Virus record (IMG/VR): IMGVR_UViG_3300045988_177049
Coordinates: 32,001-96,000 of that record
Length of the DNA stretch: 64,000 bases
From: a virus
Reading direction: 5' to 3' (one strand)
Shown: positions 1 to 64,000 of the stretch, in pieces
Numbering within the stretch: position 1 is the stretch's first letter
How the letters are laid out: every line of letters begins with the position of its first letter
The notes under the pieces: generated by a model
Seen by the model: only the letters and a program-made list of their open reading frames with translations
What the model was told of the DNA's origin: nothing
Databases searched by the model: none
Program-made: the position numbers and the translations under genes

Positions 1-2
1 TT

Positions 3-1802
3 ATCACCGCATACAAGCTCAGTGACATTCCTAAGCGACCGACGAATATTCCGTACTTTAGAAAAGATGGAACGCCGACATCGTGTTTCGCAACATTTTC
101 GACAGGCGGAATTCACGGAGCCGAAGCAAACCTGGCCCTTTTCGAGGACCACAATGCTGAGGCTCGTGCGCTGCAAGATCTCATTGACACCCTCATTGAC
201 ACTCTTAATGTCCGTGATCTACCCGAACCTGAGCAGGCTTTGGCGATCCGCAAGCAGATTCGCGTCACCCTGCCGAACGATCAGGTGATCCCATGGCAGC
301 AGGTCTTGATGACGAAGTCTTCGCCCAATCCTGAGCGAGGCGCGTTCTTCAAGCCTGTGCGCAACAAGGATCTCTTCGTCATGCGTAGCGACGGGTCAAA
401 CAAACTTGATCCCGCCTATGCGATGACATCGATCGCCAAGGCTGTTCACGAGGACTTCTCGTCGTACTACCCGCTCCTGCTCACCAACTTGTCCGCGTTC
501 TACAACGAGGCCCTGGGTGAGGACCGTTACGGTAAGCTCTACCAGGACAAGGAACGTTTCGGTCAGTTGATGAAGGATCCTTCGATCACGGCTGAGGAAC
601 GAGAGATGTTCGCGTCCAAGCGAAGCGGCGTCAAACTCTTGCTCAACAGTGCATCGGGCGCAGGTGATACCGAGTTCGAAGGTTCTCCCATCCGCATGAA
701 CAACATGATCATCTCTATGCGATTGATCGGACAGTTGTTCTCGTGGATGATCGGACAGGCTCAAACCCTTGAGGGGGCACGCATCATCTCGACGAACACC
801 GATGGTTTGTACTCAGCAGACATTGATCTGGAAACAAACAATCGCGTTCTCGATGAGCAATCTCAACGCATCCACGTCTTGATCGAACCCGAAGAACTTC
901 TTCTCGTCTCAAAGGACTCGAATAACCGAATCGAATTGTCCCTGCCACCCGCGCAGGCAGACGGCAGCGTTCGGCCCCAGGATGCGAAGATTCTCAGTGC
1001 ATCGGGATCCTCACTGGCGTGCTGGCGCAAGCCGTCTCCGACGAACTCACTGGCACATCCAGCTGCCCTTGATCGAGCGATGGCTGTGTACTTGCGTTCT
1101 ATTGCTGTCTCCGACCCAGATGCGATTAACCGCACCGTTGATCCATCTGTGGCCTACGACATCATGAAGGCAATTGCGCATCAGAAGGACTCGGTGGAAG
1201 CTCTGCTCTTGTTCCAAAACGTGATCGCAGCCTCTCCGAGTATGCTCACGTTCCACTACGCCTGTGATCCGATCCCCGAGGGAACTGATGACAGTGCACA
1301 GACTATAAGGAACCCCAGGGCGCTCCAGCACTACAACCGTGTGTTCGTGGTGAAACCCGGTACACCTGGAGCTGTCTCCTTGGGAGCAGCAGGAGCGTGG
1401 AAGGTCAGTGCAACAACCGCTGAGTCTCGCCAAAAGCGAGGCGATGCATCTGTCGTGCGCACCGATGCCGTAGCTAACGCGATCATGATCGCAAACGGCT
1501 ATGCTCCTGATGCTATGACGGCTCACCGCCTCGGCATTCAGTTGGCTCCATCGGATCAAGACATCACCACGCGTAAGATTACGGGTATTGAACCCTCGTG
1601 GCACATGCTCATCGTGAACCACGATCTCATGTGTCTGAGCGAGGATCAACGCCGCGCTCTCATTGATCAACTCGATCTTGAGACCTACGCGCAGATGTTT
1701 GCGCAGTCCTTCGAGTCCAATTGGATGAACAAGATTCCAGAAGCTGAGACCAGCGATACCGATACACAAGAATCGGACAACACAGAAAGGAGCGACTCAT
1801 GA
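3..1802 (+). CDS. DNA polymerase, family-B-like (N-terminus off window; frame stays open back to the window start)
   Basis: The reading frame of the 240..1802 ORF is open to position 3. The translation carries, in family-B order, a motif-A-like DPAYAMTSI, motif-B-like KLLLNSASGAG (Kx3NSxYG) and a motif-C-like ISTNTDGLY. It is divergent and motif C is atypical. Confidence 0.4.
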   Translation: MTAYKLSDIPKRPTNIPYFRKDGTPTSCFATFSTGGIHGAEANLALFEDHNAEARALQDLIDTLIDTLNVRDLPEPEQALAIRKQIRVTLPNDQVIPWQQVLMTKSSPNPERGAFFKPVRNKDLFVMRSDGSNKLDPAYAMTSIAKAVHEDFSSYYPLLLTNLSAFYNEALGEDRYGKLYQDKERFGQLMKDPSITAEEREMFASKRSGVKLLLNSASGAGDTEFEGSPIRMNNMIISMRLIGQLFSWMIGQAQTLEGARIISTNTDGLYSADIDLETNNRVLDEQSQRIHVLIEPEELLLVSKDSNNRIELSLPPAQADGSVRPQDAKILSASGSSLACWRKPSPTNSLAHPAALDRAMAVYLRSIAVSDPDAINRTVDPSVAYDIMKAIAHQKDSVEALLLFQNVIAASPSMLTFHYACDPIPEGTDDSAQTIRNPRALQHYNRVFVVKPGTPGAVSLGAAGAWKVSATTAESRQKRGDASVVRTDAVANAIMIANGYAPDAMTAHRLGIQLAPSDQDITTRKITGIEPSWHMLIVNHDLMCLSEDQRRALIDQLDLETYAQMFAQSFESNWMNKIPEAETSDTDTQESDNTERSDS

Positions 1803-2035
1803 CCGCCCACAAACAGATGCGCGTGAAGGGTCACACCCTCATCGCAGAAGGGAAGCCTTTCACCAAGTGGGCAGATCGGATCTACCCCGAAGTCGGACCA
1901 GATGACCAAACAACCATCACCGGACGAGCCATGTGCTCGTGCGGAGCGATGTCTGATCCTCTGCCATCTGACCGTGCTCGCATCCGTTGGCACACTGCCC
2001 ATAAACAGGAAGTAATCGCCAATGGGACGCCCTGA
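1799..2035 (+). CDS. hypothetical small protein
   Basis: ORF with a 4-nt overlap onto the upstream gene (operon-like coupling). No recognisable motif. Confidence 0.3.
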   Translation: MTAHKQMRVKGHTLIAEGKPFTKWADRIYPEVGPDDQTTITGRAMCSCGAMSDPLPSDRARIRWHTAHKQEVIANGTP

Positions 2036-2315
2036 GCACTACGTTGAGGGCTACCTCGTTGACGAGTGTCGACACCGGGGGTGGTGGACTGCAAAGTTCA
2101 CTTCCCCCGGTATGCGAGGGGTTCCCGATCAGATCATCGTCACACCGGAAAGAACCTGCTTCGTCGAAACAAAAAGCGACGTCGGCTCCGTGCGGCGTCA
2201 ACAAATCAGAGTCATCACACTAATGCGCCGCGCCGGAGCACACGTCTACGTCGCTCATACCAGAGAAGATGTAGACGCTATTATCGAAGAATTATCTACA
2301 TACAACCAGATTTGA
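2022..2315 (+). CDS. VRR-NUC domain nuclease (PD-(D/E)xK)
   Basis: GVPDQIIV...CFVETK matches the VRR-NUC PD...ExK core. The ~97 aa size is typical. Confidence 0.65.
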   Translation: MGRPEHYVEGYLVDECRHRGWWTAKFTSPGMRGVPDQIIVTPERTCFVETKSDVGSVRRQQIRVITLMRRAGAHVYVAHTREDVDAIIEELSTYNQI

Positions 2316-2324
2316 GGTTTTTAT

Positions 2325-2660
2325 ATGACTACCGAAACAACTCATGAATCAATCATTGATCACGATGTGATCGTCTTTTCTAAGCCCAATTGCGTGCAGT
2401 GCGATCAAACCAAGCGACTGCTTGCGCGCGGCGGCATCTCGTTCCACGAGGTGAACATTGAAGACATGTCAATCAGGCTCACCGACCAGGGCTACAAGAC
2501 TCCGTATGAGTTTTGCACAACCGTTCTCGAAGCTCAGGCTGCGCCTGTCGTCATGGCTCGCGTCAGCACAGTTTCCGACGATGACCCTGAGCCGCGCTAT
2601 TGCGACTACACGTTCTGGACGGGTTTTAGGCCCGATCGCATCAAGACGATTTCGCACTGA
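2325..2660 (+). CDS. NrdH/glutaredoxin-like redoxin
   Basis: N-terminal VIVFSKPNCVQCDQTKRLL has a CxxC thioredoxin-fold active site in the expected position. An RBS-like sequence lies upstream. Confidence 0.55.
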   Translation: MTTETTHESIIDHDVIVFSKPNCVQCDQTKRLLARGGISFHEVNIEDMSIRLTDQGYKTPYEFCTTVLEAQAAPVVMARVSTVSDDDPEPRYCDYTFWTGFRPDRIKTISH

Positions 2661-2676
2661 CTGATCGGACACGCAT

Positions 2677-3375
2677 ATGCATACACGTGGCCCGCTGTCA
2701 TACCAAGACGTAATCAACCGTAAAAAGCGCTTGTCCCGGTACAGCATGTTCGTGACCACCATCGACCAAGACCATAAGAACCTCTCGTTCTTTTGGCCGA
2801 ATGACCCTCTTGGCCGGGCGAACTTTACGTTTGAATGTCACCTTGCACCTTCGTCCATCACTGTGTATGGTGACCGCATTCAGACGGTAACTTTTCAATC
2901 GCAAACTGCTGACATCATGAACAGCGTCCTTATCCAGCCGAAACTCTCCTACAGTGAATGCGCGCAGTTCCTTGATATGTCTGAGCGCGAAAAGTTTGCA
3001 CTGATCTACCGATGGAACATGAAACAGTTCCTTCTCGATATCAAGCCAGCTGTGATGCGATGGGTACTTCTTAACGTCCCTGATAACATGTGGGAACCCA
3101 CCATCAAAGAGATGTTGACCCAAATTGCACACACGGTTTCTCCAGACAGAGAACAGCCACCGTTCACACAACTGTTGGACATGTTCTTTGTTATCGGAGA
3201 CATGGCCGTTCAAGGTTCGACAATTGTTTGTCCCGAGGATCAACCGCCTTTGAACATCTCACCTGAGTGGATGTGGACTTGCACAGCTCTTCGCCACGCC
3301 GCGAAGATGTATGTTCGTCACAACAATTCGCTGACCAAACAGGAGAAACGAGAGTTGAGACGTCCTCGAAAGTGA
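2677..3375 (+). CDS. hypothetical protein
   Basis: 232-aa ORF followed by a strong hairpin terminator. No motif recognised. Confidence 0.4.
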   Translation: MHTRGPLSYQDVINRKKRLSRYSMFVTTIDQDHKNLSFFWPNDPLGRANFTFECHLAPSSITVYGDRIQTVTFQSQTADIMNSVLIQPKLSYSECAQFLDMSEREKFALIYRWNMKQFLLDIKPAVMRWVLLNVPDNMWEPTIKEMLTQIAHTVSPDREQPPFTQLLDMFFVIGDMAVQGSTIVCPEDQPPLNISPEWMWTCTALRHAAKMYVRHNNSLTKQEKRELRRPRK

Positions 3376-3397
3376 TGCAAACAGGCGATCCAAAAAA

Positions 3398-3440
3398 GTA
3401 TCACCCCGGCGTGCGAGCGAAAGGGGAGCCGGGGTGATAC
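3398..3440 (+). terminator. rho-independent-type hairpin
   Basis: Inverted repeat gtatcaccccggc / gccggggtgatac immediately after the CDS stop. Confidence 0.55.
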
Positions 3441-3580
3441 CTGGAGTATCAGCAAATGAACTGAAAGGAGAGAAGATTACAGGAGAAAAGAGCAAGGTAA
3501 AAACCTGAAACCTTCAATACCTATACTACCACACGCTATATCAAACGCACGACCACCCCAACGAAAGGAGGTCACCATCC

Positions 3581-5152
3581 ATGGCTTTCCCCACCCTCAT
3601 GGATCAGCAAGCCGCAGCCTCTCAGTTCATACAAACGAGACCCTATGCAGGCGTCTTTCTTGACATGTCAGGTGGCAAGTCACTCGCAACGCTTCATGCC
3701 TTGACGCGGATTGGCCCACGTGGTCATACACTGATCATTGCGCCGATCAAGATCGCCAGACTCTCATGGATCTCCGAGATCGAAAAATGGGGCGTTCCAG
3801 TCCGAGCACGCTCGTTGATCGTCGATGAGAAGGATCATCAACTCTCACGTAAGCAACGCTTAAAGCGTTACGCCGAGGTCTTGGATCCAGCCACCCCACC
3901 AACGTTGTGGTTCATTAACCAAGAACTCGTCTATGATCTCGTCACCTGGCTCCCGCCTCTTGATCCACGTGATCGCAAGAAGATTCCGACTCCAATCTGG
4001 CCGTTCCCAACGGTCATTATCGACGAGTCGCAGGGCTTCAAAAACCCCACGTCACGGCGGTTTAAGGCCATTCGCGCGGTACGCTCTCAGATCTCACGAA
4101 TGATCCTTCTCTCGGGCACCCCTGCTCCTAACGGTCTTGAAGACCTGTGGTCGCAGGTCTATCTGCTCGACCAAGGTCTTTCTCTTGGCTCATCGCTCAC
4201 TAACTACCGCGAGGCGTTCTTCCAATCGAACCGGCGTTTAGCAAATGGAACTCCGGTCGATTGGCAACCGCGCCCTGGTGCAAAGGAGGCGATCTACTCT
4301 CGCATCGACCATCTGGTGATGAGTGCACCGACCGTTGCACGTAAGCCCATTCCACCCATGAAGATCCACAATCTCATGGTTGACATGGATGCTGACGCGC
4401 GCGAGGCATACAAGACTCTGGCTCGAACCCTCGTTCTTGATATCGCTCAAGTTTCAGGTGTTGATCCACACGATGATCCAACGCTCAGTTCTGTCTCGGC
4501 GACCAATAAAGCGGTTCTGAGAACAAAACTCGTTCAACTTGCCTCTGGAACCATTTACCTCGATGAAAACGAGGACATGGAAACCGAGGAAGAGCTAGAT
4601 GAGTTCGGTATCCATTTGGACGTATCCATGCTTCCAGCTGCATCGCAATCGCTCACCGCCTATAACGGACGACAATACGCGATTGTTCACAGCGCAAAGC
4701 TCTTTGCCTTGCTCGATGTCATCACCCAGCAAACAAGTCCCGTCTTGGTGGCGTACTACTTCACATGCGATCGTGACATCATCTGGGCTTACCTCACAGC
4801 TCATGGCTACGATACTCGCGTCTTTGATGGTACCCGTGACATGTATGAGGCATGGAACCGGGGAGAAATCCCCGTCATGCTCATCCACCCAGCATCCGCT
4901 GGACACGGACTCAACCTTCAAGACGGCGGGCATACCTTGATCTGGTACACACTGCCATCGTCATTGGAACACTACATGCAAACGAACAAGCGCTTGCATC
5001 GAGTGGGCCAGAAACACCCAGTGGACATCTACCAGATTCTCACGCGCAAAACCATTGATGAGAAACTGCCAACAGCTCTTGGAAAGAAGGAGCAATTACA
5101 ACAGTCTCTCATCGACGCCGTGGAGAAAACTGTCGATGACATCATGTCATAA
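3581..5152 (+). CDS. SNF2/RAD54-family helicase
   Basis: DESQGFKN (DExx box), LLSGTPAPNGLEDLWSQVYLL (SNF2 motif) and a helicase-C region HPASAGHGLNLQDGGHTLIWY...RLHRVGQKHPVDIYQIL. Confidence 0.8.
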   Translation: MAFPTLMDQQAAASQFIQTRPYAGVFLDMSGGKSLATLHALTRIGPRGHTLIIAPIKIARLSWISEIEKWGVPVRARSLIVDEKDHQLSRKQRLKRYAEVLDPATPPTLWFINQELVYDLVTWLPPLDPRDRKKIPTPIWPFPTVIIDESQGFKNPTSRRFKAIRAVRSQISRMILLSGTPAPNGLEDLWSQVYLLDQGLSLGSSLTNYREAFFQSNRRLANGTPVDWQPRPGAKEAIYSRIDHLVMSAPTVARKPIPPMKIHNLMVDMDADAREAYKTLARTLVLDIAQVSGVDPHDDPTLSSVSATNKAVLRTKLVQLASGTIYLDENEDMETEEELDEFGIHLDVSMLPAASQSLTAYNGRQYAIVHSAKLFALLDVITQQTSPVLVAYYFTCDRDIIWAYLTAHGYDTRVFDGTRDMYEAWNRGEIPVMLIHPASAGHGLNLQDGGHTLIWYTLPSSLEHYMQTNKRLHRVGQKHPVDIYQILTRKTIDEKLPTALGKKEQLQQSLIDAVEKTVDDIMS

Positions 5153-5172
5153 CGCACCATGCAATACACATA

Positions 5173-5206
5173 CGTAACGGCCCGGATAAAAACCCGGGCC
5201 GTTACG
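5173..5206 (+). terminator. hairpin terminator
   Basis: cgtaacggcccgg-ataaaaa-cccgggccgttacg immediately after the SNF2 gene. Confidence 0.55.
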
Positions 5207-5244
5207 CGTAGTTATCAACTAGTTAAGGAGCAGAAAAGATCCTT

Positions 5245-6582
5245 ATGGAATATACTACACCACTACTCAAACAACCGCTACCTGTGCGCGTACGGCCAAC
5301 AACCCTTGATGAGGTCATTGGTCAAGACGCAGCTGTGGGTGAAGGCTCAATCATCCGCCACATGCTTGATGCATCTGCTCCACCCATGAGCGTCATCATG
5401 TACGCTCCCCCAGCAAGCGGGAAAACTACGATCGCTCGCATCATGGCTCATACAGCCGGAATTCGCTTCGTTGAACTCTCGGCAACATCGGCTAAGGTGG
5501 CTGACGTTCGCCAAACCCTCGCTGATGCCCAAAAGCATCTCCATGATGACAGCGTTCCAACGATCGTCTTTATCGACGAGATCCATCGTTTCTCTAAATC
5601 CCAGCAAGATGTTCTCTTGCCGGGAGTGGAACAAGGGGTCATTCGATTGGTAGGTGCCACCACTGAAAATCCTAGCTTCTCTGTCAACAGCGCATTGCTC
5701 TCTCGATGTGTCATCGTTTCGCTCAGCACACTAACAGAAGACGATATCTACGCTATTCTCCAGCGAGCGATCAGCCACCCAGACGGCTTACCTTGCTGTA
5801 CACCGGGCGTTGACATCCCAGATGACGTTCTCCGCGTCATCGCTATGAACGCATCAGGTGATGCTCGCCAGGCCCTCACCCTACTTGAAGCCCTCGATAC
5901 AGCCCGAGGTGACCAGATCGCAACACTCGACATGCTCACCTCTTTGGCACCTCACGCGATCCAACGCTATGACCGCGATGGAGACCAGCACTACAACATC
6001 GTCTCGGCCTTCATTAAGTCTATGAGGGGATCCGACCCCGATGCAACGCTCTATTGGCTCGCCAGACTCATTGAAGGCGGCGAAGACCCGCGATTCATCG
6101 CACGGCGCATCGTCATCCACGCAGCTGAGGACGTAGGTCTTGCTGATCCCTCGGTGCTCCCTCTGGCTGTCGCAGCACAACAATGCGTTGCACTGATTGG
6201 TATGCCAGAAGCTCGCATTCCACTTGCTGAGGCGGCGCTTGCCGTCGCAACCGCACCGAAATCAAACGCGACATATCTCGCAATTGATCGAGCGATCGAG
6301 CTTGTGCGAACCACAGGCTCATTGCCTGTACCCAAGCATTTGGCTGATGCTCACTACCAGGACGCTGAGAAGCTATACGGTAACGGTGTGAACTACAAGT
6401 ACCCGCACGACTACCCCCACCACGTCGTGCACCAAGAGTATTTCCCTGATGCACTCTGTGATACACAGCGCAGACCCCGCATCTACCATATCGCTAAGCC
6501 AGCTAGTGGACATGAGCAGATCATCGCTAAACGGCTTCAAGCTATTGATGACCTCATCAATGCAACCGATGATGCCCTGTAA
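5245..6582 (+). CDS. rarA: replication-associated recombination protein A (AAA+ ATPase, MgsA/WRNIP1 family)
   Basis: RPTTLDEVIGQ, Walker A APPASGKTT, VFIDEIHRFSKSQQDVLLP, and the C-terminal RarA-specific region HYQDAEKLYGNGVNYKYPHDYPHHVVHQEYFPD. Confidence 0.85.
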   Translation: MEYTTPLLKQPLPVRVRPTTLDEVIGQDAAVGEGSIIRHMLDASAPPMSVIMYAPPASGKTTIARIMAHTAGIRFVELSATSAKVADVRQTLADAQKHLHDDSVPTIVFIDEIHRFSKSQQDVLLPGVEQGVIRLVGATTENPSFSVNSALLSRCVIVSLSTLTEDDIYAILQRAISHPDGLPCCTPGVDIPDDVLRVIAMNASGDARQALTLLEALDTARGDQIATLDMLTSLAPHAIQRYDRDGDQHYNIVSAFIKSMRGSDPDATLYWLARLIEGGEDPRFIARRIVIHAAEDVGLADPSVLPLAVAAQQCVALIGMPEARIPLAEAALAVATAPKSNATYLAIDRAIELVRTTGSLPVPKHLADAHYQDAEKLYGNGVNYKYPHDYPHHVVHQEYFPDALCDTQRRPRIYHIAKPASGHEQIIAKRLQAIDDLINATDDAL

Positions 6583-6588
6583 ATAGCA

Positions 6589-6619
6589 ATCAGCACCCGG
6601 CTTATCGCCAGGTGCTGAT
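6589..6619. terminator. bidirectional hairpin between convergent genes
   Basis: atcagcacc-(13 nt)-ggtgctgat lies between rarA (+) and the LysM gene (-). Confidence 0.5.
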
Positions 6620-6636
6620 CGTGTTGTCCAACGTGT

Positions 6637-7125
6637 TTATGGCTGAGGAATCACGAGCGCAGAGCCTCGATAAATGAGGTGAACGTTACGAATACCATTA
6701 GCCTCAGCAAGACGGTCAACGCTCACTCCTGTTGCAGCAGAAATGCTCGACAGGGTGTCTCCATTCTGTACGACATACACCTGTTGCTCAGGCGTAGGCG
6801 CAGCAGAAGGAGACGGGGTTGGTTCTGTCTTCGTCACATGTGTCTCCACATGTGACGGAGCAGAACTAGGTTGTTTCGACGGTGTTACCACCGTATGTCC
6901 ATTTCCGGGGGCGCTATCGCGTCCCGAGGGTGACCCAGAAGAAACCTGGTGCCCCACCTCGCTCCCGTGAGGTGAGGATGTTGATGCATAGTGGGGTGCA
7001 AAATAACCCCACAGCATCATCGAGGCAACAAAGACACATGAACCGATAGCCCCTAATAGTGCAAAAATGCTATTAGGGTTGTCCTCAAAGTCTTTGTCTA
7101 TTTTCTTCTCTTGTCCACCTAGCAT
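6637..7125 (-). CDS. LysM domain membrane-anchored protein
   Basis: C-terminal YVVQNGDTLSSISAATGVSVDRLAEANGI...IPQP is a LysM motif. There is an N-terminal TM helix and a Ser/Pro/Thr-rich linker. An RBS (gaaaggaagg) precedes the internal Met at 7125. Confidence 0.65.
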   Translation of the reverse strand: MLGGQEKKIDKDFEDNPNSIFALLGAIGSCVFVASMMLWGYFAPHYASTSSPHGSEVGHQVSSGSPSGRDSAPGNGHTVVTPSKQPSSAPSHVETHVTKTEPTPSPSAAPTPEQQVYVVQNGDTLSSISAATGVSVDRLAEANGIRNVHLIYRGSALVIPQP

Positions 7126-7274
7126 CGTCGCCTTCCTTTCTTCCCAAAACGTATATGAAATTCCACCACATATTAGTATACACATACCGGAAGAAAGGGA
7201 GGTGGATTATACTGGTAACACAGGATAATCCATATCCGTACCCACACATAACATATGAAAAGGAGGCCACTATT

Positions 7275-8225
7275 ATGGCTCACACTCCACGTCAAATTTC
7301 CGCATCTCAGATCCGTCCTGGAGCAACCATCATTCTCCGAGGCCAGATCAAGTATGCGCGTGTTCGCTCCCTCTTGGGGCCTGCCGACATCGAAAAGCTC
7401 AACCGGGCACGTACCAAGTCCGAACCTCTTGATGTCAACAAGCCGATCACCCGTCTTGCACTCCATCACGCTGAGGTCGTTCCCCAGGATCCGAGTGGTC
7501 ATATGACCCCCGAAGAATACTACGTCTGGGAGCGTATGTTCGAAACCGAGAATAAGCCCGAACTTGGTCGTCGCTGGAACATCGACAACAAGGGAACCGT
7601 TCTCCCGGTTCTGCTCAAGACTGTCGATGGCACTGCACGCCAGATCACCGATGACGAGATCCCGGCTTCGCCGACCTCGCTGCCCACCGAACCTGAGCGT
7701 GATCAGCTGGTCACCGTTGTCCTCAACGTCTATGACACCAAGCGAGTCAACAAGGGTATTGGCATCCAAGCGATCATCTTCAATGAAGAGCCTCGTTGGT
7801 ACACCGGATCGTCCTCGGTCAATAACACCGCTCTTGCGGCTTTGGGTATTACCCTGTCTGGCCCCATCGTCGCTCACAGTGGCGTTGTCGCAAACGAGCT
7901 TGAAACCGCTGCTCCTGCTCCGGTTGCACCCGTTGCACCGGCTGTTCCCGCCGTTCCTGCTGTTCCGCAGGCAGCGCCTCAGAACACCGTGGTTGACGCA
8001 GCTTCCGGTTTGGCGATGCCCGCACCTGTCACCCAGCCTGTTGCACCTGTTCCTGCCGCTCAGATTGCAGCGCTTGATCCCCAGGCGCTCCAGGCTCTGA
8101 ACCCGCAGGCTCTCCAGATCCTGAACGCGATTACTCAGCAGCAGTCTGGTTCGGCTTTCACCGCACCTGCTGCCCCGGCTGCTTCTGCTGAGGAAGCGGC
8201 TTCTTCCCCGTGGTCTATTGACTGA
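7275..8225 (+). CDS. hypothetical protein with Pro/Ala/Val-rich repetitive C-terminus (possible phage-type ssDNA-binding protein)
   Basis: aaaggagg RBS sits 6 nt upstream of the ATG at 7275. The N-terminal ~200 aa are globular, then PAV repeats (VAPVAPAVPAVPAVP) and QALQALNPQALQ repeats follow. The SSB-like call is weak. Confidence 0.45.
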   Translation: MAHTPRQISASQIRPGATIILRGQIKYARVRSLLGPADIEKLNRARTKSEPLDVNKPITRLALHHAEVVPQDPSGHMTPEEYYVWERMFETENKPELGRRWNIDNKGTVLPVLLKTVDGTARQITDDEIPASPTSLPTEPERDQLVTVVLNVYDTKRVNKGIGIQAIIFNEEPRWYTGSSSVNNTALAALGITLSGPIVAHSGVVANELETAAPAPVAPVAPAVPAVPAVPQAAPQNTVVDAASGLAMPAPVTQPVAPVPAAQIAALDPQALQALNPQALQILNAITQQQSGSAFTAPAAPAASAEEAASSPWSID

Positions 8226-8251
8226 CAGTAGTCAATAACCTCTGACCCATA

Positions 8252-8316
8252 AACGAGACGGACGTTGTCACCGCACTGAACGCATCAGTGGATGCCGCGT
8301 CCGTCTCGTTTTTATG
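8252..8316 (+). terminator. hairpin terminator
   Basis: aacgagacggacg ... cgtccgtctcgtt followed by ttttat. Confidence 0.5.
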
Positions 8317-8345
8317 CTTAAACACCACCACGAAAGGATCTCCAT

Positions 8346-9356
8346 ATGACGATCTCTTTTGATCCACGGTTAGCCTTTCCGCACTTTTACACCAATGAGA
8401 TCATCACCAAGGTTCTTGGCCCGATGCCCATTTGGACCGTATCAAACCCAACGTCAAAAATACCCATTGACATCCGTCATTTATTGGATGGTTGCAACGG
8501 GTGTACCCACCCCGAGCCTGTTCGTGGTGCATGGGCACGTGATGAGCGCGTTCTTGTGACTCTCGACGAGTTAACGAACGGTCTACCAACAGCAGCCAAC
8601 TGTGCCATGTTCATCGACGCACCTTCACAAGGATGCGTCGTTCTCGATATCGAGAAAACATGCCCGCCTGACGAGCGTGATCGTCTTCTTGCTATTGGTG
8701 CTCTCTACGCTGAAACCTCACTATCGGGCAAAGGTTATCACCTCGTGTTGCCTCTCCCCTCGTCGTTTCCTGAGCTATCAATTGCCGCAAACAAGGCCGT
8801 TCTCAAAGGCCCGCACGGGTGGTGGGAGATTCTTCAAAGCAATCACTTTGTGACCTACACACGTAATCCGACTCCTGTGCCCGTCTCGTCTACCGTTGAC
8901 ACCGAATTATGGGATCAAGTCTGGCGAAGCGTCGCTGAACCGGTCAACAGCAAGCCTGTAGCCGCTCGCGCAGCAAACCTTGACGAAAACACTCGACCGG
9001 GTCACGAGTGGTACGACGTTGTTTTGCTCATGCTCATTCAACGCTGCCGCTTCTTTGGACGCACCCCTGAACGCTTCGATAATGATCATTCCCGTTATGA
9101 ATGGGCTTATGCGCAATACATCTACGATAAGCTCAATCAGCTTCGTCTCAGTCCAGATTCCATCGACGTGTCTCCTGACAAATCTCTTGCCATGAACACC
9201 ATTGTCATTGACGAGACAACGGCGACGTGGTTGGTCTACGACACATTGACACACTATCTCGACCATCGCGCAAAGCACGATGAAACCCGCGAGGGTATGC
9301 CCTTGCTTCTGAACCTTGCGTCTCGTGTGGTGCTCACGCGAGAAGCGGGCGAATAA
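8346..9356 (+). CDS. primase-polymerase (PrimPol/AEP-like) domain protein
   Basis: VVLDIEK (acidic DxD/E motif) and SGKGYHLVLPLP (sGxGYH motif) in the N-terminal half resemble the bifunctional primase/polymerase N-terminal domain. Confidence 0.5.
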   Translation: MTISFDPRLAFPHFYTNEIITKVLGPMPIWTVSNPTSKIPIDIRHLLDGCNGCTHPEPVRGAWARDERVLVTLDELTNGLPTAANCAMFIDAPSQGCVVLDIEKTCPPDERDRLLAIGALYAETSLSGKGYHLVLPLPSSFPELSIAANKAVLKGPHGWWEILQSNHFVTYTRNPTPVPVSSTVDTELWDQVWRSVAEPVNSKPVAARAANLDENTRPGHEWYDVVLLMLIQRCRFFGRTPERFDNDHSRYEWAYAQYIYDKLNQLRLSPDSIDVSPDKSLAMNTIVIDETTATWLVYDTLTHYLDHRAKHDETREGMPLLLNLASRVVLTREAGE

Positions 9357-9387
9357 TCCCACCGATACCTACGAAAAGAGGCCAGCA

Positions 9388-9654
9388 ATGACCAAAACCC
9401 CGCGTTCATACGTCATCGACGTAGACGGCATCACGTCATGCTACCCGATTATTTTCACTGACGATACCCCACTGTTTGCCTCATTTGGCACCGTCATCAC
9501 CGTTGACGAGATTGAGCATATGCGTACTCAAGATGGCTGGATTGATGCATGGGGCGGGAGGCTTACGAACGAGGAAATGAAGGAATACCTCATCGACCAA
9601 CTCTCTGAGAACCGTGTCCGTGTCGTTTATAACCCCTATCGCACGCGCGTTTAA
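9388..9654 (+). CDS. hypothetical protein
   Basis: ORF with an RBS-like sequence upstream of the ATG at 9388. Confidence 0.4.
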   Translation: MTKTPRSYVIDVDGITSCYPIIFTDDTPLFASFGTVITVDEIEHMRTQDGWIDAWGGRLTNEEMKEYLIDQLSENRVRVVYNPYRTRV

Positions 9655-9673
9655 TCCACAGAAAGGACATCCC

Positions 9674-10270
9674 ATGTTACTCTCCGAGCGACCCAATAAG
9701 ACGTACATCGTTGTTGTCGAACGATACAACTCAAAGTTGGGAATTGACGAAACCAGCAGTTACACCATCGAAGCACCAACACTAGCCGAAGCGGTTATTT
9801 ACAGCGAGCCGGTTCTTCAAGGCGAGCGTATGCGAGGTAAAAACCCCGCGCGCATTCTCTCCATCCATGAGACCAAGCCTTACCCGAAGAGCTTCATGAG
9901 AGCTACCCAGGCTACCATGATTGACGTGCTCAAAGACCTTGCGATCACTCGCCCCGAAGTCATCAATGAGATCGACGAGATGTGCGAAACATTTAAGTCG
10001 TACAATGACGGCCTCAGTTTTGACGAGCAAGTACGAGACGCGGGTCATCTTCTCCTGCTTATCCCTGGGTTGGATGACGTGTACGTCGACGTTTTCAGCG
10101 ATGAAGATTATGTAGAAGTGCTCCACGATGTTCGCTCCCTTGGGAGCAATGTTGCACTTTCCACTACATGTGGCCTTCGAAACATCACATACGATCGAAA
10201 CGCAAGCGGAGCCGAGGGTCTCGCCGCACTCATGTGCGGCATTCGAGACAAGATGGAAGAAATTGCCTAA
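9674..10270 (+). CDS. hypothetical protein
   Basis: gaaagga RBS upstream of the ATG at 9674. A terminator hairpin follows. Confidence 0.45.
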   Translation: MLLSERPNKTYIVVVERYNSKLGIDETSSYTIEAPTLAEAVIYSEPVLQGERMRGKNPARILSIHETKPYPKSFMRATQATMIDVLKDLAITRPEVINEIDEMCETFKSYNDGLSFDEQVRDAGHLLLLIPGLDDVYVDVFSDEDYVEVLHDVRSLGSNVALSTTCGLRNITYDRNASGAEGLAALMCGIRDKMEEIA

Positions 10271-10290
10271 CGCACTTGCGTAAAAGGAAA

Positions 10291-10323
10291 CCCCGGTACC
10301 AGAAATCCCAAATGGTACCGGGG
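10291..10323 (+). terminator. hairpin terminator
   Basis: ccccggtacc-(13 nt)-ggtaccgggg. Confidence 0.55.
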
Positions 10324-10425
10324 TGACCCGAACACAATGAACAACTTGAAACGCATCAATCCGAAAGGAGTTGATACACAAATAGTATCACAACTCCGTT
10401 CGTGTACCAAAGGAAAGGAACATCA

Positions 10426-10833
10426 ATGACCAAACCTTTAAATCCTTACGTTGCATCCGTCACCATCGAAGCAGAAACTCTTGAGGACGCTGAGCGAGTA
10501 CTTGCTGAGCGGCTGGGCTACGACGAAGACTACGGCTTCCCATACACGCTTAAGTACGATGATCCACAACTCATCGGTAAAAACCCCTCTGAGGATGAAG
10601 ACATACTCAGGTATCACACATGCCATATTGAGATAGGCATCAAGGGTAACAATCGTGTCATTCGCACTCAACCGCGATTCTGGGAAAGTGTCAACCGGGA
10701 ACTCAGCAGATTTGCGCAGGCACTTAGTGAAAATACACCAATCAACATTACGGCAATCAGCGGCAATAATGGCTTAACCTTGTGCACAATCATACCTTCG
10801 GCCATTGCATGGTTAGAGGTTGTCAATGACTAA
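10426..10833 (+). CDS. hypothetical protein
   Basis: aggaaagga RBS upstream of the ATG at 10426. Confidence 0.4.
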   Translation: MTKPLNPYVASVTIEAETLEDAERVLAERLGYDEDYGFPYTLKYDDPQLIGKNPSEDEDILRYHTCHIEIGIKGNNRVIRTQPRFWESVNRELSRFAQALSENTPINITAISGNNGLTLCTIIPSAIAWLEVVND

Positions 10834-10918
10834 GGGCTGGATAAACGAAACCGTTGCGAGTAAGCGCTAGTTCTCAATGACTAACACCGCTTGCAACGGT
10901 TTCCTATTCACTCAAGGC

Positions 10919-11617
10919 TCACCACGTGTACCACGTTGCGACTCCGGCCCCAATAACTAGTACTGCAACATACATGGGTTCCAACCATGGTTTGCTTTGC
11001 TGATACCGCAAAACATTACCCATGATACTTCGATAGCGAGTGGACACGACAATGCGCGTCTCGCCTCGCTCAATCACTTTCCATGTGGATGGAAAAAGTG
11101 GGTAGTACCAGATCCACCCGGCCATACTCCCAGCATCGAGTAGATCATGAGTGATCATGCCCACGAGCAGCCAGATGAAACCAGGCCACACCCACGCTGT
11201 CGCTGCACCGACGCCAAGGAGCACCCAGAGCGTGTGTGTCCACCCTCTATGGTTCAGAGGTGAGGTTGCATCCGCGCGTGACTCAGGCGAGCGCAACAGC
11301 GTCCCCCAGGGCATAAAACGACCCACCAATGAATGGGGCAGGTCAATATCAGGGAGCACTGTTCCGATGATAAACAGTGGTAGCCCGATGGCAACGCTTG
11401 TTAACCATTGATCATCAGAGGGAATAAACATCTGATGGAGCCATGTGCTCCCGAGCTGCACTACCCCACTCACCGTATCTAACGCATTGCTCATCCATGA
11501 GGGTTCACCAGAATCAATCATCGCCTGAGATTGGCCTATGCTTTCACCTACGGTGACGCAGGCTCGGCCAAGTCCGAGAATCGCCAATCCACCAGCGATA
11601 TGATACGTTCCCCTCAT
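10919..11617 (-). CDS. membrane-bound metal-dependent hydrolase-like protein (DUF457/YdjM-like)
   Basis: Multiple TM helices with His-rich motifs (RGWTHTLW, ITHDLLD) typical of the LexA-regulated YdjM/DUF457 family. Confidence 0.4.
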   Translation of the reverse strand: MRGTYHIAGGLAILGLGRACVTVGESIGQSQAMIDSGEPSWMSNALDTVSGVVQLGSTWLHQMFIPSDDQWLTSVAIGLPLFIIGTVLPDIDLPHSLVGRFMPWGTLLRSPESRADATSPLNHRGWTHTLWVLLGVGAATAWVWPGFIWLLVGMITHDLLDAGSMAGWIWYYPLFPSTWKVIERGETRIVVSTRYRSIMGNVLRYQQSKPWLEPMYVAVLVIGAGVATWYTW

Positions 11618-11814
11618 TGTGCATCCTTTCGTGATATGCGTTGCATGATCACTATTATTCTACTGGAAAACCAGGGTTTTGTGCAGACTGCACAGCGGGT
11701 TTCCAAAGGCAAGCCGTACACAGTACGGCCCGAGATCTATTTGACAGAACCAGACAGCCTGACGGCGCTGCCTGGTTCTCTATTTAATTCCTTTTTATTC
11801 AGGAGGTACCCACC

Positions 11815-13062
11815 ATGAAGTTTGACGAGAATCTCGTTGACAACACTATTTTGTTGCTTGAAGCGGGTTTAGTTCCGGCCCTGATGGGCGAACCCGGTAT
11901 CGGCAAGTCATCTTTCGTCGAAGACGTTGCCCGCCGAACGAACACCACATGCTTCACCCTTCCGTGTAACTTGCTGGCTGACAAGGCTGACCTGACAGGT
12001 GCACGCCTTGTTCTCAATGAATCTACCGGAGAATGGGCGCAGAAGTTCTTCCCCCACTCCGTCATCAGCCAAGCAATTCACTACGCCGAGAACAACCCCA
12101 ATGAACAGCCGATTCTGTTCTTGGATGAAATCAACCGTACGACCTCTGATGTCACCTCGGGCACCTTGACCCTCGTGACATTGCGCCGTATCGGTGACAA
12201 GGCTCTGCCGAAGAACCTACGCATCATCGTTGCGGGCAACGACAAGGGTAACGTCACTGCTCTTGATGACGCGTCCGTTTCACGTTTCGCCATCATCAAC
12301 GTTGAGCCTGATGCCCATACCCTGATCGATGTCCTGGGAGACAACTTGCACCCGTGGGTCAAGATGGTCTTGGAGAAGCACCCGGAAACGATCTTTGTCA
12401 AGAACGTTGATGATCAGCAGGCTGTTGAAGGATCCGACGACGACGACGAAAACGCCACTGTTTCCGTCTTTGACCTTTTCGACGGATCCGAGGAAATCCG
12501 GCCTTTCGCCACCCCTCGTACCATCGATGGTGTCTCGCGCTACCTCACTGCTCTGTCGACCGAAAAGCTCATGAGTTTCATGGCAACTGCCGCAACCACT
12601 CGCGATGGACGACATGTCTCCTACCTTCAAGAAACCATTGAAGGTCTGACCGGAAACACGTCTTTCACCACGCTCCTGATGGGTGTGATCAGCGAAGAAC
12701 TGAGCAAGGGCACGACCCAGACCAACGCTCAGCGCGTGGTCAAGCCGCGTATTTACGATACCTTGAAGGCTGCCGCCACCACGAGCATCGACGACGTTAC
12801 TCAGGTCATTTCAACCATGACCGATAACGACGCATCAGGATGCCTCGTCTTTGCTCTCTACGAGCGCGATGACAACACTGTGATCATTCAGGCTCTCAAC
12901 GACCGCTTGAGCCGTCTGGAAAAGAACCACCTGAATGATCTCATCACCTTGTGGTCGTCCGGCGCGCTCAACTCCCATAACTGCCGAGTTTTCACTGGGC
13001 TGAACACTGGCTTTGCCCAAGCCATCACGCCCACTCTCGTTGCTATGGGTCTGGGCGACTGA
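11815..13062 (+). CDS. AAA+ ATPase, MoxR/AAA_5-like
   Basis: Walker A GEPGIGKSS, Walker B/sensor LFLDEINRT (MoxR-type LDEINR), and IIVAGND. Confidence 0.7.
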   Translation: MKFDENLVDNTILLLEAGLVPALMGEPGIGKSSFVEDVARRTNTTCFTLPCNLLADKADLTGARLVLNESTGEWAQKFFPHSVISQAIHYAENNPNEQPILFLDEINRTTSDVTSGTLTLVTLRRIGDKALPKNLRIIVAGNDKGNVTALDDASVSRFAIINVEPDAHTLIDVLGDNLHPWVKMVLEKHPETIFVKNVDDQQAVEGSDDDDENATVSVFDLFDGSEEIRPFATPRTIDGVSRYLTALSTEKLMSFMATAATTRDGRHVSYLQETIEGLTGNTSFTTLLMGVISEELSKGTTQTNAQRVVKPRIYDTLKAAATTSIDDVTQVISTMTDNDASGCLVFALYERDDNTVIIQALNDRLSRLEKNHLNDLITLWSSGALNSHNCRVFTGLNTGFAQAITPTLVAMGLGD

Positions 13063-13163
13063 GTCTTTTGTGCACACCGATCGTATTCGGTGTAACTGCC
13101 TTGTTCTCCGACAGTTGCACCGAATACGACACATACCCGATATATTCATAGAAAGGGGCATCA

Positions 13164-14861
13164 ATGGCTACGATCCCCGTCAGCCTCATTGGACAAAAGC
13201 CAGGTCACCTTGACCCATACACGGCAATCCCCGCTTTCATCGGCGATTGCGACCCTGTAGCAATGCTCGACGCTATGGTGACCCACACGCTCTTTGAGCC
13301 ACTGAACGCAAACCAAACGGTCGCTGTGGTTGTGAATAATCAACCGATCGACCGCGATGGTGCAAACGAGCTTCTCCTTCGATCTGTCGGTGAAGTTCTG
13401 GACCCCGTTGCTCAGGAAGTGATGAACACGCTCTTTGAGCAGGCTCTCACCAGGTGGATCCCTTCGGCATCGTCACCTGTCGATGAAGCCTTCATCACCC
13501 AGGCCGCTGCCACGTGCAAACTGCCTGACCCGAGCAAGGCTCTCTACACCACGCAATCCGACGTGATCCCGGCTGTAAAAGACGTGCTTGCGGGTAACGC
13601 TGGAACAGACCTTCTCCTGGTGTCCTTGGGATGGACCTTCCACCCACACACCGTGGGGTTCTGGTTCCGTACCAACGCTGAGTTCGATGCGTTCAAGACA
13701 TGGCTTCAAGGCGAGCTTGCCAAGATTGCGTCCAATATCAGCACCCCTGATATGCGGATGTTCCAGCAGTTCGATGCGCTCACGCTCACCGATCTGACCG
13801 AATCGCTCATCTTGCGAGCAGATGACTCACAGGCTCTGGATGAGTACTCGTTCGCACGTGTGCTCATGTGGGCGCTCATGACATGGACTCACAACAACGC
13901 TCCCCAGGCAGGCGCGCCCCAGACATGTGGCGTTCTCCCATTCAGCATCGCTGAGATGGCTTTGCCCAGGACTCTCGTTCTGGTCAACATTGAAGCTCAT
14001 GCCAGGACCTCTATGCGCAAGATCATTAACGAGTGGGAACTCATCAACAAGTCACTCCACACACCTGTGAAGCTCGTAACCCCAGGGCAGCTAAGCAAAC
14101 TCACGGCTCTCGCCCGTGCGCAGCAAAAAGCATCAGCCCAAGCTGCAAACAGCTTGTCCAACGCGCACCAGCAAAAGGGTCGTAGTGGTCGCGTGGTATT
14201 CCACAAGCGCCCAACACACCCTGTTGACATCTACAAGTCTGTCATGCGCGTGCTCACTCGTATGTCCAAGGTCAACCAATCGTTGAACTCGATTCGCAAT
14301 GTGACGACGAGTTTCGTCAGGGCCAACAGGCGTCAACCTAATGATCCGAACAAGCCAGGTAAGGTCATTTCGCGTAAATACCTACCCGACATTCACATTT
14401 ACCTTGATACGTCAGGGTCTATCTCCACCGAAAACTACGAAGATACGATCAAAATGCTCATCACTTTCGCCAAGAAAATGGGCGTTGATCTGTACTTCAC
14501 GAGCTTCTCACACATCATGTCCACTCCTGTGCGTCTTCGTATCAAAGACCGCTCGGTAAACCAGGTGTGGAAGCAGTTCGCGGCTGTGCCGAAGGTTTCC
14601 GGTGGAACCGACTACGAGCAGATTTACACCTTCATCAACGAACACCCCACTCTAAGGCGTCGTTTGAACCTGGTGATCACTGACTTTGAATGGTGGCCTG
14701 GGTCATACCACATCGATGTCCCAGAAAATCTGTACTACGTTCCGATCTCTGTTCCATCTGGGTACTACTCATCGTTGCGTAACAGCGCCATGAGCTTTGT
14801 CCGTTCGATGGAAAAGATCGATCCGAGTACGGGGTCTCGAATCCTTGGTATGACCAACTGA
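13164..14861 (+). CDS. von Willebrand factor A (vWA) domain protein, partner of the MoxR-like ATPase
   Basis: C-terminal MIDAS elements: IYLDTSGSIS (DxSxS), VSGGTDYEQI and LVITDFEW. The N-terminal ~380 aa are uncharacterised. Confidence 0.6.
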   Translation: MATIPVSLIGQKPGHLDPYTAIPAFIGDCDPVAMLDAMVTHTLFEPLNANQTVAVVVNNQPIDRDGANELLLRSVGEVLDPVAQEVMNTLFEQALTRWIPSASSPVDEAFITQAAATCKLPDPSKALYTTQSDVIPAVKDVLAGNAGTDLLLVSLGWTFHPHTVGFWFRTNAEFDAFKTWLQGELAKIASNISTPDMRMFQQFDALTLTDLTESLILRADDSQALDEYSFARVLMWALMTWTHNNAPQAGAPQTCGVLPFSIAEMALPRTLVLVNIEAHARTSMRKIINEWELINKSLHTPVKLVTPGQLSKLTALARAQQKASAQAANSLSNAHQQKGRSGRVVFHKRPTHPVDIYKSVMRVLTRMSKVNQSLNSIRNVTTSFVRANRRQPNDPNKPGKVISRKYLPDIHIYLDTSGSISTENYEDTIKMLITFAKKMGVDLYFTSFSHIMSTPVRLRIKDRSVNQVWKQFAAVPKVSGGTDYEQIYTFINEHPTLRRRLNLVITDFEWWPGSYHIDVPENLYYVPISVPSGYYSSLRNSAMSFVRSMEKIDPSTGSRILGMTN

Positions 14862-14963
14862 TTCGAATCACACCAATCTGCTCACCCCTTCCTTCTCTGG
14901 GCTAACCACCTGGGGAAGGAAGGGCCTATTCATATCTCTTTATTCACGTGAAAGGAGGCCCCT

Positions 14964-16805
14964 ATGGGCCTGTCAAACTTTACACCCACAGACATCGGCG
15001 GCAACCCCGGCACTGGGGGATCGAACATCCCTCTATCGTCCTTGCTCGGCCCACTTCTGACAGGCGGCTCTGACATTAACGATATGCTCATTAACTACAA
15101 CGAGACGTACAAGAGCGCCACACCTGCTCTTTTCCGTGATGAGATCGTCACCCAGACCATGAGCATCATCTCGTCCTCTCGCAAGCCGAACGCTCTACTC
15201 GTCGGCCCAGCTGGGGTTGGCAAGACGGCGATCGTCGAAGAGATCGCCAGGCGCATCGCTAATAAAGAGGCTTCTGTGCCCCCGCAGCTCGCAAACACGA
15301 CGATCTACGAGCTGCCAATTGCAACTCTCGTTGCAGGCGCTGGCGTAGTCGGTGATCTGGAAAACCGCATCACCGAGATCATCAAGTTTGCACAGGATGC
15401 AAACAACGATGCACTGCTGTTCATTGATGAGATCCACCTCATTGCAGATAGCAACAACACGACCTACGCCAAGATTGCACAGATCCTCAAACCCGCTATG
15501 GCCCGAGGATACATCCGCGTGATCGCCGCAACGACCATGGGTGAAGCGAAGAAACTCGATGACGACCCGGCGTTCAAGCGCCGTTTCTCATCCGTCATCG
15601 TCGATGAACTCACCCGTGAGCAGACCCGTCAAATCCTGGACATTGTTCTGCCCGGTATGCTCACCCACTACCAGAACAAGGTCACGGTCGCCCCCGACGT
15701 CCTTGACGAAATCGTCATGACAGCCGACCGTCTCATGAGTACGGGACACCGCCCTGATACGGCGATTACGCTTCTCGACCGAGCACTGAGTCACTCCGTC
15801 ATTAGCCACCACGCGGCGATCCAGGAAGCTCTCGCTTCTGGGAACACGACGAGCGCACAGATGCTCCAGCAGATTACTCATATTCCGTTGACGGCTAAGC
15901 GACTGAACACAATCGCCATGCTTCTTGTCACCGGACAATCCCAGCCCCCACACCTTGATGTGACAGCTCTCCAAACAGAGCTATCCAGGCTCAGGGGTCA
16001 AGAAGAGGTTCTTCCCCGCATCGTCGACGCTTTGCGCAGACGCGAGCTGAACATCTTCCCGAGCACTCGCCCCACCTCATGGCTTTTCGCCGGGGCATCC
16101 GGGGTCGGCAAGTCGGAAACAGCCACGATCATCTCATCTATGGTCACTGGGCAAAAGCCCATCATCCTCAACATGGCTGAGTACCATGACTCGGCGTCGA
16201 TCAATCGCATCATCGGCTCACCAACCGGCTACGTCGGTTCGGACAGCGCCAAGGAACGACCTTTCGATACCTTGGCATCGAACCCCTACCGCGTGATCGT
16301 CCTTGATGAGTTTGAGAAGGCCGATATGTCAGTGCAGCGACTTTTCCTCTCTGCTCTGGATACCGGCGAGATCCAGATGGCAAACGGTCCAGCCGTTGAC
16401 CTCTCGCGTTGCATCGTCATTGCAACGACAAACGCTGGAAGGCAGAAACTCTCTGGCTCCCAGATGGGCTTCGGGGATCATAAGCACTCCATGAGCAAGC
16501 AGTCTTTGACCAAAGAACTCCAAAAGAGTTTTGACGCAGAGCTGCTGGGACGCTTTGATGATCTCATCGCGTTCATGCCTTTGGGTGCCGACGACTACGC
16601 ACAAATCTTGCGCGATGAATACAATCGCCAAGTAAAGCGTATTTGCGCCGAGCGCCCAGACCTGAGCTTTGATCCAATTGATGATGACACCATCGCTCAA
16701 TTGGTCGATGAGACATGGCTCGTTGACCAGGGCGCACGCCCGGCCATTCGCGCCATCCGCGCTCTGATTGAAGACATGCTGCTCGCTCAGGTAGCGAACT
16801 CATAG
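14964..16805 (+). CDS. ClpA/ClpB-like double-AAA+ ATPase (no protease-binding loop evident)
   Basis: D1 region LLVGPAGVGKTAIVEEIARRI, LLFIDEIHLI, RVIAATT. D2 region FAGASGVGKSETA, RVIVLDEFEKA, IVIATTNAG. Confidence 0.75.
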   Translation: MGLSNFTPTDIGGNPGTGGSNIPLSSLLGPLLTGGSDINDMLINYNETYKSATPALFRDEIVTQTMSIISSSRKPNALLVGPAGVGKTAIVEEIARRIANKEASVPPQLANTTIYELPIATLVAGAGVVGDLENRITEIIKFAQDANNDALLFIDEIHLIADSNNTTYAKIAQILKPAMARGYIRVIAATTMGEAKKLDDDPAFKRRFSSVIVDELTREQTRQILDIVLPGMLTHYQNKVTVAPDVLDEIVMTADRLMSTGHRPDTAITLLDRALSHSVISHHAAIQEALASGNTTSAQMLQQITHIPLTAKRLNTIAMLLVTGQSQPPHLDVTALQTELSRLRGQEEVLPRIVDALRRRELNIFPSTRPTSWLFAGASGVGKSETATIISSMVTGQKPIILNMAEYHDSASINRIIGSPTGYVGSDSAKERPFDTLASNPYRVIVLDEFEKADMSVQRLFLSALDTGEIQMANGPAVDLSRCIVIATTNAGRQKLSGSQMGFGDHKHSMSKQSLTKELQKSFDAELLGRFDDLIAFMPLGADDYAQILRDEYNRQVKRICAERPDLSFDPIDDDTIAQLVDETWLVDQGARPAIRAIRALIEDMLLAQVANS

Positions 16806-16814
16806 AGCACATAC

Positions 16815-16851
16815 GGTTCGCCCACGTGAATTCACCCCTCGTGGGCGAACC
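16815..16851 (+). terminator. hairpin terminator
   Basis: ggttcgcccacg-(13 nt)-cgtgggcgaacc. Confidence 0.55.
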
Positions 16852-16887
16852 ACCCATTCATCATCTATTTATCCAAGGAGAACAACC

Positions 16888-17544
16888 ATGTCTACCATGC
16901 GTACCGTTCAATACACCCTTCACGAAACCGATGGGTCTTTGACGACCGTCGTCGCTCACTACGGCATCCGAAATGACCGCGTCAGCGTCATGGGAGAGGT
17001 CTATTACAACCGTGAAGATGACCAAACCCCGCTTGCCAACCTTGATCCCGATAAGTGCGGGCAGGTATGCGATGAGATTAAACAGGCGTTTCCGTGGCTA
17101 GAGCCTCTCATGGAACTCCATCTTGCCGACGCTTACACAGGGGCACCGATGTACGCCCTCGATAATGGGTGGTTCTGGCTTCATGAGGATGAAGCTGATG
17201 GCCCGCTCATCACCACCGTTAGCCGTCGTCGCGCAGCCAGGTACCTTCGCACGACACCGGACATGTTAGAGGACGTTCGCACCAAGAACGACCTCGAAGT
17301 TCTGATCAACACCGCACTGGCCCCGGCGTGGAAGAAACAGATTGACGCTGCATTGGCACTCTACGATCTGTCCACCGGCCATAAGCCACAGGTCAATAAA
17401 GACCTTGAGTCTCTCCAGATCATCTACACCGATGATAAGGGATGTCTCTACACCCAACCATTGAGCGATTTGTCCGACGTAGGAACCCTCGTCAATCCTG
17501 ACGAGGACACCGATCTCACCATCGTCGGTTACACAATCGCGTAA
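16888..17544 (+). CDS. hypothetical protein
   Basis: ORF with an RBS (aaggagaa). No motif recognised. Confidence 0.4.
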   Translation: MSTMRTVQYTLHETDGSLTTVVAHYGIRNDRVSVMGEVYYNREDDQTPLANLDPDKCGQVCDEIKQAFPWLEPLMELHLADAYTGAPMYALDNGWFWLHEDEADGPLITTVSRRRAARYLRTTPDMLEDVRTKNDLEVLINTALAPAWKKQIDAALALYDLSTGHKPQVNKDLESLQIIYTDDKGCLYTQPLSDLSDVGTLVNPDEDTDLTIVGYTIA

Positions 17545-17643
17545 CCGTCTATTCGCTCATCACACCATCGATCGGTCAGTACCGCCACTGGCCGATTGAT
17601 GGCTTATTCATACACTTATTTATATTCAGAAAGGAAGGCTTTC

Positions 17644-19521
17644 ATGCCCATCCTCTTGGAAAGCATTGATACCGCAGCCGCTCAGATCAATACCGTTGCT
17701 GAGGCGGGTAAAGCCCGCACGATCAAGGCTGTCACTCCCAAATTCTTCTCGTCCTCTCTGACCGGCCAGGGCAAGAAGCAAGGCGTGCTGAACTCTTCCG
17801 TTGTCCCCGGTTTCTACCCTATGGGTCTGAGCCGTGCAACGATGGGAAGCACCGACATTCGCTATAAGGAACGTCGCACTTCGAACAACGTCACCAGCCA
17901 CATTATCCCCATCGGCACTGTCGTTCGACGCGCCTATGAGCAGGGATACGGCTATATGAAGGTTCCCGTCCCCTCTGAGGCGAACGCATTCTCCGTGCGC
18001 TTGACGAGCGATACCGACGACTTCGATATCTACGCATCCTGCCACGTACAGGGCCTCGTCATGCGCGAGGATCGTAGCGGACGAGAAATGGTCAAGGACC
18101 TTGCCGTCTCGTACCGCACGATGCTCTACGTCGTTCCGCCCGTAAAGGACGAAGACGTTGACGACCTGGAAGCTCAGATGGACACTCTGTGCGACCAGGA
18201 TCTCGCCTCTTGCGACATCGATGATCCAGACTTCATCGACGCAAGCGACGAGGACATCATGGCTTTGGACGATGAGTCTGTCGATTCACTCGTCCTGAGC
18301 GTAGACGATGACTACCGCACTCGTGCCACCCTGCTGAACATGTCGGCGTCCAACTTCCGCAACCTCTCGTATCGCATGAGTGTCGAAGGCCAAGCCTGGG
18401 CCATTGTTGACTGGAGCTATGCTCCCGTCGAAGATTCCATCGACCTACCGTGGAACGACATCCTGTGCGCCGTAGGTATCGATCCTTCGCGCCAGAACGA
18501 GTTCCGTGACACTCTGAATCAGTTCTACGCTGATTACAGCGTCTACGAGAACATTACGTACAGTGCGCAGCGGTGGACCAGCAATGGTATCGCTGAGGAC
18601 ATCCGAGACGTTGTTGCCGCTCTTGTACCCAAGACCCGCACCTACAACGACGATCAGTTGGCTCAGATGGTCTACCAGCTTCGCTACATGGAGCAGTACA
18701 GCGTTCCACTGCCTGCCTACCGCGAAGTCTACACGGCCATCAACACACTCTGTGACCCTCAGACTGCATCGCGTCTGATGAAGCAGAACATGAACCTGCT
18801 GATGAACGAGACCTTGCACGAGCTGGGATCTCACCGCGACGAACTGGAGCGTGCACCTCAGTCGATGGCAACCACTCCGATCCAAGGCCAGCTCTCACCT
18901 CAGCAGAAGGCCGCTGTGTGCTCGACTGAGCCTCTCTCCATCACTCAGGCAGGAGCGGGCGCTGGTAAGAGCACGGTGATCCTTGCTCGTATCAACCAGC
19001 TCACGCTGTGCGGGGTCAACCCCTCGGACATCACTGTGCTGTCGTTTACGAACGCGGCGGCGGACAACATCATCAAAAAGAACCCCAACGTTCGCTCGAT
19101 GACCATTGCCCGCATGATCCATGATCTCTACATGACCTACTTCCCCACCCACGAACTCAGCTCTGTTGAAACGATCGCGAACTCTCTGGGTATCTACATG
19201 CCCGGAGACGCTTTCGCGCTTCAATTCTCTCAGCGTCTTCGTCGGTTGGAAGGTCGTGATGCACAAGGTGCCTACACCTCGCTGAACAACTTCATCGAGG
19301 CACACCTTGAGCAAACCGTTGACGCTCTGAACCTCATTAAGCAAACGTCCTTGGAACTAGAGATCATCCTCGCGTACCAGACGATTGATCGGATGCCGCT
19401 GCCTTCGGGTCTGAACATCCGCCACCTCATCATCGACGAGGTACAGGACAACTCCGTCTTTGAGTTCATCTACCTGCTCCGCCTTGTGAGCAAGCTCAAG
19501 GCATCACTTTTCATCGTGGGT
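17644..19521 (+). CDS. UvrD/PcrA-like SF1 helicase, exon 1 (ends within motif III)
   Basis: aaggaagg RBS upstream of the ATG at 17644. Motif I ITQAGAGAGKST, motif Ia LSFTNAAADN. The exon ends ...SLFIVG, immediately before an in-frame stop produced by the intron. Confidence 0.7.
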
Positions 19522-20582
19522 AAGCATTGCTCACGTTAAACCCTACTAATTGCGGGAAACTCATGTTTTCGCGATAACGACCGCGACTATTGAGAAACCA
19601 ATAGTGCAGCAGATGAGATAACGCTCATCGGATGGTAACACCGTTATCGTCAATGACAATCCGCAGCCAGCCACCCCAACGTCAAGCCGTGGGTGGAAGG
19701 TTCATCGACTATCGAACGCGCTGACACATTATCAGCAATAAGCCATGAGTAATCCCATGGCGAAGCAAGTAGAGTAGCGACCACACACGCATCATGTGGT
19801 ACGCGAAATGATGGGCATGTTTGGTATACTCTACCTAACATGAAGATATAGTCAACCAATTCACGAAACGAGGAAACTGATGCTGTCCTCACCTGACATC
19901 AACAGACGACATTCGCTCAACACATACTTTTTCGACACCATCCATAATGAAGCACAAGCTTATTGGCTTGGTTTCTTATGGGCTGATGGATCATGGTCGA
20001 AAACCGCTCCACGGTGCAGTGGCCCCAACAGGCTCACTCTTAGCCAGAAGCTCTCAGAGATTGATCATCTCCAATTGTTTCTAAACACCCTTGAAGCGGA
20101 TTACCCCATTCGACGTGTTAACAACGGATACGGACTAGCCGTCGCCGTACACATTAACAGTCGACCTTTGTGCGTAAGCCTCGAACAATTAGGTTTTGCG
20201 CGTAAAGACCAACGTGTTCATATTCCACCGATACCATCGCATTTACTACATCACTTTGTTCGTGGATACTTTGATGGGGATGGATGTCTATCTGTCTATC
20301 AACAGACAGTTGGTAATGCCGTCATCAATAAGCAGGAATGGTCCCTCACTGGACACCCCAAATTCATCGCAAACATTCGTCAGCTTATTGAGCAAAACGT
20401 TGATGTCTCTCAACGAGTGAAGATCAAGACTTATAAACGTACCGATAAAGCTGTCACTTTACGGTACGGCAAAAAGTCCGATATCTCCGCTCTCTATGAT
20501 TACTTGTACCAAGATGCCACCGTGTATCTTGACTCAAAGTATCAACGATTCGTAGAGTTCTTCACTCGTGAGAAGAACTAGG
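19522..20582 (+). mobile_element. group I intron (about 1.06 kb) carrying a LAGLIDADG homing endonuclease ORF
   Basis: Low-GC, stop-rich insert. The 5' exon ends in U (ggt|aag) and the insert ends in G (...tagg|gat). Joining the exons restores helicase motif III in frame: LFIVG|DASQTLYEFR. Confidence 0.6.
19880..20581 (+). CDS. LAGLIDADG homing endonuclease (intron-encoded, double-motif)
   Basis: Two LAGLIDADG motifs: YWLGFLWADGSW and FVRGYFDGDGCLS. An RBS (acgaggaaactg) is upstream. Confidence 0.8.
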   Translation: MLSSPDINRRHSLNTYFFDTIHNEAQAYWLGFLWADGSWSKTAPRCSGPNRLTLSQKLSEIDHLQLFLNTLEADYPIRRVNNGYGLAVAVHINSRPLCVSLEQLGFARKDQRVHIPPIPSHLLHHFVRGYFDGDGCLSVYQQTVGNAVINKQEWSLTGHPKFIANIRQLIEQNVDVSQRVKIKTYKRTDKAVTLRYGKKSDISALYDYLYQDATVYLDSKYQRFVEFFTREKN

Positions 20583-21818
20583 GATGCTTCCCAGACGCTC
20601 TACGAGTTCCGTTCGGCAAACCCGAAGGCCCTGAATGCTCTTGAGGCATCGGGTGTCTTCACCCCCTACAAGCTGGAGACCAACTATCGGTCGAACCAAG
20701 AGGTTCTGGACATGGCTAATGTTCACCTTTTGTCCGAGATCGAAGCCAACCAGCTTGCACAGATCCGCCTTCGTGCAAACTCGCTTGTTCCTGTGACCGC
20801 GCAGTCGTTCCAAGACAAGGTTCATGTCGTCCATGAGCACTACACCTCTGATGCCAAGTTCATTGGCGACCTGCCTAAGCTGCTCTCTCAGCACACCTAC
20901 ACCTATGTTCAGGACTGCCTGAGCCGTGGTGAACAGGTGGCGTTCTTGGCCTTTACCCGCCGAGAAGCGTTCGCTGTCCAAAAGCGCTTGGAAGAGATGT
21001 TCCCAGGCCGTTCCGTCATCTCGATGATCTCGGACAGGCGTCGCGCGTCGACGTTCTTCTCGGCCTTCATCAAGATGTACTGGTCTGACATCGAGGCCGT
21101 GGATCCCGCAAACGCCGCATACGTGTTTGCAAAGGAAATCATTGCACGAGGCCCCGCCAGCAATGCCCAGGCTCAACAAGCCTTGGCAAAGATGGCGAGC
21201 GAGTGGTGGACTGAATCGGGTTCGGCCATCCAGGGATGGATCTACGAGTACCAATCCGCCATCATCACCAAGGAGACCTTCTTCGATCGCTTGAAGAAGT
21301 GCATCCTTGATTACGAAATCCGGTACAACTCGATTCGCGATGCTCTCATGCACCGCAACAACGAGGAACGCAAGATTCGTAACCTGGAAACCAACGCTGA
21401 TCTCATTGTCTCCACTGTTCATGGAGTCAAGGGTCTTGAATTTGACAACGTTGTTGTCATCTACAAGGATCAGTCCGACATGAGCGAAGAAAAGAAGAGG
21501 CTCTATTACGTCGCGTTCACGCGCGCGAAGAACTCTCTGTTCGTTCTTTCTCATGGCACCACGTTGTCCGCGCGAATCCTCAGCGACTACAACCTCATCG
21601 TTGACTCGCTGACCCAGCCCGGTTCTACAGACAATGAGGACGAGGATACCGCCACCACTGTTACAGTGGTAAACGAAGATGATGTCCCCAGCGAGGAAGA
21701 TACTCCTTGCTCGGATGCCACCGATACCGATGGCTTTGCTGCTACACGTGCTCTCGTCGCCAGCATCCAGACCGACCTTCCAGGTCTGTCTGCAACTGAC
21801 GATGAGGACGACGCGTAG
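20583..21818 (+). CDS. UvrD/PcrA-like SF1 helicase, exon 2
   Basis: Begins DASQTLYEFRSANP (motif III remainder), then TNYRSNQEVL (motif IV), VSTVHGVKGLEFDNVVVIY (motif V) and YVAFTRAKNSLFVL (motif VI). There is an acidic C-terminal tail. Confidence 0.7.
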   Translation, partial: DASQTLYEFRSANPKALNALEASGVFTPYKLETNYRSNQEVLDMANVHLLSEIEANQLAQIRLRANSLVPVTAQSFQDKVHVVHEHYTSDAKFIGDLPKLLSQHTYTYVQDCLSRGEQVAFLAFTRREAFAVQKRLEEMFPGRSVISMISDRRRASTFFSAFIKMYWSDIEAVDPANAAYVFAKEIIARGPASNAQAQQALAKMASEWWTESGSAIQGWIYEYQSAIITKETFFDRLKKCILDYEIRYNSIRDALMHRNNEERKIRNLETNADLIVSTVHGVKGLEFDNVVVIYKDQSDMSEEKKRLYYVAFTRAKNSLFVLSHGTTLSARILSDYNLIVDSLTQPGSTDNEDEDTATTVTVVNEDDVPSEEDTPCSDATDTDGFAATRALVASIQTDLPGLSATDDEDDA

Positions 21819-21923
21819 TCATCGTCTGTAAAATTGCCCCATGACTCCTGCCTCGTCGTAGGAGTCATGGGGCACCAACACCACAAAGCTCTATACTACT
21901 CTCTTTTTTTGAAAGGAGCACTC

Positions 21924-22631
21924 ATGCAAGACATTCGCCGAGGCGACATCTGGTTCATTCAACCCGCACCTGTCCCAGGAGGCGGAACTGTCGGCAACGA
22001 GATGTGGTCAGGAAGGCCGGGCGTCATCGTCAGTAACGACACCTTGAACCAACACTCTGGTGTTGTTCAGGTCGTTTACCTTACGTCAAGCGACAAGCGA
22101 CGCGCGTCTGCTACACACGTGGTCGTTCATGTGAACAACCAACGTTCCATCGCCATCTGTAACCAAGTGACGAACATTGATACATCTCGTCTGACCCAAT
22201 ACATCGGACGTGTATCATCTCTTGATCTCTACAACATCCAAAACAGCATCGCCTTCGCTCTTGGTTTAGGTGGAGCTAAACCGGGTGAAGCTCTGCATAA
22301 ATGGGAAAAGCAACTATCAGCTCATGGGATTGATCTGTTCGAGCAAGAACTCAGTCTCAACGACGATATTAACTACTCTGAGCGCATCGAAGGTTTGAAG
22401 AAAACTATTCTCCAAATCGCACGTGAGCGTGACGCCCTCGCAACAGCGATCCGAGCGCACAGCGAGCACTCGTCGATGTATCAAGAGCTAAATAAAGTTT
22501 TTGGTACACCATCGACGCCGCCAATTCAACCTACCCAGAAAAAGACCAAAAAGAAAAAGAAGAAGGTGCCAAATGGAACCCACACCCACACAGCTCAGGT
22601 ACATCAAAAGAAACGCCAGAAAAGCCGCTAG
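21924..22631 (+). CDS. MazF/PemK-family toxin domain with an ~120-aa C-terminal extension (coiled-coil plus poly-Lys tract)
   Basis: aaaggagc RBS upstream of the ATG at 21924. GDIWFIQP...GRPGVIVSND...VVQVVYLTS...CNQVTNIDTSRL...IAFALGLG matches the PemK/MazF fold consensus. The extension carries KKTKKKKKK. Confidence 0.65.
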   Translation: MQDIRRGDIWFIQPAPVPGGGTVGNEMWSGRPGVIVSNDTLNQHSGVVQVVYLTSSDKRRASATHVVVHVNNQRSIAICNQVTNIDTSRLTQYIGRVSSLDLYNIQNSIAFALGLGGAKPGEALHKWEKQLSAHGIDLFEQELSLNDDINYSERIEGLKKTILQIARERDALATAIRAHSEHSSMYQELNKVFGTPSTPPIQPTQKKTKKKKKKVPNGTHTHTAQVHQKKRQKSR

Positions 22632-23073
22632 AGACGTTCTTGCCGCATATGCTGAGCGTTCTCGTATCCCTGTCAAACCTATCGCCATTGCTCGATCAAT
22701 GGGACTGAGGGTTTTAGAAGCCCCTCTGCCCGGCTACGCCTGGGGAATGATCCTCGGTAACCTCGATGGGACGGCACACATCTATTTCGACGAGAATCTC
22801 CCACCTGTGCGTGCTCGCTATGCGTGTGCGCACGAGCTTGGTCATTACGTTGCAAACAACTGTACTCTCGAACCATGTATGGGATATCAATGCGGCAGTG
22901 ACGAACATCAAGACATGGCTGAAATCTATGCCGACACCTTTGCCAAGGAACTGCTTCTTCCCCATCCTGAGATCGACGTATGTATTGAAGATGGACTGAG
23001 CATCTTTGAGATCGCACGTACATTTGAAGTACCTGTTGGTCTCATTACGTATTCGAAGAAGCAAAAACAGTGA
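22573..23073 (+). CDS. ImmA/IrrE-family zinc metallopeptidase (DUF955)
   Basis: HEXXH motif HELGHYV. The ATG at 22573 overlaps the upstream ORF end in another frame. The size and 'YADTFAKELLLP' are typical of the family. Confidence 0.65.
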   Translation: MEPTPTQLRYIKRNARKAARDVLAAYAERSRIPVKPIAIARSMGLRVLEAPLPGYAWGMILGNLDGTAHIYFDENLPPVRARYACAHELGHYVANNCTLEPCMGYQCGSDEHQDMAEIYADTFAKELLLPHPEIDVCIEDGLSIFEIARTFEVPVGLITYSKKQKQ

Positions 23074-23079
23074 AAGGCG

Positions 23080-23370
23080 GTGACCACAATGGCCTCGATT
23101 TTTGATGTATCGAAGTATATTCTGGCGCATTTTGACCAGCCGATCTCCCCACGCAAGCTCCAAAAGCTGACTTACCTTTCGCAAGGCTGGTCCCTGGCTC
23201 TAACGGATAAACCTATCTTCCCTGAAGATTTTGAAGCATGGAAGCATGGACCCATTAATCGTGAGCTATTCAACGCTCTTCAAGGAATTCATTCCATCGA
23301 TGGAACGGATGGATCGTCAACACCGTCACCAGACCGAGCCAAAAGCTTTGGTCTCAGAAACAACGAGTAA
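23080..23370 (+). CDS. Panacea (DUF4065/SocA-like) antitoxin-domain protein
   Basis: KLQKLTYLSQGWSLALTDKPIFPEDFEAWKHGPINRELF matches the DUF4065 core (KLxKLLY.aqgw...F.AW..GPV). The likely start is the ATG at 23089 (RBS gaaaggcgg). Confidence 0.6.
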   Translation: MTTMASIFDVSKYILAHFDQPISPRKLQKLTYLSQGWSLALTDKPIFPEDFEAWKHGPINRELFNALQGIHSIDGTDGSSTPSPDRAKSFGLRNNE

Positions 23371-23384
23371 AGAGGACTCATACT

Positions 23385-23846
23385 ATGCGTATTCGAAACG
23401 GTATAGTTACCACGCTCCATGCGTACAGCACTGATAGTGAGTTCACTAACGTGCTTAAAGGTCGTTACATCACCAATGTGATCAACAATAACGTCATCGT
23501 CCTTGACAATGACGTGCATCTTCACATCCAAATTAACACTTCCCATACGTTCATTCAGTACATCAACGTTTGGGGTAAGCCTGATGCACGCATCAGATCC
23601 GCTTACCTTGAACCTGATGATGAAACAACAGTGAGCCTTACTTCGTCTTCGCTCGAAACTCTACAGACGTACACATTATTCGTCGACATCAACGGTGTAG
23701 AATATCCAGTCTTCAAGATCGTTCAAAACAACGAATTGTACACGCCGGATATCTTTACAATCACCGCTTATGCCAATCAAGACGTTTATGTGGAAGCATA
23801 TGTGGATCGTTACTTACGCGGAGCACAATTTCCATATCCTTCGTAA
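23385..23846 (+). CDS. hypothetical protein
   Basis: ORF with an RBS, lower GC than flanks. No motif recognised. Confidence 0.4.
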   Translation: MRIRNGIVTTLHAYSTDSEFTNVLKGRYITNVINNNVIVLDNDVHLHIQINTSHTFIQYINVWGKPDARIRSAYLEPDDETTVSLTSSSLETLQTYTLFVDINGVEYPVFKIVQNNELYTPDIFTITAYANQDVYVEAYVDRYLRGAQFPYPS

Positions 23847-23878
23847 ACACTTTAATCACGAAAGGCTAAGAACACATC

Positions 23879-24634
23879 ATGTATAGTTCCAACATCGCTG
23901 CATGGGTTGTTAACACACTCACTGTAGCAATAGTAGTGGGAATAGCCGCACCCCTTCTCTCTATTTACACATATGGACCCCACAATTCTGGTCGCATCAC
24001 ACGTATCTGTATATATGTCATGTCCATTACCATCATCGGTGCAACCGGCGTATACGGTTATTCCTATGCTCGCTTAGACATTGTGACAAACACTTTGATC
24101 ACGCAAGATTCCAATAGACCTGTCCAAGTTGAATGGAACAATAATCTTGGACACGCCACGTATCATCCAACCGATGCTTTAGGTCGAGCAACCGGGGCGG
24201 GCGTACATTTCAACGCATGTACGCCTGTGCGAACCCAGCAAGATGAACCTGTGAATGCTGTTGGTTTGCCTCATAGCGATGAGTGGGTCAGCGCCCCTCT
24301 CATCTCATCCCAACTATGGGCTTCAACCAACGCATCGAACATCGTTCCAATGACAAAAGAGACCCAGAGTTCACTGTATAACGTCATTGAATACGATGCT
24401 CTCAAAAGATTCATGAGCAACGCAGGAGGAAATCACCCTTTCCCACTGGATGTATGTGCTCATAAATCATTTGATTTCACATACACCATCATCCCGGTAT
24501 ATGAAGGTGACGAACTGATTCCGCGAGAGTTCATCATCGACATGTTCGCATCAGATGGATATGCCAAGCACCTCGTTGTATCCAACGGTGTGCCCGGAAA
24601 AACCATTGACTATCGCACCGGAGCTATCAACTAG
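23879..24634 (+). CDS. hypothetical membrane protein
   Basis: Two N-terminal hydrophobic helices and an RBS (cgaaaggct). Confidence 0.4.
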   Translation: MYSSNIAAWVVNTLTVAIVVGIAAPLLSIYTYGPHNSGRITRICIYVMSITIIGATGVYGYSYARLDIVTNTLITQDSNRPVQVEWNNNLGHATYHPTDALGRATGAGVHFNACTPVRTQQDEPVNAVGLPHSDEWVSAPLISSQLWASTNASNIVPMTKETQSSLYNVIEYDALKRFMSNAGGNHPFPLDVCAHKSFDFTYTIIPVYEGDELIPREFIIDMFASDGYAKHLVVSNGVPGKTIDYRTGAIN

Positions 24635-24669
24635 GCGCATTTCTACTATTCATCGAAAGGATATTCACC

Positions 24670-25371
24670 ATGGCTAACATTTCTTACGCAGAAGGTGTCA
24701 TCATCTTCAAAGCACCCAACGAAGCAGCACTTGACGCGGTTGTCGAAGTCTTTAACACCGCCAGCCACTTCGGTTATGACACCACGTTCAACCCCGACGA
24801 CATCCAAGTCTCATTAGGCGACAATGGTGACATTGTTGGTGTCGTGCCCTTCTACGGCTCAGGTCGCTGGACATACGCCACCAATGCTGAGCGTATGATC
24901 CCCTGGATCAACGAAAATCTCGACTCTATCGACAAGGACACTCTCGACGCTGTGACAAACGCCTGGTTCAACGTCACGCTCACCTGGCGCGAGTACGAGT
25001 TCGGCCAGAGCTTCGTGGCAAGTGGCTGCGCCTATTACCACAAGCACGAGGGCCGAGATTTCGACACCACCACAACGGTTATTGGTGATGAGTCATCCGA
25101 TGATCTCTCCGTTTCCTCAATGGAAGACTACGGCTTCGACGCCACGTTCTACACAGATTTCAGCCGCATGGGTATCGAGAACTTCATCAATTACTTCTCG
25201 TGGAACGACCCAGATGCAATCGGTGACCTAGCCGATTACTCCATTGAGCAGCTCGCAGACGCCATGCGCGGTCACGAGCACGACGTGTTCGCTTCATTGG
25301 AGTACCTGAGCGAGGACGAAGAAGGTATCAAGGACTACCGCGAGCGTATTCTCAGTCGAGTGCGCCAGTAA
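24670..25371 (+). CDS. hypothetical acidic protein
   Basis: ORF with an RBS (gaaaggat). Asp/Glu-rich. Confidence 0.4.
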   Translation: MANISYAEGVIIFKAPNEAALDAVVEVFNTASHFGYDTTFNPDDIQVSLGDNGDIVGVVPFYGSGRWTYATNAERMIPWINENLDSIDKDTLDAVTNAWFNVTLTWREYEFGQSFVASGCAYYHKHEGRDFDTTTTVIGDESSDDLSVSSMEDYGFDATFYTDFSRMGIENFINYFSWNDPDAIGDLADYSIEQLADAMRGHEHDVFASLEYLSEDEEGIKDYRERILSRVRQ

Positions 25372-25388
25372 CCGCACCTATCACACAA

Positions 25389-25432
25389 AAACAATACCCC
25401 GAGCACGGTCATGTGCCCGGGGTATTGTTTTT
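25389..25432. terminator. bidirectional hairpin between convergent genes
   Basis: aacaataccccgagcac-ggtcat-gtgcccggggtattgtt followed by ttttg. Confidence 0.55.
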
Positions 25433-25443
25433 GCCGTATGACT

Positions 25444-25782
25444 CTATTCGTCTGCATCCTCACCGTGATCATCCGATGCGGTGAGCGAACGATTCAGTGT
25501 CAGTGACGCCGAAAACTTCAAAACGTCATAATCAGGCACTCGGCCCGAGCCTGACTTCGTAAACTGCACAGCATGACCATGCTTATGCAACCGATAAAAG
25601 CGCCCGAAACCTGTCAGCATGACAGAGCCACCTGATCGAACGGTTTCAATAATCTCGTCAATGAGAGCGCCGTACACAGCTCGTACCGTCGCTATATCGA
25701 CGTGCGTCCGATGAGAGACGCGATGCAAGAGCTTCGTCTTTGTCAGGCGACCATCCTCTCGATTCCTATGTGTCGAAACCAT
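25444..25782 (-). CDS. HU/IHF-family nucleoid DNA-binding protein
   Basis: LTGFGRFY... and a beta-arm-like segment (GRVPDYDVLKFSAS) in HU order. ~110 aa with an acidic tail. Confidence 0.55.
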   Translation of the reverse strand: MVSTHRNREDGRLTKTKLLHRVSHRTHVDIATVRAVYGALIDEIIETVRSGGSVMLTGFGRFYRLHKHGHAVQFTKSGSGRVPDYDVLKFSASLTLNRSLTASDDHGEDADE

Positions 25783-25905
25783 AACTTACCCTCGTTTCAA
25801 TCCTTCCGTTAAAACTAACGATTACATTCATACACCAGTATAACATACAGTAATAGCCCCATAAAGCTGTAAGCTCCGTGGGGCTATTACAGTGCGCTTC
25901 GAGCC

Positions 25906-26241
25906 TTAGAACCCGTAGGTAGGCGAATCCTGTGCTGCATCCATCTCAGGATCGACGTTGTGAGACTGAGTGCGCGTAACAGTCGTTGTCGTCGTCTCCG
26001 TTTTCTTACTCATCGTGCCGCGCTGCTCTTCGATGTAAGCAGCTCGCATCTGTGAGGTGATACCTGTCGCGCCAATGTTGTACATGGCCGAGGCTGCACG
26101 ATTGAGCACCCCAAGCGACGGAGCACTTTGTCGCTGACGCTCAAGACGCCTCTGTCGCTCTTGGTTCCATGCATCACGATCTTCTGGCTTCACGCCAAAA
26201 AGATCACCCATCAACCCATCATCTGTTGGAAAACCGAGCAT
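25906..26241 (-). CDS. hypothetical protein
   Basis: ORF in the minus-strand block. No motif recognised. Confidence 0.35.
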   Translation of the reverse strand: MLGFPTDDGLMGDLFGVKPEDRDAWNQERQRRLERQRQSAPSLGVLNRAASAMYNIGATGITSQMRAAYIEEQRGTMSKKTETTTTTVTRTQSHNVDPEMDAAQDSPTYGF

Positions 26242-26290
26242 TGCTCGCTCCCTTCTCTTACGTTTCTTTCACTAACCACGTGTATCAATC

Positions 26291-27952
26291 TTAACCGAGT
26301 GACGGCTCATCACCATCCTCTCGTTTAAATTGATCGGACTCACCCATCTCGAACCCATCGTCAACATCATTGAGTTCGAAATCAGTCTCAGCCGTGAATG
26401 CCGACGTCTCATGCTCGTTGTACTCCTGGTTGTCACGAGCACGGTTGTACGCATGACGACGGCGTTCCTTATCGCTCCTCATCCGCTCCGTGTGTGCATC
26501 TGCATGAGCGTTATCATGCCCTGGCGACTCGCGTGGATCAGAGTAGAACTCACCCCGCTGCCACCTGTTGTAGGTTTCCTCGGGGCTTGCGGCGAAATCC
26601 CGCATCTCCGACCTCCACTGCGAACCATACTGTTGTGCCCAGTGGCGTTCGATATCAGGATGCGCCTTCGCGACCAATTCCATTGCATGGACGAACGACG
26701 TCGAATAGACATCACGCTGGAGATCTCGACCAAAACCGTCAAACTCCATGGCTTCAAGCCCACGCTGAGCGCGACGAATCTTTTCACCCATTTGACCTGG
26801 GATCGCTTGGGTGTCGAGAGCCTTGTCTCGAACAAACCATGCCGAGCCATACGCCATCAACGTCTCATTAAGATCGACAAGGTTACCGTTCAAAGCAGCA
26901 CGTTCCATCTCACGAGCCATAGTCACGCTGAGCGACATCTCATGCTGCATATCCGACTGCGGGGGTCGCACGGTAAAGGCTCCACTGATAACAGACTCGC
27001 CCGCACGTGTCGACCACTTGCCCGACCATGTACGACCCAGCTCACCTGTTCGCGGATCAATCTGCTCGGTCATATCCATATCGACCTCGCCATGGGCCGT
27101 CTCGACAAAGCGATAGGCCCACTCAGGCTCATACGCCATACGCTGACCGACGAACATGCGACTAAGCGCACTCACGCGGTCTACATCCAACCCATCGAGC
27201 CGAACATCGTCCCAGAAACGCTCCATGAGGCGGTCATAGTTCTCTTGCACCTCAGCTGGATCGGCCCCAGGAGCGCGCATTTGCTCAAACGCTGCTTCAC
27301 TCAGGCCAATATGGGTCAGCGCAGCACTCATCTCGTTAAACGGAAGACGGTCGCCTCGCTCACTCGCCTCGATACGCTCCAAGCGACGCTTGAGCGACCA
27401 CGGCAGTTCCCCGCCGTGCTTCTCCTTATGCTCTTGGATGTCGCGGTTCACCTGCTCACGCTGGTGTTTCCGCCTGGCATTAGCCATGTCTTCAATCGCC
27501 ATACGAGCATCGCGCGTGAACGACCCTACCTGCTGACGAAAGTTCGGCGACAATAGCCACATCGTCACGCCCATACCGAGTGACTCAGCAACAGCTGACA
27601 TCGATACGCCGTCTTTGAGAGGCACCAAGGCGCTGAGCACCATCATGGACGCATACGCCTTGTGCTTACCTTTCAGATCGTTGGCGCGAGAGGCGAGATC
27701 GGCCTTGCGCCTCTCCCCTTTCAGATTCACTTGCTTCAACGCGTGTAAATACCCATCAGCGTGGCTACGCATCTCACGGCGAAGCTGTTGTCCCCAGTCC
27801 AGACGTGGAACACCTTGAACAGGGGTAGGCTCAGGCTCCGGCTCAATCACCGGATCAATGACGATCGTCTCCGTCACGTTCTCGTCAACTGCTGGCTTGC
27901 GAGGTTCTCCGCCATAGCGGGGTGCTGGAAGCTCACGGGGTGGCCGACTCAT
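26291..27952 (-). CDS. hypothetical large protein with FEL/GFEM motifs near its acidic C-terminus
   Basis: 553-aa ORF. The C-terminal region reads ...TDFELNDVDDGFEMGESD.... The opposite-strand ORF 26330..27556 is judged a shadow. Confidence 0.45.
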   Translation of the reverse strand: MSRPPRELPAPRYGGEPRKPAVDENVTETIVIDPVIEPEPEPTPVQGVPRLDWGQQLRREMRSHADGYLHALKQVNLKGERRKADLASRANDLKGKHKAYASMMVLSALVPLKDGVSMSAVAESLGMGVTMWLLSPNFRQQVGSFTRDARMAIEDMANARRKHQREQVNRDIQEHKEKHGGELPWSLKRRLERIEASERGDRLPFNEMSAALTHIGLSEAAFEQMRAPGADPAEVQENYDRLMERFWDDVRLDGLDVDRVSALSRMFVGQRMAYEPEWAYRFVETAHGEVDMDMTEQIDPRTGELGRTWSGKWSTRAGESVISGAFTVRPPQSDMQHEMSLSVTMAREMERAALNGNLVDLNETLMAYGSAWFVRDKALDTQAIPGQMGEKIRRAQRGLEAMEFDGFGRDLQRDVYSTSFVHAMELVAKAHPDIERHWAQQYGSQWRSEMRDFAASPEETYNRWQRGEFYSDPRESPGHDNAHADAHTERMRSDKERRRHAYNRARDNQEYNEHETSAFTAETDFELNDVDDGFEMGESDQFKREDGDEPSLG

Positions 27953-27966
27953 CTCATTCTCCTTTT

Positions 27967-29130
27967 CTACAGCTCGAAACTCGCCTCGTCCCGACGCGCC
28001 TGCTGTGGAGCAGGAGCACCCATGCGACGAGTAGTCGAAGGAACACGCGGAGCAGAGCCAACCTTTATGCTGCTCCCTGGCAGTGCAGCCTGAATCGTTC
28101 CTGAAGTCTTCTGAGACTCAGGTGACGGAGCAAGAGGTCGGCCATCTACATCGCGACCCATTGACGCCATCCATTGCTTGGCAACGTCACCCACACGCAC
28201 AGGCTGACCTGGGCCGCGCTGAGCACGAACGCTTGCCGCTGGCACTGAAGCCTGGGCAGGCTGAGAACTCACATTTTCATGCTGGCTCTGCTGCATCTGA
28301 GCCATGTTCTGACGATAATATGCGCGTGCATTATTCAGATCATGGAGCTGCGCATAATCTTGCACCATCGTGTCTTTGCCATAAGGCCGAACATAGTCAT
28401 GTTCAATCTTACTGATCTCCGCCATGGCTTCATCATCGATGAGGATCCCGCTCCAGGCAGCTTCCATAGCAGCGCCATAGAGCTTGTCGCCCTGATCGTT
28501 TACGCACGGCTCTAACCATCCCGACCGCGTATAGTCGGCTTCATAGTACTGAATCTTTTCGCCAGTACGGATAGCTCCATCACGAAGCAAAGCATTAACA
28601 TGTTCATCCCTCTGTGGCTCGTTCTTATTGATCACAGTCCTGACCTTATCGGCCAATGATCCTGTCCATTCGTGGGGATCAAGACCGTAGTACTGCTTAA
28701 TTTCAGCCTCTGTAGGCTGAGGGAATCGCATATCGAGCCTGAGATCAGCGAGCTTTGCATCATCGACCTGATGAACCGCATAATACGTACGACCAAGAGA
28801 CTCGGCACCAACAGGAAGGACATACTGATCATCGGCATCTTGAATAGCGATCATGGTTGGATCATCAATGATGACACCACCCCATGTCGCCTGGGAGATC
28901 GCATCGCGCAACTCGTTATCCACACGACCTTCATACTCGTCAAGCTCCATTTCCCGCTCAAAGGCTTTCACGCCATCTCGCAACAGAGCATTCGCATATA
29001 CGTCTCGATCCGGCATGTCTTTACCGACAATCGCTGCCATAGTGCCATCGAGCGTGCTGGACCACTCGTATGGTTCAAGACCATAACGCTGCTTGATCTC
29101 ATCGTTCGTGAGATCTCGATTCATCAACAT
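27967..29130 (-). CDS. tandem-repeat protein (two ~135-aa modules) with C-terminal ...ASFEL tail
   Basis: Internal repeats IKQRYGLEPYEWSST...NALLRDG... and IKQYYGLDPHEWTGS...NALLRDG.... Paralogous to the next gene. Confidence 0.5.
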   Translation of the reverse strand: MLMNRDLTNDEIKQRYGLEPYEWSSTLDGTMAAIVGKDMPDRDVYANALLRDGVKAFEREMELDEYEGRVDNELRDAISQATWGGVIIDDPTMIAIQDADDQYVLPVGAESLGRTYYAVHQVDDAKLADLRLDMRFPQPTEAEIKQYYGLDPHEWTGSLADKVRTVINKNEPQRDEHVNALLRDGAIRTGEKIQYYEADYTRSGWLEPCVNDQGDKLYGAAMEAAWSGILIDDEAMAEISKIEHDYVRPYGKDTMVQDYAQLHDLNNARAYYRQNMAQMQQSQHENVSSQPAQASVPAASVRAQRGPGQPVRVGDVAKQWMASMGRDVDGRPLAPSPESQKTSGTIQAALPGSSIKVGSAPRVPSTTRRMGAPAPQQARRDEASFEL

Positions 29131-29311
29131 AGTTGTCTCCTTTTCGGAAAATAGTACATGTCATCCACCTACTATTGTACCGTATAGACGGACTAATAAC
29201 GAGACGAATCCCCTGAAAACTCACACAAAACGAGCATAAAGAAGCAGGCCATGCTCAGCCCTTGATACAAGAGCATGAGCATGACCCGCTTGCGTGAGTC
29301 GCTACAGGACC

Positions 29312-30544
29312 TTACAGTTCAAAACCGCCATCGGCTTCATACGAATCCGACCTCTGTGGCGCTAACGTGTGAGACACAGACGTTGACCGTACACGAGGTG
29401 CCTGACGACCAACAGTGATACTGCTACCAGGAAGCACTGCCGCAATAGACCCCTGACGGGAACCTTGAGATGGGGTGGACGAAGATACAGGTTGACCATC
29501 AGTGTCACGCCCCATTGAGCGCGTCCATTGCTCCAAAGCATTAGCGAGCCGAACCTGCTCTTTACCATGAGCACTTCCACCTGTGATTACCGAAAAATCA
29601 GCAATTTCCTGAGCCGCTTGTCTCGATAACCCAGGCTTCTTCTCAGCATGAGACGAAACAAGCGTTGGTGCAGTCTCACGATAATACTTTCGTGCATCAT
29701 TAAGTTCACGCAACTCGTCATATTGGCGCGTCAACAATTCAGGAGCATAGGGAGTCACGTAGTTATGCTCCACCCTCTTGATAGCGTTCATCGTTTCAGC
29801 ATTGATCAAAATACCATTCTCTACGGCGTCCTTGATTGAATCACGCAGATCATAACCATAGACACAAGCATCCGCTCCCATATCATTATATGTTGCGTTC
29901 TCGGCCTCAAGCTTCTCCATACCAATCTCGAAAACAGCCACCTGATCACGCAAGAAACAGTTGACCTGATGTTCCTTATTCGGTGCGTCCTTATTGATAA
30001 TCGTCCTCACATCGACTGATGTACCCGTCCATTCATCAGGTTCAAGACCATAAATCGTCTCGATATACCAATCTGAGGGCCTTTGGTACTGCTCACGCAA
30101 AGACTGACGGTAATAAATCTGCAAGGGCTTATTGTAATAAACCTCTAAACAAGAACTGAGTAGCGATTCCCCATCACTATGAACCACGTATTCATTATCC
30201 ACATCATTGATGAACAAATAAGTTTCATCGTTGATAGAAACACCATTTTCGACAACGCGAGACACAGCATCCCGGAATTCAACGTCATCAGTGAATTCTT
30301 CGCCTGGTTCCAACGGAGTGTGCATACTTCGCTTAAAAAAGTCTGCACTGTCATACAGCAACGCATTGACCTGATCTTCTCGTGCGAGGTCATTCTTATT
30401 GATAATCGCTATCACTCGATCAGAAAGCGAACCAGCCCACTCATGAGCCTCAAGACCATAACGACTCTTGACCTCATCCTGTGGAACTGTTGCCATCCAC
30501 TCTGACATAACTGACACAGACATGATACATATTTCCTCTCTCAA
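29312..30544 (-). CDS. tandem-repeat protein paralog with C-terminal ...DGGFEL tail
   Basis: Repeats VKSRYGLEAHEWAGS...NALLYDS and IYGLEPDEWTGT...NCFLRDQ. The C-terminal region is collinear with the 27967..29130 product. Confidence 0.5.
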   Translation of the reverse strand: MREEICIMSVSVMSEWMATVPQDEVKSRYGLEAHEWAGSLSDRVIAIINKNDLAREDQVNALLYDSADFFKRSMHTPLEPGEEFTDDVEFRDAVSRVVENGVSINDETYLFINDVDNEYVVHSDGESLLSSCLEVYYNKPLQIYYRQSLREQYQRPSDWYIETIYGLEPDEWTGTSVDVRTIINKDAPNKEHQVNCFLRDQVAVFEIGMEKLEAENATYNDMGADACVYGYDLRDSIKDAVENGILINAETMNAIKRVEHNYVTPYAPELLTRQYDELRELNDARKYYRETAPTLVSSHAEKKPGLSRQAAQEIADFSVITGGSAHGKEQVRLANALEQWTRSMGRDTDGQPVSSSTPSQGSRQGSIAAVLPGSSITVGRQAPRVRSTSVSHTLAPQRSDSYEADGGFEL

Positions 30545-30667
30545 AGCGGGTTTTCAACTCATACACCAGTATATCGTACTATCTCTGCCATATTGAGATA
30601 CACCGGCTCATAAAGAGGAAGCGGGTTGCTCCAATCATGAAACAACCCGCTTCCCACGACTGATGAC

Positions 30668-33600
30668 TCACAGCTCGAAGCCATCGTCCTCACTCTCGAC
30701 AGCAACAGGCGCTGGCACCCGGTACTGAGCTGTCGTACTTCTGCTCACATGTGCCGTGCCCGTCTTCGAGCGAACAGGAACAGCCCATGACGTCGACTTG
30801 CGTCGTCCGATGGTTTCCTCTACCTCAACGCGAGCCACAGTGTCGTCCATCGCGATGACAGGAGCCTCGACTTGCGTCTCCACATCAGCCTGGAGCACCT
30901 CTCGCACGCGAGCAGGAGCAAAGCTCTCGTTCCACTTTCCTTCGAACAAACCGGCTCGCTCATGAGCCAACGTCTGCATCGTCGTGAAATCCCCACCGTA
31001 CGCCAGGCGATCCATCGGTGAGGCCAACTTTTCGATGACCTTCTCATCTTCCAAGTTGAGCATGATGCCGTTGCTATCACTGAGAGCCGTGGCAACCTTC
31101 TCGATGTTCTCAGCGTTCACGGTAACGCCCAAACCGTCGTCACCATAGAACCGAGAGAACGCCTCAACCCACTGCTCCTTCGTCGCTTGAACCGGCTTGT
31201 GATCAGCATCCAGAACAGTGTTCCACACGCCATCGTTTCCCTGAGCGATCATCTGTCCGCGCCACAAACTTCGAGCAGGCCCCATGAGCAGCTCATAACG
31301 ATGACGTGCATCTACCGGATCATGCTTGGCCTGCAAAATGCTCTGGGTCACCGGGTAGGTCAACTCCAAAACAGCTTTCAGTTCCTCGTTACGCAGCGCT
31401 CGAACGCCGCGCTGAGAGAAGGTTCCAGCAACCCCTGTACCAAACGATTTCACAGCCGTTGCGTACATGGTACCCTTCTGATCATCGCGCGTGACCTGAG
31501 TGGTCGTCAGATCCACATGTGTCTCAGGGTCATATCCGATGTACTTGGCGTAATCAAGCATCTTCTTGGGCGAACCCTTTGCTCCAGTCTCGATACATGC
31601 CTTCTCAACAGAAGCCATGTGCTCGTGAACCGACCCAAAGGAAAGCACAGCTTCACCATACTGATGACGCAGTGCATCGTGATACATCCGTGATGCAGCA
31701 GCGCTCACCTCACGGCTCGTCTCCAAGAACCGCTCACGACTAGACTCACCTTCGACGAAATCGTAGTATGCGTTGTTTGCCATCTGGTGAACCTCAGCCA
31801 TATCTTCCGCATAAAGCGAGTCATAGTGCTGAGACACCTTCACGTCCAGCGCATCATGCATCGCCAGAGGGTAGCAACCCTCGTCATCCATGCCTTGACC
31901 CAAATCAAGGAGATTCGCCTCAACACTCAGCCTCTCCATGGCTTGCTCGTGAGCAGCCCCGTGACCCAGGTTGACGACTGCCACCGAGTCACCATCAAAG
32001 TCGCCATCGAAACACTTGACCATGTTCGGATTCACGCTCACACCCGTGAGACGCTCGTCAATGCTCACTCGCATGTAACGAACGCCCGCATCACGGAGCA
32101 CGGGATCACGCCAGATCAAAGCGTAGTCACCATCACGTAAGCGCAGTTTTTTCGCCAGCTCTGGACCAACACCAACTTGATCAATATCAAGCCTGGGGTC
32201 CCCTGTCCACACAGCGGTTGCCGAGCGTGGCAAACGAGAAGCCATCAAGCCTTCCTTGACGACGTTATGTTTACCCGTAAAACGGCGGCGCATGATGTCC
32301 TGGGCAATACCGTCGTAAGCCGTCTGTGCGCGGTGCATAGCCTCAGCCATCGTTTGACGAGCATCGGCCAAGTCCTTACCCGTCAGCTCACCCGAGGCAG
32401 CGCGGTCAGCCGCGTGCTTGTAACGCAGCGCCCACTCACGGATCGTCAAATAGCGATACGTGTAGTCATGGACCGTTGACGACCCATCATCCAGGTCTTG
32501 ACCCGAGCGCAAGTGCGAACTCAGCACCGGCACACGCCACGTGGTATCCGTTGCGTGTAGGGTGCGCTCCCCCGTTGGCATCGTCAATGGGAATGGAATC
32601 TCCATATCACCACCAGCGTCACCAATGAGCGCAGCAAAATCACTCCGAACCTTGCGCACGTCAAACGACCCGCGTTCGGTCACAGGAACCTCACCCATCT
32701 CGATGAGACGGCGCGCACCACCAACAGCAAGATCGTCATGGCCCTCACGCAGCGTCCCATCGGGTTCGATGTCAAGACCGCACACCAGAGCCATCTCACG
32801 AAGCTGAGCGAGAGCTTGCAGATTACCACCGTAGATCTGCTCCAGCACCTTGTCGCATCCCTGAGACTGCAACGCCCAAGCAAGCTGAGACGAGGCTTTA
32901 CGTCCCTGACCAGCACGAATAGCAGCGTCATCGTATGCAGCAGTCTTTGCATCAACCGTCATATGGGTACCAATGAAGGACACCTGACCGATACCGTTTT
33001 CAACAACCTCGCCGTTTGGCAGGTACAACGGAGCGGTACTCTGCATCGCTTCACGAGCGCTACCACCGTTGAAACGAGACACCGCGCTAAAGGGTGCCAT
33101 CACGACGTCCAGATCCGGGTTTTGCCTAAACAGATCCATCATGTCAGTCGATCCATACAGATCTTCGATCTCCGAAGACGTCAATGAGGCATCACGGTCA
33201 ACAATGAGTGAAATGACACCCTTGTTGCCGTGCATGTCGGAAATCTTGTCGCCGACAATGAGATCACGCATCTCGCCATCGGTTCCACGAACGCGATATG
33301 TACGCGCGAAATCAGCCGAAACAACGATGGAGTCTTCCATCGTCCATCCACCAGCCGTCATAAACGCCGTGCCCACAGGCTTCGTCACAGACGAGGCATT
33401 CATGAGATTCGATGTTGTCATCTGTTGACGATCGAAAGGATCATAGCTCATGAACTCAGCTTGTTTCGTCAGCATGAGCGGAGCACGATCACCCTTGTCT
33501 GAGGGAACAATCGACCCATCGACGTTCACCTGAGCACCAGAAACCAGATAACGAGTCACGCCTTGGTTGACACCGCTCGATGTCATGATCGGATCAAAGT

Positions 33601-36121
33601 AGCCATCGGCTTCCTCACTGAGCAACGACATATTACGACCGCCCGTGAGCACCCACGGATCCATCGTCGTGTCGTTGGCGGGATCGCCGCTAAAACCCTG
33701 TTCCCGTGCGCGAGATGCACGGAAATCCGCATCAATGGTTGATCCATCACGCAGTGCATTCGGATAGCGCACGCGGCGCGCTTCGGTGGCAAGAATTGCA
33801 TCGAGAATCTCTCGATCCATACCCTCTTCAAGGGCACGCTCATAGTGATCTGCTCGATGGCGCGTATCAGTCAGCCTACGATACACACCGTTAAGGGAGG
33901 CAGGCTCACCGACGCGAGACCGGCCTGTGAGCACGTCAGCTTGAACCCGATAGCGAATCGCATCACTCATCTGCTGTTCGTAACCGATCAGCCGAGTGCG
34001 CTCTTCGAGAGACTTCTTTTCTCCGGGTTTTTGACTGACGACGCGCGCCTCAAAGCCTGGCACGATCATGAGATCGTTACCGGAGTTGAAACGAGTGATG
34101 ATCTCTCCATTCTCACCGCGAGCGAAGATCTGTCCGATCGTTCCGCTCACAGGCTCTTCTCGACCTGTTTGGGAACGCATGATTGAGCCGGTCCACTCCA
34201 CGACACCGTTTGCATCGACGCGGATCGATCCAGGAGTAACCGCGCACGATTCAAGCGTGTCTGACACGACTTGAAGCATCGATGTGGTGAACTCATCGTC
34301 CACAACGTCCATTGACAACGCCGTGGACTCGTCGAAAGTGATCAATCGATCCCTAAATGCGTTGGAATAGAAAGATTCTCCAACGATCTTTTCCTTCGGC
34401 AAACGCGCGGTACGCATTGCAGCCACAAGATCATCGTTGTTACGCCACTGACCGTATTCACTGGTCATGTAACGAGCAGTACGCACGGGATCAAAGACAA
34501 ACTCATCCGACTCAATCGGTGCATCCACACCGATTTGAGTATCGAGTAGATCACGCAGGTGCGCACGAACGCGCTCTTCTGGACTTCCCGTGTAAGCCAC
34601 AGAACCGGCCAACATGTCGTGAACACCAGACAGATCGCTGTCTTGGTCCATCTCATCGAGCAACCCTGTTGCTTCGGCGTACTCAGACCTAGTTGCATCA
34701 GGCTTGAGCAATGTGGTCTCTGCTCCGCGCAGAACGTCCCAATACGCGCGCCCAACGGCTGCAAGATCAGGATCGCCAGACAACACAGGAACATACGTCC
34801 CCTCGCGTGCAGCGTCTTCATGCTCGCTGAGCTGACGGATCAAACCGTCAACATCGAGCTGCTGCTCCACATTGATGCGAGCACTACGAACAGCATCGGT
34901 GATAAACGTCGATGCCTGGGTTCGACCTTCGGGCGTATCAACGAAGAACCGAGACGAGGCAGAACGCTCCTTCATCTGACGACGGATGACCACCTGCTCA
35001 CCGTTTGCTCCCGGCATGTCCTTATACGCACTCGTGAGCGTGTCTGTGGACAAATACGACTCTTGAAGCGTCTTATTCTTGCTCTGACGCTGACCAACGT
35101 GGCCGACAAGACCTTTACCGTCCTTGCGCTCCACGGGGCGTCCCAAGGCGACGCGCACAAGGTCGCACACCTCATCAACAGTGGGTGTGTACGCCACCTG
35201 CTTGTTATCTCGACGAGCAGTCGTGGAGAAGTACAGCGTTGCACCGTTGTCATAGACACGACCCACCCACTGCTCTTTGTCTCGGGTATCGGTCAGACGC
35301 ACCGTCATATTCGTTCCCGTGAGTCGAGCACGAATCTGACCGGGACGCAAGTCCTTTTCAATCGTGTAGGGAATACCTTCTTCGGCCAACATATCGAGCA
35401 CAGCTCGGGAGCGAGCAAGTGCGTCGGTACTCATGAACTGACGGGCGTTATAGCGTCCCGTCTCAGGGTTACGTGCACCATCAAGTACCCACTGACGAAC
35501 ATCGTTGTACTCAGCCGTCGTCATGCGACCCATGAGTTCAGTCAGGCCCGAGATATCATCGAGGCTGAGTGCCCGGCCTGCTTCTTTCGCATCGCCGTCT
35601 TCGTTCAGACGATAGAGCTTGAGTTCCGAGGATGTGACCTTTTCCAGACTACTCGGCTTGCCATCGGCAAATGCAGCAATGTCATCATCGAGAATATACA
35701 AAATCGATGAACCAGCTTGCTTGACGCTTCGGCGGGTTCCCCACCGAGGATCATAAGGAGAGATCGGCAAACGAGGTCCAGCAGCTCCTGTAGATCCGCT
35801 CAGACCAATCGTCGCCGTAAAGTCTTTGTACAACGCCTTGTAGCCCTTACTTGATGTATCGGCAGGCTGGAACAAGGCTTTGTATCCTGGGACGTTCTCA
35901 CTCATGACGCTTTGAATAGCGTCGAGTGCTTCGGGGACGCCTAAGTCCCCATCGTTAAACGAACGTCCATTTTCATTAAGCTTGGCTTCCATGAGATCTC
36001 GCAAGTGCCGACCCTGTGAAACCAGGATCGGAGAACCAATCAACTCACTCGTTCGATTGATCGTACGGGCGATCATGTACTCATACATGTACCGACGCAA
36101 ACCAGCATTACGCGTTTGCAT
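30668..36121 (-). CDS. single-chain two-barrel (multisubunit-type, beta/beta-prime-like fused) RNA polymerase homolog, 1817 aa, C-terminal ...DDGFEL tail
   Basis: At aa 964-968 (nt ~33218-33232) IVGDKISDMHGNKGVIS matches the RNAP beta DPBB signature GDKxxxRHGNKGVxS. At aa 1374-1378 (nt 31988-32002) PVLRDAGVRYMRVSIDERLTGVSVNPNMVKCFDGDFDGDSVAVVNL matches the beta-prime catalytic loop ...NADFDGD. Confidence 0.7.
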   Translation of the reverse strand: MQTRNAGLRRYMYEYMIARTINRTSELIGSPILVSQGRHLRDLMEAKLNENGRSFNDGDLGVPEALDAIQSVMSENVPGYKALFQPADTSSKGYKALYKDFTATIGLSGSTGAAGPRLPISPYDPRWGTRRSVKQAGSSILYILDDDIAAFADGKPSSLEKVTSSELKLYRLNEDGDAKEAGRALSLDDISGLTELMGRMTTAEYNDVRQWVLDGARNPETGRYNARQFMSTDALARSRAVLDMLAEEGIPYTIEKDLRPGQIRARLTGTNMTVRLTDTRDKEQWVGRVYDNGATLYFSTTARRDNKQVAYTPTVDEVCDLVRVALGRPVERKDGKGLVGHVGQRQSKNKTLQESYLSTDTLTSAYKDMPGANGEQVVIRRQMKERSASSRFFVDTPEGRTQASTFITDAVRSARINVEQQLDVDGLIRQLSEHEDAAREGTYVPVLSGDPDLAAVGRAYWDVLRGAETTLLKPDATRSEYAEATGLLDEMDQDSDLSGVHDMLAGSVAYTGSPEERVRAHLRDLLDTQIGVDAPIESDEFVFDPVRTARYMTSEYGQWRNNDDLVAAMRTARLPKEKIVGESFYSNAFRDRLITFDESTALSMDVVDDEFTTSMLQVVSDTLESCAVTPGSIRVDANGVVEWTGSIMRSQTGREEPVSGTIGQIFARGENGEIITRFNSGNDLMIVPGFEARVVSQKPGEKKSLEERTRLIGYEQQMSDAIRYRVQADVLTGRSRVGEPASLNGVYRRLTDTRHRADHYERALEEGMDREILDAILATEARRVRYPNALRDGSTIDADFRASRAREQGFSGDPANDTTMDPWVLTGGRNMSLLSEEADGYFDPIMTSSGVNQGVTRYLVSGAQVNVDGSIVPSDKGDRAPLMLTKQAEFMSYDPFDRQQMTTSNLMNASSVTKPVGTAFMTAGGWTMEDSIVVSADFARTYRVRGTDGEMRDLIVGDKISDMHGNKGVISLIVDRDASLTSSEIEDLYGSTDMMDLFRQNPDLDVVMAPFSAVSRFNGGSAREAMQSTAPLYLPNGEVVENGIGQVSFIGTHMTVDAKTAAYDDAAIRAGQGRKASSQLAWALQSQGCDKVLEQIYGGNLQALAQLREMALVCGLDIEPDGTLREGHDDLAVGGARRLIEMGEVPVTERGSFDVRKVRSDFAALIGDAGGDMEIPFPLTMPTGERTLHATDTTWRVPVLSSHLRSGQDLDDGSSTVHDYTYRYLTIREWALRYKHAADRAASGELTGKDLADARQTMAEAMHRAQTAYDGIAQDIMRRRFTGKHNVVKEGLMASRLPRSATAVWTGDPRLDIDQVGVGPELAKKLRLRDGDYALIWRDPVLRDAGVRYMRVSIDERLTGVSVNPNMVKCFDGDFDGDSVAVVNLGHGAAHEQAMERLSVEANLLDLGQGMDDEGCYPLAMHDALDVKVSQHYDSLYAEDMAEVHQMANNAYYDFVEGESSRERFLETSREVSAAASRMYHDALRHQYGEAVLSFGSVHEHMASVEKACIETGAKGSPKKMLDYAKYIGYDPETHVDLTTTQVTRDDQKGTMYATAVKSFGTGVAGTFSQRGVRALRNEELKAVLELTYPVTQSILQAKHDPVDARHRYELLMGPARSLWRGQMIAQGNDGVWNTVLDADHKPVQATKEQWVEAFSRFYGDDGLGVTVNAENIEKVATALSDSNGIMLNLEDEKVIEKLASPMDRLAYGGDFTTMQTLAHERAGLFEGKWNESFAPARVREVLQADVETQVEAPVIAMDDTVARVEVEETIGRRKSTSWAVPVRSKTGTAHVSRSTTAQYRVPAPVAVESEDDGFEL

Positions 36122-36357
36122 AACATTCTCCTTTTCAGGTTCGGCCCAGTCGGACCGATCGGGTGATTACCCTTACATATTACCTGAAAAACCCACGCTT
36201 TTCAACGGAAACACTGTCGAAACGCTTTTGTATCGAGTACGATAAATACGTAGATGTCATATCGCAAACCCCGGTGTCACGGACAAACATTTTCCGTGTG
36301 TAACATCCGACAAGCCATATGACCATCTCTCAACACACAACAGAAAGGACACTCACC

Positions 36358-37749
36358 ATGTCACATGAACAAGTAAAAGGTACTCTGCTCACCGTTGGAG
36401 CAACAGCGGCATCAACCGCCCTTCTCGTCGGCGGTTTTATCGGATACAACCACATACAAGCCATGTCCTCAGCCGATGAACAAGCCGTCATCTTTAACGA
36501 GACGCACTCCGCCAGCGGAGCCACAGACGCTCTCACCGGAACAACCGGAGAATTCAGTGATCATTGCACCGTTATGCGCGAAGGTTTGCAATTCACTGTA
36601 GGCCCCATGAATTATACGACCTCAAACACGTCATTGCGCGGCACACCTGTTCCACCCACGCGATCTACAACCGGCTTTGATTGGCAATGGGTAAACAAGG
36701 ATCGCGTATCACCCACCGGAGTACGCGCCGATGTTCCCGATGTCGTCGGAACGACCCCAGAGAACGTCTCCACTCCAGAAGGTCGCACACAGGCGAACCT
36801 CAATGCGTGGTATCAGCAAATCTGGGACAGCAACTTCCGTGTTGGAAACGTTGAGATCGGTTATCACCCAGGCGGTCAACCTAACCCCGCCATTCCGCAG
36901 GTTCTCGCAGCCCACTGCGAGTGGGATGTCAAAGTTTCGAGTAATGCTGACACAAATAGTGAAGGTTCTACTCTTAATGACGACGTAACACTTGGCGCTG
37001 TTCCCGTTTGGGACCTCGCAGAAGGGGAAACTGCCCCGTGGCTCACGGTAGACGGCAAAAAAGCCCAAGTAACGGTTCACGGTCGCGCCTACCACACGGC
37101 AGACAAGCCCATTAAAGACAATGACATTCCGGCAAACGCTCAGCTCATCGGGGAAACAACCCTTGACTTCACTGCCTCGGGAACTAAGACCGCAACCATC
37201 AACAAGCCATCCAACCTTAACGGAGGTTACGTCACATGGGTGTGGAGCGTTGATAAGAATAATCAGCCCGGCGATTGGGGTAAGTACCTCATGAACGACA
37301 ATGTTTCTGACGGGTGGGCCGCAGAAAACGAGGTCGTTGAACTCCCCAAGAACCCTGAGCCTACGCCAAGCGTAGCTGCTCCCACCGTTGAGCCGAGTGC
37401 AGCGCCGACACCTAGTGCCACGGAACCTACCCCTACACCAAGCATTACCACTCCTACATCTGAACCTACGCCAAACACGACACCTTCCACTCCGGTTTCA
37501 AAAACCACGCCTTCGGCAACCCCGACTCCAGATGGGAATGAGACCCCTGCACCAACACCGAGTGATCCGACTGGTTCAACCCCGTCAGCACCGGGTACTC
37601 CGGGTACTGTCACCCCACAAACGTCACACGAGACACCATATGCAAGTCTTGCTCACACTGGTTCACCAGCGCTCCCGCTGATTGAATTAGGTGTCATCTC
37701 GTTGGCTGGTGGTTTGACTCTGGCTCTCAGGAAGCGTAACGTGGGTTAA
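36358..37749 (+). CDS. LAXTG-anchored cell-wall surface protein (sortase substrate)
   Basis: N-terminal signal/TM, a Pro/Thr/Ser-rich stalk, and C-terminal LAHTG + hydrophobic segment + RKRNVG. gaaagga RBS upstream of the ATG at 36358. Confidence 0.65.
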   Translation: MSHEQVKGTLLTVGATAASTALLVGGFIGYNHIQAMSSADEQAVIFNETHSASGATDALTGTTGEFSDHCTVMREGLQFTVGPMNYTTSNTSLRGTPVPPTRSTTGFDWQWVNKDRVSPTGVRADVPDVVGTTPENVSTPEGRTQANLNAWYQQIWDSNFRVGNVEIGYHPGGQPNPAIPQVLAAHCEWDVKVSSNADTNSEGSTLNDDVTLGAVPVWDLAEGETAPWLTVDGKKAQVTVHGRAYHTADKPIKDNDIPANAQLIGETTLDFTASGTKTATINKPSNLNGGYVTWVWSVDKNNQPGDWGKYLMNDNVSDGWAAENEVVELPKNPEPTPSVAAPTVEPSAAPTPSATEPTPTPSITTPTSEPTPNTTPSTPVSKTTPSATPTPDGNETPAPTPSDPTGSTPSAPGTPGTVTPQTSHETPYASLAHTGSPALPLIELGVISLAGGLTLALRKRNVG

Positions 37750-37770
37750 TACCTCACACAGGGCGCGAGT

Positions 37771-37818
37771 AGCGGCGGTTCGTATGACACATGTTGTGCG
37801 AGCCGCCGCTTCCTTTTG
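37771..37818 (+). terminator. hairpin terminator
   Basis: agcggcggttcg-(16 nt)-cgagccgccgct then tccttttg. Confidence 0.5.
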
Positions 37819-37842
37819 CACCACACCGACAAAGGAGTAACC

Positions 37843-38364
37843 ATGGCTTCCAATACCGTTCTGGCCGAACAACACCACTACAAACGACACATGCCCTCGG
37901 TTGCGACAGTCGTCAAGTACTGGCGTACACATCCCCAACTATGGATGAAAGGCGTAGTTATTGGTTGGAACATTCCGTTTTGTTTCGCGTGCGGCTGGAT
38001 CCCGCCTGTGAAGATTCACAACGGTTTCAAATGGAAGGGCGCGAGCCGTTTTCTTGAACGTGCTCACCTGCAAAATCATTGCGTGCGCGGAAACGATAAA
38101 CCATCGAACATCGTCCTTCTATGCCCACTATGCCACAGTGCAATGCCACGGTTTCAATCACGCAAAGAAGCGCTGCACTGGGTATCCAAACAGTACTCTT
38201 ACCGTATGCGAACCACCAGCACAGCGCTCCATGATGCCTCTTGGCAGCTCTACACCAACACGCACCCGTGTTGTGATCAAGACGATATCCGCGAGCTGTA
38301 CAGACTGTTTTTGATCAGCGTCATGCTTCAGGCTCAAGAGGTGGCACACCTAATGCATCCATAA
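37843..38364 (+). CDS. HNH endonuclease
   Basis: ERAHLQNHCVRGNDKPSNIVLLCPLCH is an HNH core. aaaggag RBS upstream of the ATG at 37843. Confidence 0.55.
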   Translation: MASNTVLAEQHHYKRHMPSVATVVKYWRTHPQLWMKGVVIGWNIPFCFACGWIPPVKIHNGFKWKGASRFLERAHLQNHCVRGNDKPSNIVLLCPLCHSAMPRFQSRKEALHWVSKQYSYRMRTTSTALHDASWQLYTNTHPCCDQDDIRELYRLFLISVMLQAQEVAHLMHP

Positions 38365-38593
38365 GCGCATCACACGCATCATTGAGGGAAAGAACGTAGT
38401 CCTTTTCAACGACCATGAAATCAAAAAACTCATCCAAAAACGCTGTAACACGTTTTTCTAAAGTTTTTGACTCGGATACATCTCCAATCAATTCTTCCAA
38501 TCTTTCAGCAGTCGTAATGAGATTATCTCGCTTATCCAAAAAATCCGAAACGACCGTTTCCAAATTTGCCATTTCCAACACCTTTCCTTTCAT
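38321..38593 (-). CDS. hypothetical small acidic protein
   Basis: ORF in a low-GC patch. Confidence 0.3.
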   Translation of the reverse strand: MKGKVLEMANLETVVSDFLDKRDNLITTAERLEELIGDVSESKTLEKRVTAFLDEFFDFMVVEKDYVLSLNDACDALMDALGVPPLEPEA

Positions 38594-38628
38594 ACATCAA
38601 TGGATACTTTTACGTAAATAACAATCAA

Positions 38629-39183
38629 TCACAACGATTGATAAATCGCCTTCCGTAACTCATCATTTCCATATTCATAAAGCAGCCACTCCGGTTGAGC
38701 CAAGCAAACATACCGGCGACCGCACTCACGATCACGGTCATGATCACGCAAGTACCACATATTGTGCTTGACCATAGCCAATTCTTCCTTCGTGAATTGA
38801 GCCAGGCTCGCTTCAACTTCTTTTGCACCCATCCAATCATCAAGTATGCTAAACGAACCTTCTCGATCCTCATTCCAGAGATTCCATTCAGTTGCAGTAT
38901 TTGGATCGAGCTTCTTGTAATATAAACCGCCATCAGAAAGGCTCTCAAAGACGGCAAGAACGGGCATCATGCCGCTCAGCGCACTAAGTCTATGACTTTT
39001 GCACTCTAAACCTGCAACGTCCCATAACGATTTCGCCAAATCGAACGGACTAGTTGCTGACATAATACTTCTGCACAATAGCGTCTTTGCTGTAGCTAAA
39101 CGATCGACGTCATTCATATTTTGTCCTTTCGCATAGAGATTCTGCTCGTAACTCAGTCTAACACAATGATACGTATAACGCAT
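38629..39183 (-). CDS. hypothetical protein
   Basis: ORF in a low-GC patch. No motif recognised. Confidence 0.35.
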   Translation of the reverse strand: MRYTYHCVRLSYEQNLYAKGQNMNDVDRLATAKTLLCRSIMSATSPFDLAKSLWDVAGLECKSHRLSALSGMMPVLAVFESLSDGGLYYKKLDPNTATEWNLWNEDREGSFSILDDWMGAKEVEASLAQFTKEELAMVKHNMWYLRDHDRDRECGRRYVCLAQPEWLLYEYGNDELRKAIYQSL

Positions 39184-39235
39184 CTATGTTACAATGGATA
39201 ATATAAACCACTTCTAGTAGAAAGCCGCGCACACC

Positions 39236-41020
39236 ATGCCACGAAAACCTTCCCAAACCCTTGAACAATTCAGCTCCGCCCTGGCTGATCAGCTTGTTGA
39301 TCAATCCCTACGATCCATTGCTCGTGGATCAGACACAAGAGTCCAATGGCGCTGTCCCATTGACCCTCGCCATATATGGTGGGCAAGCCCAATGAACCGC
39401 ACTAATGCGAAAAATCCAACCGGATGCAGCGTATGTAACGGCAAGACTGTCATCCCCGGTGTCAATGACGTCGCCACAACCCATCCCGACGTGGCTGCTC
39501 TCATGGTTGATCAAAGCCTCACCACGAAGCTCACCGGCTCTTCTAATAAGAGAGTCGAGTTCTGGTGTGGTAATCCCGCACACAACCACTGGGTTGCACC
39601 GCTCAGTAACGTCGCGCGCCAAGGAACGCGCTGCCCTCAGTGCTCAGGTCGTAAACCCGTTTCAGGCCAGAGCGATCTAGCGACCACTCATCCCGACCTA
39701 GTTTCCGAACTTGTTGATCAGTCTCTCGCTACCACCCTCAAAGCAGGGTCAAACACCTCTGTGCTCTGGCAATGCTCGGTGAATCCCGATCACACGTGGA
39801 AGGCAACGCCATACTCACGTACAACTAAAAAGACCGGGTGCCCGTATTGCTCAGGTAGGATCATCGTCCCTGGTGTCAATGATCTTGCAACCACACACCC
39901 CGATCTGGCTATACAGCTCGTGGATCAGTCCTTAGCGACAGCCACGAGCAAGGGTGGGACTACACCTGTGCTTTGGCAGTGCCAAGTCAACCCGGAGCAC
40001 ACATGGCTCGCAGCCCCAAGTAACCGTGTGAAGCCCTCGGGATGCCCCATGTGCTACAGGCTTCATACCAACCCATCTCAAACACTTTTAACCGAGATGA
40101 TCCGCTCTCTTGTTCCCACGAGCACAGTCCTCGGTGACGACCATACGATTCTCCCCTCGGGTAAAGAACTTGATATCGTCGTGCCTGACCACCGTCTCGC
40201 CATCGAGTTCAACGGTGTGTTCTGGCACTCTGAGGCCGCATCTGTCGAAACGCACTGCAAGCCCCATCCTCACGGCTATCACGCTGAGAAAACACGTGAA
40301 GCACGCGAGCAGGGCTACCAACTCGTTCACGTGTGGGAGGATGACTGGGTGCATCGACACGAGCTTGTTATGCGCGCTCTTGCTCATAAGCTACACGCGA
40401 CAGACCGCCTGCCGGAGATTCTGCCAGACATCAACCCGCTGGCCTATGAGCGTCTCTACGCGCGCAGCCTCACAGTGAAAACTGTTCCTGGTGATGTTGC
40501 AAGACGTTTCTGGCAAGACAACCATCTCCAAGGCCCGGTGAACTGCTCTGTCAACATCGGTCTCTATGATCAAAACCATGTTTTACGCGCTCTGCTCGGT
40601 GTGGGGCGCAAGAACCATGGTTCACGTGTCTCGCTGCCAGATGGAACCTGGGATATCCAGCGCTACGCAACACTAGGCATTGTCGTTGGTGGCTTCACCC
40701 GTCTCCTTGCCCACGCTGAGACACTTCTGCCCGTCCACGCGTGGACGTCATGGAGCGACAACGACATCTCTGATGGTGGGATGTACCAAGCAGCAGGCTT
40801 CACCCCGGATAAGCGTCAAGGAGCGAGCTACAGCTACGTCGGACGCACAACCAGGTGGGAACGTGTTCATCGCTCCACGTACACGAAGCAGCGTTTCATT
40901 GACGATCCTGATCTCGTCTACGAGCCTGGTCAAACTGAGCACGAGGCGGCTTTAGCTAATAGGCTCTACCGCATCTACGACGCAGGTAAGACCCGGTGGA
41001 TCAAACACGTGGAACGCTAG
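39236..41020 (+). CDS. zinc-ribbon-repeat protein with C-terminal Vsr/DUF559-like PD-(D/E)xK endonuclease domain
   Basis: At least five repeats of the form W(R/Q)C...H.W.A.P..R....GC..C.G. with ATTHPD linkers (treble-clef Zn ribbons). The C-terminus KELDIVVPDHRLAIEFNGVFWHSE resembles the Vsr/DUF559 core. Confidence 0.5.
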   Translation: MPRKPSQTLEQFSSALADQLVDQSLRSIARGSDTRVQWRCPIDPRHIWWASPMNRTNAKNPTGCSVCNGKTVIPGVNDVATTHPDVAALMVDQSLTTKLTGSSNKRVEFWCGNPAHNHWVAPLSNVARQGTRCPQCSGRKPVSGQSDLATTHPDLVSELVDQSLATTLKAGSNTSVLWQCSVNPDHTWKATPYSRTTKKTGCPYCSGRIIVPGVNDLATTHPDLAIQLVDQSLATATSKGGTTPVLWQCQVNPEHTWLAAPSNRVKPSGCPMCYRLHTNPSQTLLTEMIRSLVPTSTVLGDDHTILPSGKELDIVVPDHRLAIEFNGVFWHSEAASVETHCKPHPHGYHAEKTREAREQGYQLVHVWEDDWVHRHELVMRALAHKLHATDRLPEILPDINPLAYERLYARSLTVKTVPGDVARRFWQDNHLQGPVNCSVNIGLYDQNHVLRALLGVGRKNHGSRVSLPDGTWDIQRYATLGIVVGGFTRLLAHAETLLPVHAWTSWSDNDISDGGMYQAAGFTPDKRQGASYSYVGRTTRWERVHRSTYTKQRFIDDPDLVYEPGQTEHEAALANRLYRIYDAGKTRWIKHVER

Positions 41021-41034
41021 AGTGCAGACAACAA

Positions 41035-41072
41035 AAGTGAGGTGGTGATCCTTATGGACCGCCACCTCACTT
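41035..41072. terminator. bidirectional hairpin between convergent genes
   Basis: aagtgaggtgg ... ccacctcactt. Confidence 0.45.
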
Positions 41073-41123
41073 CGTAGTATCCCAGCACCTCCGCGCACCG
41101 GGGCTTATATCATACCACGAGAA

Positions 41124-44100
41124 TCACTCGTTCTCTCGGCGCTCATGGATACGAGCCATAGCTCGATCAAAAGCACCGTTACCGAGATCTTCCCACGATT
41201 CACAGCTGTTCAAGAACTTATAGAACGCGTCGTGAACCTGCCACGAGCCAAGCTCAGCAGCATTCATGATCGACTCATCGTCACCATACACACCTTGGGT
41301 GGCATCAGACGATGCATCCTGGATCGCGCGCAGCTCAGAGCTTGACAAGCCCTGGCTGATGTACACCCGACCTTCAAGCGAGCACAGTGACCCGTTCGCG
41401 TCCACTCTAAAGAACCGGGCGTCTCCTGCAAGTTCACGCTTGGTCTCACGGTACGCAGCGATGATCTCATCATCAAGACTATGGATCACACTTCCGTTGT
41501 CACCGATAAAATCAGCACGGCTGATCTGACCTTCGGCATACCGCTTCTTCTTCCGATCATCCATAATCTTCTGCTGCACGGCCATTTCTTGCTGAACGTC
41601 CTCATTGATCACGTCATCTTGACTAAAGACATCATAACCCGCTCCCACGAAAGCACGATACGCGTCCTCACTCATCATGTCGTATTCTTCGGACTCATCA
41701 CTTTGACCTTGGCGTTCTGCCTCAATGGATGCAATGAGATCCATGACCTCAGCCGAGTACACGTCTGGGTCCAAAATCGAGATGCCGTAATCATCCAGGT
41801 TATAAGCATCTTGGTACAGATTCATTGCCTCAGCAGCGTTTGCAGCCTGTTCAATACGCTTGTCCAGCATCTTGACAAAGTCAGGCTGGTTCAAGCGCAC
41901 ATCGAACTCAAGTGCAGACGAAAGGGTTGGAATCGTCTGGAGCGAATACGTGTGTCCTGGATGCTGAATCGTGTCTTTGAACAAACGCCACGACATCGGC
42001 AGGATCTCTGCATTGCGGTTCCAGATCGGTGAGATACCAGCGGAGAAGATGATTGAATTACGCTCCGGCAAAAATGCCAAGTCATTGTACCCAATCACAG
42101 ACTCTTCCTTCGCACTGATCGTGTACGAGACCTTGCCCTCAACATTCAAACCTTCGATGAGACGCTCGGTATCCTGAGTCACCGTCTTCGAGTCTCGCAC
42201 CGCGCGGTGGCGCGTACCTGACATCTTCGCCAATGTCTCAATCATCGTATCGTCCGTCGATTTCAGAAACACAATATTGGCAACGTTTCCTTGGATGATC
42301 TTATCTACCGAGTCGCCATAGACGTCTCTAGCCTGCTGCAACGTTTGAAGAATCAACGTAAATTGCTGCTCCTGGCCCAAACCAATCGACAACATGGTTT
42401 CGAACCCGGCGATACCGTGGCCCTCAGACTGCAAGTTACCCAACTCGTCAAGCATGAAGCGCGTCTTGTACAACGGCTTCTGGCTCGACTTGGTCATGTA
42501 AGACTTATCAAAGTTCAAGTCCACCAATTGCTTCACGAGGATCAGCACGAGTTTCGCGTACTTCATCAAGTGCGGTGGCGTCACCAGGAACACAGCCTTG
42601 GGTTGTTCCGAGTACCGCACCGACGACAAGATAATGGCAGGCACGCTCTCTCGCACCGTCTGAGGCTTCCCAGCCTTATCGAGAAGACGAGTCGTGGGGT
42701 AGTTCAGATGACCTGGAACAAGTTTTCCATCCGGCCCCTTCACCATCTCCACGAGAACACCATTACGGATGATCTTGCTTCCCGTCACAGGGTCTTTGAC
42801 GAACTTACGACCATTCAGGGACAACTGGTACCCCTTCGTGAACTGAAAATAGAACGTCTTCAAGAGCACGCCGGTATGCGGATTAAACAAGCGCAGTCGC
42901 AAGTATGCGACATCGTGAGGGAACTTCCCATCGAAGTAGTAACGCGCCCAACCTTCTCGCACAACTGTGTCTTCGTGCTCAAAGTCTTTCCCGAGGTTGT
43001 GTGTCAACTCGGGATCATCAAAGGCATCCCACTTCGCCTGAGCACCAATGAGACCGTCTCGCTTAGTGAAGTTTTGTGCGAAACGGACACCGAAACGACG
43101 AGGGAACGACAACCCGCCCAAGTCAGTGTTCTGGGAGGGCGTACCAGAAGTCAGTGTCGAGATCGTCGGATCAGTAAAGAAGCTCATTGCGGTGATCGCA
43201 ATACCGTAGACAGACGCAAGCATCTTCTCAGCTCCCGCCATTGCACGAAGCGCATTGTTGGCGTTGGCAATGAGCGTGCGCATCGTCGACTGAGGTAGAG
43301 CCTCGGTCGCGTTAAAGAACAAGGTGAGCAGGTCCAGCTCAGGCTTGTCTTCCCACAAGAACTCAATACGCTCGGCTTGTGCCTGGTCGTGATTGATCGC
43401 TTCCTGACGTTCGTCCTCGTCCTGAATCTGGTCGTAATACCCACCCTTGAGACGCTCGTTCATCTGAGTCATGGGCGACTTGCGCTTCTTCGAGGTGAGC
43501 TGCACAAAAAGCTGGTAGCAGTTATAGAGCGTGACTTTACCCCACATGGCATCGAGCTTTTGTTCCAAAACCTTTTGATCCATGCCATGTCGCATCGCAT
43601 ACTGACGCAACTGGTGCTCTTCTTCCAGGTAGTAGTCGATCAAGCCGTATGCTGCACGCTTGAACGCGTTGTTTGCAGCGTTCGGCCACACCGGGTCTTC
43701 TGCACCATCGACTGGGAAGAACACGTCTGCGATGTTTTCAACGTAGAGAGCACACTTGGTCTGGTCACCTTCGCGTGCTGCCTCAGCAGCCATCCCAAGC
43801 GGATTGTAAATGTCCGTTTTCATGGCATTGATGAGGTTAAACTGCACAACCTGGAACCCGCGCATGGTGGCACGGACGTAATTTTTCACCAAAAGTTCGC
43901 CCTTGGGGTCATTGATGACCATGTTGTCCGGGCGCTTTTGGCGCATCCAGATATCGAGCATCGGTTCAATGTAGGTCTGACCTTTACCAGCACGAGTCAT
44001 AGCAAGGATCATGGTGTTGGCAGGGGCTGTATCAACGTAATACACACCAGCCGGGCGCTGAGGCTCATACGTAGGCAGCTCCCACTCCCCATTCACCAGA

Positions 44101-45164
44101 TCGGCGAGCGTGGCAAAACCTTTGAGCTTATCTCGGCTCGCGTTCCCGGGGTTGTAAGGAACAGTGCTGGGGTCGAGACGCCGACGCAGTTTATCGTTGT
44201 CAGGCAGACCCGAGGCGTCCCACAAAGCCGTTCCAAAGGCTTCATCGAACATCGGAACCATGTCAGTGATCGGGGTTCCGTGTTCATCGGTGAGAACCTC
44301 GCCCTTGAACAAAGTCACGTCGTCATCTTCATCAAGAATGTCTGTCTCAGCACGCTTGGCAAACGCCACCGGCTTAATACCCTTATTCGCCACCATCGAG
44401 TGTGAAATGAGCGTTGTCGCACTGACCCCTGTGTGTGCTCCAACATCGGGAACAACGTCGAAACGCTCGCGCACCTCTTCGGGCAAGGCCACGTGCTGAT
44501 CGTTCTTGTACTGGTTAATATCCGTGGTGTCACGCATGAGGTTCTGAGCCTTAAGATTGCGCATCAAGACCAGACGCAGCGCCCCCCATGCTGCTCCACC
44601 AGCGAAGGCGGAGACGAAAAACTTGATCCAACCGAGTGAGAAGATCCACCCCAGAGCACTCCCAGGTTGATCAGCCATCTGAGCATCCCGCTCGGCCTTT
44701 TCTGCTGCCACAGCGTCCTTATGCCACTGTGGTTCAGGAACGTCCTTGGCTGACTCGTAACACGTCTCATCAGATGGGTCAGGCGACCCATCCTCTAGAG
44801 CCGGAGAATAACACACCTCGCTGATCACAGAACGGTGCAAAGCTTTGGTAAGATCCCTGTTCTCAACCGAATAGCTCGGTACAGACGAGTGCCACAGCGA
44901 GTCTTTCACCGCTGCAATGCCCATCGAACCAAACGAAATGATCACCCAGACGGAAATGAAAACAAGTATGCCGACCGCTGCTGAGGCGATCTCACGAGAG
45001 CGAGGAGAGAGCTTTGCTTCAATCTCACTACGCTCAAGCTGCTGATCCCCGTGAACATCCTGGTACGCCAAGGAGTCCAGCTCGTCTTGCTGACCGAGCT
45101 GTGCCCACGCTTGGCTCCCCTTTTCACGAGGGGCCTGCCCTCTGGCTTTTCGACGCCAACCCAT
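41124..45164 (-). CDS. type IV secretion coupling protein (VirD4/TraG-like T4CP) with long C-terminal extension
   Basis: Two N-terminal TM helices. ILAMTRAGKGQTYIEPML (T4CP Walker A, cf. APTRSGKG) and VINDPKGEL (the conserved T4CP DPKGE motif). 1346 aa. Confidence 0.7.
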   Translation of the reverse strand: MGWRRKARGQAPREKGSQAWAQLGQQDELDSLAYQDVHGDQQLERSEIEAKLSPRSREIASAAVGILVFISVWVIISFGSMGIAAVKDSLWHSSVPSYSVENRDLTKALHRSVISEVCYSPALEDGSPDPSDETCYESAKDVPEPQWHKDAVAAEKAERDAQMADQPGSALGWIFSLGWIKFFVSAFAGGAAWGALRLVLMRNLKAQNLMRDTTDINQYKNDQHVALPEEVRERFDVVPDVGAHTGVSATTLISHSMVANKGIKPVAFAKRAETDILDEDDDVTLFKGEVLTDEHGTPITDMVPMFDEAFGTALWDASGLPDNDKLRRRLDPSTVPYNPGNASRDKLKGFATLADLVNGEWELPTYEPQRPAGVYYVDTAPANTMILAMTRAGKGQTYIEPMLDIWMRQKRPDNMVINDPKGELLVKNYVRATMRGFQVVQFNLINAMKTDIYNPLGMAAEAAREGDQTKCALYVENIADVFFPVDGAEDPVWPNAANNAFKRAAYGLIDYYLEEEHQLRQYAMRHGMDQKVLEQKLDAMWGKVTLYNCYQLFVQLTSKKRKSPMTQMNERLKGGYYDQIQDEDERQEAINHDQAQAERIEFLWEDKPELDLLTLFFNATEALPQSTMRTLIANANNALRAMAGAEKMLASVYGIAITAMSFFTDPTISTLTSGTPSQNTDLGGLSFPRRFGVRFAQNFTKRDGLIGAQAKWDAFDDPELTHNLGKDFEHEDTVVREGWARYYFDGKFPHDVAYLRLRLFNPHTGVLLKTFYFQFTKGYQLSLNGRKFVKDPVTGSKIIRNGVLVEMVKGPDGKLVPGHLNYPTTRLLDKAGKPQTVRESVPAIILSSVRYSEQPKAVFLVTPPHLMKYAKLVLILVKQLVDLNFDKSYMTKSSQKPLYKTRFMLDELGNLQSEGHGIAGFETMLSIGLGQEQQFTLILQTLQQARDVYGDSVDKIIQGNVANIVFLKSTDDTMIETLAKMSGTRHRAVRDSKTVTQDTERLIEGLNVEGKVSYTISAKEESVIGYNDLAFLPERNSIIFSAGISPIWNRNAEILPMSWRLFKDTIQHPGHTYSLQTIPTLSSALEFDVRLNQPDFVKMLDKRIEQAANAAEAMNLYQDAYNLDDYGISILDPDVYSAEVMDLIASIEAERQGQSDESEEYDMMSEDAYRAFVGAGYDVFSQDDVINEDVQQEMAVQQKIMDDRKKKRYAEGQISRADFIGDNGSVIHSLDDEIIAAYRETKRELAGDARFFRVDANGSLCSLEGRVYISQGLSSSELRAIQDASSDATQGVYGDDESIMNAAELGSWQVHDAFYKFLNSCESWEDLGNGAFDRAMARIHERRENE

Positions 45165-45311
45165 ATCGTCACCTTCCTTTTAATTCGTTTGGTACACCAA
45201 TACAATCATATCAGATATACACAGGTTGTATCAAAGACAAAAAGAGGGGATACGGCCCAGGTTTCCCAGACCGTATCCCCTTCTTACGCTACCAAGTGGC
45301 GCACGGGTATC

Positions 45312-47600
45312 TTAGACACCCAATGTACCACCACCAGCAGCATTATTCATCACCCATGACATCATCGAAGCAGCGTGTGCGCTCGAACCTGCCCCGCCAT
45401 GAACGAGCATTCCAATGATCACGCCCAGTGCGAGGAACGCCAGAGCGACCAAAACCGCCAGCGCGATGTAGAGTCGGTTGGCTCGCTTGGCGACAAGGTT
45501 CTCGCGATCCATCTGATCCATGAGCAGCTGCTTGTCGGTTTGCAACGACTCGACCTGGCTCTGGAACTGCCGTGCGATCTCATCACGAACAACGCCAACG
45601 CGCTCGGCTTCTTCCTTCACGCGCTCGTTCGCACGCTGAACCTCTGCGCGAGCCTGAGCGAGCTGTGCATCATTTTCCTGGCGCATACGCTCCAAGACCT
45701 TGTTCGCTTCGTCCTGAGCCGCTAGAACGCGCTTGTGGGCTTCATCGCGTTCACGTGCGATCTGCTCGTGCAGCTCCTGTTCACGAGCTGCAAATTCAGC
45801 GCTCTTTTCCTCAACGATGTTCTGACGCGAGAGCTGTTCCTGGAGAGCCTGGGTACGAGCAATGTCTTCCTTACGATTCTCATCAAGGAAGTCATTCATC
45901 TCGACGCGGAACTTCTCGATCAGTTCAGCTTCACGCTGCACCTGCTCAGCGCGCTTTTCAATGAGGTGATCCATCACCTTAGTGATGGCCGCATCGAACG
46001 CACCCTGTGCCGAGGTCTTGCGAGCACGCAAAATCTCATAGCGGCGTGCCTCGTAGTCGGATTCGATGTCCAAGCGAATCGATACTTCCAAGTCGTCCAT
46101 CTGGCGAGTTAGAGCGGGCTTGTGACGCTCGTCGTAACGCACGCGCTCTTCCCCGATTCGAGCCTGGATAAAGGCTTCACGTTCCTGCTGGTACCGATCG
46201 GCGAGTACAGCCTTCTCCTTCTCAGAAATCTCAATCAAATCGGCAAGAGCCTTTGTCTCATTACCATTGACCTCAGCCATGGTCTTGGCCCACGTGTTCT
46301 CGGCGTCTTCGTCAATGCTCATCTGAGACGAGATCTCATCTCCCGTACGTGAGACGAGCGAGAAGAACAGGTTACGCAGTTCCTCGATATCACGACGACG
46401 CTGGTCAGCAAGAACAGTGTTCGCCTGCTGAGAGAGCATCTTGATCTGACCATCAAGCCAGTTGGTGCTGTCCAGATGATCCAGAGAGAACTGAGCCGGG
46501 GTATCAACCTCGTAGCCCAGCAGGGTCTCGAAAGGCGTCATATCAACGGCGAAATCCAGGCTGTCATCAAGGAAGCGACGAGCAACGGCTGTGCGAACAG
46601 CGTCTTTATTAAAGACACGCTCGTCCACCGGAGCAACCTCAGGTGCGACCTCTACCTCTTCGGTCTGAGTCGGTACATGCAGAGCAGGGGCGGGAGCCTC
46701 TTCGATGTCATCGAAGGGGTTCTCATCCTCATCGTCCTCGTCATACAGACCCTCATCCGAAGGCAGCTCATCAACCATCGATTCATCCGGGATGTCATCG
46801 GGGTCGAAGTGAGGCAGGTTTTCAACAGCCTCAACAGACTCACTCTGAGCAGCGGTAGGCGGAAGGGTCGGAGCAGCCGGTGCTGCTTCCTCATGCACCT
46901 CTTCGGGTGCCACTTCTTCTACAGCTTCCTCTTCAACCCCGTCTCCACCGAGACGCTTCCACAGCGTCGGGATGAGCGATGCCAAGGTGATAGTACCCGC
47001 TGCAATCTCCTGAGCCTGAGCCAGGGTGACAGTATCGATGTCTCCATCAGGAACCTCAATGAGACCCGTTGCTTCATCGAAATGAACAGGAACGGTTTCA
47101 AGAGTTCCATCGGCGGCAGGGGTCACCGACGTGAGCAAGAACTTCGCACGGTCGAACAGGGTGTACTCCCCCATGCCATCAGGTCCAAGGGAAGCAGGGG
47201 TGGGGATCACGCCCAAAATATTGTGACGAAGCATGTCTTCGGTCGCACACACCTGGATCTTATCGTCAGCGATCCGCTGAAGGATCGACCCCTTGTCTTC
47301 ATTGCCCTTGGACGAGACCTTACCGAGGCCCCCGATACCGCCGTCTTCGATCGAGGCGTCAACAGGGAGCGCAAGAATCACGCCAATACCGTTTGGCAGA
47401 AGCCATTCGGTGTTCTGGCGAATAATATCAAGGGCAGCGCCGGGTTCAGTCTCATCGATGACCAAAGTCAGCGAGTCCTTCGCAGCACGTGCATCAACGG
47501 CTGGTGCCTTCGTTTCGGTCTGAGCAGGAGCGGCTGCCTGAGCTTCTTCAATTGCGCCGCCGCCATCGGCAGCAGCCTTGTCTTTCTTGCCAAACAACAT
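45312..47600 (-). CDS. membrane-anchored coiled-coil protein with acidic N-terminal region
   Basis: Long heptad-rich E/R/K/Q region (aa ~400-700) then a C-terminal TM helix LYIALAVLVALAFLALGVIIGML. Sits between the T4CP and the Clp-like ATPase. Confidence 0.5.
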   Translation of the reverse strand: MLFGKKDKAAADGGGAIEEAQAAAPAQTETKAPAVDARAAKDSLTLVIDETEPGAALDIIRQNTEWLLPNGIGVILALPVDASIEDGGIGGLGKVSSKGNEDKGSILQRIADDKIQVCATEDMLRHNILGVIPTPASLGPDGMGEYTLFDRAKFLLTSVTPAADGTLETVPVHFDEATGLIEVPDGDIDTVTLAQAQEIAAGTITLASLIPTLWKRLGGDGVEEEAVEEVAPEEVHEEAAPAAPTLPPTAAQSESVEAVENLPHFDPDDIPDESMVDELPSDEGLYDEDDEDENPFDDIEEAPAPALHVPTQTEEVEVAPEVAPVDERVFNKDAVRTAVARRFLDDSLDFAVDMTPFETLLGYEVDTPAQFSLDHLDSTNWLDGQIKMLSQQANTVLADQRRRDIEELRNLFFSLVSRTGDEISSQMSIDEDAENTWAKTMAEVNGNETKALADLIEISEKEKAVLADRYQQEREAFIQARIGEERVRYDERHKPALTRQMDDLEVSIRLDIESDYEARRYEILRARKTSAQGAFDAAITKVMDHLIEKRAEQVQREAELIEKFRVEMNDFLDENRKEDIARTQALQEQLSRQNIVEEKSAEFAAREQELHEQIARERDEAHKRVLAAQDEANKVLERMRQENDAQLAQARAEVQRANERVKEEAERVGVVRDEIARQFQSQVESLQTDKQLLMDQMDRENLVAKRANRLYIALAVLVALAFLALGVIIGMLVHGGAGSSAHAASMMSWVMNNAAGGGTLGV

Positions 47601-47752
47601 TGAAATCCTTTCGTTTGATCAAATGGGTGATGGAGCCGGTACCACCACCCAACCACGGTAATGAATGGTACCGGCATCGCGAGGTTTACACTCGTGTATC
47701 AGCATATCACACTTTTATGCACCGATGTTGATACACGAGCATATTCGCACTA

Positions 47753-50700
47753 TTACGCGAGAACAGCATCATAAGGTTGGACCACAACACGCGCATCCGA
47801 CTTCAAAATCGACACGTCTTCACTACGCAATGTGCCTTCAATTCTGACGGCAATATTACGTTCATGTGGATGTTCATTGATAAACGCGGCGATTTCCGTT
47901 GTCACAAATCGCTGCATCCGTCGCACCATGTCACGAGCACCACCAGAGTCCGAGTCGCTCCGCGCCTCATCTTCCACGAGAAACTCCAACACACGCCCAT
48001 CGACGGTGACATGGATACCGTGCTTACGCTTGACGTCTGTGATCATTTCAGCGAGCTTCTTCGTCATGATCTTGCGCAGCGTGGCACGAGACAGAGGCTG
48101 GAACGGGACGATGGCATCGATACGACCCAAGAGTTCCGGTGGGAACTTTCCACCGTCTTCGCTCTTGATCGAGGTCTCGATGATCTTCTCGTAATCTCGC
48201 ATCGTCTCTTCGCTCCCGTGGTCATCGGCGTTGTATTCACCAATGGTGCGATAGATCTCAGAGCCAGCGTTCGTGGTCAACACGATGTACGTGTTCAGGA
48301 ACGAGACCTGGCGACCATCTTTATCGGACAGACGACCGTCATCGAGCACCTGAAGCAGCAGGCGCACAACGAGCGGTGACGCCTTCTCGATCTCATCGAA
48401 AAGCAGCACGCAGTGGCTCGTTGCCCACACGTGACGAGCGAGGTCTTCACGGAAGAGATCAACGCTGTCATCCCTGCCCCATTCCGACATGTCGAAACGC
48501 ACAAGGTGGCGCTGATCGTCGCCAAACAGGATCTTTGCAAGCTGCTTCGTGACCTCAGTGTTGTGCGTAACGATGAAGTCACCTGCTTGGTACAGGTGCT
48601 CGTCATCGGCAACGTAAATACACGAAGAGGACTCTCGATACGGAAGTTTCTCGATCTTGGTGATACCGACCATATCGAACTTCTTGACACGTTGACGACC
48701 CTTGGTTGCGACCTTTGCTTCCTCAGCAATGGCACGCTTACGCTCCAACCAAAAGAAACGAGTCTTATCGTCATTGCTGGACTTGACGTAAATCGTATAC
48801 TCCGTTGACACACGACCATCATCATCGGTGCGCATATACGTATTCATAGTGTTAGACACACCGAGCGAAAACAGCAGTTCGCGTACATCCTCAGCCAGGC
48901 CCTGAGAAGATGTCGAATAACTGACATCATAACGATCCTTAACGATGCTACCGTCAGTATCGAAAAGCCCGCGCACTAGCTCCCAACGTTGTCCAACGGA
49001 TGCCGCCATATACTGTTGTGGGATACGACGCTCAGTAGAATATACACCGATTAACTCAGGAACCTTAGCAAAGATATCTTTCGTCTGAACGAGACTATCC
49101 CTATGCCCAAATTTCTCACCAGTTTTAAATAGCCAGCAATAATGTGCGTTATCTTCCTTAAACTCAAAACCGATGGTCTCACTGATACGACGTACAACAT
49201 CAATATCATCAGAAGATAGCCTCAGTGGCTTTCTCGTCAAACACCCATTTCCGATAAACACCCCAACCACATAAGGATCTACCGGCAAATGAGCATCAGG
49301 CCACTGCACAGCCTCATTCATCGGGATGAAAAACTTCATGCGTTTCGCCCCACTCTTTGGATGAATGTTCAATACACCCGACTCCAACATATCCATCGTT
49401 GTCATCACACGAGGCTGAACATCGAGGCCCCCACGCTTACGCTCCCGCATAGACCGAGTGTACACACTCCATAAATGCGGCCCACCAACATCAAGGTGTC
49501 GACCATCCCACGTGTGAACACGATAAATGTCCTGCTTCCCTTGAGGGAACACAGCGAGAACCTCTTCCGGTGAGCCATCGCGTTTAAACACACGATCACC
49601 AGGAACGAGATCACCGTGACGTTTCCACGCCACAGAACCATCCTCAGAAAAGACTGGTACACGAGTAGAGTCTGTACACAGCTTGCCCACGCCTGAGCTG
49701 CCCGTCAGCAACAGCGATGCCATAGGTTTACTCGGGTCATTCAACCCGGCCACACACAGCTGCAAACGCCGTGCAATCGACGTCGTGGCAAAGTCTTGGC
49801 TAAAGACGCGCTTGTCCAGCTCGGCTTTAATCGCCGTAGCATCGACGTTAATCTCGACTTCGACACCGAACTCGACTTTCAACACTGTTGCGAGCAGTTT
49901 CTTATCCATCGGCTCACCGAGGTACCTGTGGCGACCCACCATGGCATCGAGCACACGGATCGACTTACGCGGCTGTACGGAGGCAGGCACGTAGCGGTTC
50001 GTGTAGTCAAAGATCTGCTCGTAGAGCGACTCGCTGATCATGCCCTGATCGACGCCATACTTTTGCGCCATGGCCTTGAGAATCTCGATAGTCACCCTTC
50101 GATTCGTCTGAGGGATGTTGATACGCGCAAGGCGTTCAACCAAAGGCAGGTTCGAGGCAATATGAGCATCGAACTCGTCATAGGTCGTTGCCGCAATAAC
50201 CTTGATCCCACGCGATCCAGAAGCCGCGAGCAAAGGCTTGAGCGCTTCCACAGCAGCAGCGGAGAGCTGAACCACCTGGTGAAACTCGTCGATGAACAGC
50301 ACGACTTCCCGGCCCTCGGCCTTAGAAAAAGCCTCGGCTTCGTCGAACAGAGCCTTGAGGCGTGCAGCCATTTCCTCGGGGTTCGACAGGTCAGAGATCA
50401 TCTTCGCCATGTCAACTTCGAGGTAAATACGAGCCGGATCATCTTCCATGCACGACTGTACGAGCACAGTGTTGTGCGTGACGATGTGACCCCGACCCAC
50501 CTGGTACAGGTGAGTGTCCGAGTCCACCATGATGCACGTCATCTCTGTTTCACGGTTATTGTCAATAACCTCAGCGATCAAGCCACCGATTCGACCCAGA
50601 GAACACTCCAGCTCGTGCATGTCGATATCGACCTTCCAGATGAAAGGCGAGGACACATCTCGATACGACTCACTTTCTCGCAAGGCTCGTACCATCTCTT

Positions 50701-51526
50701 GACGATCATGAACGCTACTCGTCATGTACAGACGCGGGATGCGACGCTGTTCCTCATCCTTCACGATCAAACCTGTAAATGCTGGATGCGTCATCACCTG
50801 TGGGCCTTCGACGCGCTTACCTGTCCCCTCGTGGATAAAAATCGATCGGGAACTCTCGCGCTGTCGCTTCCATCCCATGTGCTCTTCGATCGCTGCAAAA
50901 ACCTCATCGGGAGCCTCATTCGGCATACTGACGTACCCACGCTCGTCAATGCGTACACCCCAGCCGAGAAACGCTCCGCACACATAAGGATCAACCGGGA
51001 GCAAACGGCTCTGTCGCACCAGTGCTCCAGATGCAGGCAGCTCCCATACCAAAGACCTGTCCTGGGGATCCACCAAGCCCTGGTCCATAATCTCTCGCAG
51101 CGACAATGTCTGCCACTCGTGAGTTCCACAGCGACGCACAGTCCACAGGTGCTCATCGTTGCAGCGTACTCGATCCCCTCGATTCGTGACCATCTCATAT
51201 TCGCGCCGCATCCCCTGTGGGAACACGCCTGTGACAGTGACAGGGTCTCCGTGTTCATCAAAGACGCGATCCCCCACCTTGAGCATCCCAATACGCACGT
51301 ACCCACGTTCGTCTGCAACCGGAATCAACTCATCGTTTGGATGAGCCTTGCCGGTGCCTGGCGGGGCAAGCAGAATCGCGTTACACATCTCGGGGCGAGC
51401 CAGAGCACTCATCAATGAGACCTTCTCCTTTTCACGGCCCACAACTTCACGCGCGGGTTTGCCCAGACGAGACGCAAAATCTCGCAGCATGGGATAAGCC
51501 TCATTCAGACGATCATTGTCGAACAC
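47753..51526 (-). CDS. ClpA/ClpB-like double-AAA+ ATPase precursor interrupted by two inteins
   Basis: Extein sequence reconstitutes D1 LLAPPGTGK|T..., VVLFIDEFHQV, VIAATT and D2 LLTGSSGVGK(L)|TEVTKQLAKILFG, VLLFDEIEKA, LTTNAG. It is paralogous to the 14964..16805 product. Confidence 0.7.
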   Translation of the reverse strand: MFDNDRLNEAYPMLRDFASRLGKPAREVVGREKEKVSLMSALARPEMCNAILLAPPGTGKAHPNDELIPVADERGYVRIGMLKVGDRVFDEHGDPVTVTGVFPQGMRREYEMVTNRGDRVRCNDEHLWTVRRCGTHEWQTLSLREIMDQGLVDPQDRSLVWELPASGALVRQSRLLPVDPYVCGAFLGWGVRIDERGYVSMPNEAPDEVFAAIEEHMGWKRQRESSRSIFIHEGTGKRVEGPQVMTHPAFTGLIVKDEEQRRIPRLYMTSSVHDRQEMVRALRESESYRDVSSPFIWKVDIDMHELECSLGRIGGLIAEVIDNNRETEMTCIMVDSDTHLYQVGRGHIVTHNTVLVQSCMEDDPARIYLEVDMAKMISDLSNPEEMAARLKALFDEAEAFSKAEGREVVLFIDEFHQVVQLSAAAVEALKPLLAASGSRGIKVIAATTYDEFDAHIASNLPLVERLARINIPQTNRRVTIEILKAMAQKYGVDQGMISESLYEQIFDYTNRYVPASVQPRKSIRVLDAMVGRHRYLGEPMDKKLLATVLKVEFGVEVEINVDATAIKAELDKRVFSQDFATTSIARRLQLCVAGLNDPSKPMASLLLTGSSGVGKLCTDSTRVPVFSEDGSVAWKRHGDLVPGDRVFKRDGSPEEVLAVFPQGKQDIYRVHTWDGRHLDVGGPHLWSVYTRSMRERKRGGLDVQPRVMTTMDMLESGVLNIHPKSGAKRMKFFIPMNEAVQWPDAHLPVDPYVVGVFIGNGCLTRKPLRLSSDDIDVVRRISETIGFEFKEDNAHYCWLFKTGEKFGHRDSLVQTKDIFAKVPELIGVYSTERRIPQQYMAASVGQRWELVRGLFDTDGSIVKDRYDVSYSTSSQGLAEDVRELLFSLGVSNTMNTYMRTDDDGRVSTEYTIYVKSSNDDKTRFFWLERKRAIAEEAKVATKGRQRVKKFDMVGITKIEKLPYRESSSCIYVADDEHLYQAGDFIVTHNTEVTKQLAKILFGDDQRHLVRFDMSEWGRDDSVDLFREDLARHVWATSHCVLLFDEIEKASPLVVRLLLQVLDDGRLSDKDGRQVSFLNTYIVLTTNAGSEIYRTIGEYNADDHGSEETMRDYEKIIETSIKSEDGGKFPPELLGRIDAIVPFQPLSRATLRKIMTKKLAEMITDVKRKHGIHVTVDGRVLEFLVEDEARSDSDSGGARDMVRRMQRFVTTEIAAFINEHPHERNIAVRIEGTLRSEDVSILKSDARVVVQPYDAVLA
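48560..49678 (-). mobile_element. intein 2 (~373 aa, Cys1 ... HN / +1 Thr) in the D2 P-loop of the Clp-like ATPase
   Basis: Inserted after GVGK(L). N-block CTDSTRVPVF...GDRVF. LAGLIDADG motifs PYVVGVFIGNGCL and VRGLFDTDGS. C-terminal DFIVTHN|TEV. The exact -1 residue (L) is uncertain. Confidence 0.6.
50471..51346 (-). mobile_element. intein 1 (292 aa, Ala1 ... HN / +1 Thr) in the D1 P-loop of the Clp-like ATPase
   Basis: Inserted between GTGK and T of the Walker A. Hint N-block ...VRIGMLKVGDRVF..., C-terminal GHIVTHN|T. An internal LAGLIDADG-like segment (PYVCGAFLGWG). Confidence 0.6.
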
Positions 51527-51653
51527 ATTAACACTCCGTTCAATCGATTAACTTGGTATACCAGCATTCTAGCACAATCACTCGACAATAAAAAATCACC
51601 CTCGCCAGATTTCTCCAGCGAGGGTGAAACGGAGGTGTAAACCTACCAAACGA

Positions 51654-52205
51654 TCAGAACTCCGGTTCGTCGTTCTCGATCTCAGCAACCTCTTCAACCT
51701 GCGCCTCGGCGCTAACCTCGGCTTCTGCGTCCTTCTGAGCAGCCTTGCGAGCTTCATTAGCTTCCTTAGCTGCCTTCGAAGCTGCACGCAGCTCATCGAA
51801 GATCTTATCGTCGATCGCCAACTCCGAAGGCTCAAGAGTCTTCGTGTTGATGACAAGACCAGTCTGCTTACCAGATGCAGGCATCACGTCTGCCTTCACC
51901 GCGTAAACGCGAGGTCCCGGATGACCGTCACGCTCAGGCATCTGAACGAAGTTATCGCCAGCCGCAGCAACAATAGCATCTCGCTGAGACACACTGTAAC
52001 CGGCCTGGTGATCATACACCGTTCGACCATCCAATTCACGCTTCTTCGACACCAGGTGAGGAACTTGCTGGGGTGCAACACCCTCAACAGGACGCACCTG
52101 TGCATCCAGGAAGAAACGATCGCCAGCCTTTGAGTGTGCGTTGGGGTATTCGACAACCACCAGCTCGACACCACTCATTGAACCCTTACCACGTAGAATA
52201 GCCAT
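51654..52205 (-). CDS. hypothetical protein with acidic C-terminal SSB-tail-like ...ENDEPEF
   Basis: 183 aa. The last ~50 aa are an Ala/Glu/Lys-rich helix ending EIENDEPEF, like the actinobacterial SSB C-terminus DDEPPF. Sits immediately downstream of the relaxase. Confidence 0.45.
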   Translation of the reverse strand: MAILRGKGSMSGVELVVVEYPNAHSKAGDRFFLDAQVRPVEGVAPQQVPHLVSKKRELDGRTVYDHQAGYSVSQRDAIVAAAGDNFVQMPERDGHPGPRVYAVKADVMPASGKQTGLVINTKTLEPSELAIDDKIFDELRAASKAAKEANEARKAAQKDAEAEVSAEAQVEEVAEIENDEPEF

Positions 52206-52340
52206 TGCGCCATCCTCCTTCCATATCCCGCTCCGCAGAGCGTCAGTCGAGGGTTAATCAGCCCTCTCATATACACGGGTCCCTCCCGTGCAACGCTCTT
52301 TCATCATAATACGAGAAAACACTGAGTGTCAAGTCAAACA

Positions 52341-54665
52341 TCAACCAAGTTCAATATCGTCGGATGCATCCATGATGTCATTCTCAGGCGTGTCCAGAAC
52401 AGCCTCAATCTGAGGCACCAAGTCTGCCGTCTCGCGCCATGTGCTTATCCGAACGATGCCAGCCAGACCCTCGTCAAAACTGACTGTTGCACTCCGGCGC
52501 ACCCCCTTTTTCATCGGAACCACATCGCTGAGCGCGCTTGTGAGAACCAGATCGCCACTCTTGTGGCTCATCTGCTTCTCCAGATCATCAGCCACCTTAT
52601 TCATCCGGCGCACATCACCCAGGGGCAACACGGCGTCAACGATGGTGCTCTGGCCTGATTGCTCCAAATAGGTTCGAGCCTCATCAACCAGACGTTGCCG
52701 CCTTCGTGCCCACTGAACGAAGCCCTGGGCCGTGTGGCGTCCCAGGGCCATATCCACCACCGTGTCCGACCTAACGTCGTGAAGATCCATACCCTTGGTT
52801 TCAGACAATGTCCAGCGTTCCCCTTGCACCACAGTGAGGGCGTTCTCGCCACCTGCTGTCTGATCCTTTTGATCCGAGTCCTCATCGCCCACAGCCTTGA
52901 TGACAAGACCTTGACCCGACAGGGTGGACACAAGATCGTTCATACGGGTTTTGAGCGTCTCACGCGCCTTCTCTAGGCGGCGGCGCAAAGTCTGACGCCC
53001 CGCTGAGCCACCGGCCACCAGCAAACGTCCACCGCTCACGCCATGAGAGACCACCCCTAAGCGCTCGGCTTCATTCGCATCCTTCATCTTCGGGATGGAA
53101 CGGTCCCCCAGCAACCCCTCTAGGCCAAAAACACCCGTGCGTGCCTGATCGACAGCATACAACGCCTCTTTCCACGTCTCATCGCTACTCTCACCATCAA
53201 CGCCTGTAGCCAGCGGCCCCAGCAGCGAGCGATATTTACTCACGCACCGGGCATGATACTCTTCCTCTTCGAGATAGAGCCTATGCATCGGCTCAGAGGT
53301 TGACGAGACGACCCCTGCTTGGAAACCAGACTCCCATTCTGAGGCACGCTGACGCCACATCTCACGTTGAGCGTTATGTTCCCGCATCCTTGTTCCATAC
53401 GAGCGTAGTCGCAATGAGAAGCCCACAAGATCATCCTCGGCGCTCACGCCCCCAGCTCGGGTCTTGATCTGCTGAGCGTGAGTAGCCATCAGGGTCTCCA
53501 CGTCTTGGCTCATCACGTCCAGAGTCGGCGTACGTACATGTGTCATCTCTGGCGGCAACGAGGCAAGAACTTGGTACAAACCGTTAACACCTCGCTCCAT
53601 AATGGTCTGATACCCACGCTGAACCAATGCCTTGCGCGCCTGCTCACTCAAACCTTCTCGCTGTGCCCTACGGCCAGCGTAGGTCTCGACAGCGAGCATG
53701 GCAGAAGCCATCGGTGAGCCTTCTTGTTCAAGCAGCTCACTCACCAGCTCTGTGGCAACGCTATTGGCACGTCGCATCTCGCTCCGGTTTGATCCGTAAC
53801 GCCACAAAGTCTTGTCAGCAGGCAGGCACGCGAGCAGCAGCTGTGGAAGCGACTCTTCGAGCACCTTCTTATGCGCCCATCGCTTAACAAACGCTGCGAC
53901 ATTAAGTCGTTCATACCCCACAGCGCTCGACATATGAGCCACGTGCTGGTTCTCGTCTAACCACGAGTCCACCCCTCGGCGGAGCACAGAGATGTCGGTG
54001 CTCGTCAGTTTACCTTTCTGCTGGACGCCTTTCCCGGTGCGCACTCTCCGACCGCGCCCGGCATCAACCATTGCGAGATGGCAGTGAACATGCAGGGTAT
54101 CCACCTGGATCACGCCCACGTAGCGCAGGTCATCGAAACGATGCCCCATACGCTCCAGTCCATGCATAATCGCCATGCGCAGGCGCATCTGGTCGATATG
54201 GCCTCGGTAATCGCCTTTGTTCTGTGCCACGAAACCCTTGGGAACCACACCCATCTCTTGCAGATACTCAGGGCTAAAAGACAACACAGTTTTCATGACT
54301 GTGTGACCTTCATCGAACAGACGTTGAATGTCAGCGCTGGCTCGGCGTACACCTTCATCAGAGAGCGAGGGTTGGCCGTAGCCAAAGGCAACGCCGCCCA
54401 GCCCAGAGACATGGAGCACGCTCTCTTTAACCTCGTAGCGCGAATGAGCCTTCTCCGTTGCGCTCTCACGGGCCATGTAACGAAGAATAAAGTCTTCCGT
54501 ATCGCGCTTGCGGATCGGCGTGACAGGTTCGGTTGCCCCTTTGCGAGCCATATAGCGCATGACGTAGGTACCGGGGGTACCACCACGTGATCCACCTTTG
54601 CCAGACCCTGGGGTGGGCACGCTGAACTCGTTGACGACAACGATGCTGCTCTTAAGGCTCACCAT
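52341..54665 (-). CDS. conjugative relaxase (MOBP-like)
   Basis: N-terminal GTYVMRYMARKGA (catalytic Tyr region, with a second copy FILRYMARESA) and His-cluster motif GVIQVDTLHVHCHLAMV (cf. RP4 TraI HGDTDNLHIHILIN). A long C-terminal extension follows. Confidence 0.55.
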   Translation of the reverse strand: MVSLKSSIVVVNEFSVPTPGSGKGGSRGGTPGTYVMRYMARKGATEPVTPIRKRDTEDFILRYMARESATEKAHSRYEVKESVLHVSGLGGVAFGYGQPSLSDEGVRRASADIQRLFDEGHTVMKTVLSFSPEYLQEMGVVPKGFVAQNKGDYRGHIDQMRLRMAIMHGLERMGHRFDDLRYVGVIQVDTLHVHCHLAMVDAGRGRRVRTGKGVQQKGKLTSTDISVLRRGVDSWLDENQHVAHMSSAVGYERLNVAAFVKRWAHKKVLEESLPQLLLACLPADKTLWRYGSNRSEMRRANSVATELVSELLEQEGSPMASAMLAVETYAGRRAQREGLSEQARKALVQRGYQTIMERGVNGLYQVLASLPPEMTHVRTPTLDVMSQDVETLMATHAQQIKTRAGGVSAEDDLVGFSLRLRSYGTRMREHNAQREMWRQRASEWESGFQAGVVSSTSEPMHRLYLEEEEYHARCVSKYRSLLGPLATGVDGESSDETWKEALYAVDQARTGVFGLEGLLGDRSIPKMKDANEAERLGVVSHGVSGGRLLVAGGSAGRQTLRRRLEKARETLKTRMNDLVSTLSGQGLVIKAVGDEDSDQKDQTAGGENALTVVQGERWTLSETKGMDLHDVRSDTVVDMALGRHTAQGFVQWARRRQRLVDEARTYLEQSGQSTIVDAVLPLGDVRRMNKVADDLEKQMSHKSGDLVLTSALSDVVPMKKGVRRSATVSFDEGLAGIVRISTWRETADLVPQIEAVLDTPENDIMDASDDIELG

Positions 54666-54740
54666 TCAACCTTTCTGTAACGTCTGAATACAAGCAACAG
54701 GGGCGGCGCAATCCCACCGCCCCTGCCGCATTGCGACATC

Positions 54741-55844
54741 TTAGAACTCGGGTTCCTCGTCCTCGATGTCAAGGTCAAGAGCGTTAATCGTCTTGTCTCC
54801 CGCGCTCGTGTCCTTCTCGTCGCTCTCATCCGCGACAGGCATCTTTTCACGCAGACGTGCTTCGACCTCTTCACGGATCGAGTCATCGTTCAAAGCCTCG
54901 GTGACAGCAGGGCTGTTCTCGGCAATCTGAGAGGCGACAAAGTCGCCGAGCACAGACTTGAACGTCGAGTCCAGGGTGCTCTCCTTGGCAGACTCCACGC
55001 TCGGTTTGTCCTCGCGCGTCTCTTCTGCTTCGACCTCGGCCTCATCCTGGGCGGCTGCCTTGTTTTGAGCGTTGCGCATCAGCGCATCGAACAGAGGCGA
55101 TTCCATGACAGGCAGAGAAGTCGCAGAAGCGCCGCTCAGAGCCTGAGAAATCGACGCACCTTCTGCCTCGCTGACTCGACCTTCTGAGCCGTCCTCGTCA
55201 TACTCAGACAGATCCATACCGGCGAACATGTCGTTCACCTGAGAGGTTCGCTCCATGCTCCGATCCGCAGACAGGCTGTTTTCACTCTCACGAGAGCGAA
55301 TCTCACTGAGGTAATCCGGGAAGTAGTCGGACAGATCAAGGCCGGAGTTCTCGGAGTCAATGACAAGTCCGTCTCGGTCCACAACGTCAAGGAACACCAG
55401 TGGTGCTTCCGTTTCGTTTCGAGGTGCAATTGCAATGCCCTTGTAGTGAGCCGGAAGCTGCCACACTTGGTTGAGCAGATCGGCAGGGGGTTCGAAACCT
55501 TCGTTGAAGAAACCCTTTTGAACAAGGGCGACAAGCTGCTCATCGGAGAATTCATAGAATGCATCGACCGTTGAGTCACCGCCATCCATGTTCCGATCAA
55601 AAGCCACCTCGGTCACGCCGTAGGCGATCTCGGGTGAGTCATAGGGGACCAGTCCAACAAGGCGACCACGAACATGGAGAACGGGTCGGTAGTTAGAGGC
55701 TGGTCCATGGTTGGTGAAATACAAGGTGTCCACAAGAACCTTGATGTCGGCTTCGCCTTCAACCTCACGCGTTTCAACGTCTCGCATCGACAGGGCGCGT
55801 TGTACCCAGCGATTCGAGCGACGCATTCCGGTAACGGTACTCAT
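54741..55844 (-). CDS. hypothetical highly acidic protein with C-terminal ...DIEDEEPEF
   Basis: 367 aa. The C-terminal half is Asp/Glu/Ser-rich and ends EEPEF (SSB-Ct-like). First gene upstream of the relaxase. Confidence 0.45.
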   Translation of the reverse strand: MSTVTGMRRSNRWVQRALSMRDVETREVEGEADIKVLVDTLYFTNHGPASNYRPVLHVRGRLVGLVPYDSPEIAYGVTEVAFDRNMDGGDSTVDAFYEFSDEQLVALVQKGFFNEGFEPPADLLNQVWQLPAHYKGIAIAPRNETEAPLVFLDVVDRDGLVIDSENSGLDLSDYFPDYLSEIRSRESENSLSADRSMERTSQVNDMFAGMDLSEYDEDGSEGRVSEAEGASISQALSGASATSLPVMESPLFDALMRNAQNKAAAQDEAEVEAEETREDKPSVESAKESTLDSTFKSVLGDFVASQIAENSPAVTEALNDDSIREEVEARLREKMPVADESDEKDTSAGDKTINALDLDIEDEEPEF

Positions 55845-55883
55845 ATATTCTCTCTTTCCTTTAGTAGGGGTAGAACCATCGGC

Positions 55884-56378
55884 TCAGCGCCGACGCGACT
55901 TCTTCTTCTTTCGGTCTGGTTCAGGGGTTTCGACACGCTTTGCACGGCCCATTGGTTCAGAGGCGTGGTGCACACCTTCTGTCCACTCGCCCATGCCCCC
56001 TGCTCGATCAACCCATAGTCTCATCGAGTCAAAACCTCGGTTCATGACGCGCCACATCCATGCGCACAGCGCGATCACACCAGCGGAGATCACCAAGGTT
56101 GTGAGCAGCATCGGAGCAACCCAGTACGTGATGAACGATTCACTGCTCGGCGCGTTTGCACTCGTCACACCCAATGCATTTTGAATGAGTGATCCCATGT
56201 TTGGAACAACTTTCAGCGCTCCCCACATCGTGATCCACAGGCTGATAAACAGCCATAGGACAAAGCCGATGACGCGGGCAACAACGTAGAGGCCCATACG
56301 GGCACTTCGCTTGATTGCACCCTTTTCATCGTCAGTCATGGGAGTGCGGGAGGTCTTAACCAAAGAAGTCAGGTTCAT
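55884..56378 (-). CDS. small integral membrane protein
   Basis: Three predicted TM helices and a basic C-terminus (KKKKSRRR). Confidence 0.45.
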   Translation of the reverse strand: MNLTSLVKTSRTPMTDDEKGAIKRSARMGLYVVARVIGFVLWLFISLWITMWGALKVVPNMGSLIQNALGVTSANAPSSESFITYWVAPMLLTTLVISAGVIALCAWMWRVMNRGFDSMRLWVDRAGGMGEWTEGVHHASEPMGRAKRVETPEPDRKKKKSRRR

Positions 56379-56435
56379 TCGAGATTTCCTTTCAGATTAT
56401 TTCAATAAAACAATGACATGTGGGACTGCACATGC

Positions 56436-57161
56436 TTAGTACGTCCGATCGTGACCAGGAGAACCGGCCCAACCGATGAGATCAGTAACGTTTCCATCAC
56501 TATCCACGGTGTAACTCATCGTAGAGTACGAGGTGCTGGTTGCCTTACCGTCAACGCTTCGTGTTTTGATACCGACCACGGCAAAGTAGGAGTACTTCGT
56601 GCCGTTAATGTTCGTCACAGCGCTCGTGAACGAATCGAGAGTCGAGTTCGCGCCTTCATAAGCAAAGTACGTCTTTCCAGACGAGTCTGTGCGCCACGCA
56701 CCTGCATCTTCACCCGGCATAAACACCTTGAGGAACTGAGAGTTCTCATCGAGATGCCAACGATCGATGAGCGCCTTTCGTGCATCAATGTACTGTTGCC
56801 CGCTTGACCACGTAAGCGCCTGCTTCATAATGGCTTCAACAGTCTCGTCATCCTTGGCCTTACGAGCCGGGGACATGCCAGTGGTCTCGGTCGAGACATT
56901 CTCTTGCGCGGTCGCACTTGATGCCTGGGTCGAGCCAAGCTGAGAGCGCAACTGCTGGACGTAGGCTTCCGTGCGTGCGTTCTCGGCGCTCACGGTGTTT
57001 CCGTGAACAGCCGCAACACCGATACCACCGCACAGAATCGCACCACCTGCAATGAGTGCTCCGAAACGTACAACCCACGAGGGCTTATTCTCTTGTGTCA
57101 TCTCAACCAACTCCGTTCGCGTGTGCCGTGTCATCACTAATGAGCAAGCGTGCTCCAGCAC
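56436..57161 (-). CDS. hypothetical secreted/membrane-anchored protein
   Basis: N-terminal TM/signal-anchor (FGALIAGGAILCGGIGVAAV), then a Ser/Thr-rich extracytoplasmic domain. Confidence 0.45.
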   Translation of the reverse strand: MLEHACSLVMTRHTRTELVEMTQENKPSWVVRFGALIAGGAILCGGIGVAAVHGNTVSAENARTEAYVQQLRSQLGSTQASSATAQENVSTETTGMSPARKAKDDETVEAIMKQALTWSSGQQYIDARKALIDRWHLDENSQFLKVFMPGEDAGAWRTDSSGKTYFAYEGANSTLDSFTSAVTNINGTKYSYFAVVGIKTRSVDGKATSTSYSTMSYTVDSDGNVTDLIGWAGSPGHDRTY

Positions 57162-57879
57162 TCGTCACGCCAGTATGCAGCTTGGAGAACGTTCCAGACC
57201 CAGCATCATACGTGGCTGTCGTCCATGCGAGCAACGTACCGTCGCTCCCCTTGCACAACCATGCGATCGGCAGAGCGGACGTGTCTGTCACATCGTAGGT
57301 GACAACCGATTCCCACTTGTACTGATCGGCGGGCATCGGATTTGCCCCGCCAGACCCGTCCTTAACCAAAGGCGAGAACCACCTGCCAGCAGCCTTGCTC
57401 GGAACCAACTGAGCCAACGCCTCATACAGTGCCTTGGACTTTTGTGCATCCTGCTGTGCCTGTGCAGCAGCAGTGCTCGGTTGCCAACCCCTGTATTCGT
57501 TTTGGAGATCGGCAACCTTCTGGCTCTTTTCTTGCAGGGCGCTCACAGCCTTCTTCGCCACGTTCGCATCAGGAACAGCCTGCTCGGTGTGCTGTGCGCT
57601 AGAGATCTGAGCGTTCAGATCGTTAATCTCAGCCGTGCGGTCCACAGGCTTGGTCTGCATCCCAAACGCTGCAATACCAATACCAAGAGCTGCAAGACCC
57701 ATGCTTGCACCCACCTTGAGGCCAGTGCGAGAGCGAGTGTTCTCACCGGAACCCTGCTCCTTTTCAGCGCGACGACGCTCCCATTCTTCGGCAACGTCGA
57801 TGCGAGTTGTGCGCTTCGGCTTTTCAGTCGGGGTGCGCGACCATTCAATCAAGTCATCAAGTTTCGACACGGCTATCAC
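57103..57879 (-). CDS. hypothetical bitopic membrane protein
   Basis: TM helix GASMGLAALGIGIAAFGM after a charged N-terminus. Overlaps the downstream gene start (operon coupling). Confidence 0.45.
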   Translation of the reverse strand: MIAVSKLDDLIEWSRTPTEKPKRTTRIDVAEEWERRRAEKEQGSGENTRSRTGLKVGASMGLAALGIGIAAFGMQTKPVDRTAEINDLNAQISSAQHTEQAVPDANVAKKAVSALQEKSQKVADLQNEYRGWQPSTAAAQAQQDAQKSKALYEALAQLVPSKAAGRWFSPLVKDGSGGANPMPADQYKWESVVTYDVTDTSALPIAWLCKGSDGTLLAWTTATYDAGSGTFSKLHTGVTSAGARLLISDDTAHANGVG

Positions 57880-57991
57880 TTCCTTTCGTTTGACGCGATT
57901 TCACTCGTGTATCAATATAATTATTGTAGCACAAAACCCCGCACTAGATGCAATATCTAGCACGGGGCCTGTGATCAATCCATGCAACAAC

Positions 57992-59887
57992 TCACGGTCC
58001 AGGGGTCAGGCGCGTACCCTTATCCCCCTGCCCCTTCTGCATAGAGGACGGGACAGTAACAGACGTGAACTTCGAAGACTGCTCCTTCGTCACGTTACGG
58101 AACGCCAAGTAATCCGTATCGAGACCCGTTGAACCAGTGTAGAACTGACCAACTGTTGGCGAACGGTCGTTGAGCGAACCAGAAACAATCTCGCCATGAG
58201 ACTCGTAGTTTCCTTCGCCCCAAACTTCCTTCACCGAGTCTTCACCCACGTACATGACTGTGTGCGAAACGCCGCCAGTTGTGCGCAAAAGGATATCTCC
58301 CGGTTGCAGCTTGGACTTGTCACCGTTGTAATCAACCGGCTTCCACTTCGAACTGCCTTCACCTTGGAGATAGGCGAGCTGGTTCGATACACCACCAGCG
58401 GGATAGCTATCGTCTGTTCCAGACCAGCGCACAGCGGTTGCAACCGTACGGTCACATGAAGCAAAGAAATGATCCGACTCACCAAGTACTTCCTTATGAA
58501 GATACTTGTACAGATCGGTGCCGTCGTTGCCCTTACCCTCATCGTTGTACGGCCATGCGTAGGACAGCGCAGCCTTGACCAGCGACGAGTTATCAACGTG
58601 TCCAGCAAAAGACTTACACTGACTTGCCGCCTGAGCAACAGAAGCGTTGTTCGCTCCTGTCACTGCACTACCTGACTGAGCAAGAATCGAGTCAGCGAGC
58701 GACTGATTCTTCGACCAGCCACCCATCTTGGCAAACCACGTGCCAGCAGCAGCTTCACGGGTTGGCAGCGTTCCATCATTGATGCCTTCCCACTTCGTAA
58801 GGAAGTACGAGGTTGCAGCAGACACGCTTCCACCCTCAGAGTTATTGATGAGAGCCTTCACCTGACCCACACGGGTTGGATCATCCTTGGAGACCATGAA
58901 ACCAAGCTGAGTTTCCAGCGTGTACCACGGCTTATTGATCGACTTTGCATACTCGGTGAGCAGCGTGTTACGGCCATTCGTCCACTGTCCAAGGCCAATA
59001 CCCATGAGGTCAATCGCAGGGAAACGAGCAGCGTAAGCCGGATCAACCTGAGCCATCTTAAAGTTCTTAAGTTGAGCATCCGTTTTGCGCGGCCCAATCG
59101 TGAACTTCTCGTCAAAGATTGTTTCAACGCTCGTTGGATCGATACCTGACTCATGCGACCAGTTGCCAAGGATGCCAGCGATATTCTCATTCGACATTCC
59201 CCATGCCGAGAGCACGGAGTAAATCGTCTTGGCGTTTTCTTCTGTTTGAGCCGAGAAATCGCCCTGAGCGCCCTCAGATGCTTTCACAGCGTTGTTCACT
59301 TCAACAGTGCATGAGGGGAGCAATCCATCGCGAGAGGCGGTGTCGCCATCGCGCATCGCAAGAGCACCACCAACCACGCCGACAGCTCCAACCGCTAGAG
59401 CCGCAAACGAAGCAACGCCCGCTGTTGCAGCTGAAACCATGCCACCCATCGCACTTGAAATTGAAGTACCAAGACCAGCAAAGAACCCGACGACCGACTT
59501 ACCAGCAGCGACGAGAGCGCCTGCTGCCATAGACCACAGTGACTGAGCAGCAGCAACGGCTGTCATCATCACAGTTTTCAGCCAGTTAAGAAACGTCGCT
59601 AGAGCAGCAGCTTGCGCAGCAACCGGAGCAGCAGCACCAGCGGCCATACCTGCCGCAGCCTTGCCGCCCTTACCCGCGCCAGGAACGCCACCGATACCAG
59701 AGGGCGCTCCACCAGGAGCCGCGCCACCCGATCCCATCACATCGGTACCATTAGCGCCTGTATCAACCTTTTCAGGCACATCACTTTGAGATGCGGAACG
59801 ATCAGGCTTGTCAATCGTCTCAGGGGTAGAAGCGTCGCCCTTCAATGGGTCTAGCCCACCAGCTACGCCTTTACTCACTGTCATCAC
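57992..59887 (-). CDS. bifunctional cell-wall hydrolase (CwlT-like: lysozyme/muramidase-like domain + NlpC/P60 peptidase)
   Basis: Gly/Ala-rich hydrophobic N-terminus. GNWSHESGIDP...GIGLGQWT (tail-lysozyme/CwlT N-domain signature). C-terminal QPGDILLRTTGGVSHTVMYVGE (NlpC/P60 Cys-His core). Confidence 0.65.
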   Translation of the reverse strand: MMTVSKGVAGGLDPLKGDASTPETIDKPDRSASQSDVPEKVDTGANGTDVMGSGGAAPGGAPSGIGGVPGAGKGGKAAAGMAAGAAAPVAAQAAALATFLNWLKTVMMTAVAAAQSLWSMAAGALVAAGKSVVGFFAGLGTSISSAMGGMVSAATAGVASFAALAVGAVGVVGGALAMRDGDTASRDGLLPSCTVEVNNAVKASEGAQGDFSAQTEENAKTIYSVLSAWGMSNENIAGILGNWSHESGIDPTSVETIFDEKFTIGPRKTDAQLKNFKMAQVDPAYAARFPAIDLMGIGLGQWTNGRNTLLTEYAKSINKPWYTLETQLGFMVSKDDPTRVGQVKALINNSEGGSVSAATSYFLTKWEGINDGTLPTREAAAGTWFAKMGGWSKNQSLADSILAQSGSAVTGANNASVAQAASQCKSFAGHVDNSSLVKAALSYAWPYNDEGKGNDGTDLYKYLHKEVLGESDHFFASCDRTVATAVRWSGTDDSYPAGGVSNQLAYLQGEGSSKWKPVDYNGDKSKLQPGDILLRTTGGVSHTVMYVGEDSVKEVWGEGNYESHGEIVSGSLNDRSPTVGQFYTGSTGLDTDYLAFRNVTKEQSSKFTSVTVPSSMQKGQGDKGTRLTPGP

Positions 59888-59900
59888 AAATCTCCTTCTC

Positions 59901-61382
59901 TCAGTACAGTGTCAAAACGTTCGCGTTCGTGTTCTGAGTCGTATTTGAACGGACGTTACGCAACTCAATCTCTAGGTTGAGCAAGTCGGAATACGACGTC
60001 ACCTGATACTCCTTCTTGTGCTCGTAATATGTCTGCCATGAGGCAATAAGATTACTCCGCAAGTCAAGCAACGGCTTGATAAAAGTATCCCGATTGGTAT
60101 AAACGCTGAGTGGCGTTCCGTTATTCAACGTAAACTCGACTTTATCCCAGACGGGCGCAGGAGCGGTGAGTTTTGACTGAGCCTTCATAAAGTCCACATA
60201 GCTCATACCCTTGGGAACAATCCGATCGAGGTACCCCTCGCTGACGTTGCCCTTGCGCCAGTCAAAGTCGTAACCACCGGGAACAACCTTCTTGGACACA
60301 AGTGCCAGCGTCGATTGTCCCGTCTTGCTGCTCTTAGCGTCTTGACCCGTCACCTGATCGCCCGCAATAATCTCCGGCGCAGGCGGATCGTTCAACTTCA
60401 AGATGTTTCCACGGTCATTGACAGTGGTCGTTGCAATCTGGGAATTGTACTGATCAATCTTCGCCAGATCAGCTTGCATCTGAAGCAATTGACCATCCAT
60501 CTTGTCACGCAACTTTTGCTCAGCATCGCGGGTCACAGCCTCGTGATAGACGTTACCGGCGTTGAAATCACTTCCGGCAACACCCAGATTCATCTCGGTA
60601 GACCCAGTTGCCACAGGGTTAAACGCGATCCTGATCTGATCGTACCTCTCAAACGACTTACCTTTGGTGTTTGAATTCTGTGTTGAATCCGACGACGGCC
60701 CAGCCTGAGCGCCAGAACCATCACCCGTGTCCTTATACGAAACCTCACGGTTAATACGCACGATCATATCGAGAATGCGCAGATCGAACTTATTCGGGTT
60801 ATCAAGCACGACACCCATGTATTTCGCATTATTTCCAAAGGTCACATAGCGTGCCGTAATTGGCTGGCCTTTGAGCGAGTAATGGTTCATCTCGGTGTCA
60901 GTGCCGGTGAGGAAGACCTGGTAATCATCAGCGCTTGAAGGAAGACGGTTATCGTCCTTAACCGAGAGCAAGACCATCGTGCGCGTCTTTGACGGATCGG
61001 TGTACACGCCCATAACAGAGCCGCCCACCTGAGTACGCGAGGTGGTAAACGACTGAGTATAAAGAGCTGTTGCTCCGAGCTTTTCTTGTCCGTTTGCATA
61101 CGAGGACACACCTGCTCCTGCAAAAAGAGCAATACCAGTGAAGCCAAAGATGGCAACAGCTACACCAAAACGTTCAATCGCATGGTGGGAATCAAACTTA
61201 TACTTCGTCTGAAATTGTTTGAGTTTGTGGGAAAAACCTGACGGAACTCCCTCACCACCAATGCTTTCTACTGTGCCAGGCTGGGTAGATTCTCCCTGAG
61301 CTTTCTTTCGACGATTCCACGCCATAATAGGATCCTTTCGCATAAATAAACCGAGATTAAGGGACGCACATAAAAACAACAA
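59901..61382 (-). CDS. conjugation-associated bitopic membrane protein (large extracytoplasmic domain)
   Basis: Basic N-terminus, one TM helix (VAVAIFGFTGIALFAGAG), and a ~400-aa extracellular region. Sits immediately upstream of the hydrolase in the T4SS operon. Confidence 0.45.
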   Translation of the reverse strand: MLFLCASLNLGLFMRKDPIMAWNRRKKAQGESTQPGTVESIGGEGVPSGFSHKLKQFQTKYKFDSHHAIERFGVAVAIFGFTGIALFAGAGVSSYANGQEKLGATALYTQSFTTSRTQVGGSVMGVYTDPSKTRTMVLLSVKDDNRLPSSADDYQVFLTGTDTEMNHYSLKGQPITARYVTFGNNAKYMGVVLDNPNKFDLRILDMIVRINREVSYKDTGDGSGAQAGPSSDSTQNSNTKGKSFERYDQIRIAFNPVATGSTEMNLGVAGSDFNAGNVYHEAVTRDAEQKLRDKMDGQLLQMQADLAKIDQYNSQIATTTVNDRGNILKLNDPPAPEIIAGDQVTGQDAKSSKTGQSTLALVSKKVVPGGYDFDWRKGNVSEGYLDRIVPKGMSYVDFMKAQSKLTAPAPVWDKVEFTLNNGTPLSVYTNRDTFIKPLLDLRSNLIASWQTYYEHKKEYQVTSYSDLLNLEIELRNVRSNTTQNTNANVLTLY

Positions 61383-61439
61383 CAGCCGAAGCCGGTTCCC
61401 CGGCCCCGGCTGTGTTGATGGGTTGTGACTTGGTCGCTC

Positions 61440-61805
61440 TTACGGCAAGAAAGTCAACGCATAGGGCAGAATCATTCCGCCGCCAAGTTCTTCGAATGAT
61501 TCCTTTGCACCCTGTGCAATATTCATCACCATCGAAACCCCACCGAACAGGAGCAAGCCACCGAACATGAATGCCAGAAGGATCATGAACCACGAGGTTT
61601 GCTGCGAACCCTGGGTCTGCATGAACTTACCAACAAGTTTGAAGATTGACCAGCCGATCAAGACCAGGCCAAAAATTCCAAGAGCCAGACCGAGATAGGT
61701 CTTTCCTTCACTGAACATCTTTTCCAAGAGAGTCTTTGCACTCCACCCGGATGCAGGCACCATAAGACGAGTCATCGCCTCAGATGCAAGAACGTTGAGA
61801 GACAT
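61440..61805 (-). CDS. small polytopic membrane protein
   Basis: 121 aa with 3-4 TM helices. Confidence 0.45.
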   Translation of the reverse strand: MSLNVLASEAMTRLMVPASGWSAKTLLEKMFSEGKTYLGLALGIFGLVLIGWSIFKLVGKFMQTQGSQQTSWFMILLAFMFGGLLLFGGVSMVMNIAQGAKESFEELGGGMILPYALTFLP

Positions 61806-61996
61806 AATATTAAGTCTCCTTTCTCATCAATCGTACGTACGTATCTTTGACGGCCAGAGCATCATCTGGTTGTCAGATACATCCACTCATGACCTACAAC
61901 CATTGTACACAAAGTGTCTATAACGAGCAAGTGAAACGCCCTCGATCATGTTGGTTATCCAACACAACCGAGGGCGTTGCGTGTGTCACACCACCG

Positions 61997-63979
61997 TCAC
62001 TTCTTGATCGGTGGGATAGACGGGCCACCGCCAGGCTTCATCCCTGTCCCACCTCGTGGAGCAGTCGGAGGCAGGTGAGGTGACGCAGGTGCCTGTGGAC
62101 TAGATGGCTGAGCCGCCAGACGTGGTGCACGACCACGAGCCGGTGCAGCGGGCTGCGTAGGTGCGGGCCTTGGAGCAGGAGCCTGAGCAGGAGCACTGCT
62201 CTGCTGTGGTTGCTGCACCCGGCGCACAGGACGCGGAGCCTCGGCCACCTGACGGTGAGCCTTTGCTTCCTGACCCTTGCTACGAGCTTGCTGGAGATCA
62301 CCAACAGCCTTGCTGCCATCCTGTGCCGCACCAGCCACGTCACCAACAGATGCGCGAGCCGCTGCCTTACCACCGTGATACACAGCCTTCACACCCGAGG
62401 TCAGCTGGGAGCGACGGGCCTTGTCAGCCTTGCTATGAGCGTCCATGGTTTCCCGGATCGATCCGGTGAACGCGCTCACGCCATCACCTTCACCGTTTGC
62501 CACAGTGCTCGATGCAGCAGCGTCCTTTGTATCAGCCTTCGGACCAGCTTCGAGACGGGGCGGTTCAGACAGACCGCCACGGCTATCCACCTCACGAGCG
62601 AGCTGACGATCCGATGCGGAGGTTGTCAGTGCTGTGGAAGGACCACCAGCAGACAATCCCTCATCACGAGAGGCAATACCACCGCTGCCATCACTGAGCA
62701 GCAGACCACCGCCGCCGCTTCCGCCTGGGCTGCTGGGTCCAGCACCCAATGCACCCGGTCCTGCTTCGTCTGGGTTATCCGTACCGTTGATCGACGAACC
62801 GCCAGCAGCGGCTCCACCTGCAACCCCCAGGCCACGCGCGATGCCATCACGAGCAGCAGAAGTGGAACCAAGGCCCCCACGACCGCTCATCAAACGGTTC
62901 GCAGCAGCGCTGCCTACGCCTGCACCAACACCGCTCATCAACGGCATACCCTTGACGCCCCCACCCGGTGGCAAAACGTTCACATCAAGGAACTTATCGA
63001 CAATCTTCGTCACAGCCTCATTCAGACCCTTGACGAAAGCGCCCCTGAAGTGCATCATCTTCACGGTCAAAAGGAGCAGAACAACAGTTGTCACAATCGC
63101 TGTAAACAACGTGACATAACCACTATTGCGCAGATAATCACCGAATCCACCGAGAGAGTTGTACATATGTTCCAAACCACCCTCAAAGATGCTGGGAACC
63201 GAGACGATGAACTCTTGAACCAGTCGATAGATGAACATGGTACCGATGATCTCAGTGATCATCGTAAAGGTGTAGATCAACACCTTAGCGATAGCCGCTA
63301 AAGAACCAAGAGTTGCAAACGGAACCGCCGTAATGATACGCAATGTGTTTCTCACAGCTCCTGTGAGCATACCCAGGGCGTAGCCCAGACCGAGCACGAC
63401 GAAGCAGAAAAGCGTCGTCGATGCATTGAGCCAGTAGAGCCAGTTCACACCAGAGGATCCCACAAGGTTCACCGATGCGTGATACTCACGAGTTGCTTGT
63501 GACACAGCATTGCTCGACGAGTACACAGTCAATGCGTTCTTATCGAACGAAGTGTTCAGATAGTTGTACATCGACAGAGCTGACAAGTTGGCATTAACGC
63601 GTTCTCCACCCTTAACAACACGAGCGCCTGGTGAATCACTTCCCCCTGGGGTCGTAAACGTATAAACGCTACCTGTTTCGCCAAGATCCGCCTTAAGACC
63701 AGAACCAGGCGCAACCGTCAATACAGGGTTATCAGAAGCCTTGAGCTTGTCACACTTCTGATTATCGCCAGACTCTCCAGCCTTCGTCGAACCGTCAGTT
63801 TGGACACCAAACCATGTCGTTGCACAACTTTTAACCAGTGTGCCGTTATCCGAATTAGACGCCGCAGCTTGTCCAAGCGTACCCTTAACAGCCGTCTCAA
63901 AATCCGAGGCTTCATAGCGTTGAGCTGTTGCATAGCGCAGCAACATACCCATTGTTGCGCCATACGTCTTATAGTTCAC
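61997..63979 (-). CDS. VirB6-like polytopic membrane protein with Gly-rich and Pro/Ala-rich C-terminal region
   Basis: Central block of ~6 TM helices (LFCFVVLGLGYALGML ... TLFTAIVTTVVLLLLTV). The C-terminal ~300 aa are G/S/A- then P/A/Q-rich. Confidence 0.5.
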   Translation of the reverse strand: MNYKTYGATMGMLLRYATAQRYEASDFETAVKGTLGQAAASNSDNGTLVKSCATTWFGVQTDGSTKAGESGDNQKCDKLKASDNPVLTVAPGSGLKADLGETGSVYTFTTPGGSDSPGARVVKGGERVNANLSALSMYNYLNTSFDKNALTVYSSSNAVSQATREYHASVNLVGSSGVNWLYWLNASTTLFCFVVLGLGYALGMLTGAVRNTLRIITAVPFATLGSLAAIAKVLIYTFTMITEIIGTMFIYRLVQEFIVSVPSIFEGGLEHMYNSLGGFGDYLRNSGYVTLFTAIVTTVVLLLLTVKMMHFRGAFVKGLNEAVTKIVDKFLDVNVLPPGGGVKGMPLMSGVGAGVGSAAANRLMSGRGGLGSTSAARDGIARGLGVAGGAAAGGSSINGTDNPDEAGPGALGAGPSSPGGSGGGGLLLSDGSGGIASRDEGLSAGGPSTALTTSASDRQLAREVDSRGGLSEPPRLEAGPKADTKDAAASSTVANGEGDGVSAFTGSIRETMDAHSKADKARRSQLTSGVKAVYHGGKAAARASVGDVAGAAQDGSKAVGDLQQARSKGQEAKAHRQVAEAPRPVRRVQQPQQSSAPAQAPAPRPAPTQPAAPARGRAPRLAAQPSSPQAPASPHLPPTAPRGGTGMKPGGGPSIPPIKK

Positions 63980-64000
63980 ACCACTGTCTTGCGATTCATC

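Follow-up and report, generated by a model that had tools for sequence, protein, structure and literature searches.

A short linear motif preceded by a disordered linker forms the C-terminus of several unrelated proteins in the transfer region of a conjugative element, an Actinomyces plasmid, of which we analyzed a stretch of 64,000 nucleotides, hereafter called the window. The motif, hereafter abbreviated as the tail, is real, common to unrelated protein families and spread across the Actinomycetota, and it occurs only on those proteins of the transfer region that do not belong to the transfer apparatus. In the motif, which is degenerate and has at least two flavours, an acidic run precedes a hydrophobic or aromatic residue, after which come first E, Q, G or S and then L, F, M, P or Y, with zero to three small residues trailing behind. 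Its context is disordered (AF2 pLDDT ~32-40), the linkers of the RNA polymerase (RNAP) being variable and of low complexity. The proteasome HbYX/GQYL motif was ruled out on register (Tyr/Phe at -3, not -2), as were the beta-clamp-binding motif, the tails having no QLxLF, and Pup-like ends, the tails having no GGQ/GGE. Our search of the literature found no description of the motif, of an RNAP in conjugative elements or of the transfer module. From the sequences, we tentatively read the tail as a possible new docking/export signal for the giant VirD4-like type IV coupling protein (T4CP) of the element, the adjacent Clp-like unfoldase or both. The proteins concerned are listed in table 1.

Table 1. 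Proteins of the RNAP block, the transfer apparatus and the relaxase block, with their positions in the window
Protein	Positions	Strand	Remarks
111-aa protein	25906..26241	-	member of a conserved family encoded next after the 553-like gene; tail DSPTYGF (weak)
553-aa orphan, helical	26291..27952	-	C-terminal end TDFELNDVDDGFEMGESDQFKREDGDEPSLG
387-aa protein, paralog of the 410-aa protein	27967..29130	-	tail DEASFEL at 27970-27990
410-aa orphan, all-alpha, internal two-fold repeat	29312..30544	-	tail ADGGFEL at 29315-29335
RNAP, single-chain fused beta/beta'-type (two-barrel), 1817 aa	30668..36121	-	Pfam RNA_pol_Rpb2_6 and Rpb1_2
Giant VirD4-like T4CP, 1346 aa	41124..45164	-	Pfam T4SS-DNA_transf, TraG-D_C and TrwB_AAD_bind; NCBIfam conju_CD1115
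762-aa protein, hydrophobic C-terminal anchor	45312..47600	-	flanked by the AAA+ ATPase and the T4CP in 72 loci
Clp/Hsp100-type double-AAA+ ATPase	47753..51526	-	intein-like insertion in each of two Walker A P-loops
183-aa orphan, immediately downstream of the relaxase	51654..52205	-	tail NDEPEF at 51657-51674; matrix p=0.005
MobL-family relaxase, 774 aa	52341..54665	-	Pfam MobL 2.4e-63; tail DASDDIELG at 52344-52361
367-aa orphan, acidic, immediately upstream of the relaxase	54741..55844	-	tail DEEPEF at 54744-54761; matrix p=0.0016

In the RNAP block, the ORFs of the RNAP and of the 410-, 387- and 553-aa proteins are consecutive on the minus strand, with intergenic gaps of 123, 181 and 14 bp. 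A preliminary description of this DNA had assigned a shared GFEL tail to all four; the RNAP and the 410- and 387-aa proteins do end in this way, whereas the 553-aa protein terminates with the copy DEPSLG, its GFEL-like copies being internal. The RNAP, in which the catalytic motifs DFDGD and GDK..HGNKG are conserved and residues D1374, D1376, D1378, K959 and N966-G968 are invariant family-wide, carries the tail EDDGFEL (codons 30671-30691) behind a low-complexity linker. The 410-aa protein, which probably starts at M8 and would then measure 403 aa, has no match in Pfam, PHROG or NCBIfam; its final ~65 residues are disordered (AF2 pLDDT ~32 for residues 339-403), and 118 of 120 homologues have the GFEL terminus. 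It is a full-length paralog of the 387-aa protein (38% identity over 394 aa, E=1e-70 by BLASTP), and the four proteins, first taken as otherwise unrelated, therefore represent three independent families, namely the RNAP, the 410/387 pair and the 553-aa protein. The collinear C-terminal region of ~80 aa previously pointed out in the 410- and 387-aa proteins is common to both but reflects their descent, and it was ruled out as a second shared signal because the paralogy spans the full length. The C-terminal module of the 553-aa protein consists of a helix, RARxNQxYNE, and a disordered segment behind it that contains DFEL, DDGFEM and, at its end, DEPSLG (26294-26386), the AF2 pLDDT lying below 50 for residues 516-553. 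A 553-like gene directly 3' of that of the RNAP is kept in most related elements, and homologues of the 111-aa protein that follows end with EPDLEL, DPDFEL or DEGFEF.

The tail is not limited to these four consecutive proteins, since it is also found on the relaxase (DDIELG), on the 367- and 183-aa proteins flanking it and, weakly, on the 111-aa protein. The relaxase tail scores p=0.003 with the matrix described below, and 56 of 150 MobL representatives (37%) pass a loose tail rule that has a base rate of ~10%; beyond this lineage the relaxase tail is thus inconsistent, which speaks against a transfer signal, and some members of the family clearly have no tail, such as the relaxase of a Streptomyces plasmid, the terminus of which is EREQKD. 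The protein encoded just upstream of MobL is tailed also in pGKT2 (GPQLGG) and in the Streptomyces plasmid (EQSLGT), and its counterpart here, the 367-aa protein, is possibly a relaxosome accessory. The 183-aa protein has an acidic helical C-terminus, and its homologues terminate with AVPNF, AVPSF or V[DE]xPxVG.

Seven of the 57 window ORFs conform to a strict tail rule that 2.0% of internal pseudo-termini match (binomial P=1.2e-4), the loose rule matching 9.6% of internal windows; both rules are post hoc, having been set after the data were seen. Training and testing were separated only for the scoring matrix, which was trained on 148 RNAP tails, all from other elements. When this matrix was applied to the 56 other ORFs of the window, the top six were the 410-aa, 367-aa, relaxase, 553-aa, 183-aa and 387-aa proteins, and five of these reached an empirical p<=0.005 against 0.28 expected. 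At the DNA level, the similarity of the gene ends is confined to the tail codons, which show synonymous differences (TTC/TTT, GAG/GAA), and the stop codons that follow also differ (TGA, TAA or TAG). A DNA repeat at the gene ends is thereby ruled out, and identical peptides with synonymous variation imply selection on the protein.

Megablast of the 26-38 kb region against plasmid and phage collections gave no match, and relatives were found only at the protein level; our comparison set comprises 84 related loci from Streptomyces, Arthrobacter, Gordonia and others. Staphylococcus matches were also among the protein-level relatives, and a Lactococcus plasmid match lies in an unrelated gene context. 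Across the 84 loci, the RNAP, the 553-like proteins and two small families have tails in 61-93% of their members (by the loose rule, RNAP 87%, 553-like 61%, 111-like 83% and a 181-aa family 88%), while every other family present in at least eight loci lies at 0-25% by the same rule, including the T4CP/AAA+ cluster (3%), the membrane protein (0%) and HU (3%). The prevalence of the tail is thus bimodal by family. It is kept in homologues down to 36-50% identity, the linker preceding it varying in length and sequence. The positional profile of RNAP tails has acidic residues in 50-73% at -8 to -6, an aromatic one in 65% at -5 and an aliphatic one in 80% at -3, and the profiles of three further families resemble it. 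Tails of type A, D[YF][GQE][MLP], are found on the RNAP, 553-like and 410/387 proteins, and those of type B, EPDL[EQ][LF], on the 111-like and 181-aa families, the RNAP-trained matrix recognizing type B in just 10-16% of members. In the Lachnospiraceae loci examined, the Firmicutes relatives of the RNAP have no tail, and at least one of them (L080) adjoins a giant T4CP.

The tails of unrelated proteins may be nearly identical within one element, as with VDDGFEL, which occurs three times in the related locus L001, and GPx[LM]G, which occurs five times in pGKT2; the latter has nine to ten tailed proteins in its relaxase and RNAP blocks, mostly of the form GPx[LM](G)(A), and none among its upstream apparatus genes. 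A permutation test of within- versus between-element tail similarity across family pairs showed no significant co-variation (p=0.10-0.77); hence co-evolution with one receptor is not demonstrated, and uniformity within elements is anecdotal. This negative result, the degenerate motif and the frequency with which internal windows pass the loose rule would all suit the notion that the tail has no specific function, acidic low-complexity C-termini being common in the mobile-element proteins of actinobacteria and the resemblance merely compositional. Such a notion is hardly credible in view of the bimodal prevalence by family, the retention of the tip while the linkers diverge, the matrix result obtained with separate training and testing, and the synonymous variation under identical peptides. 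The original proposal that a common tag points to a common partner or fate is instead strongly supported, for the C-termini compared in homologous elements keep the tail and several unrelated families bear it.

The T4CP, the MobL relaxase and a cell-wall hydrolase are all present in the window, and the gene order MobL, small tailed protein, Clp-like AAA+ ATPase, membrane protein, T4CP and RNAP is kept. None of the apparatus proteins has a tail, be it the T4CP, the AAA+ ATPases, the membrane proteins or the hydrolase. In the T4CP, two TM helices lie at the N-terminus, the soluble domain spans residues ~200-1346, a large insertion (~480-870) separates Walker A from Walker B, and the C-terminal extension is acidic. 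The untailed 762-aa protein belongs to the apparatus. The Clp-like ATPase linked to the T4CP has a mature length of ~590 aa, its pGKT2 ortholog being intein-free with 588 aa, and has no N-domain. As to LysM (peptidoglycan-binding) proteins, that of the window has a signal anchor and no tail, and those of pGKT2 and pGS01 are tailed and have no Sec signal peptide or TM helix.

These ATPases bear on another possibility, a version of the ssrA-like recognition tag raised in the preliminary description, in which the tail is a degron through which the Clp-like ATPases of the element, together with host ClpP, would keep transfer proteins short-lived. The window encodes two ATPases of Clp/Hsp100 type, and the second (14964-16805) has a QMGFGD loop resembling the ClpP-docking loop; the one syntenic with the T4CP, however, has TIGEY where the [LIV]-G-[FL] loop would be. 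Moreover, the tails are acidic and end with FEL, ELG, SLG or PEF rather than an LAA-type non-polar tripeptide, and a phylum-wide tagging for destruction of the relaxase, the polymerase and at least five other proteins is hard to rationalize. A degradation tag is consequently disfavoured, and we regard it as very improbable.

If the tail is a docking/export signal, as we tentatively propose, it would recruit the soluble proteins of the element to the side of the transfer machine that takes in substrates. This side would be formed by the giant VirD4-like T4CP, probably with the Clp-like double-ring unfoldase, whose gene lies two genes upstream of that of the T4CP with the gene of the conserved membrane-anchored protein in between; tagged proteins would then be unfolded and exported together with DNA. 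The T4CP is a candidate for the tail receptor and the Clp-like ATPase for either the unfoldase or the receptor, the identity of the receptor, unfolding and translocation all being inferred. The predicted cargo comprises the relaxase, its two flanking proteins, the RNAP, the 410/387 paralogs and the 553-like and 111-like families, so that a signal of this kind would imply the co-transfer of the relaxase, the RNAP and orphan proteins. Unfolding is required of T4SS substrates (PMC5826034), and many proteins are moved by conjugative T4SSs (PMC8406263, PMC11288057). The case for a transfer signal is circumstantial: in this element the relaxase, which is the obligate transferred protein, and the proteins flanking it are tailed, in pGKT2 and pGS01 a LysM protein devoid of Sec signals is tailed, and the apparatus is untailed. 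No VirB4 ATPase was detected in the window (~64 of ~110 kb) or in the modules of pGKT2 and the Streptomyces plasmid, and the export route is poorly defined because none is detectable in the conserved module. A bolder and more doubtful extension is that, in this widespread class of actinobacterial elements, an atypical machine without a recognizable VirB4, composed of the giant T4CP and a dedicated Clp unfoldase, might inject the relaxase-DNA complex together with tail-tagged proteins including the 200-kDa RNAP, which, made in the donor, would start transcription or priming on the incoming single strand.

The tails might also serve in the absence of any export, gathering several proteins that process DNA or RNA at a single hub inside the cell in the manner of the SSB tip; the resulting nucleoprotein complex would sit on the DNA of the element, either in the donor or in the recipient after normal expression, with the relaxosome, an SSB-like protein, RarA/MgsA or the RNAP itself as possible hubs. 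The architecture is like that of the C-terminal tip of SSB (DDDIPF; DEPPF in Actinobacteria), with a disordered linker and then an acidic tip whose last residue is hydrophobic, and the DEPEF ends of the 183- and 367-aa proteins come near the DEPPF of actinobacterial plasmid SSBs. Furthermore, RarA/MgsA, which binds the SSB tip in E. coli, is encoded by the element, and nucleic-acid enzymes adjoin most tagged proteins. Tail sequences such as GFEL, DYQL, DYGMGY and GPELGA are nevertheless unlike the SSB tip and tolerate trailing residues; the four tails reported at first end with FEL or SLG, outside the SSB consensus, which just the DEPEF ends approach, and the tailed proteins (RNAP, relaxase and orphans) contain no SSB/OB-fold domain. 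Since the true SSB tips (DEPPF) of pGKT2 and pGS01, and their mimics (EEPPF, ESPF), coexist with the distinct tails GPxLGA, EGLGA and NGYEF, the main tail class is not simple SSB mimicry. The variable trailing residues and the internal copies of the 553-aa protein also argue against a free-carboxylate pocket of SSB type, and a tail on a cell-wall-binding LysM protein without secretion signal fits poorly with an intracellular hub, which we therefore deem unlikely.

Alternatively, each acidic tail could fold onto a basic patch with which the protein carrying it binds nucleic acids and thereby control the binding of DNA or RNA, no common partner being involved, as in the autoinhibitory acidic tails of T7 gp2.5, SSB and HMGB1. 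Basic segments do lie 15-30 residues upstream of the tail in the RNAP (RARG..RRS..VRAPRPRP), the 410/387 proteins (APRVRST) and the 553-aa protein (RRRHAYNRARDNQ), but the LysM and the acidic 367-aa proteins have no obvious basic patch. Autoinhibition also leaves unexplained both the hydrophobic spacing (F/Y, x, L/M) and the near-identity of tails on unrelated proteins of one element (L001, pGKT2), which makes it rather improbable.

To our knowledge, substrate recognition by the conjugation machines of Gram-positive bacteria, notably actinobacteria, is essentially unknown, and substrate signals are ill-defined even in the model Gram-negative conjugation systems. Here, a compact motif definable by sequence singles out a limited group of proteins in elements that occur from oral Actinomyces to Streptomyces, Arthrobacter, Gordonia and Rhodococcus. 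As a docking/export signal, it would allow the protein cargo of such elements to be predicted from sequence alone, explain why a Clp-type unfoldase is always encoded next to the coupling protein and offer a testable route by which a conjugative element could ship its own RNAP into the recipient. The tail also provides a cheap and direct experimental handle, via fusions in pGKT2, which is transmissible by experiment according to the statement in PMC5640721 that cites Jung 2011. The culturable strain Gordonia sp. KTR9 carries this plasmid, whose passage to Rhodococcus and Nocardia is documented and whose tailed proteins include the RNAP, a 553-like protein of 778 aa, a 103-aa protein, the LysM protein and MobL. 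Should the tail be a hub-binding motif instead, it would define a network of interacting proteins that had so far escaped notice in a large family of mobile elements.

Among known systems, the Dot/Icm (type IVB) signal of Legionella and Coxiella effectors, an E-block with a hydrophobic residue at -3/-4 that is read by DotL-DotM, resembles the tail in lying at an unstructured extreme C-terminus, in being degenerate and in being common to many unrelated substrates of one machine; the acidic block ~6-17 residues from the end and the critical hydrophobic residue near the terminus are also alike. The tail differs in belonging to monoderm Actinomycetota with a MobL relaxase and a giant VirD4-like T4CP, in having a tighter core nearer the terminus (hydrophobic, x, hydrophobic within the last three to seven residues) and in its predicted cargo, which consists of the DNA-processing proteins of the element and not of host-targeting effectors; no Pfam or NCBIfam match to DotM, IcmS, IcmW or LvgA was found among the window proteins scanned. 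In ESX/type VII secretion, the C-terminal tail of EsxB is bound by the FtsK-like EccC and EspC by the AAA+ protein EccA. This system is similarly actinobacterial, with short C-terminal tails read by a membrane ATPase of the FtsK/VirD4 superfamily and a cytosolic AAA+ protein; the present element is unlike it in having a VirD4-like coupling ATPase and in moving DNA with a relaxase, and scans of the window proteins found neither WXG100 or YxxxD/E features nor Ecc components.

The substrates of conjugative T4SSs, for example VirD2, VirE2, VirF, MobA and the 'conjutome' of F, RP4 and pKM101, are likewise proteins co-transferred with DNA and often recognized C-terminally, the known cargo including relaxases, SSB and leading-region proteins (PMC11288057, PMC8406263). 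However, positive charge or hydrophobicity characterizes the conjugative signals known so far (PMC11288057), unlike the acidic tail with its defined hydrophobic pattern, and our literature searches yielded no consensus motif like that of the tail. Finally, should the tail act in export, the element would resemble the virion RNAPs (N4 vRNAP and crAss-like gp66) and the transferred plasmid primases Sog and TraC in delivering its own polymerase with the DNA (PMC5512222), so that early transcription or priming could begin. It differs from the virion RNAPs in being a conjugative element with a multisubunit-type two-barrel enzyme in one chain, for which delivery is inferred, and its export would represent the conjugative counterpart of the N4 and crAss-like systems.

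The window is part of a conjugative element whose host is an uncultured Actinomyces, the best genome match being an Actinomyces MAG contig with 96% identity in the RNA polymerase (RNAP). Lengths of metagenomic contigs bearing homologues of window proteins cluster at 100-115 kb, as a plasmid-like replicon would lead one to expect. Public metagenomes contain such homologues in great abundance (clusters with 570-680 member sequences); one of the contigs bearing them is labelled 'Herelleviridae sp.', so the element has probably been misclassified as phage in some resources. The transfer region lies on the minus strand and begins with a lysozyme-like hydrolase and orphan genes, followed by a 367-aa protein, a MobL relaxase, a 183-aa protein, a Clp/Hsp100-type double-AAA+ ATPase, a 762-aa membrane-anchored protein, a 1346-aa VirD4-like coupling protein (T4CP), inserted accessory genes, a 1817-aa fused beta/beta'-type RNAP, proteins of 410, 387, 553 and 111 aa, and an HU homologue. 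The accessory genes encode an HNH protein, a surface protein that combines a PT-type low-complexity region, rich in Pro, Thr and Ser, with an LAHTG anchor of sortase type, and a 594-aa protein in which four DUF4379 treble-clef zinc fingers accompany a weak REase_MTES_1575 match.

Features of the window and of related loci (L081-L083) with their coordinates
Feature	Position	Strand	Detail
Second Clp-like double-AAA+ ATPase, 613 aa	14964-16805	+	QMGFGD loop resembling ClpP-docking loop
UvrD-like helicase in two ORFs	17596-21818	+	LAGLIDADG endonuclease ORF between (19880-20581)
PemK/MazF-type toxin domain in 265-aa ORF	21834-22631	+	lysine-rich C-terminus
553-aa protein	26291-27952	-
387-aa protein	27967-29130	-
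410-aa protein	29312-30544	-
RNAP	30668-36121	-
Insertion between T4CP and RNAP	36319-41020		lacking in most relatives
Clp/Hsp100-type ATPase	47753-51526	-	intein-like insertion in each of two Walker A P-loops
SSB	L081, 31239-34651		pGKT2; SSB ends DEPPF, small hypothetical proteins nearby
SSB	L082, 31196-33034		pGS01; SSB ends DEPPF, small hypothetical proteins nearby
181-aa family protein	L083, 29778-30323	-	cluster 9, in 48 loci

The preliminary description reported an acidic C-terminal tail (EDDGFEL on RNAP) on four consecutive, otherwise unrelated proteins. Translation verified the coordinates and the four C-termini as described; the 553-aa protein contains internal copies DFEL and DDGFEM, its end being DEPSLG. 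The 410- and 387-aa proteins are paralogs over their whole length (38% identity), and the four therefore count as three independent families; the 80-aa C-terminal region shared by these two proteins is inherited from a common ancestor rather than convergent. A repeated DNA element at the gene ends was ruled out, since alignment is confined to the tail codons and both synonymous positions and stop codons differ; the likeness is thus kept at the protein level.

A listing of all window C-termini reveals that the relaxase ends DASDDIELG, the 367-aa protein upstream of it DEEPEF, the 183-aa protein downstream NDEPEF, and the 111-aa protein DSPTYGF. A strict tail rule, with a background of 2.0% at internal pseudo-termini, is met by 7 of 57 window ORFs (P=1.2e-4), all on the minus strand in the transfer region. 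Because this rule was written after seeing the data, we built a position matrix from RNAP tails alone, using 148 distinct tails of other elements and excluding close relatives of the window element. Among the other 56 window ORFs its top six are 410, 367, relaxase, 553, 183 and 387, five of them with empirical p<=0.005 against 0.28 expected; chance similarity of composition can hardly account for the tails.

RNAP has 96 database homologues (36-96% identity) and occurs in 80 genome loci, 76 of Actinomycetota and four of Firmicutes, as well as on plasmids of Streptomyces, Rhodococcus fascians (pGS01) and Gordonia (pGKT2). Fully annotated elements share a recurrent order of relaxase, small protein, AAA+, membrane protein, T4CP, RNAP, 553-like, 111-like and HU, those of Mycobacteriales plasmids having extra genes inserted after the relaxase and lacking the HU gene. 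The single-chain RNAP of ~1800 aa, with beta and beta' catalytic motifs, is conserved directly downstream of the giant T4CP (related loci L001-L083) in ICEs and plasmids across Actinomycetota, always annotated as hypothetical; so are its distant relatives (23-40% identity) in Lachnospiraceae MAGs and in Staphylococcus and Lactococcus plasmids. No publication on any of these polymerases was found.

Comparison of C-termini in homologous elements confirms and extends the tail observation. Nearly all RNAP homologues keep an acidic run followed by an aromatic/aliphatic pattern (for example DDDYGMGY, DDYQL, DSFQL, GGPELG, DGFEYGL and EGLGA), preceded by a linker variable in both length and sequence. 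When all ORFs of 84 loci were clustered and scored by a loose rule, tails were present in 87% of RNAP, 61% of 553-like and 83% of 111-like members, and in 88% of a 181-aa family absent from the window. The corresponding values were 25% for the relaxase/183-aa cluster, 3% for the cluster containing T4CP and AAA+ ATPases, 3% for HU, 0% for the 762-aa membrane protein and 0-17% for every other family with at least 8 loci. Tails are thus a property of particular protein families, a picture with which the strict rule and the matrix agree. Members of the 553-like family with 28-43% identity still align at the motif D[VD][DG]F[EQD][LM]G despite the many indels that precede it. Most of them have this motif at the terminus; in the proteins closely related to that of the window it is now internal, and a second copy forms the new end. 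An ending of GFEL or GFGL is common to all 120 homologues listed for the 410-aa protein, which adds little because they are closely related (at least 77% identity). The 181-aa family, with a conserved EPDLQFE tail, has no Pfam match; its core (…HRIVWRE…IALGER…AYY.AGQRLGRP) is reminiscent of RelE/ParE toxins.

With the RNAP-trained matrix, recognition is good for the 553-like (61%) and 410/387 (67%) families and poor for the 111-like (16%) and 181-aa (10%) families, the tails of the latter two (EPDLEL, EPDLQFE) being closer to each other than to that of RNAP. An acidic stretch followed by hydrophobic, x, hydrophobic describes the class best, and it comprises two sub-types or more. Among MobL representatives relaxase tails are variable, 37% passing the loose rule versus ~10% background. 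A permutation test for co-variation of tails between families within elements was negative. Despite this, uniformity inside single elements is striking: in locus L001 three proteins carry VDDGFEL and a fourth carries DGFEPSL, and pGKT2 has GPQLGG, GPSL, GPQLG, GPEMSA, GPELGA, EGLGA and SPGM.

Tailed proteins are soluble and encoded in two blocks, around the relaxase and RNAP, while the hydrolase, large upstream orphans, AAA+ ATPases, membrane protein and T4CP are tail-free in window and pGKT2 alike. The LysM peptidoglycan-binding protein of pGKT2 and pGS01 has a tail and neither signal peptide nor TM helix, whereas that of the window is untailed and has a signal anchor. If the tail is an export signal, a tailed cell-wall-binding protein without Sec signal is to be expected; it is seen in these two closely related plasmids only. 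Apart from the relaxase (Pfam MobL), tailed proteins have no meaningful Pfam, PHROG or NCBIfam match, and solved structures include no informative relative for AF2 models of the 410- and 553-aa proteins. The former is modelled as all-alpha with its last 65 residues disordered, the latter as a helical core and a conserved RARxNQxYNE helix, followed by a tail without order. That such acidic tails are autoinhibitory seems quite unlikely to us. The most conserved stretch of the 553-aa family (residues ~98-140; HKxYASMMVL…PL..G…GM…MW.LSP.FR.Q) is hydrophobic and could form a membrane-inserting or buried hairpin, AF2 confidence there being only ~50-60.

The interpretation we favour, a plausible one to which we give slightly less than an even chance, is that the tail serves as a signal for docking to, or export by, the coupling-protein side of the transfer machine. 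Conjugation machines move many proteins (PMC8406263, PMC11288057) and unfolding is obligatory for T4SS substrates (PMC5826034); the adjacently encoded Clp-type ATPase would act as the unfoldase needed by a 200-kDa substrate. The insertions of this ATPase have junctions GTGK|…THN|T and GVGK|…THN|T, the first resembling the gp41-1 intein and the second carrying a LAGLIDADG domain; without both, ~590 aa remain, matching the uninterrupted pGKT2 ortholog (588 aa). The mature protein lacks an N-domain and the ClpP-docking [LIV]-G-[FL] loop and hence suits an unfoldase better than a protease partner; that the tail is a Clp degron appears very improbable. The second Clp-like ATPase neighbours MoxR-like AAA+, RarA/MgsA and SNF2 helicase genes. 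The UvrD-like helicase is a single 792-aa ORF in the close relative L026, and its LAGLIDADG ORF is probably another intein or homing-endonuclease insertion, in which the element seems rich.

Alternatively, the tail could be a hub-binding motif like the SSB tip, with no export. We regard this as unlikely: besides their SSB, pGKT2 and pGS01 encode nearby small hypothetical proteins ending EEPPF and ESPF, possible SSB-tip mimics, and in both plasmids true tips and mimics coexist with a different main tail class.

As for the machine to which an export signal would be addressed, Pfam revealed no VirB4-like ATPase in the conserved module, whether in the window, in pGKT2 or in the Streptomyces plasmid, the related loci covered being L081, L083, L085 and L086, and no mating-pore components of the element family were recognised. 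MOB-suite types pGKT2 and pGS01 merely as 'mobilizable' and the Streptomyces plasmid as 'non-mobilizable', although a MobL relaxase is annotated on it; pGKT2 is self-transmissible, with transfer between genera, as related in PMC5640721 (citing Jung 2011). VirB4 may lie outside the examined sequence or be too divergent to detect; otherwise the machine is atypical.

Literature searches yielded no description of the motif, of such an RNAP on a conjugative element or of this transfer module, and the only RNAPs in a survey of protein delivery by phages and conjugative elements are of N4-type and occur in phages (PMC5512222). As far as can be told the tail motif is new, and a culturable, transmissible plasmid allows a direct test of it. 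The conjugative signals known so far are of basic or hydrophobic character (PMC11288057). In ESX systems, an actinobacterial precedent, an FtsK-like ATPase and an AAA+ ATPase read C-terminal tails, but none of their defining features was found in the window. Given these differences, and those from Dot/Icm (a tighter motif, a different machine and no Dot/Icm adaptor in the window), the tail is not assigned to any of these families; in function it comes closest to the C-terminal signal of Dot/Icm, which combines an acidic block with a hydrophobic residue close to the terminus.

Follow-up and report, generated by a model that had tools for sequence, protein, structure and literature searches.

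Class 3 (WCT) inteins use a cysteine in block F as their nucleophile; their splicing depends absolutely on it and proceeds by way of a branched intermediate at block F (PMC2807308). They begin with a residue other than Cys, Ser or Thr and possess Trp at B:12, Cys at F:4, and Thr at G:5 (Tori et al., 2010, PMC2807308). They end with a penultimate His and a terminal Asn, and Ser or Thr is the first residue of the C-extein (PMC2807308). The closest described systems are the class 3 P-loop inteins of DnaB from mycobacteriophage Bethlehem, M. smegmatis (DnaBi1, 6bs8), and M. chimaera (DnaB1, 6rix). These are located between the Lys and the Ser/Thr of Walker A, as are the two inserts described here. 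The DnaB inteins also share with them a non-nucleophilic residue 1, His B:10, Trp B:12, Cys F:4, the C..H.[F/Y] spacing, and Thr-His-Asn followed by Thr or Ser at +1.

The window, a stretch of 64,000 nucleotides from IMG/VR virus record IMGVR_UViG_3300045988_177049, contains an open reading frame for a 1257-aa precursor (47753..51526, minus strand). The precursor is a ClpA/B/C-like double-AAA ATPase with matches to Pfam AAA, AAA_2, ClpB_D2-small, and LAGLIDADG_3. On sequence evidence, both inserts are very probably inteins, and the gene would encode a 591-aa double-AAA ATPase with a class 3 intein lodged in each Walker A motif. Class 3 P-loop inteins of this sort are an already known type of selfish element and not a new kind. 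An identical 1257-aa precursor protein is encoded on human oral metagenome contigs of 109.5 kb. The ATPase gene is carried by a mobile element of about 110 kb of the human mouth.

Insertions at both Walker A motifs

Both Walker A motifs are interrupted between Lys and Thr, the first by a 292-aa insert (aa 61-352; 50471..51346, minus strand) and the second by a 374-aa insert (aa 616-989; 48560..49681, minus strand). In the precursor, Pfam AAA matches aa 369-455 only from profile position 27 onward, and AAA_2 matches aa 989-1139 only from profile position 16 onward. Since the starts of both profiles are missing, the P-loop parts of both AAA modules are displaced. In-silico removal of aa 61-352 and aa 616-989 leaves 591 aa, in which the two motifs read GTGK|T and GVGK|TEVTKQLAKILFG. 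This agrees with the initial annotation, which had proposed two inteins at the two P-loops and canonical Walker A motifs upon their removal. The spliced protein is colinear with ClpA and ClpC, and its residues 16-547 align in one stretch to ClpA (NCBIfam TIGR02639, profile 170-716).

The three extein segments carry the expected parts of the ATPase. The N-extein (aa 1-60; 51347..51526, minus strand) ends in the D1 Walker A half PPGTGK, which aligns to the GVGK of the 14964..16805 product. The middle extein (aa 353-615; 49682..50470, minus strand) contains the remainder of D1, with Walker B VVLFIDEFH (aa 408), and the start of D2 through GSSGVGK. The C-extein (aa 990-1257 and the stop codon; 47753..48559, minus strand) contains the remaining D2, with TEVTKQLAKILFG, Walker B VLLFDEIEKA, Arg finger LLGRIDA, and sensor-2 GGAR, followed by the D2-small domain.

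Homology between the two inserts is in register, with 30% identity across 240 aa (E 1e-20). Both have VTHN|T as their terminus and K|T as their insertion point. The shared site, the shared end, and the mutual homology together exclude chance. The boundaries of the second insert can be read from intein-free D2 alleles. Three of these (P0004, P0001, and P0036), with extein protein about 99% identical, have an uninterrupted GSSGVGK[S/T]E[V/I]TKQLA. At the DNA level, comparison with the intein-free allele L005 gives an exact 1122-nt indel at GGCAAG|. Thus, the first residue of intein 2 is Leu616, and the start at Cys617 that had been annotated initially was corrected.

A profile of eight related inteins matched the HINT domains of solved inteins with E values of 1e-16 to 3e-10. 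These were gp41-1 (6riz, 6qaz) and, as direct links to the DnaB inteins, Msm DnaBi1 (6bs8) and Mch DnaB1 (6rix, 6riy). Among Pfam Hint-type models, none was above threshold for the precursor, where Hom_end_hint (E 0.003) fell below its gathering score, and none matched intein 1 alone. The AlphaFold model of intein 1 is of low confidence (mean pLDDT 52.7).

Class 3 residues and the predicted splicing reaction

Each intein contains the complete set of class 3 residues. Intein 1 begins with Ala61 and possesses His126-Leu-Trp128 in block B, Cys331 at block F:4, and Thr350-His351-Asn352 before Thr353 (+1). Intein 2 begins with Leu616 and possesses His684-Leu-Trp686 in block B, Cys969 at block F:4, and Thr987-His988-Asn989 before Thr990 (+1). 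The first residues are therefore neither Cys, Ser nor Thr, the WCT triplets are W128/C331/T350 and W686/C969/T987, and the ends are H351-N352|T353 and H988-N989|T990. The patterns Cys-Ile-x2-x-x3-His-x-Tyr, His-x-Trp, and Thr-His-Asn|Thr were found in both inteins. The C(+8)H(+10)[F/Y] spacing is that of Cys320/His328/Phe330 in MP-Be DnaB (PMC2807308).

These positions are also conserved across the ATPase family. Among 109 family inteins, the block B His, the block F Cys, and the terminal His-Asn were each found in all 109, Trp in 102, and Thr G:5 in 106. Thr+1 was present in 107 of 107, and residue 1 was non-nucleophilic in 96 of 107. Residue 1 can be A, L, G, S, M, Q, D, F, and others, with at least 13 different residues represented at a single insertion site. 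The initial annotation had remarked on an unusual Ala at the start of intein 1 and on a Leu before Cys617 that it did not explain. Both are accounted for because both inteins are class 3, in which residue 1 is free to vary, and Ala61 holds as the first residue. Cys617 was considered as a nucleophile and was ruled out, as its position is Cys in only seven of the 109 family inteins and Val in the 88%-identical intein of L001.

By analogy with the class 3 prototypes, the Walker A threonine doubles as Thr+1, and its side chain would receive the N-extein. Cyclization of the terminal Asn would then follow, and an O-to-N acyl shift would last of all give an intact GTGKT or GVGKT P-loop. ATP binding and hydrolysis at both sites would be expected only of the doubly spliced protein. 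The sequence data show the insert boundaries, the homology, the class 3 residues, the presence/absence polymorphism, and the purifying selection. Splicing itself is inferred, as are the order and speed of both reactions, any activity of the endonuclease, and what the ATPase does in the cell. With tandem class 3 inteins, full activity would need the splicing of both, and a slow or inactive intein 1 would leave a degenerate D1 site.

Intein histories and alternative explanations

The distribution of the inserts can indicate how they were acquired. The 150 family representatives include 63 without an intein, 18 with one in D1 only, 26 with one in D2 only, and 31 with both; each insert is located at K|T, and the representatives contain 107 inteins in total. 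The finding of all four states shows that the inserts are mobile and are not structural domains. The initial annotation had named structural domains present in every family member as the explanation that would overturn it, and neither the representatives free of both inserts nor the single-intein forms at either site fit that explanation. Intein and extein identities are discordant. The best match to intein 2 (58% identity) is in a protein with 48% extein identity, and in P0121 the extein is 94% identical and yet intein 2 is only 49% identical. Thus, the histories of intein and extein disagree. Related inteins were also found in Bacillota, in the P-loops of a DnaB and a RecD-like helicase. The two inteins are distantly homologous and represent two site-specific lineages, of D1 and of D2, respectively. 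Conjugative elements, like phages, repeatedly unite intein-plus and intein-minus alleles in one cell, and such meetings plausibly explain the intein hot spot in this ATPase family. The counts support the view that class 3 inteins are exceptionally abundant in this family, which forms a natural library of them.

The LAGLIDADG-like segments noted initially are present within both inserts. Intein 2 has a putative LAGLIDADG homing-endonuclease domain (48788..49276, minus strand; Pfam LAGLIDADG_3 at aa 850-913, E 3e-12, and an intein-profile match to the endonuclease domain of PI-SceI in the PDB) with motif 1 PYVVGVFIGNG (aa 751-761) and motif 2 LVRGLFDTDGS (aa 850-860). The catalytic position, which is Asp or Glu in both motifs of LAGLIDADG homing endonucleases, is Asp in motif 2 and Asn in motif 1, a column that is D in 26 and N in 20 of the family inteins. 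The Asn weakens the case that intein 2 is currently homing, and its endonuclease may be a nickase or dead. The domain of intein 1 is degenerate and shortened, with LGWG (Trp) as motif 1 and LRESES as motif 2. It has a deletion of about 60 residues relative to intein 2, the second half-domain of the endonuclease is missing, and intein 1 alone gave no endonuclease match in Pfam.

The two inteins also differ in other respects. The GC content of intein 1 (0.554) is the same as that of the extein (0.551), and that of intein 2 is 0.484. Intein 1 was found in every inspected member of the closest 120 homologues (77 distinct variants, lengths 883-924 aa). The dN/dS values, for which dS is saturated in the more distant comparisons, are 0.02-0.14 for the exteins, 0.02-0.23 across all parts of intein 1, and 0.08-0.23 for its endonuclease remnant. 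Intein 1 is old and is fixed in the close clade, with a decayed endonuclease and with splicing residues under purifying selection, since without splicing the ATPase would be lost. Intein 2, in contrast, seems to have arrived recently and sporadically by homing: it is GC-poor, is missing from nearly all close alleles, and has kept its LAGLIDADG domain.

It is conceivable, as the initial annotation suggested, that splicing acts as a post-translational switch. One or both inteins would be kept from splicing, with oxidation of the catalytic block F Cys as one possible means, and the conjugation ATPase would be activated only under permissive conditions. There is a precedent in DnaBi1, a class 3 P-loop mini-intein that is one of two inteins in M. 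smegmatis DnaB and is inhibited reversibly by H2O2 through a disulfide to the block F Cys (PMC6195587). The inteins of this locus each rely on a catalytic Cys and possess extra cysteines (CNDEHLW, RRCG, YVCG, and LECS in intein 1; Cys617, GNGCL, and HYCW in intein 2), and the purifying selection on intein 1 extends to its endonuclease remnant. However, the need for splicing fully accounts for purifying selection on a P-loop intein, the extra cysteines may not be conserved, and the 63 representatives that do without any intein show that a switch is not generally needed. We consider conditional splicing unlikely. Quite unlikely is a more specific form, in which the two site-specific intein lineages are more than parasites of this ATPase family: the P-loops of D1 and D2 would be spliced in sequence and depending on conditions (for example redox-gated through the block F cysteines), so that the ATPase is licensed only where a cell is a suitable donor or a recipient just entered. 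If true, protein splicing would be a checkpoint of plasmid transfer.

It is distinctly improbable that one or both inserts are splicing-dead, as permanent domains or parts of a decaying pseudogene, and that the ATPase has one or no working nucleotide site. A class 3 intein pseudogene is on record (Arsp-FB24 Arth_1007; PMC3196547), and fixation of intein 1 in all close homologues with loss of its endonuclease is as expected of a domesticated or dead element. Nevertheless, neither intein has lost any catalytic splicing residue, and across the 109 family inteins these residues vary little or not at all. The HINT parts and exteins have dN/dS values far under 1, and the reading frame is uninterrupted over 3.8 kb. 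In the exteins, conservation extends to the Walker A halves, Walker B, the Arg finger, and sensor 2, which would be unexpected if a 292-aa wedge had permanently inactivated D1.

Least of all can intein 2 be expected to be an ordinary class 1 intein with Cys617 as its first residue, so that Leu616 would stay in the mature protein (GVGKL-TEV): Cys is the commonest intein first residue, stands at insert position 2, and follows Phe in a similar start in a Streptomyces plasmid allele, but the intein-free alleles place the Leu within the insert, Walker A would be left broken as GKL instead of GKT, position 2 is Thr in L002 and Leu, His, Ile, or Val in most family members, and the WCT signature is complete. 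Two spliceable class 3 inteins remain the preferred explanation.

The host ATPase and comparison with known systems

The ATPase gene is located between genes for conjugation. Upstream and in the same transcriptional direction is a MobL-family relaxase (52341..54665, minus strand; Pfam MobL, 2.4e-63). Downstream is a VirD4/TraG-like type IV coupling protein (41124..45164, minus strand; Pfam T4SS-DNA_transf, TraG-D_C, and TrwB_AAD_bind; NCBIfam conju_CD1115). The placement between the two that was described initially is correct, although they are not immediate neighbors, as ORFs intervene on the relaxase side (51654..52205) and the coupling-protein side (45312..47600). The gene order is the same in L005, L006, L009, and L010. 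This order (MobL, small ORF, ATPase, ORF, T4CP) is kept in a 54%-identical intein-free homologue, in a Streptomyces plasmid with both inteins, and in the Gordonia plasmid pGKT2 without inteins. The ATPase is a conserved part of a MobL-relaxase/coupling-protein conjugation module in plasmids of Actinomycetota and, more distantly, Bacillota.

Like the Hsp100/Clp proteins (ClpA, ClpB, ClpC, and ClpV/TssH), the ATPase has two AAA modules in the order of ClpA and a D2-small domain. After in-silico splicing, both AAA+ modules have Walker A and B, with Arg finger and sensor 2, and the best PDB and NCBIfam matches are ClpC, ClpB, ClpA, and TssH. Unlike them, it has neither an N-domain nor an M-domain, and its family is a fixed neighbor of a MobL relaxase and T4CP. 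For ClpA, ClpB, and TssH, its bit scores after in-silico splicing (242, 238, and 225) fall far short of the NCBIfam equivalog cut-offs (993, 1232, and 885). In the alignment to ClpC, the D1 KYR position reads SNP, and a 9+3-residue gap in D2 covers GAPPGYVG, so that the GYVG pore loop is deleted. None of 26 aligned family members has a KYR motif in D1, and all have the same D2 gap. Where S. aureus ClpC has AGF, direct reading of the alignment found no [LIV]-G-[FL] ClpP-docking tripeptide. The initial annotation had suggested a Clp-type unfoldase that threads substrates; this reading holds up poorly, given that the family lacks both canonical pore-loop tyrosines, which in Clp unfoldases grip the polypeptide being threaded. 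The product of 14964..16805 (plus strand), proposed as a paralog, is Clp-like as described, but it is not close kin, being only 23-26% identical and belonging to another subfamily, one in which the GYVG pore loop is retained. The evidence supports an uncharacterized, pore-loop-less double-AAA ATPase as a conserved core gene of MobL-type conjugation modules.

These results place class 3 inteins in a previously unflagged host family, outside helicases and terminases. The series of first residues (Ala, Leu, Gly, Phe, Met, Gln, Asp, and others) could be useful for determining the tolerance of the class 3 N-terminal junction and for engineering. Such precursors are labelled "AAA family ATPase" in RefSeq, as for a Streptomyces plasmid, and because of their length and broken P-loops they could be mistaken for pseudogenes or novel domains. 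For conjugation biology, attention is drawn to a conserved ATPase between MobL relaxase and coupling protein that is without the pore loops of true Clp unfoldases.

Several known inteins can be compared to those of this locus. PI-SceI (the VMA1 intein) and other LAGLIDADG inteins have a HINT domain split by a two-motif LAGLIDADG endonuclease domain, an arrangement that is predicted here as well, and the intein profile matches PI-SceI residues ~208-385. PI-SceI belongs to class 1 (Cys1, Cys+1), whereas this locus has class 3 inteins; in intein 2 the catalytic residue of motif 1 is replaced by Asn, and intein 1 has lost about half of the endonuclease domain. IcmO is a type IV secretion coupling-protein-like ATPase. 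The Bvi IcmO intein of Burkholderia vietnamiensis is class 3 and in a plasmid gene, as here, but it is a mini-intein with Cys+1, its flanks are ...SLGF / CITFA instead of GxGK|T, and its host family is another (PMC5222942). Msm DnaB also has two inteins in one protein (PMC6195587). Those differ in class and site, whereas here both are class 3 homologues at the equivalent site of duplicated domains. The DnaB host is a helicase and the host here a Clp/Hsp100-like double-AAA ATPase of a conjugation module; the DnaB prototype begins with Pro and these inteins with Ala and Leu; and the DnaB inteins are mini-inteins, whereas those here are full-length or retain an endonuclease remnant.

Two inserts in the P-loops of the ATPase

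The ATPase precursor is encoded by an intact ORF of 1257 aa at 47753..51526 on the minus strand. Its Pfam AAA match begins only at profile position 27 (aa 369-455), and its AAA_2 match begins only at profile position 16 (aa 989-1139). Because both matches start late in the profile, the P-loop-bearing N-terminal parts of the two AAA modules, D1 and D2, must be displaced. Pfam additionally identified a ClpB D2-small domain and a LAGLIDADG_3 match at aa 850-913. Insert 1 occupies aa 61-352 (50471..51346, minus strand) and starts with Ala61. Insert 2 occupies aa 616-989 (48560..49681, minus strand) and starts with Leu616. When both were excised in silico, a 591-aa protein was obtained with the P-loops GTGK|TVLVQ and GVGK|TEVTKQLAKILFG (bars mark the junctions). 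Residues 16-547 of this spliced protein are colinear with ClpA profile positions 170-716 of 734, and S. aureus ClpC from the PDB could also be aligned with it.

Searching with the in silico spliced protein brought up many relatives with 97-99% identity and lengths of 883-897 aa. These possess insert 1 and an unbroken D2 P-loop, GSSGVGK[S/T]E[V/I]TKQLA. When the DNA of the window is compared with that of L005, an allele that lacks insert 2, an indel of exactly 1122 nt lies after GGCAAG. The empty D2 site, of which L005 has a variant, reads ...GGCGTGGGCAAG|ACTGAGGTCACG... with the insertion point at the bar. The indel sets the first residue of insert 2 at Leu616 and not at Cys617. Neither junction residue is repeated, which leaves no other placement. 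The initial annotation had placed the insert at about aa 617-989; its end stands and its start moves by one residue.

Searched exhaustively with HMMER, 1.84 billion representatives yielded 150 best relatives of the spliced protein at 31-96% identity. Among these, 63 have no insert, 18 have one in D1 only, 26 have one in D2 only, and 31 have both; the remainder are fragments. The inserts could have been structural domains present in all family members. The presence of every occupancy state across the best 150 relatives, with the 63 insert-free members, disposes of this alternative. All 107 inserts in this set sit exactly at the K|T junction with Thr at +1, and all but three end in THN.

The two inserts of the window align in register as homologues, with 30% identity across 240 aa (E 1e-20). 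In a genome scan, two contigs from the MAG of an uncultured Actinomyces proved to carry close relatives of the entire precursor. The scan also identified related inserts in the Walker A motifs of an Ezakiella DnaB helicase (SGVGK|ALPN...VTHN|T) and a Waltera RecD-like helicase (GTGK|AQPI...VTHN|T). A profile, A1, was built from eight sequences, the inserts and their relatives. It matches gp41-1 (6riz, 6qaz), M. smegmatis DnaBi1 (6bs8), and M. chimaera DnaB1 (6rix, 6riy), and its middle part matches the PI-SceI endonuclease domain. Two inteins, one at each P-loop, had been proposed from the start, and the proposal is borne out by the restoration of Walker A in each module and by the match to solved inteins. 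Isolated intein 1 gave nothing meaningful against Pfam, only a HicA match at chance level. An AlphaFold2 model of it, extended by five flanking residues at either end and made from a 6-row alignment, was poor (mean pLDDT 52.7, pTM 0.40).

Class 3 motifs and proposed splicing

Class 3 inteins, as described by Tori et al., have a non-nucleophilic residue 1, the triplet Trp B:12/Cys F:4/Thr G:5, and Ser or Thr at +1 (PMC2807308). In the prototype, block F contains Cys320, His328, and Phe330, and block G contains Thr339-His340-Asn341 (PMC2807308). Intein 1 has Ala61, His126-Leu-Trp128, a block F of Cys331-Ile-Met-Val-Asp-Ser-Asp-Thr-His-Leu-Tyr, and Thr350-His351-Asn352|Thr353. Intein 2 has Leu616, His684-Leu-Trp686, a block F of Cys969-Ile-Tyr-Val-Ala-Asp-Asp-Glu-His-Leu-Tyr, and Thr987-His988-Asn989|Thr990. 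Both share the C(+8)H(+10)[F/Y] spacing of the prototype. HTW at aa 671-673 of intein 2 also fits the pattern H.W, but the alignment places block B at H684/W686.

Class 3 membership explains two puzzles of the initial annotation. Ala1 of intein 1 had been called unusual, and a non-nucleophilic residue 1 is in fact normal in this class. The Leu preceding the supposed Cys1 of intein 2 is itself residue 1, and the nucleophile lies elsewhere in the intein. In the 88%-identical intein of one related locus (L001), Val takes the place of Cys617, and the intein of another (L002) has Thr there. Among the 107 family inserts, residue 1 can be A, L, G, S, M, Q, D, F, P, N, R, T, or C, and it is a non-nucleophile in 96. 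An alignment of 109 inteins shows the block B His, the block F Cys, and the terminal His-Asn to be invariant; 102 of these inteins have the Trp and 106 have Thr G:5. Class 2 splicing, in which the +1 residue attacks directly, was rejected, as known class 2 inteins (KlbA) do not have the WCT triplet (PMC2807308).

By homology with characterized class 3 inteins, nucleophilic attack by Cys331 would fall on the Lys60-Ala61 peptide bond and attack by Cys969 on Lys615-Leu616 (PMC2807308, PMC5222942). The N-exteins would then be moved onto Thr353 and Thr990, Asn352 and Asn989 would cyclise, and an acyl shift would regenerate GTGKT and GVGKT. The Walker A Thr would thus serve first as splicing nucleophile and afterwards as Mg-ATP ligand. 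The Ser of DnaBi1 has been described in the same double role (PMC6195587). Redox control of DnaBi1, a class 3 P-loop intein, is a precedent for regulated splicing (PMC6195587). The absence of any intein from 63 of the 150 relatives speaks against a general need for a splicing switch.

State and history of the two inteins

Intein 1 was found in every close homologue inspected, in several length variants and 77 distinct sequences. Its GC content (0.554) is like that of the exteins (0.551). It has Trp at LAGLIDADG motif 1, about 60 residues of the second half-domain are missing, and it has no Pfam endonuclease match. Its dN/dS is 0.02-0.16 in the N-terminal part of the HINT splicing domain, 0.06-0.20 in the C-terminal part, and 0.08-0.23 in the endonuclease remnant, with 0.02-0.14 in the exteins; for the most distant pair compared, dS has reached saturation. 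Intein 2 has a GC content of 0.484, is missing from almost all close alleles, and keeps its LAGLIDADG domain (Pfam E 3e-12). The catalytic position is Asn in motif 1 and Asp in motif 2. The motif 1 Asn, which is likewise present in 20 family inteins of the 109-intein alignment, means that the endonuclease may be a nickase, weakened, or dead. The pattern is that expected of a homing cycle, with intein 1 probably old, fixed, and bound to keep splicing, and intein 2 probably younger and sporadic.

For 105 of the 109 inteins, the nearest neighbour is at the same site, D1 or D2. The D1 and D2 inteins within one protein are only 29% identical on average. On this comparison, the family inteins form two site-specific lineages. 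The best match of window intein 2 is 58% identical, and the extein of the protein that carries it is 48% identical. The family protein P0121 has an extein 94% identical to that of the window and an intein 2 only 49% identical. Judged by these sequences, the histories of intein and extein disagree.

Just upstream of the intein 2 site, a stretch of 36 nt coding LLLTGSSGVGK (49682..49717, minus strand) differs between the window and L005 at 16 of 36 nt, or at 14 by a second comparison, with almost all changes synonymous. The gene-wide difference is 8.1% (binomial P about 5e-9 for 16/36). A co-conversion tract, hypervariability, and escape of or immunity at the endonuclease target site are possible causes. 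Since the window differs from all three other alleles at 12-14 of 36 nt by that second comparison, hypervariability or endonuclease immunity stays alongside co-conversion.

The conjugation module, the element and known inteins

The genes on the minus strand are, in order, a MobL relaxase (52341..54665), a 183-aa ORF, the ATPase, a 762-aa ORF with no known domains, and a VirD4-like coupling protein of 1346 aa (41124..45164). The ATPase does lie between coupling protein and relaxase, as first described, with the two ORFs intervening. The same order surrounds both the L005 allele and a 54%-identical homologue without inteins, and it recurs on Gordonia plasmid pGKT2, where inteins are absent. It is also found, with both inteins, on the 639-kb plasmid of Streptomyces sp. 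NBC_01454 (NZ_CP109461.1). There, positions 5522..9817 of locus L009 encode WP_329142712.1, a 1431-aa class 3 double-intein precursor. Its D1 intein (LLPLGT...PTHN|T) begins with Leu and has an intact LGDG/DTDG endonuclease, and its D2 intein (FCIDST...VTHN|T) begins with Phe. RefSeq labels it just "AAA family ATPase", and the inteins are unmarked in public annotation. Remoter ATPase relatives (30-35% identity) are present on plasmids of Staphylococcus, Lactococcus, Ligilactobacillus, and other genera.

The ATPase retains Walker A and B, the D2 Arg finger, and sensor 2. Unlike Clp/Hsp100 proteins, it has no N-domain or M-domain, and it scores far under the cut-offs for ClpA, ClpB, and TssH. 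Compared with ClpC, the D1 KYR is replaced by SNP and the D2 GAPPGYVG segment is deleted. The D2 gap and the missing KYR motif are common to all 26 family members aligned. With both pore-loop tyrosines missing, a polypeptide-threading unfoldase of Clp type, as the initial annotation proposed, is not the best reading. We infer instead an ATP-driven remodelling factor of the relaxosome or coupling-protein stage of transfer.

A second double-AAA ATPase of 613 aa (14964..16805, plus strand) had been taken as a paralog. It is intein-free and Clp-like as described, but it is only 23-26% identical to the first and keeps the D2 GYVG pore loop. Its best NCBIfam match, the type VI secretion ATPase TssH/ClpV, is under cut-off. 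It lies among DNA-metabolism genes: a SNF2 helicase (3581..5152), an MgsA-like gene (5245..6582), an AAA_5 gene (11815..13062), and a UvrD-like gene. The UvrD-like helicase region (17596..21818, plus strand) consists of 17596..19539, 19501..19875, 19880..20581, and 20568..21818. It is interrupted in helicase motif III, reading ...SLFIVG, KHCSR*, and restarting at ...DASQTLYEFRSANP... Within the gap, the group I intron model RF00028 is matched over its full length (47.1 bits, just short of the gathering score of 50; E 1.7e-10), and behind this match lies a 233-aa ORF for a free-standing LAGLIDADG endonuclease (Pfam LAGLIDADG_3, 5.7e-7). The insertion resembles a group I intron that carries a homing endonuclease and sits in a protein-coding gene of the element.

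A 1817-aa protein (30668..36121, minus strand) has weak, short matches to Rpb2 domain 6 (aa 950-976) and to Rpb1 domain 2/archaeal subunit A' (aa 1258-1382). Possibly the element encodes a fused beta/beta'-like two-barrel RNA polymerase here. GC skew is negative in all 2-kb bins of 1..64000, and the coding strand is plus at about 1-25 kb and minus at about 26-64 kb. As the skew is uniform despite the strand switch, it tracks something besides transcription direction, perhaps the element's replication.

No entry in the plasmid and phage collections matched the locus by megablast. The element's only sources are metagenome assemblies, namely human oral 109.5-kb contigs and two contigs binned with the uncultured Actinomyces MAG. 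Two independent human oral assemblies, L007 and L008 (109,488 and 109,581 bases), carry the same 1257-aa protein as the window, and their near-equal size points to a complete element of some 109.5 kb. Contigs of 100-115 kb also carry many close relatives. The assignment of Actinomyces as host is based on metagenomic binning.

Two inteins in one protein are already documented. The K|T position is a "classic" P-loop intein site (PMC5050341). Class 3 inteins are concentrated in the P-loops of phage-origin helicase-like ATPases (PMC2807308), and one is known in a plasmid-borne IcmO gene (PMC5222942). The literature covered on inteins in Clp-like, conjugative, or Actinomyces proteins, which is incomplete, holds no account of class 3 inteins in Clp-like conjugation ATPases. 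To these known systems the present family adds a pair of homologous, site-specific intein lineages that occupy duplicated domains, inteins at unusually high density, and a widely varied residue 1.
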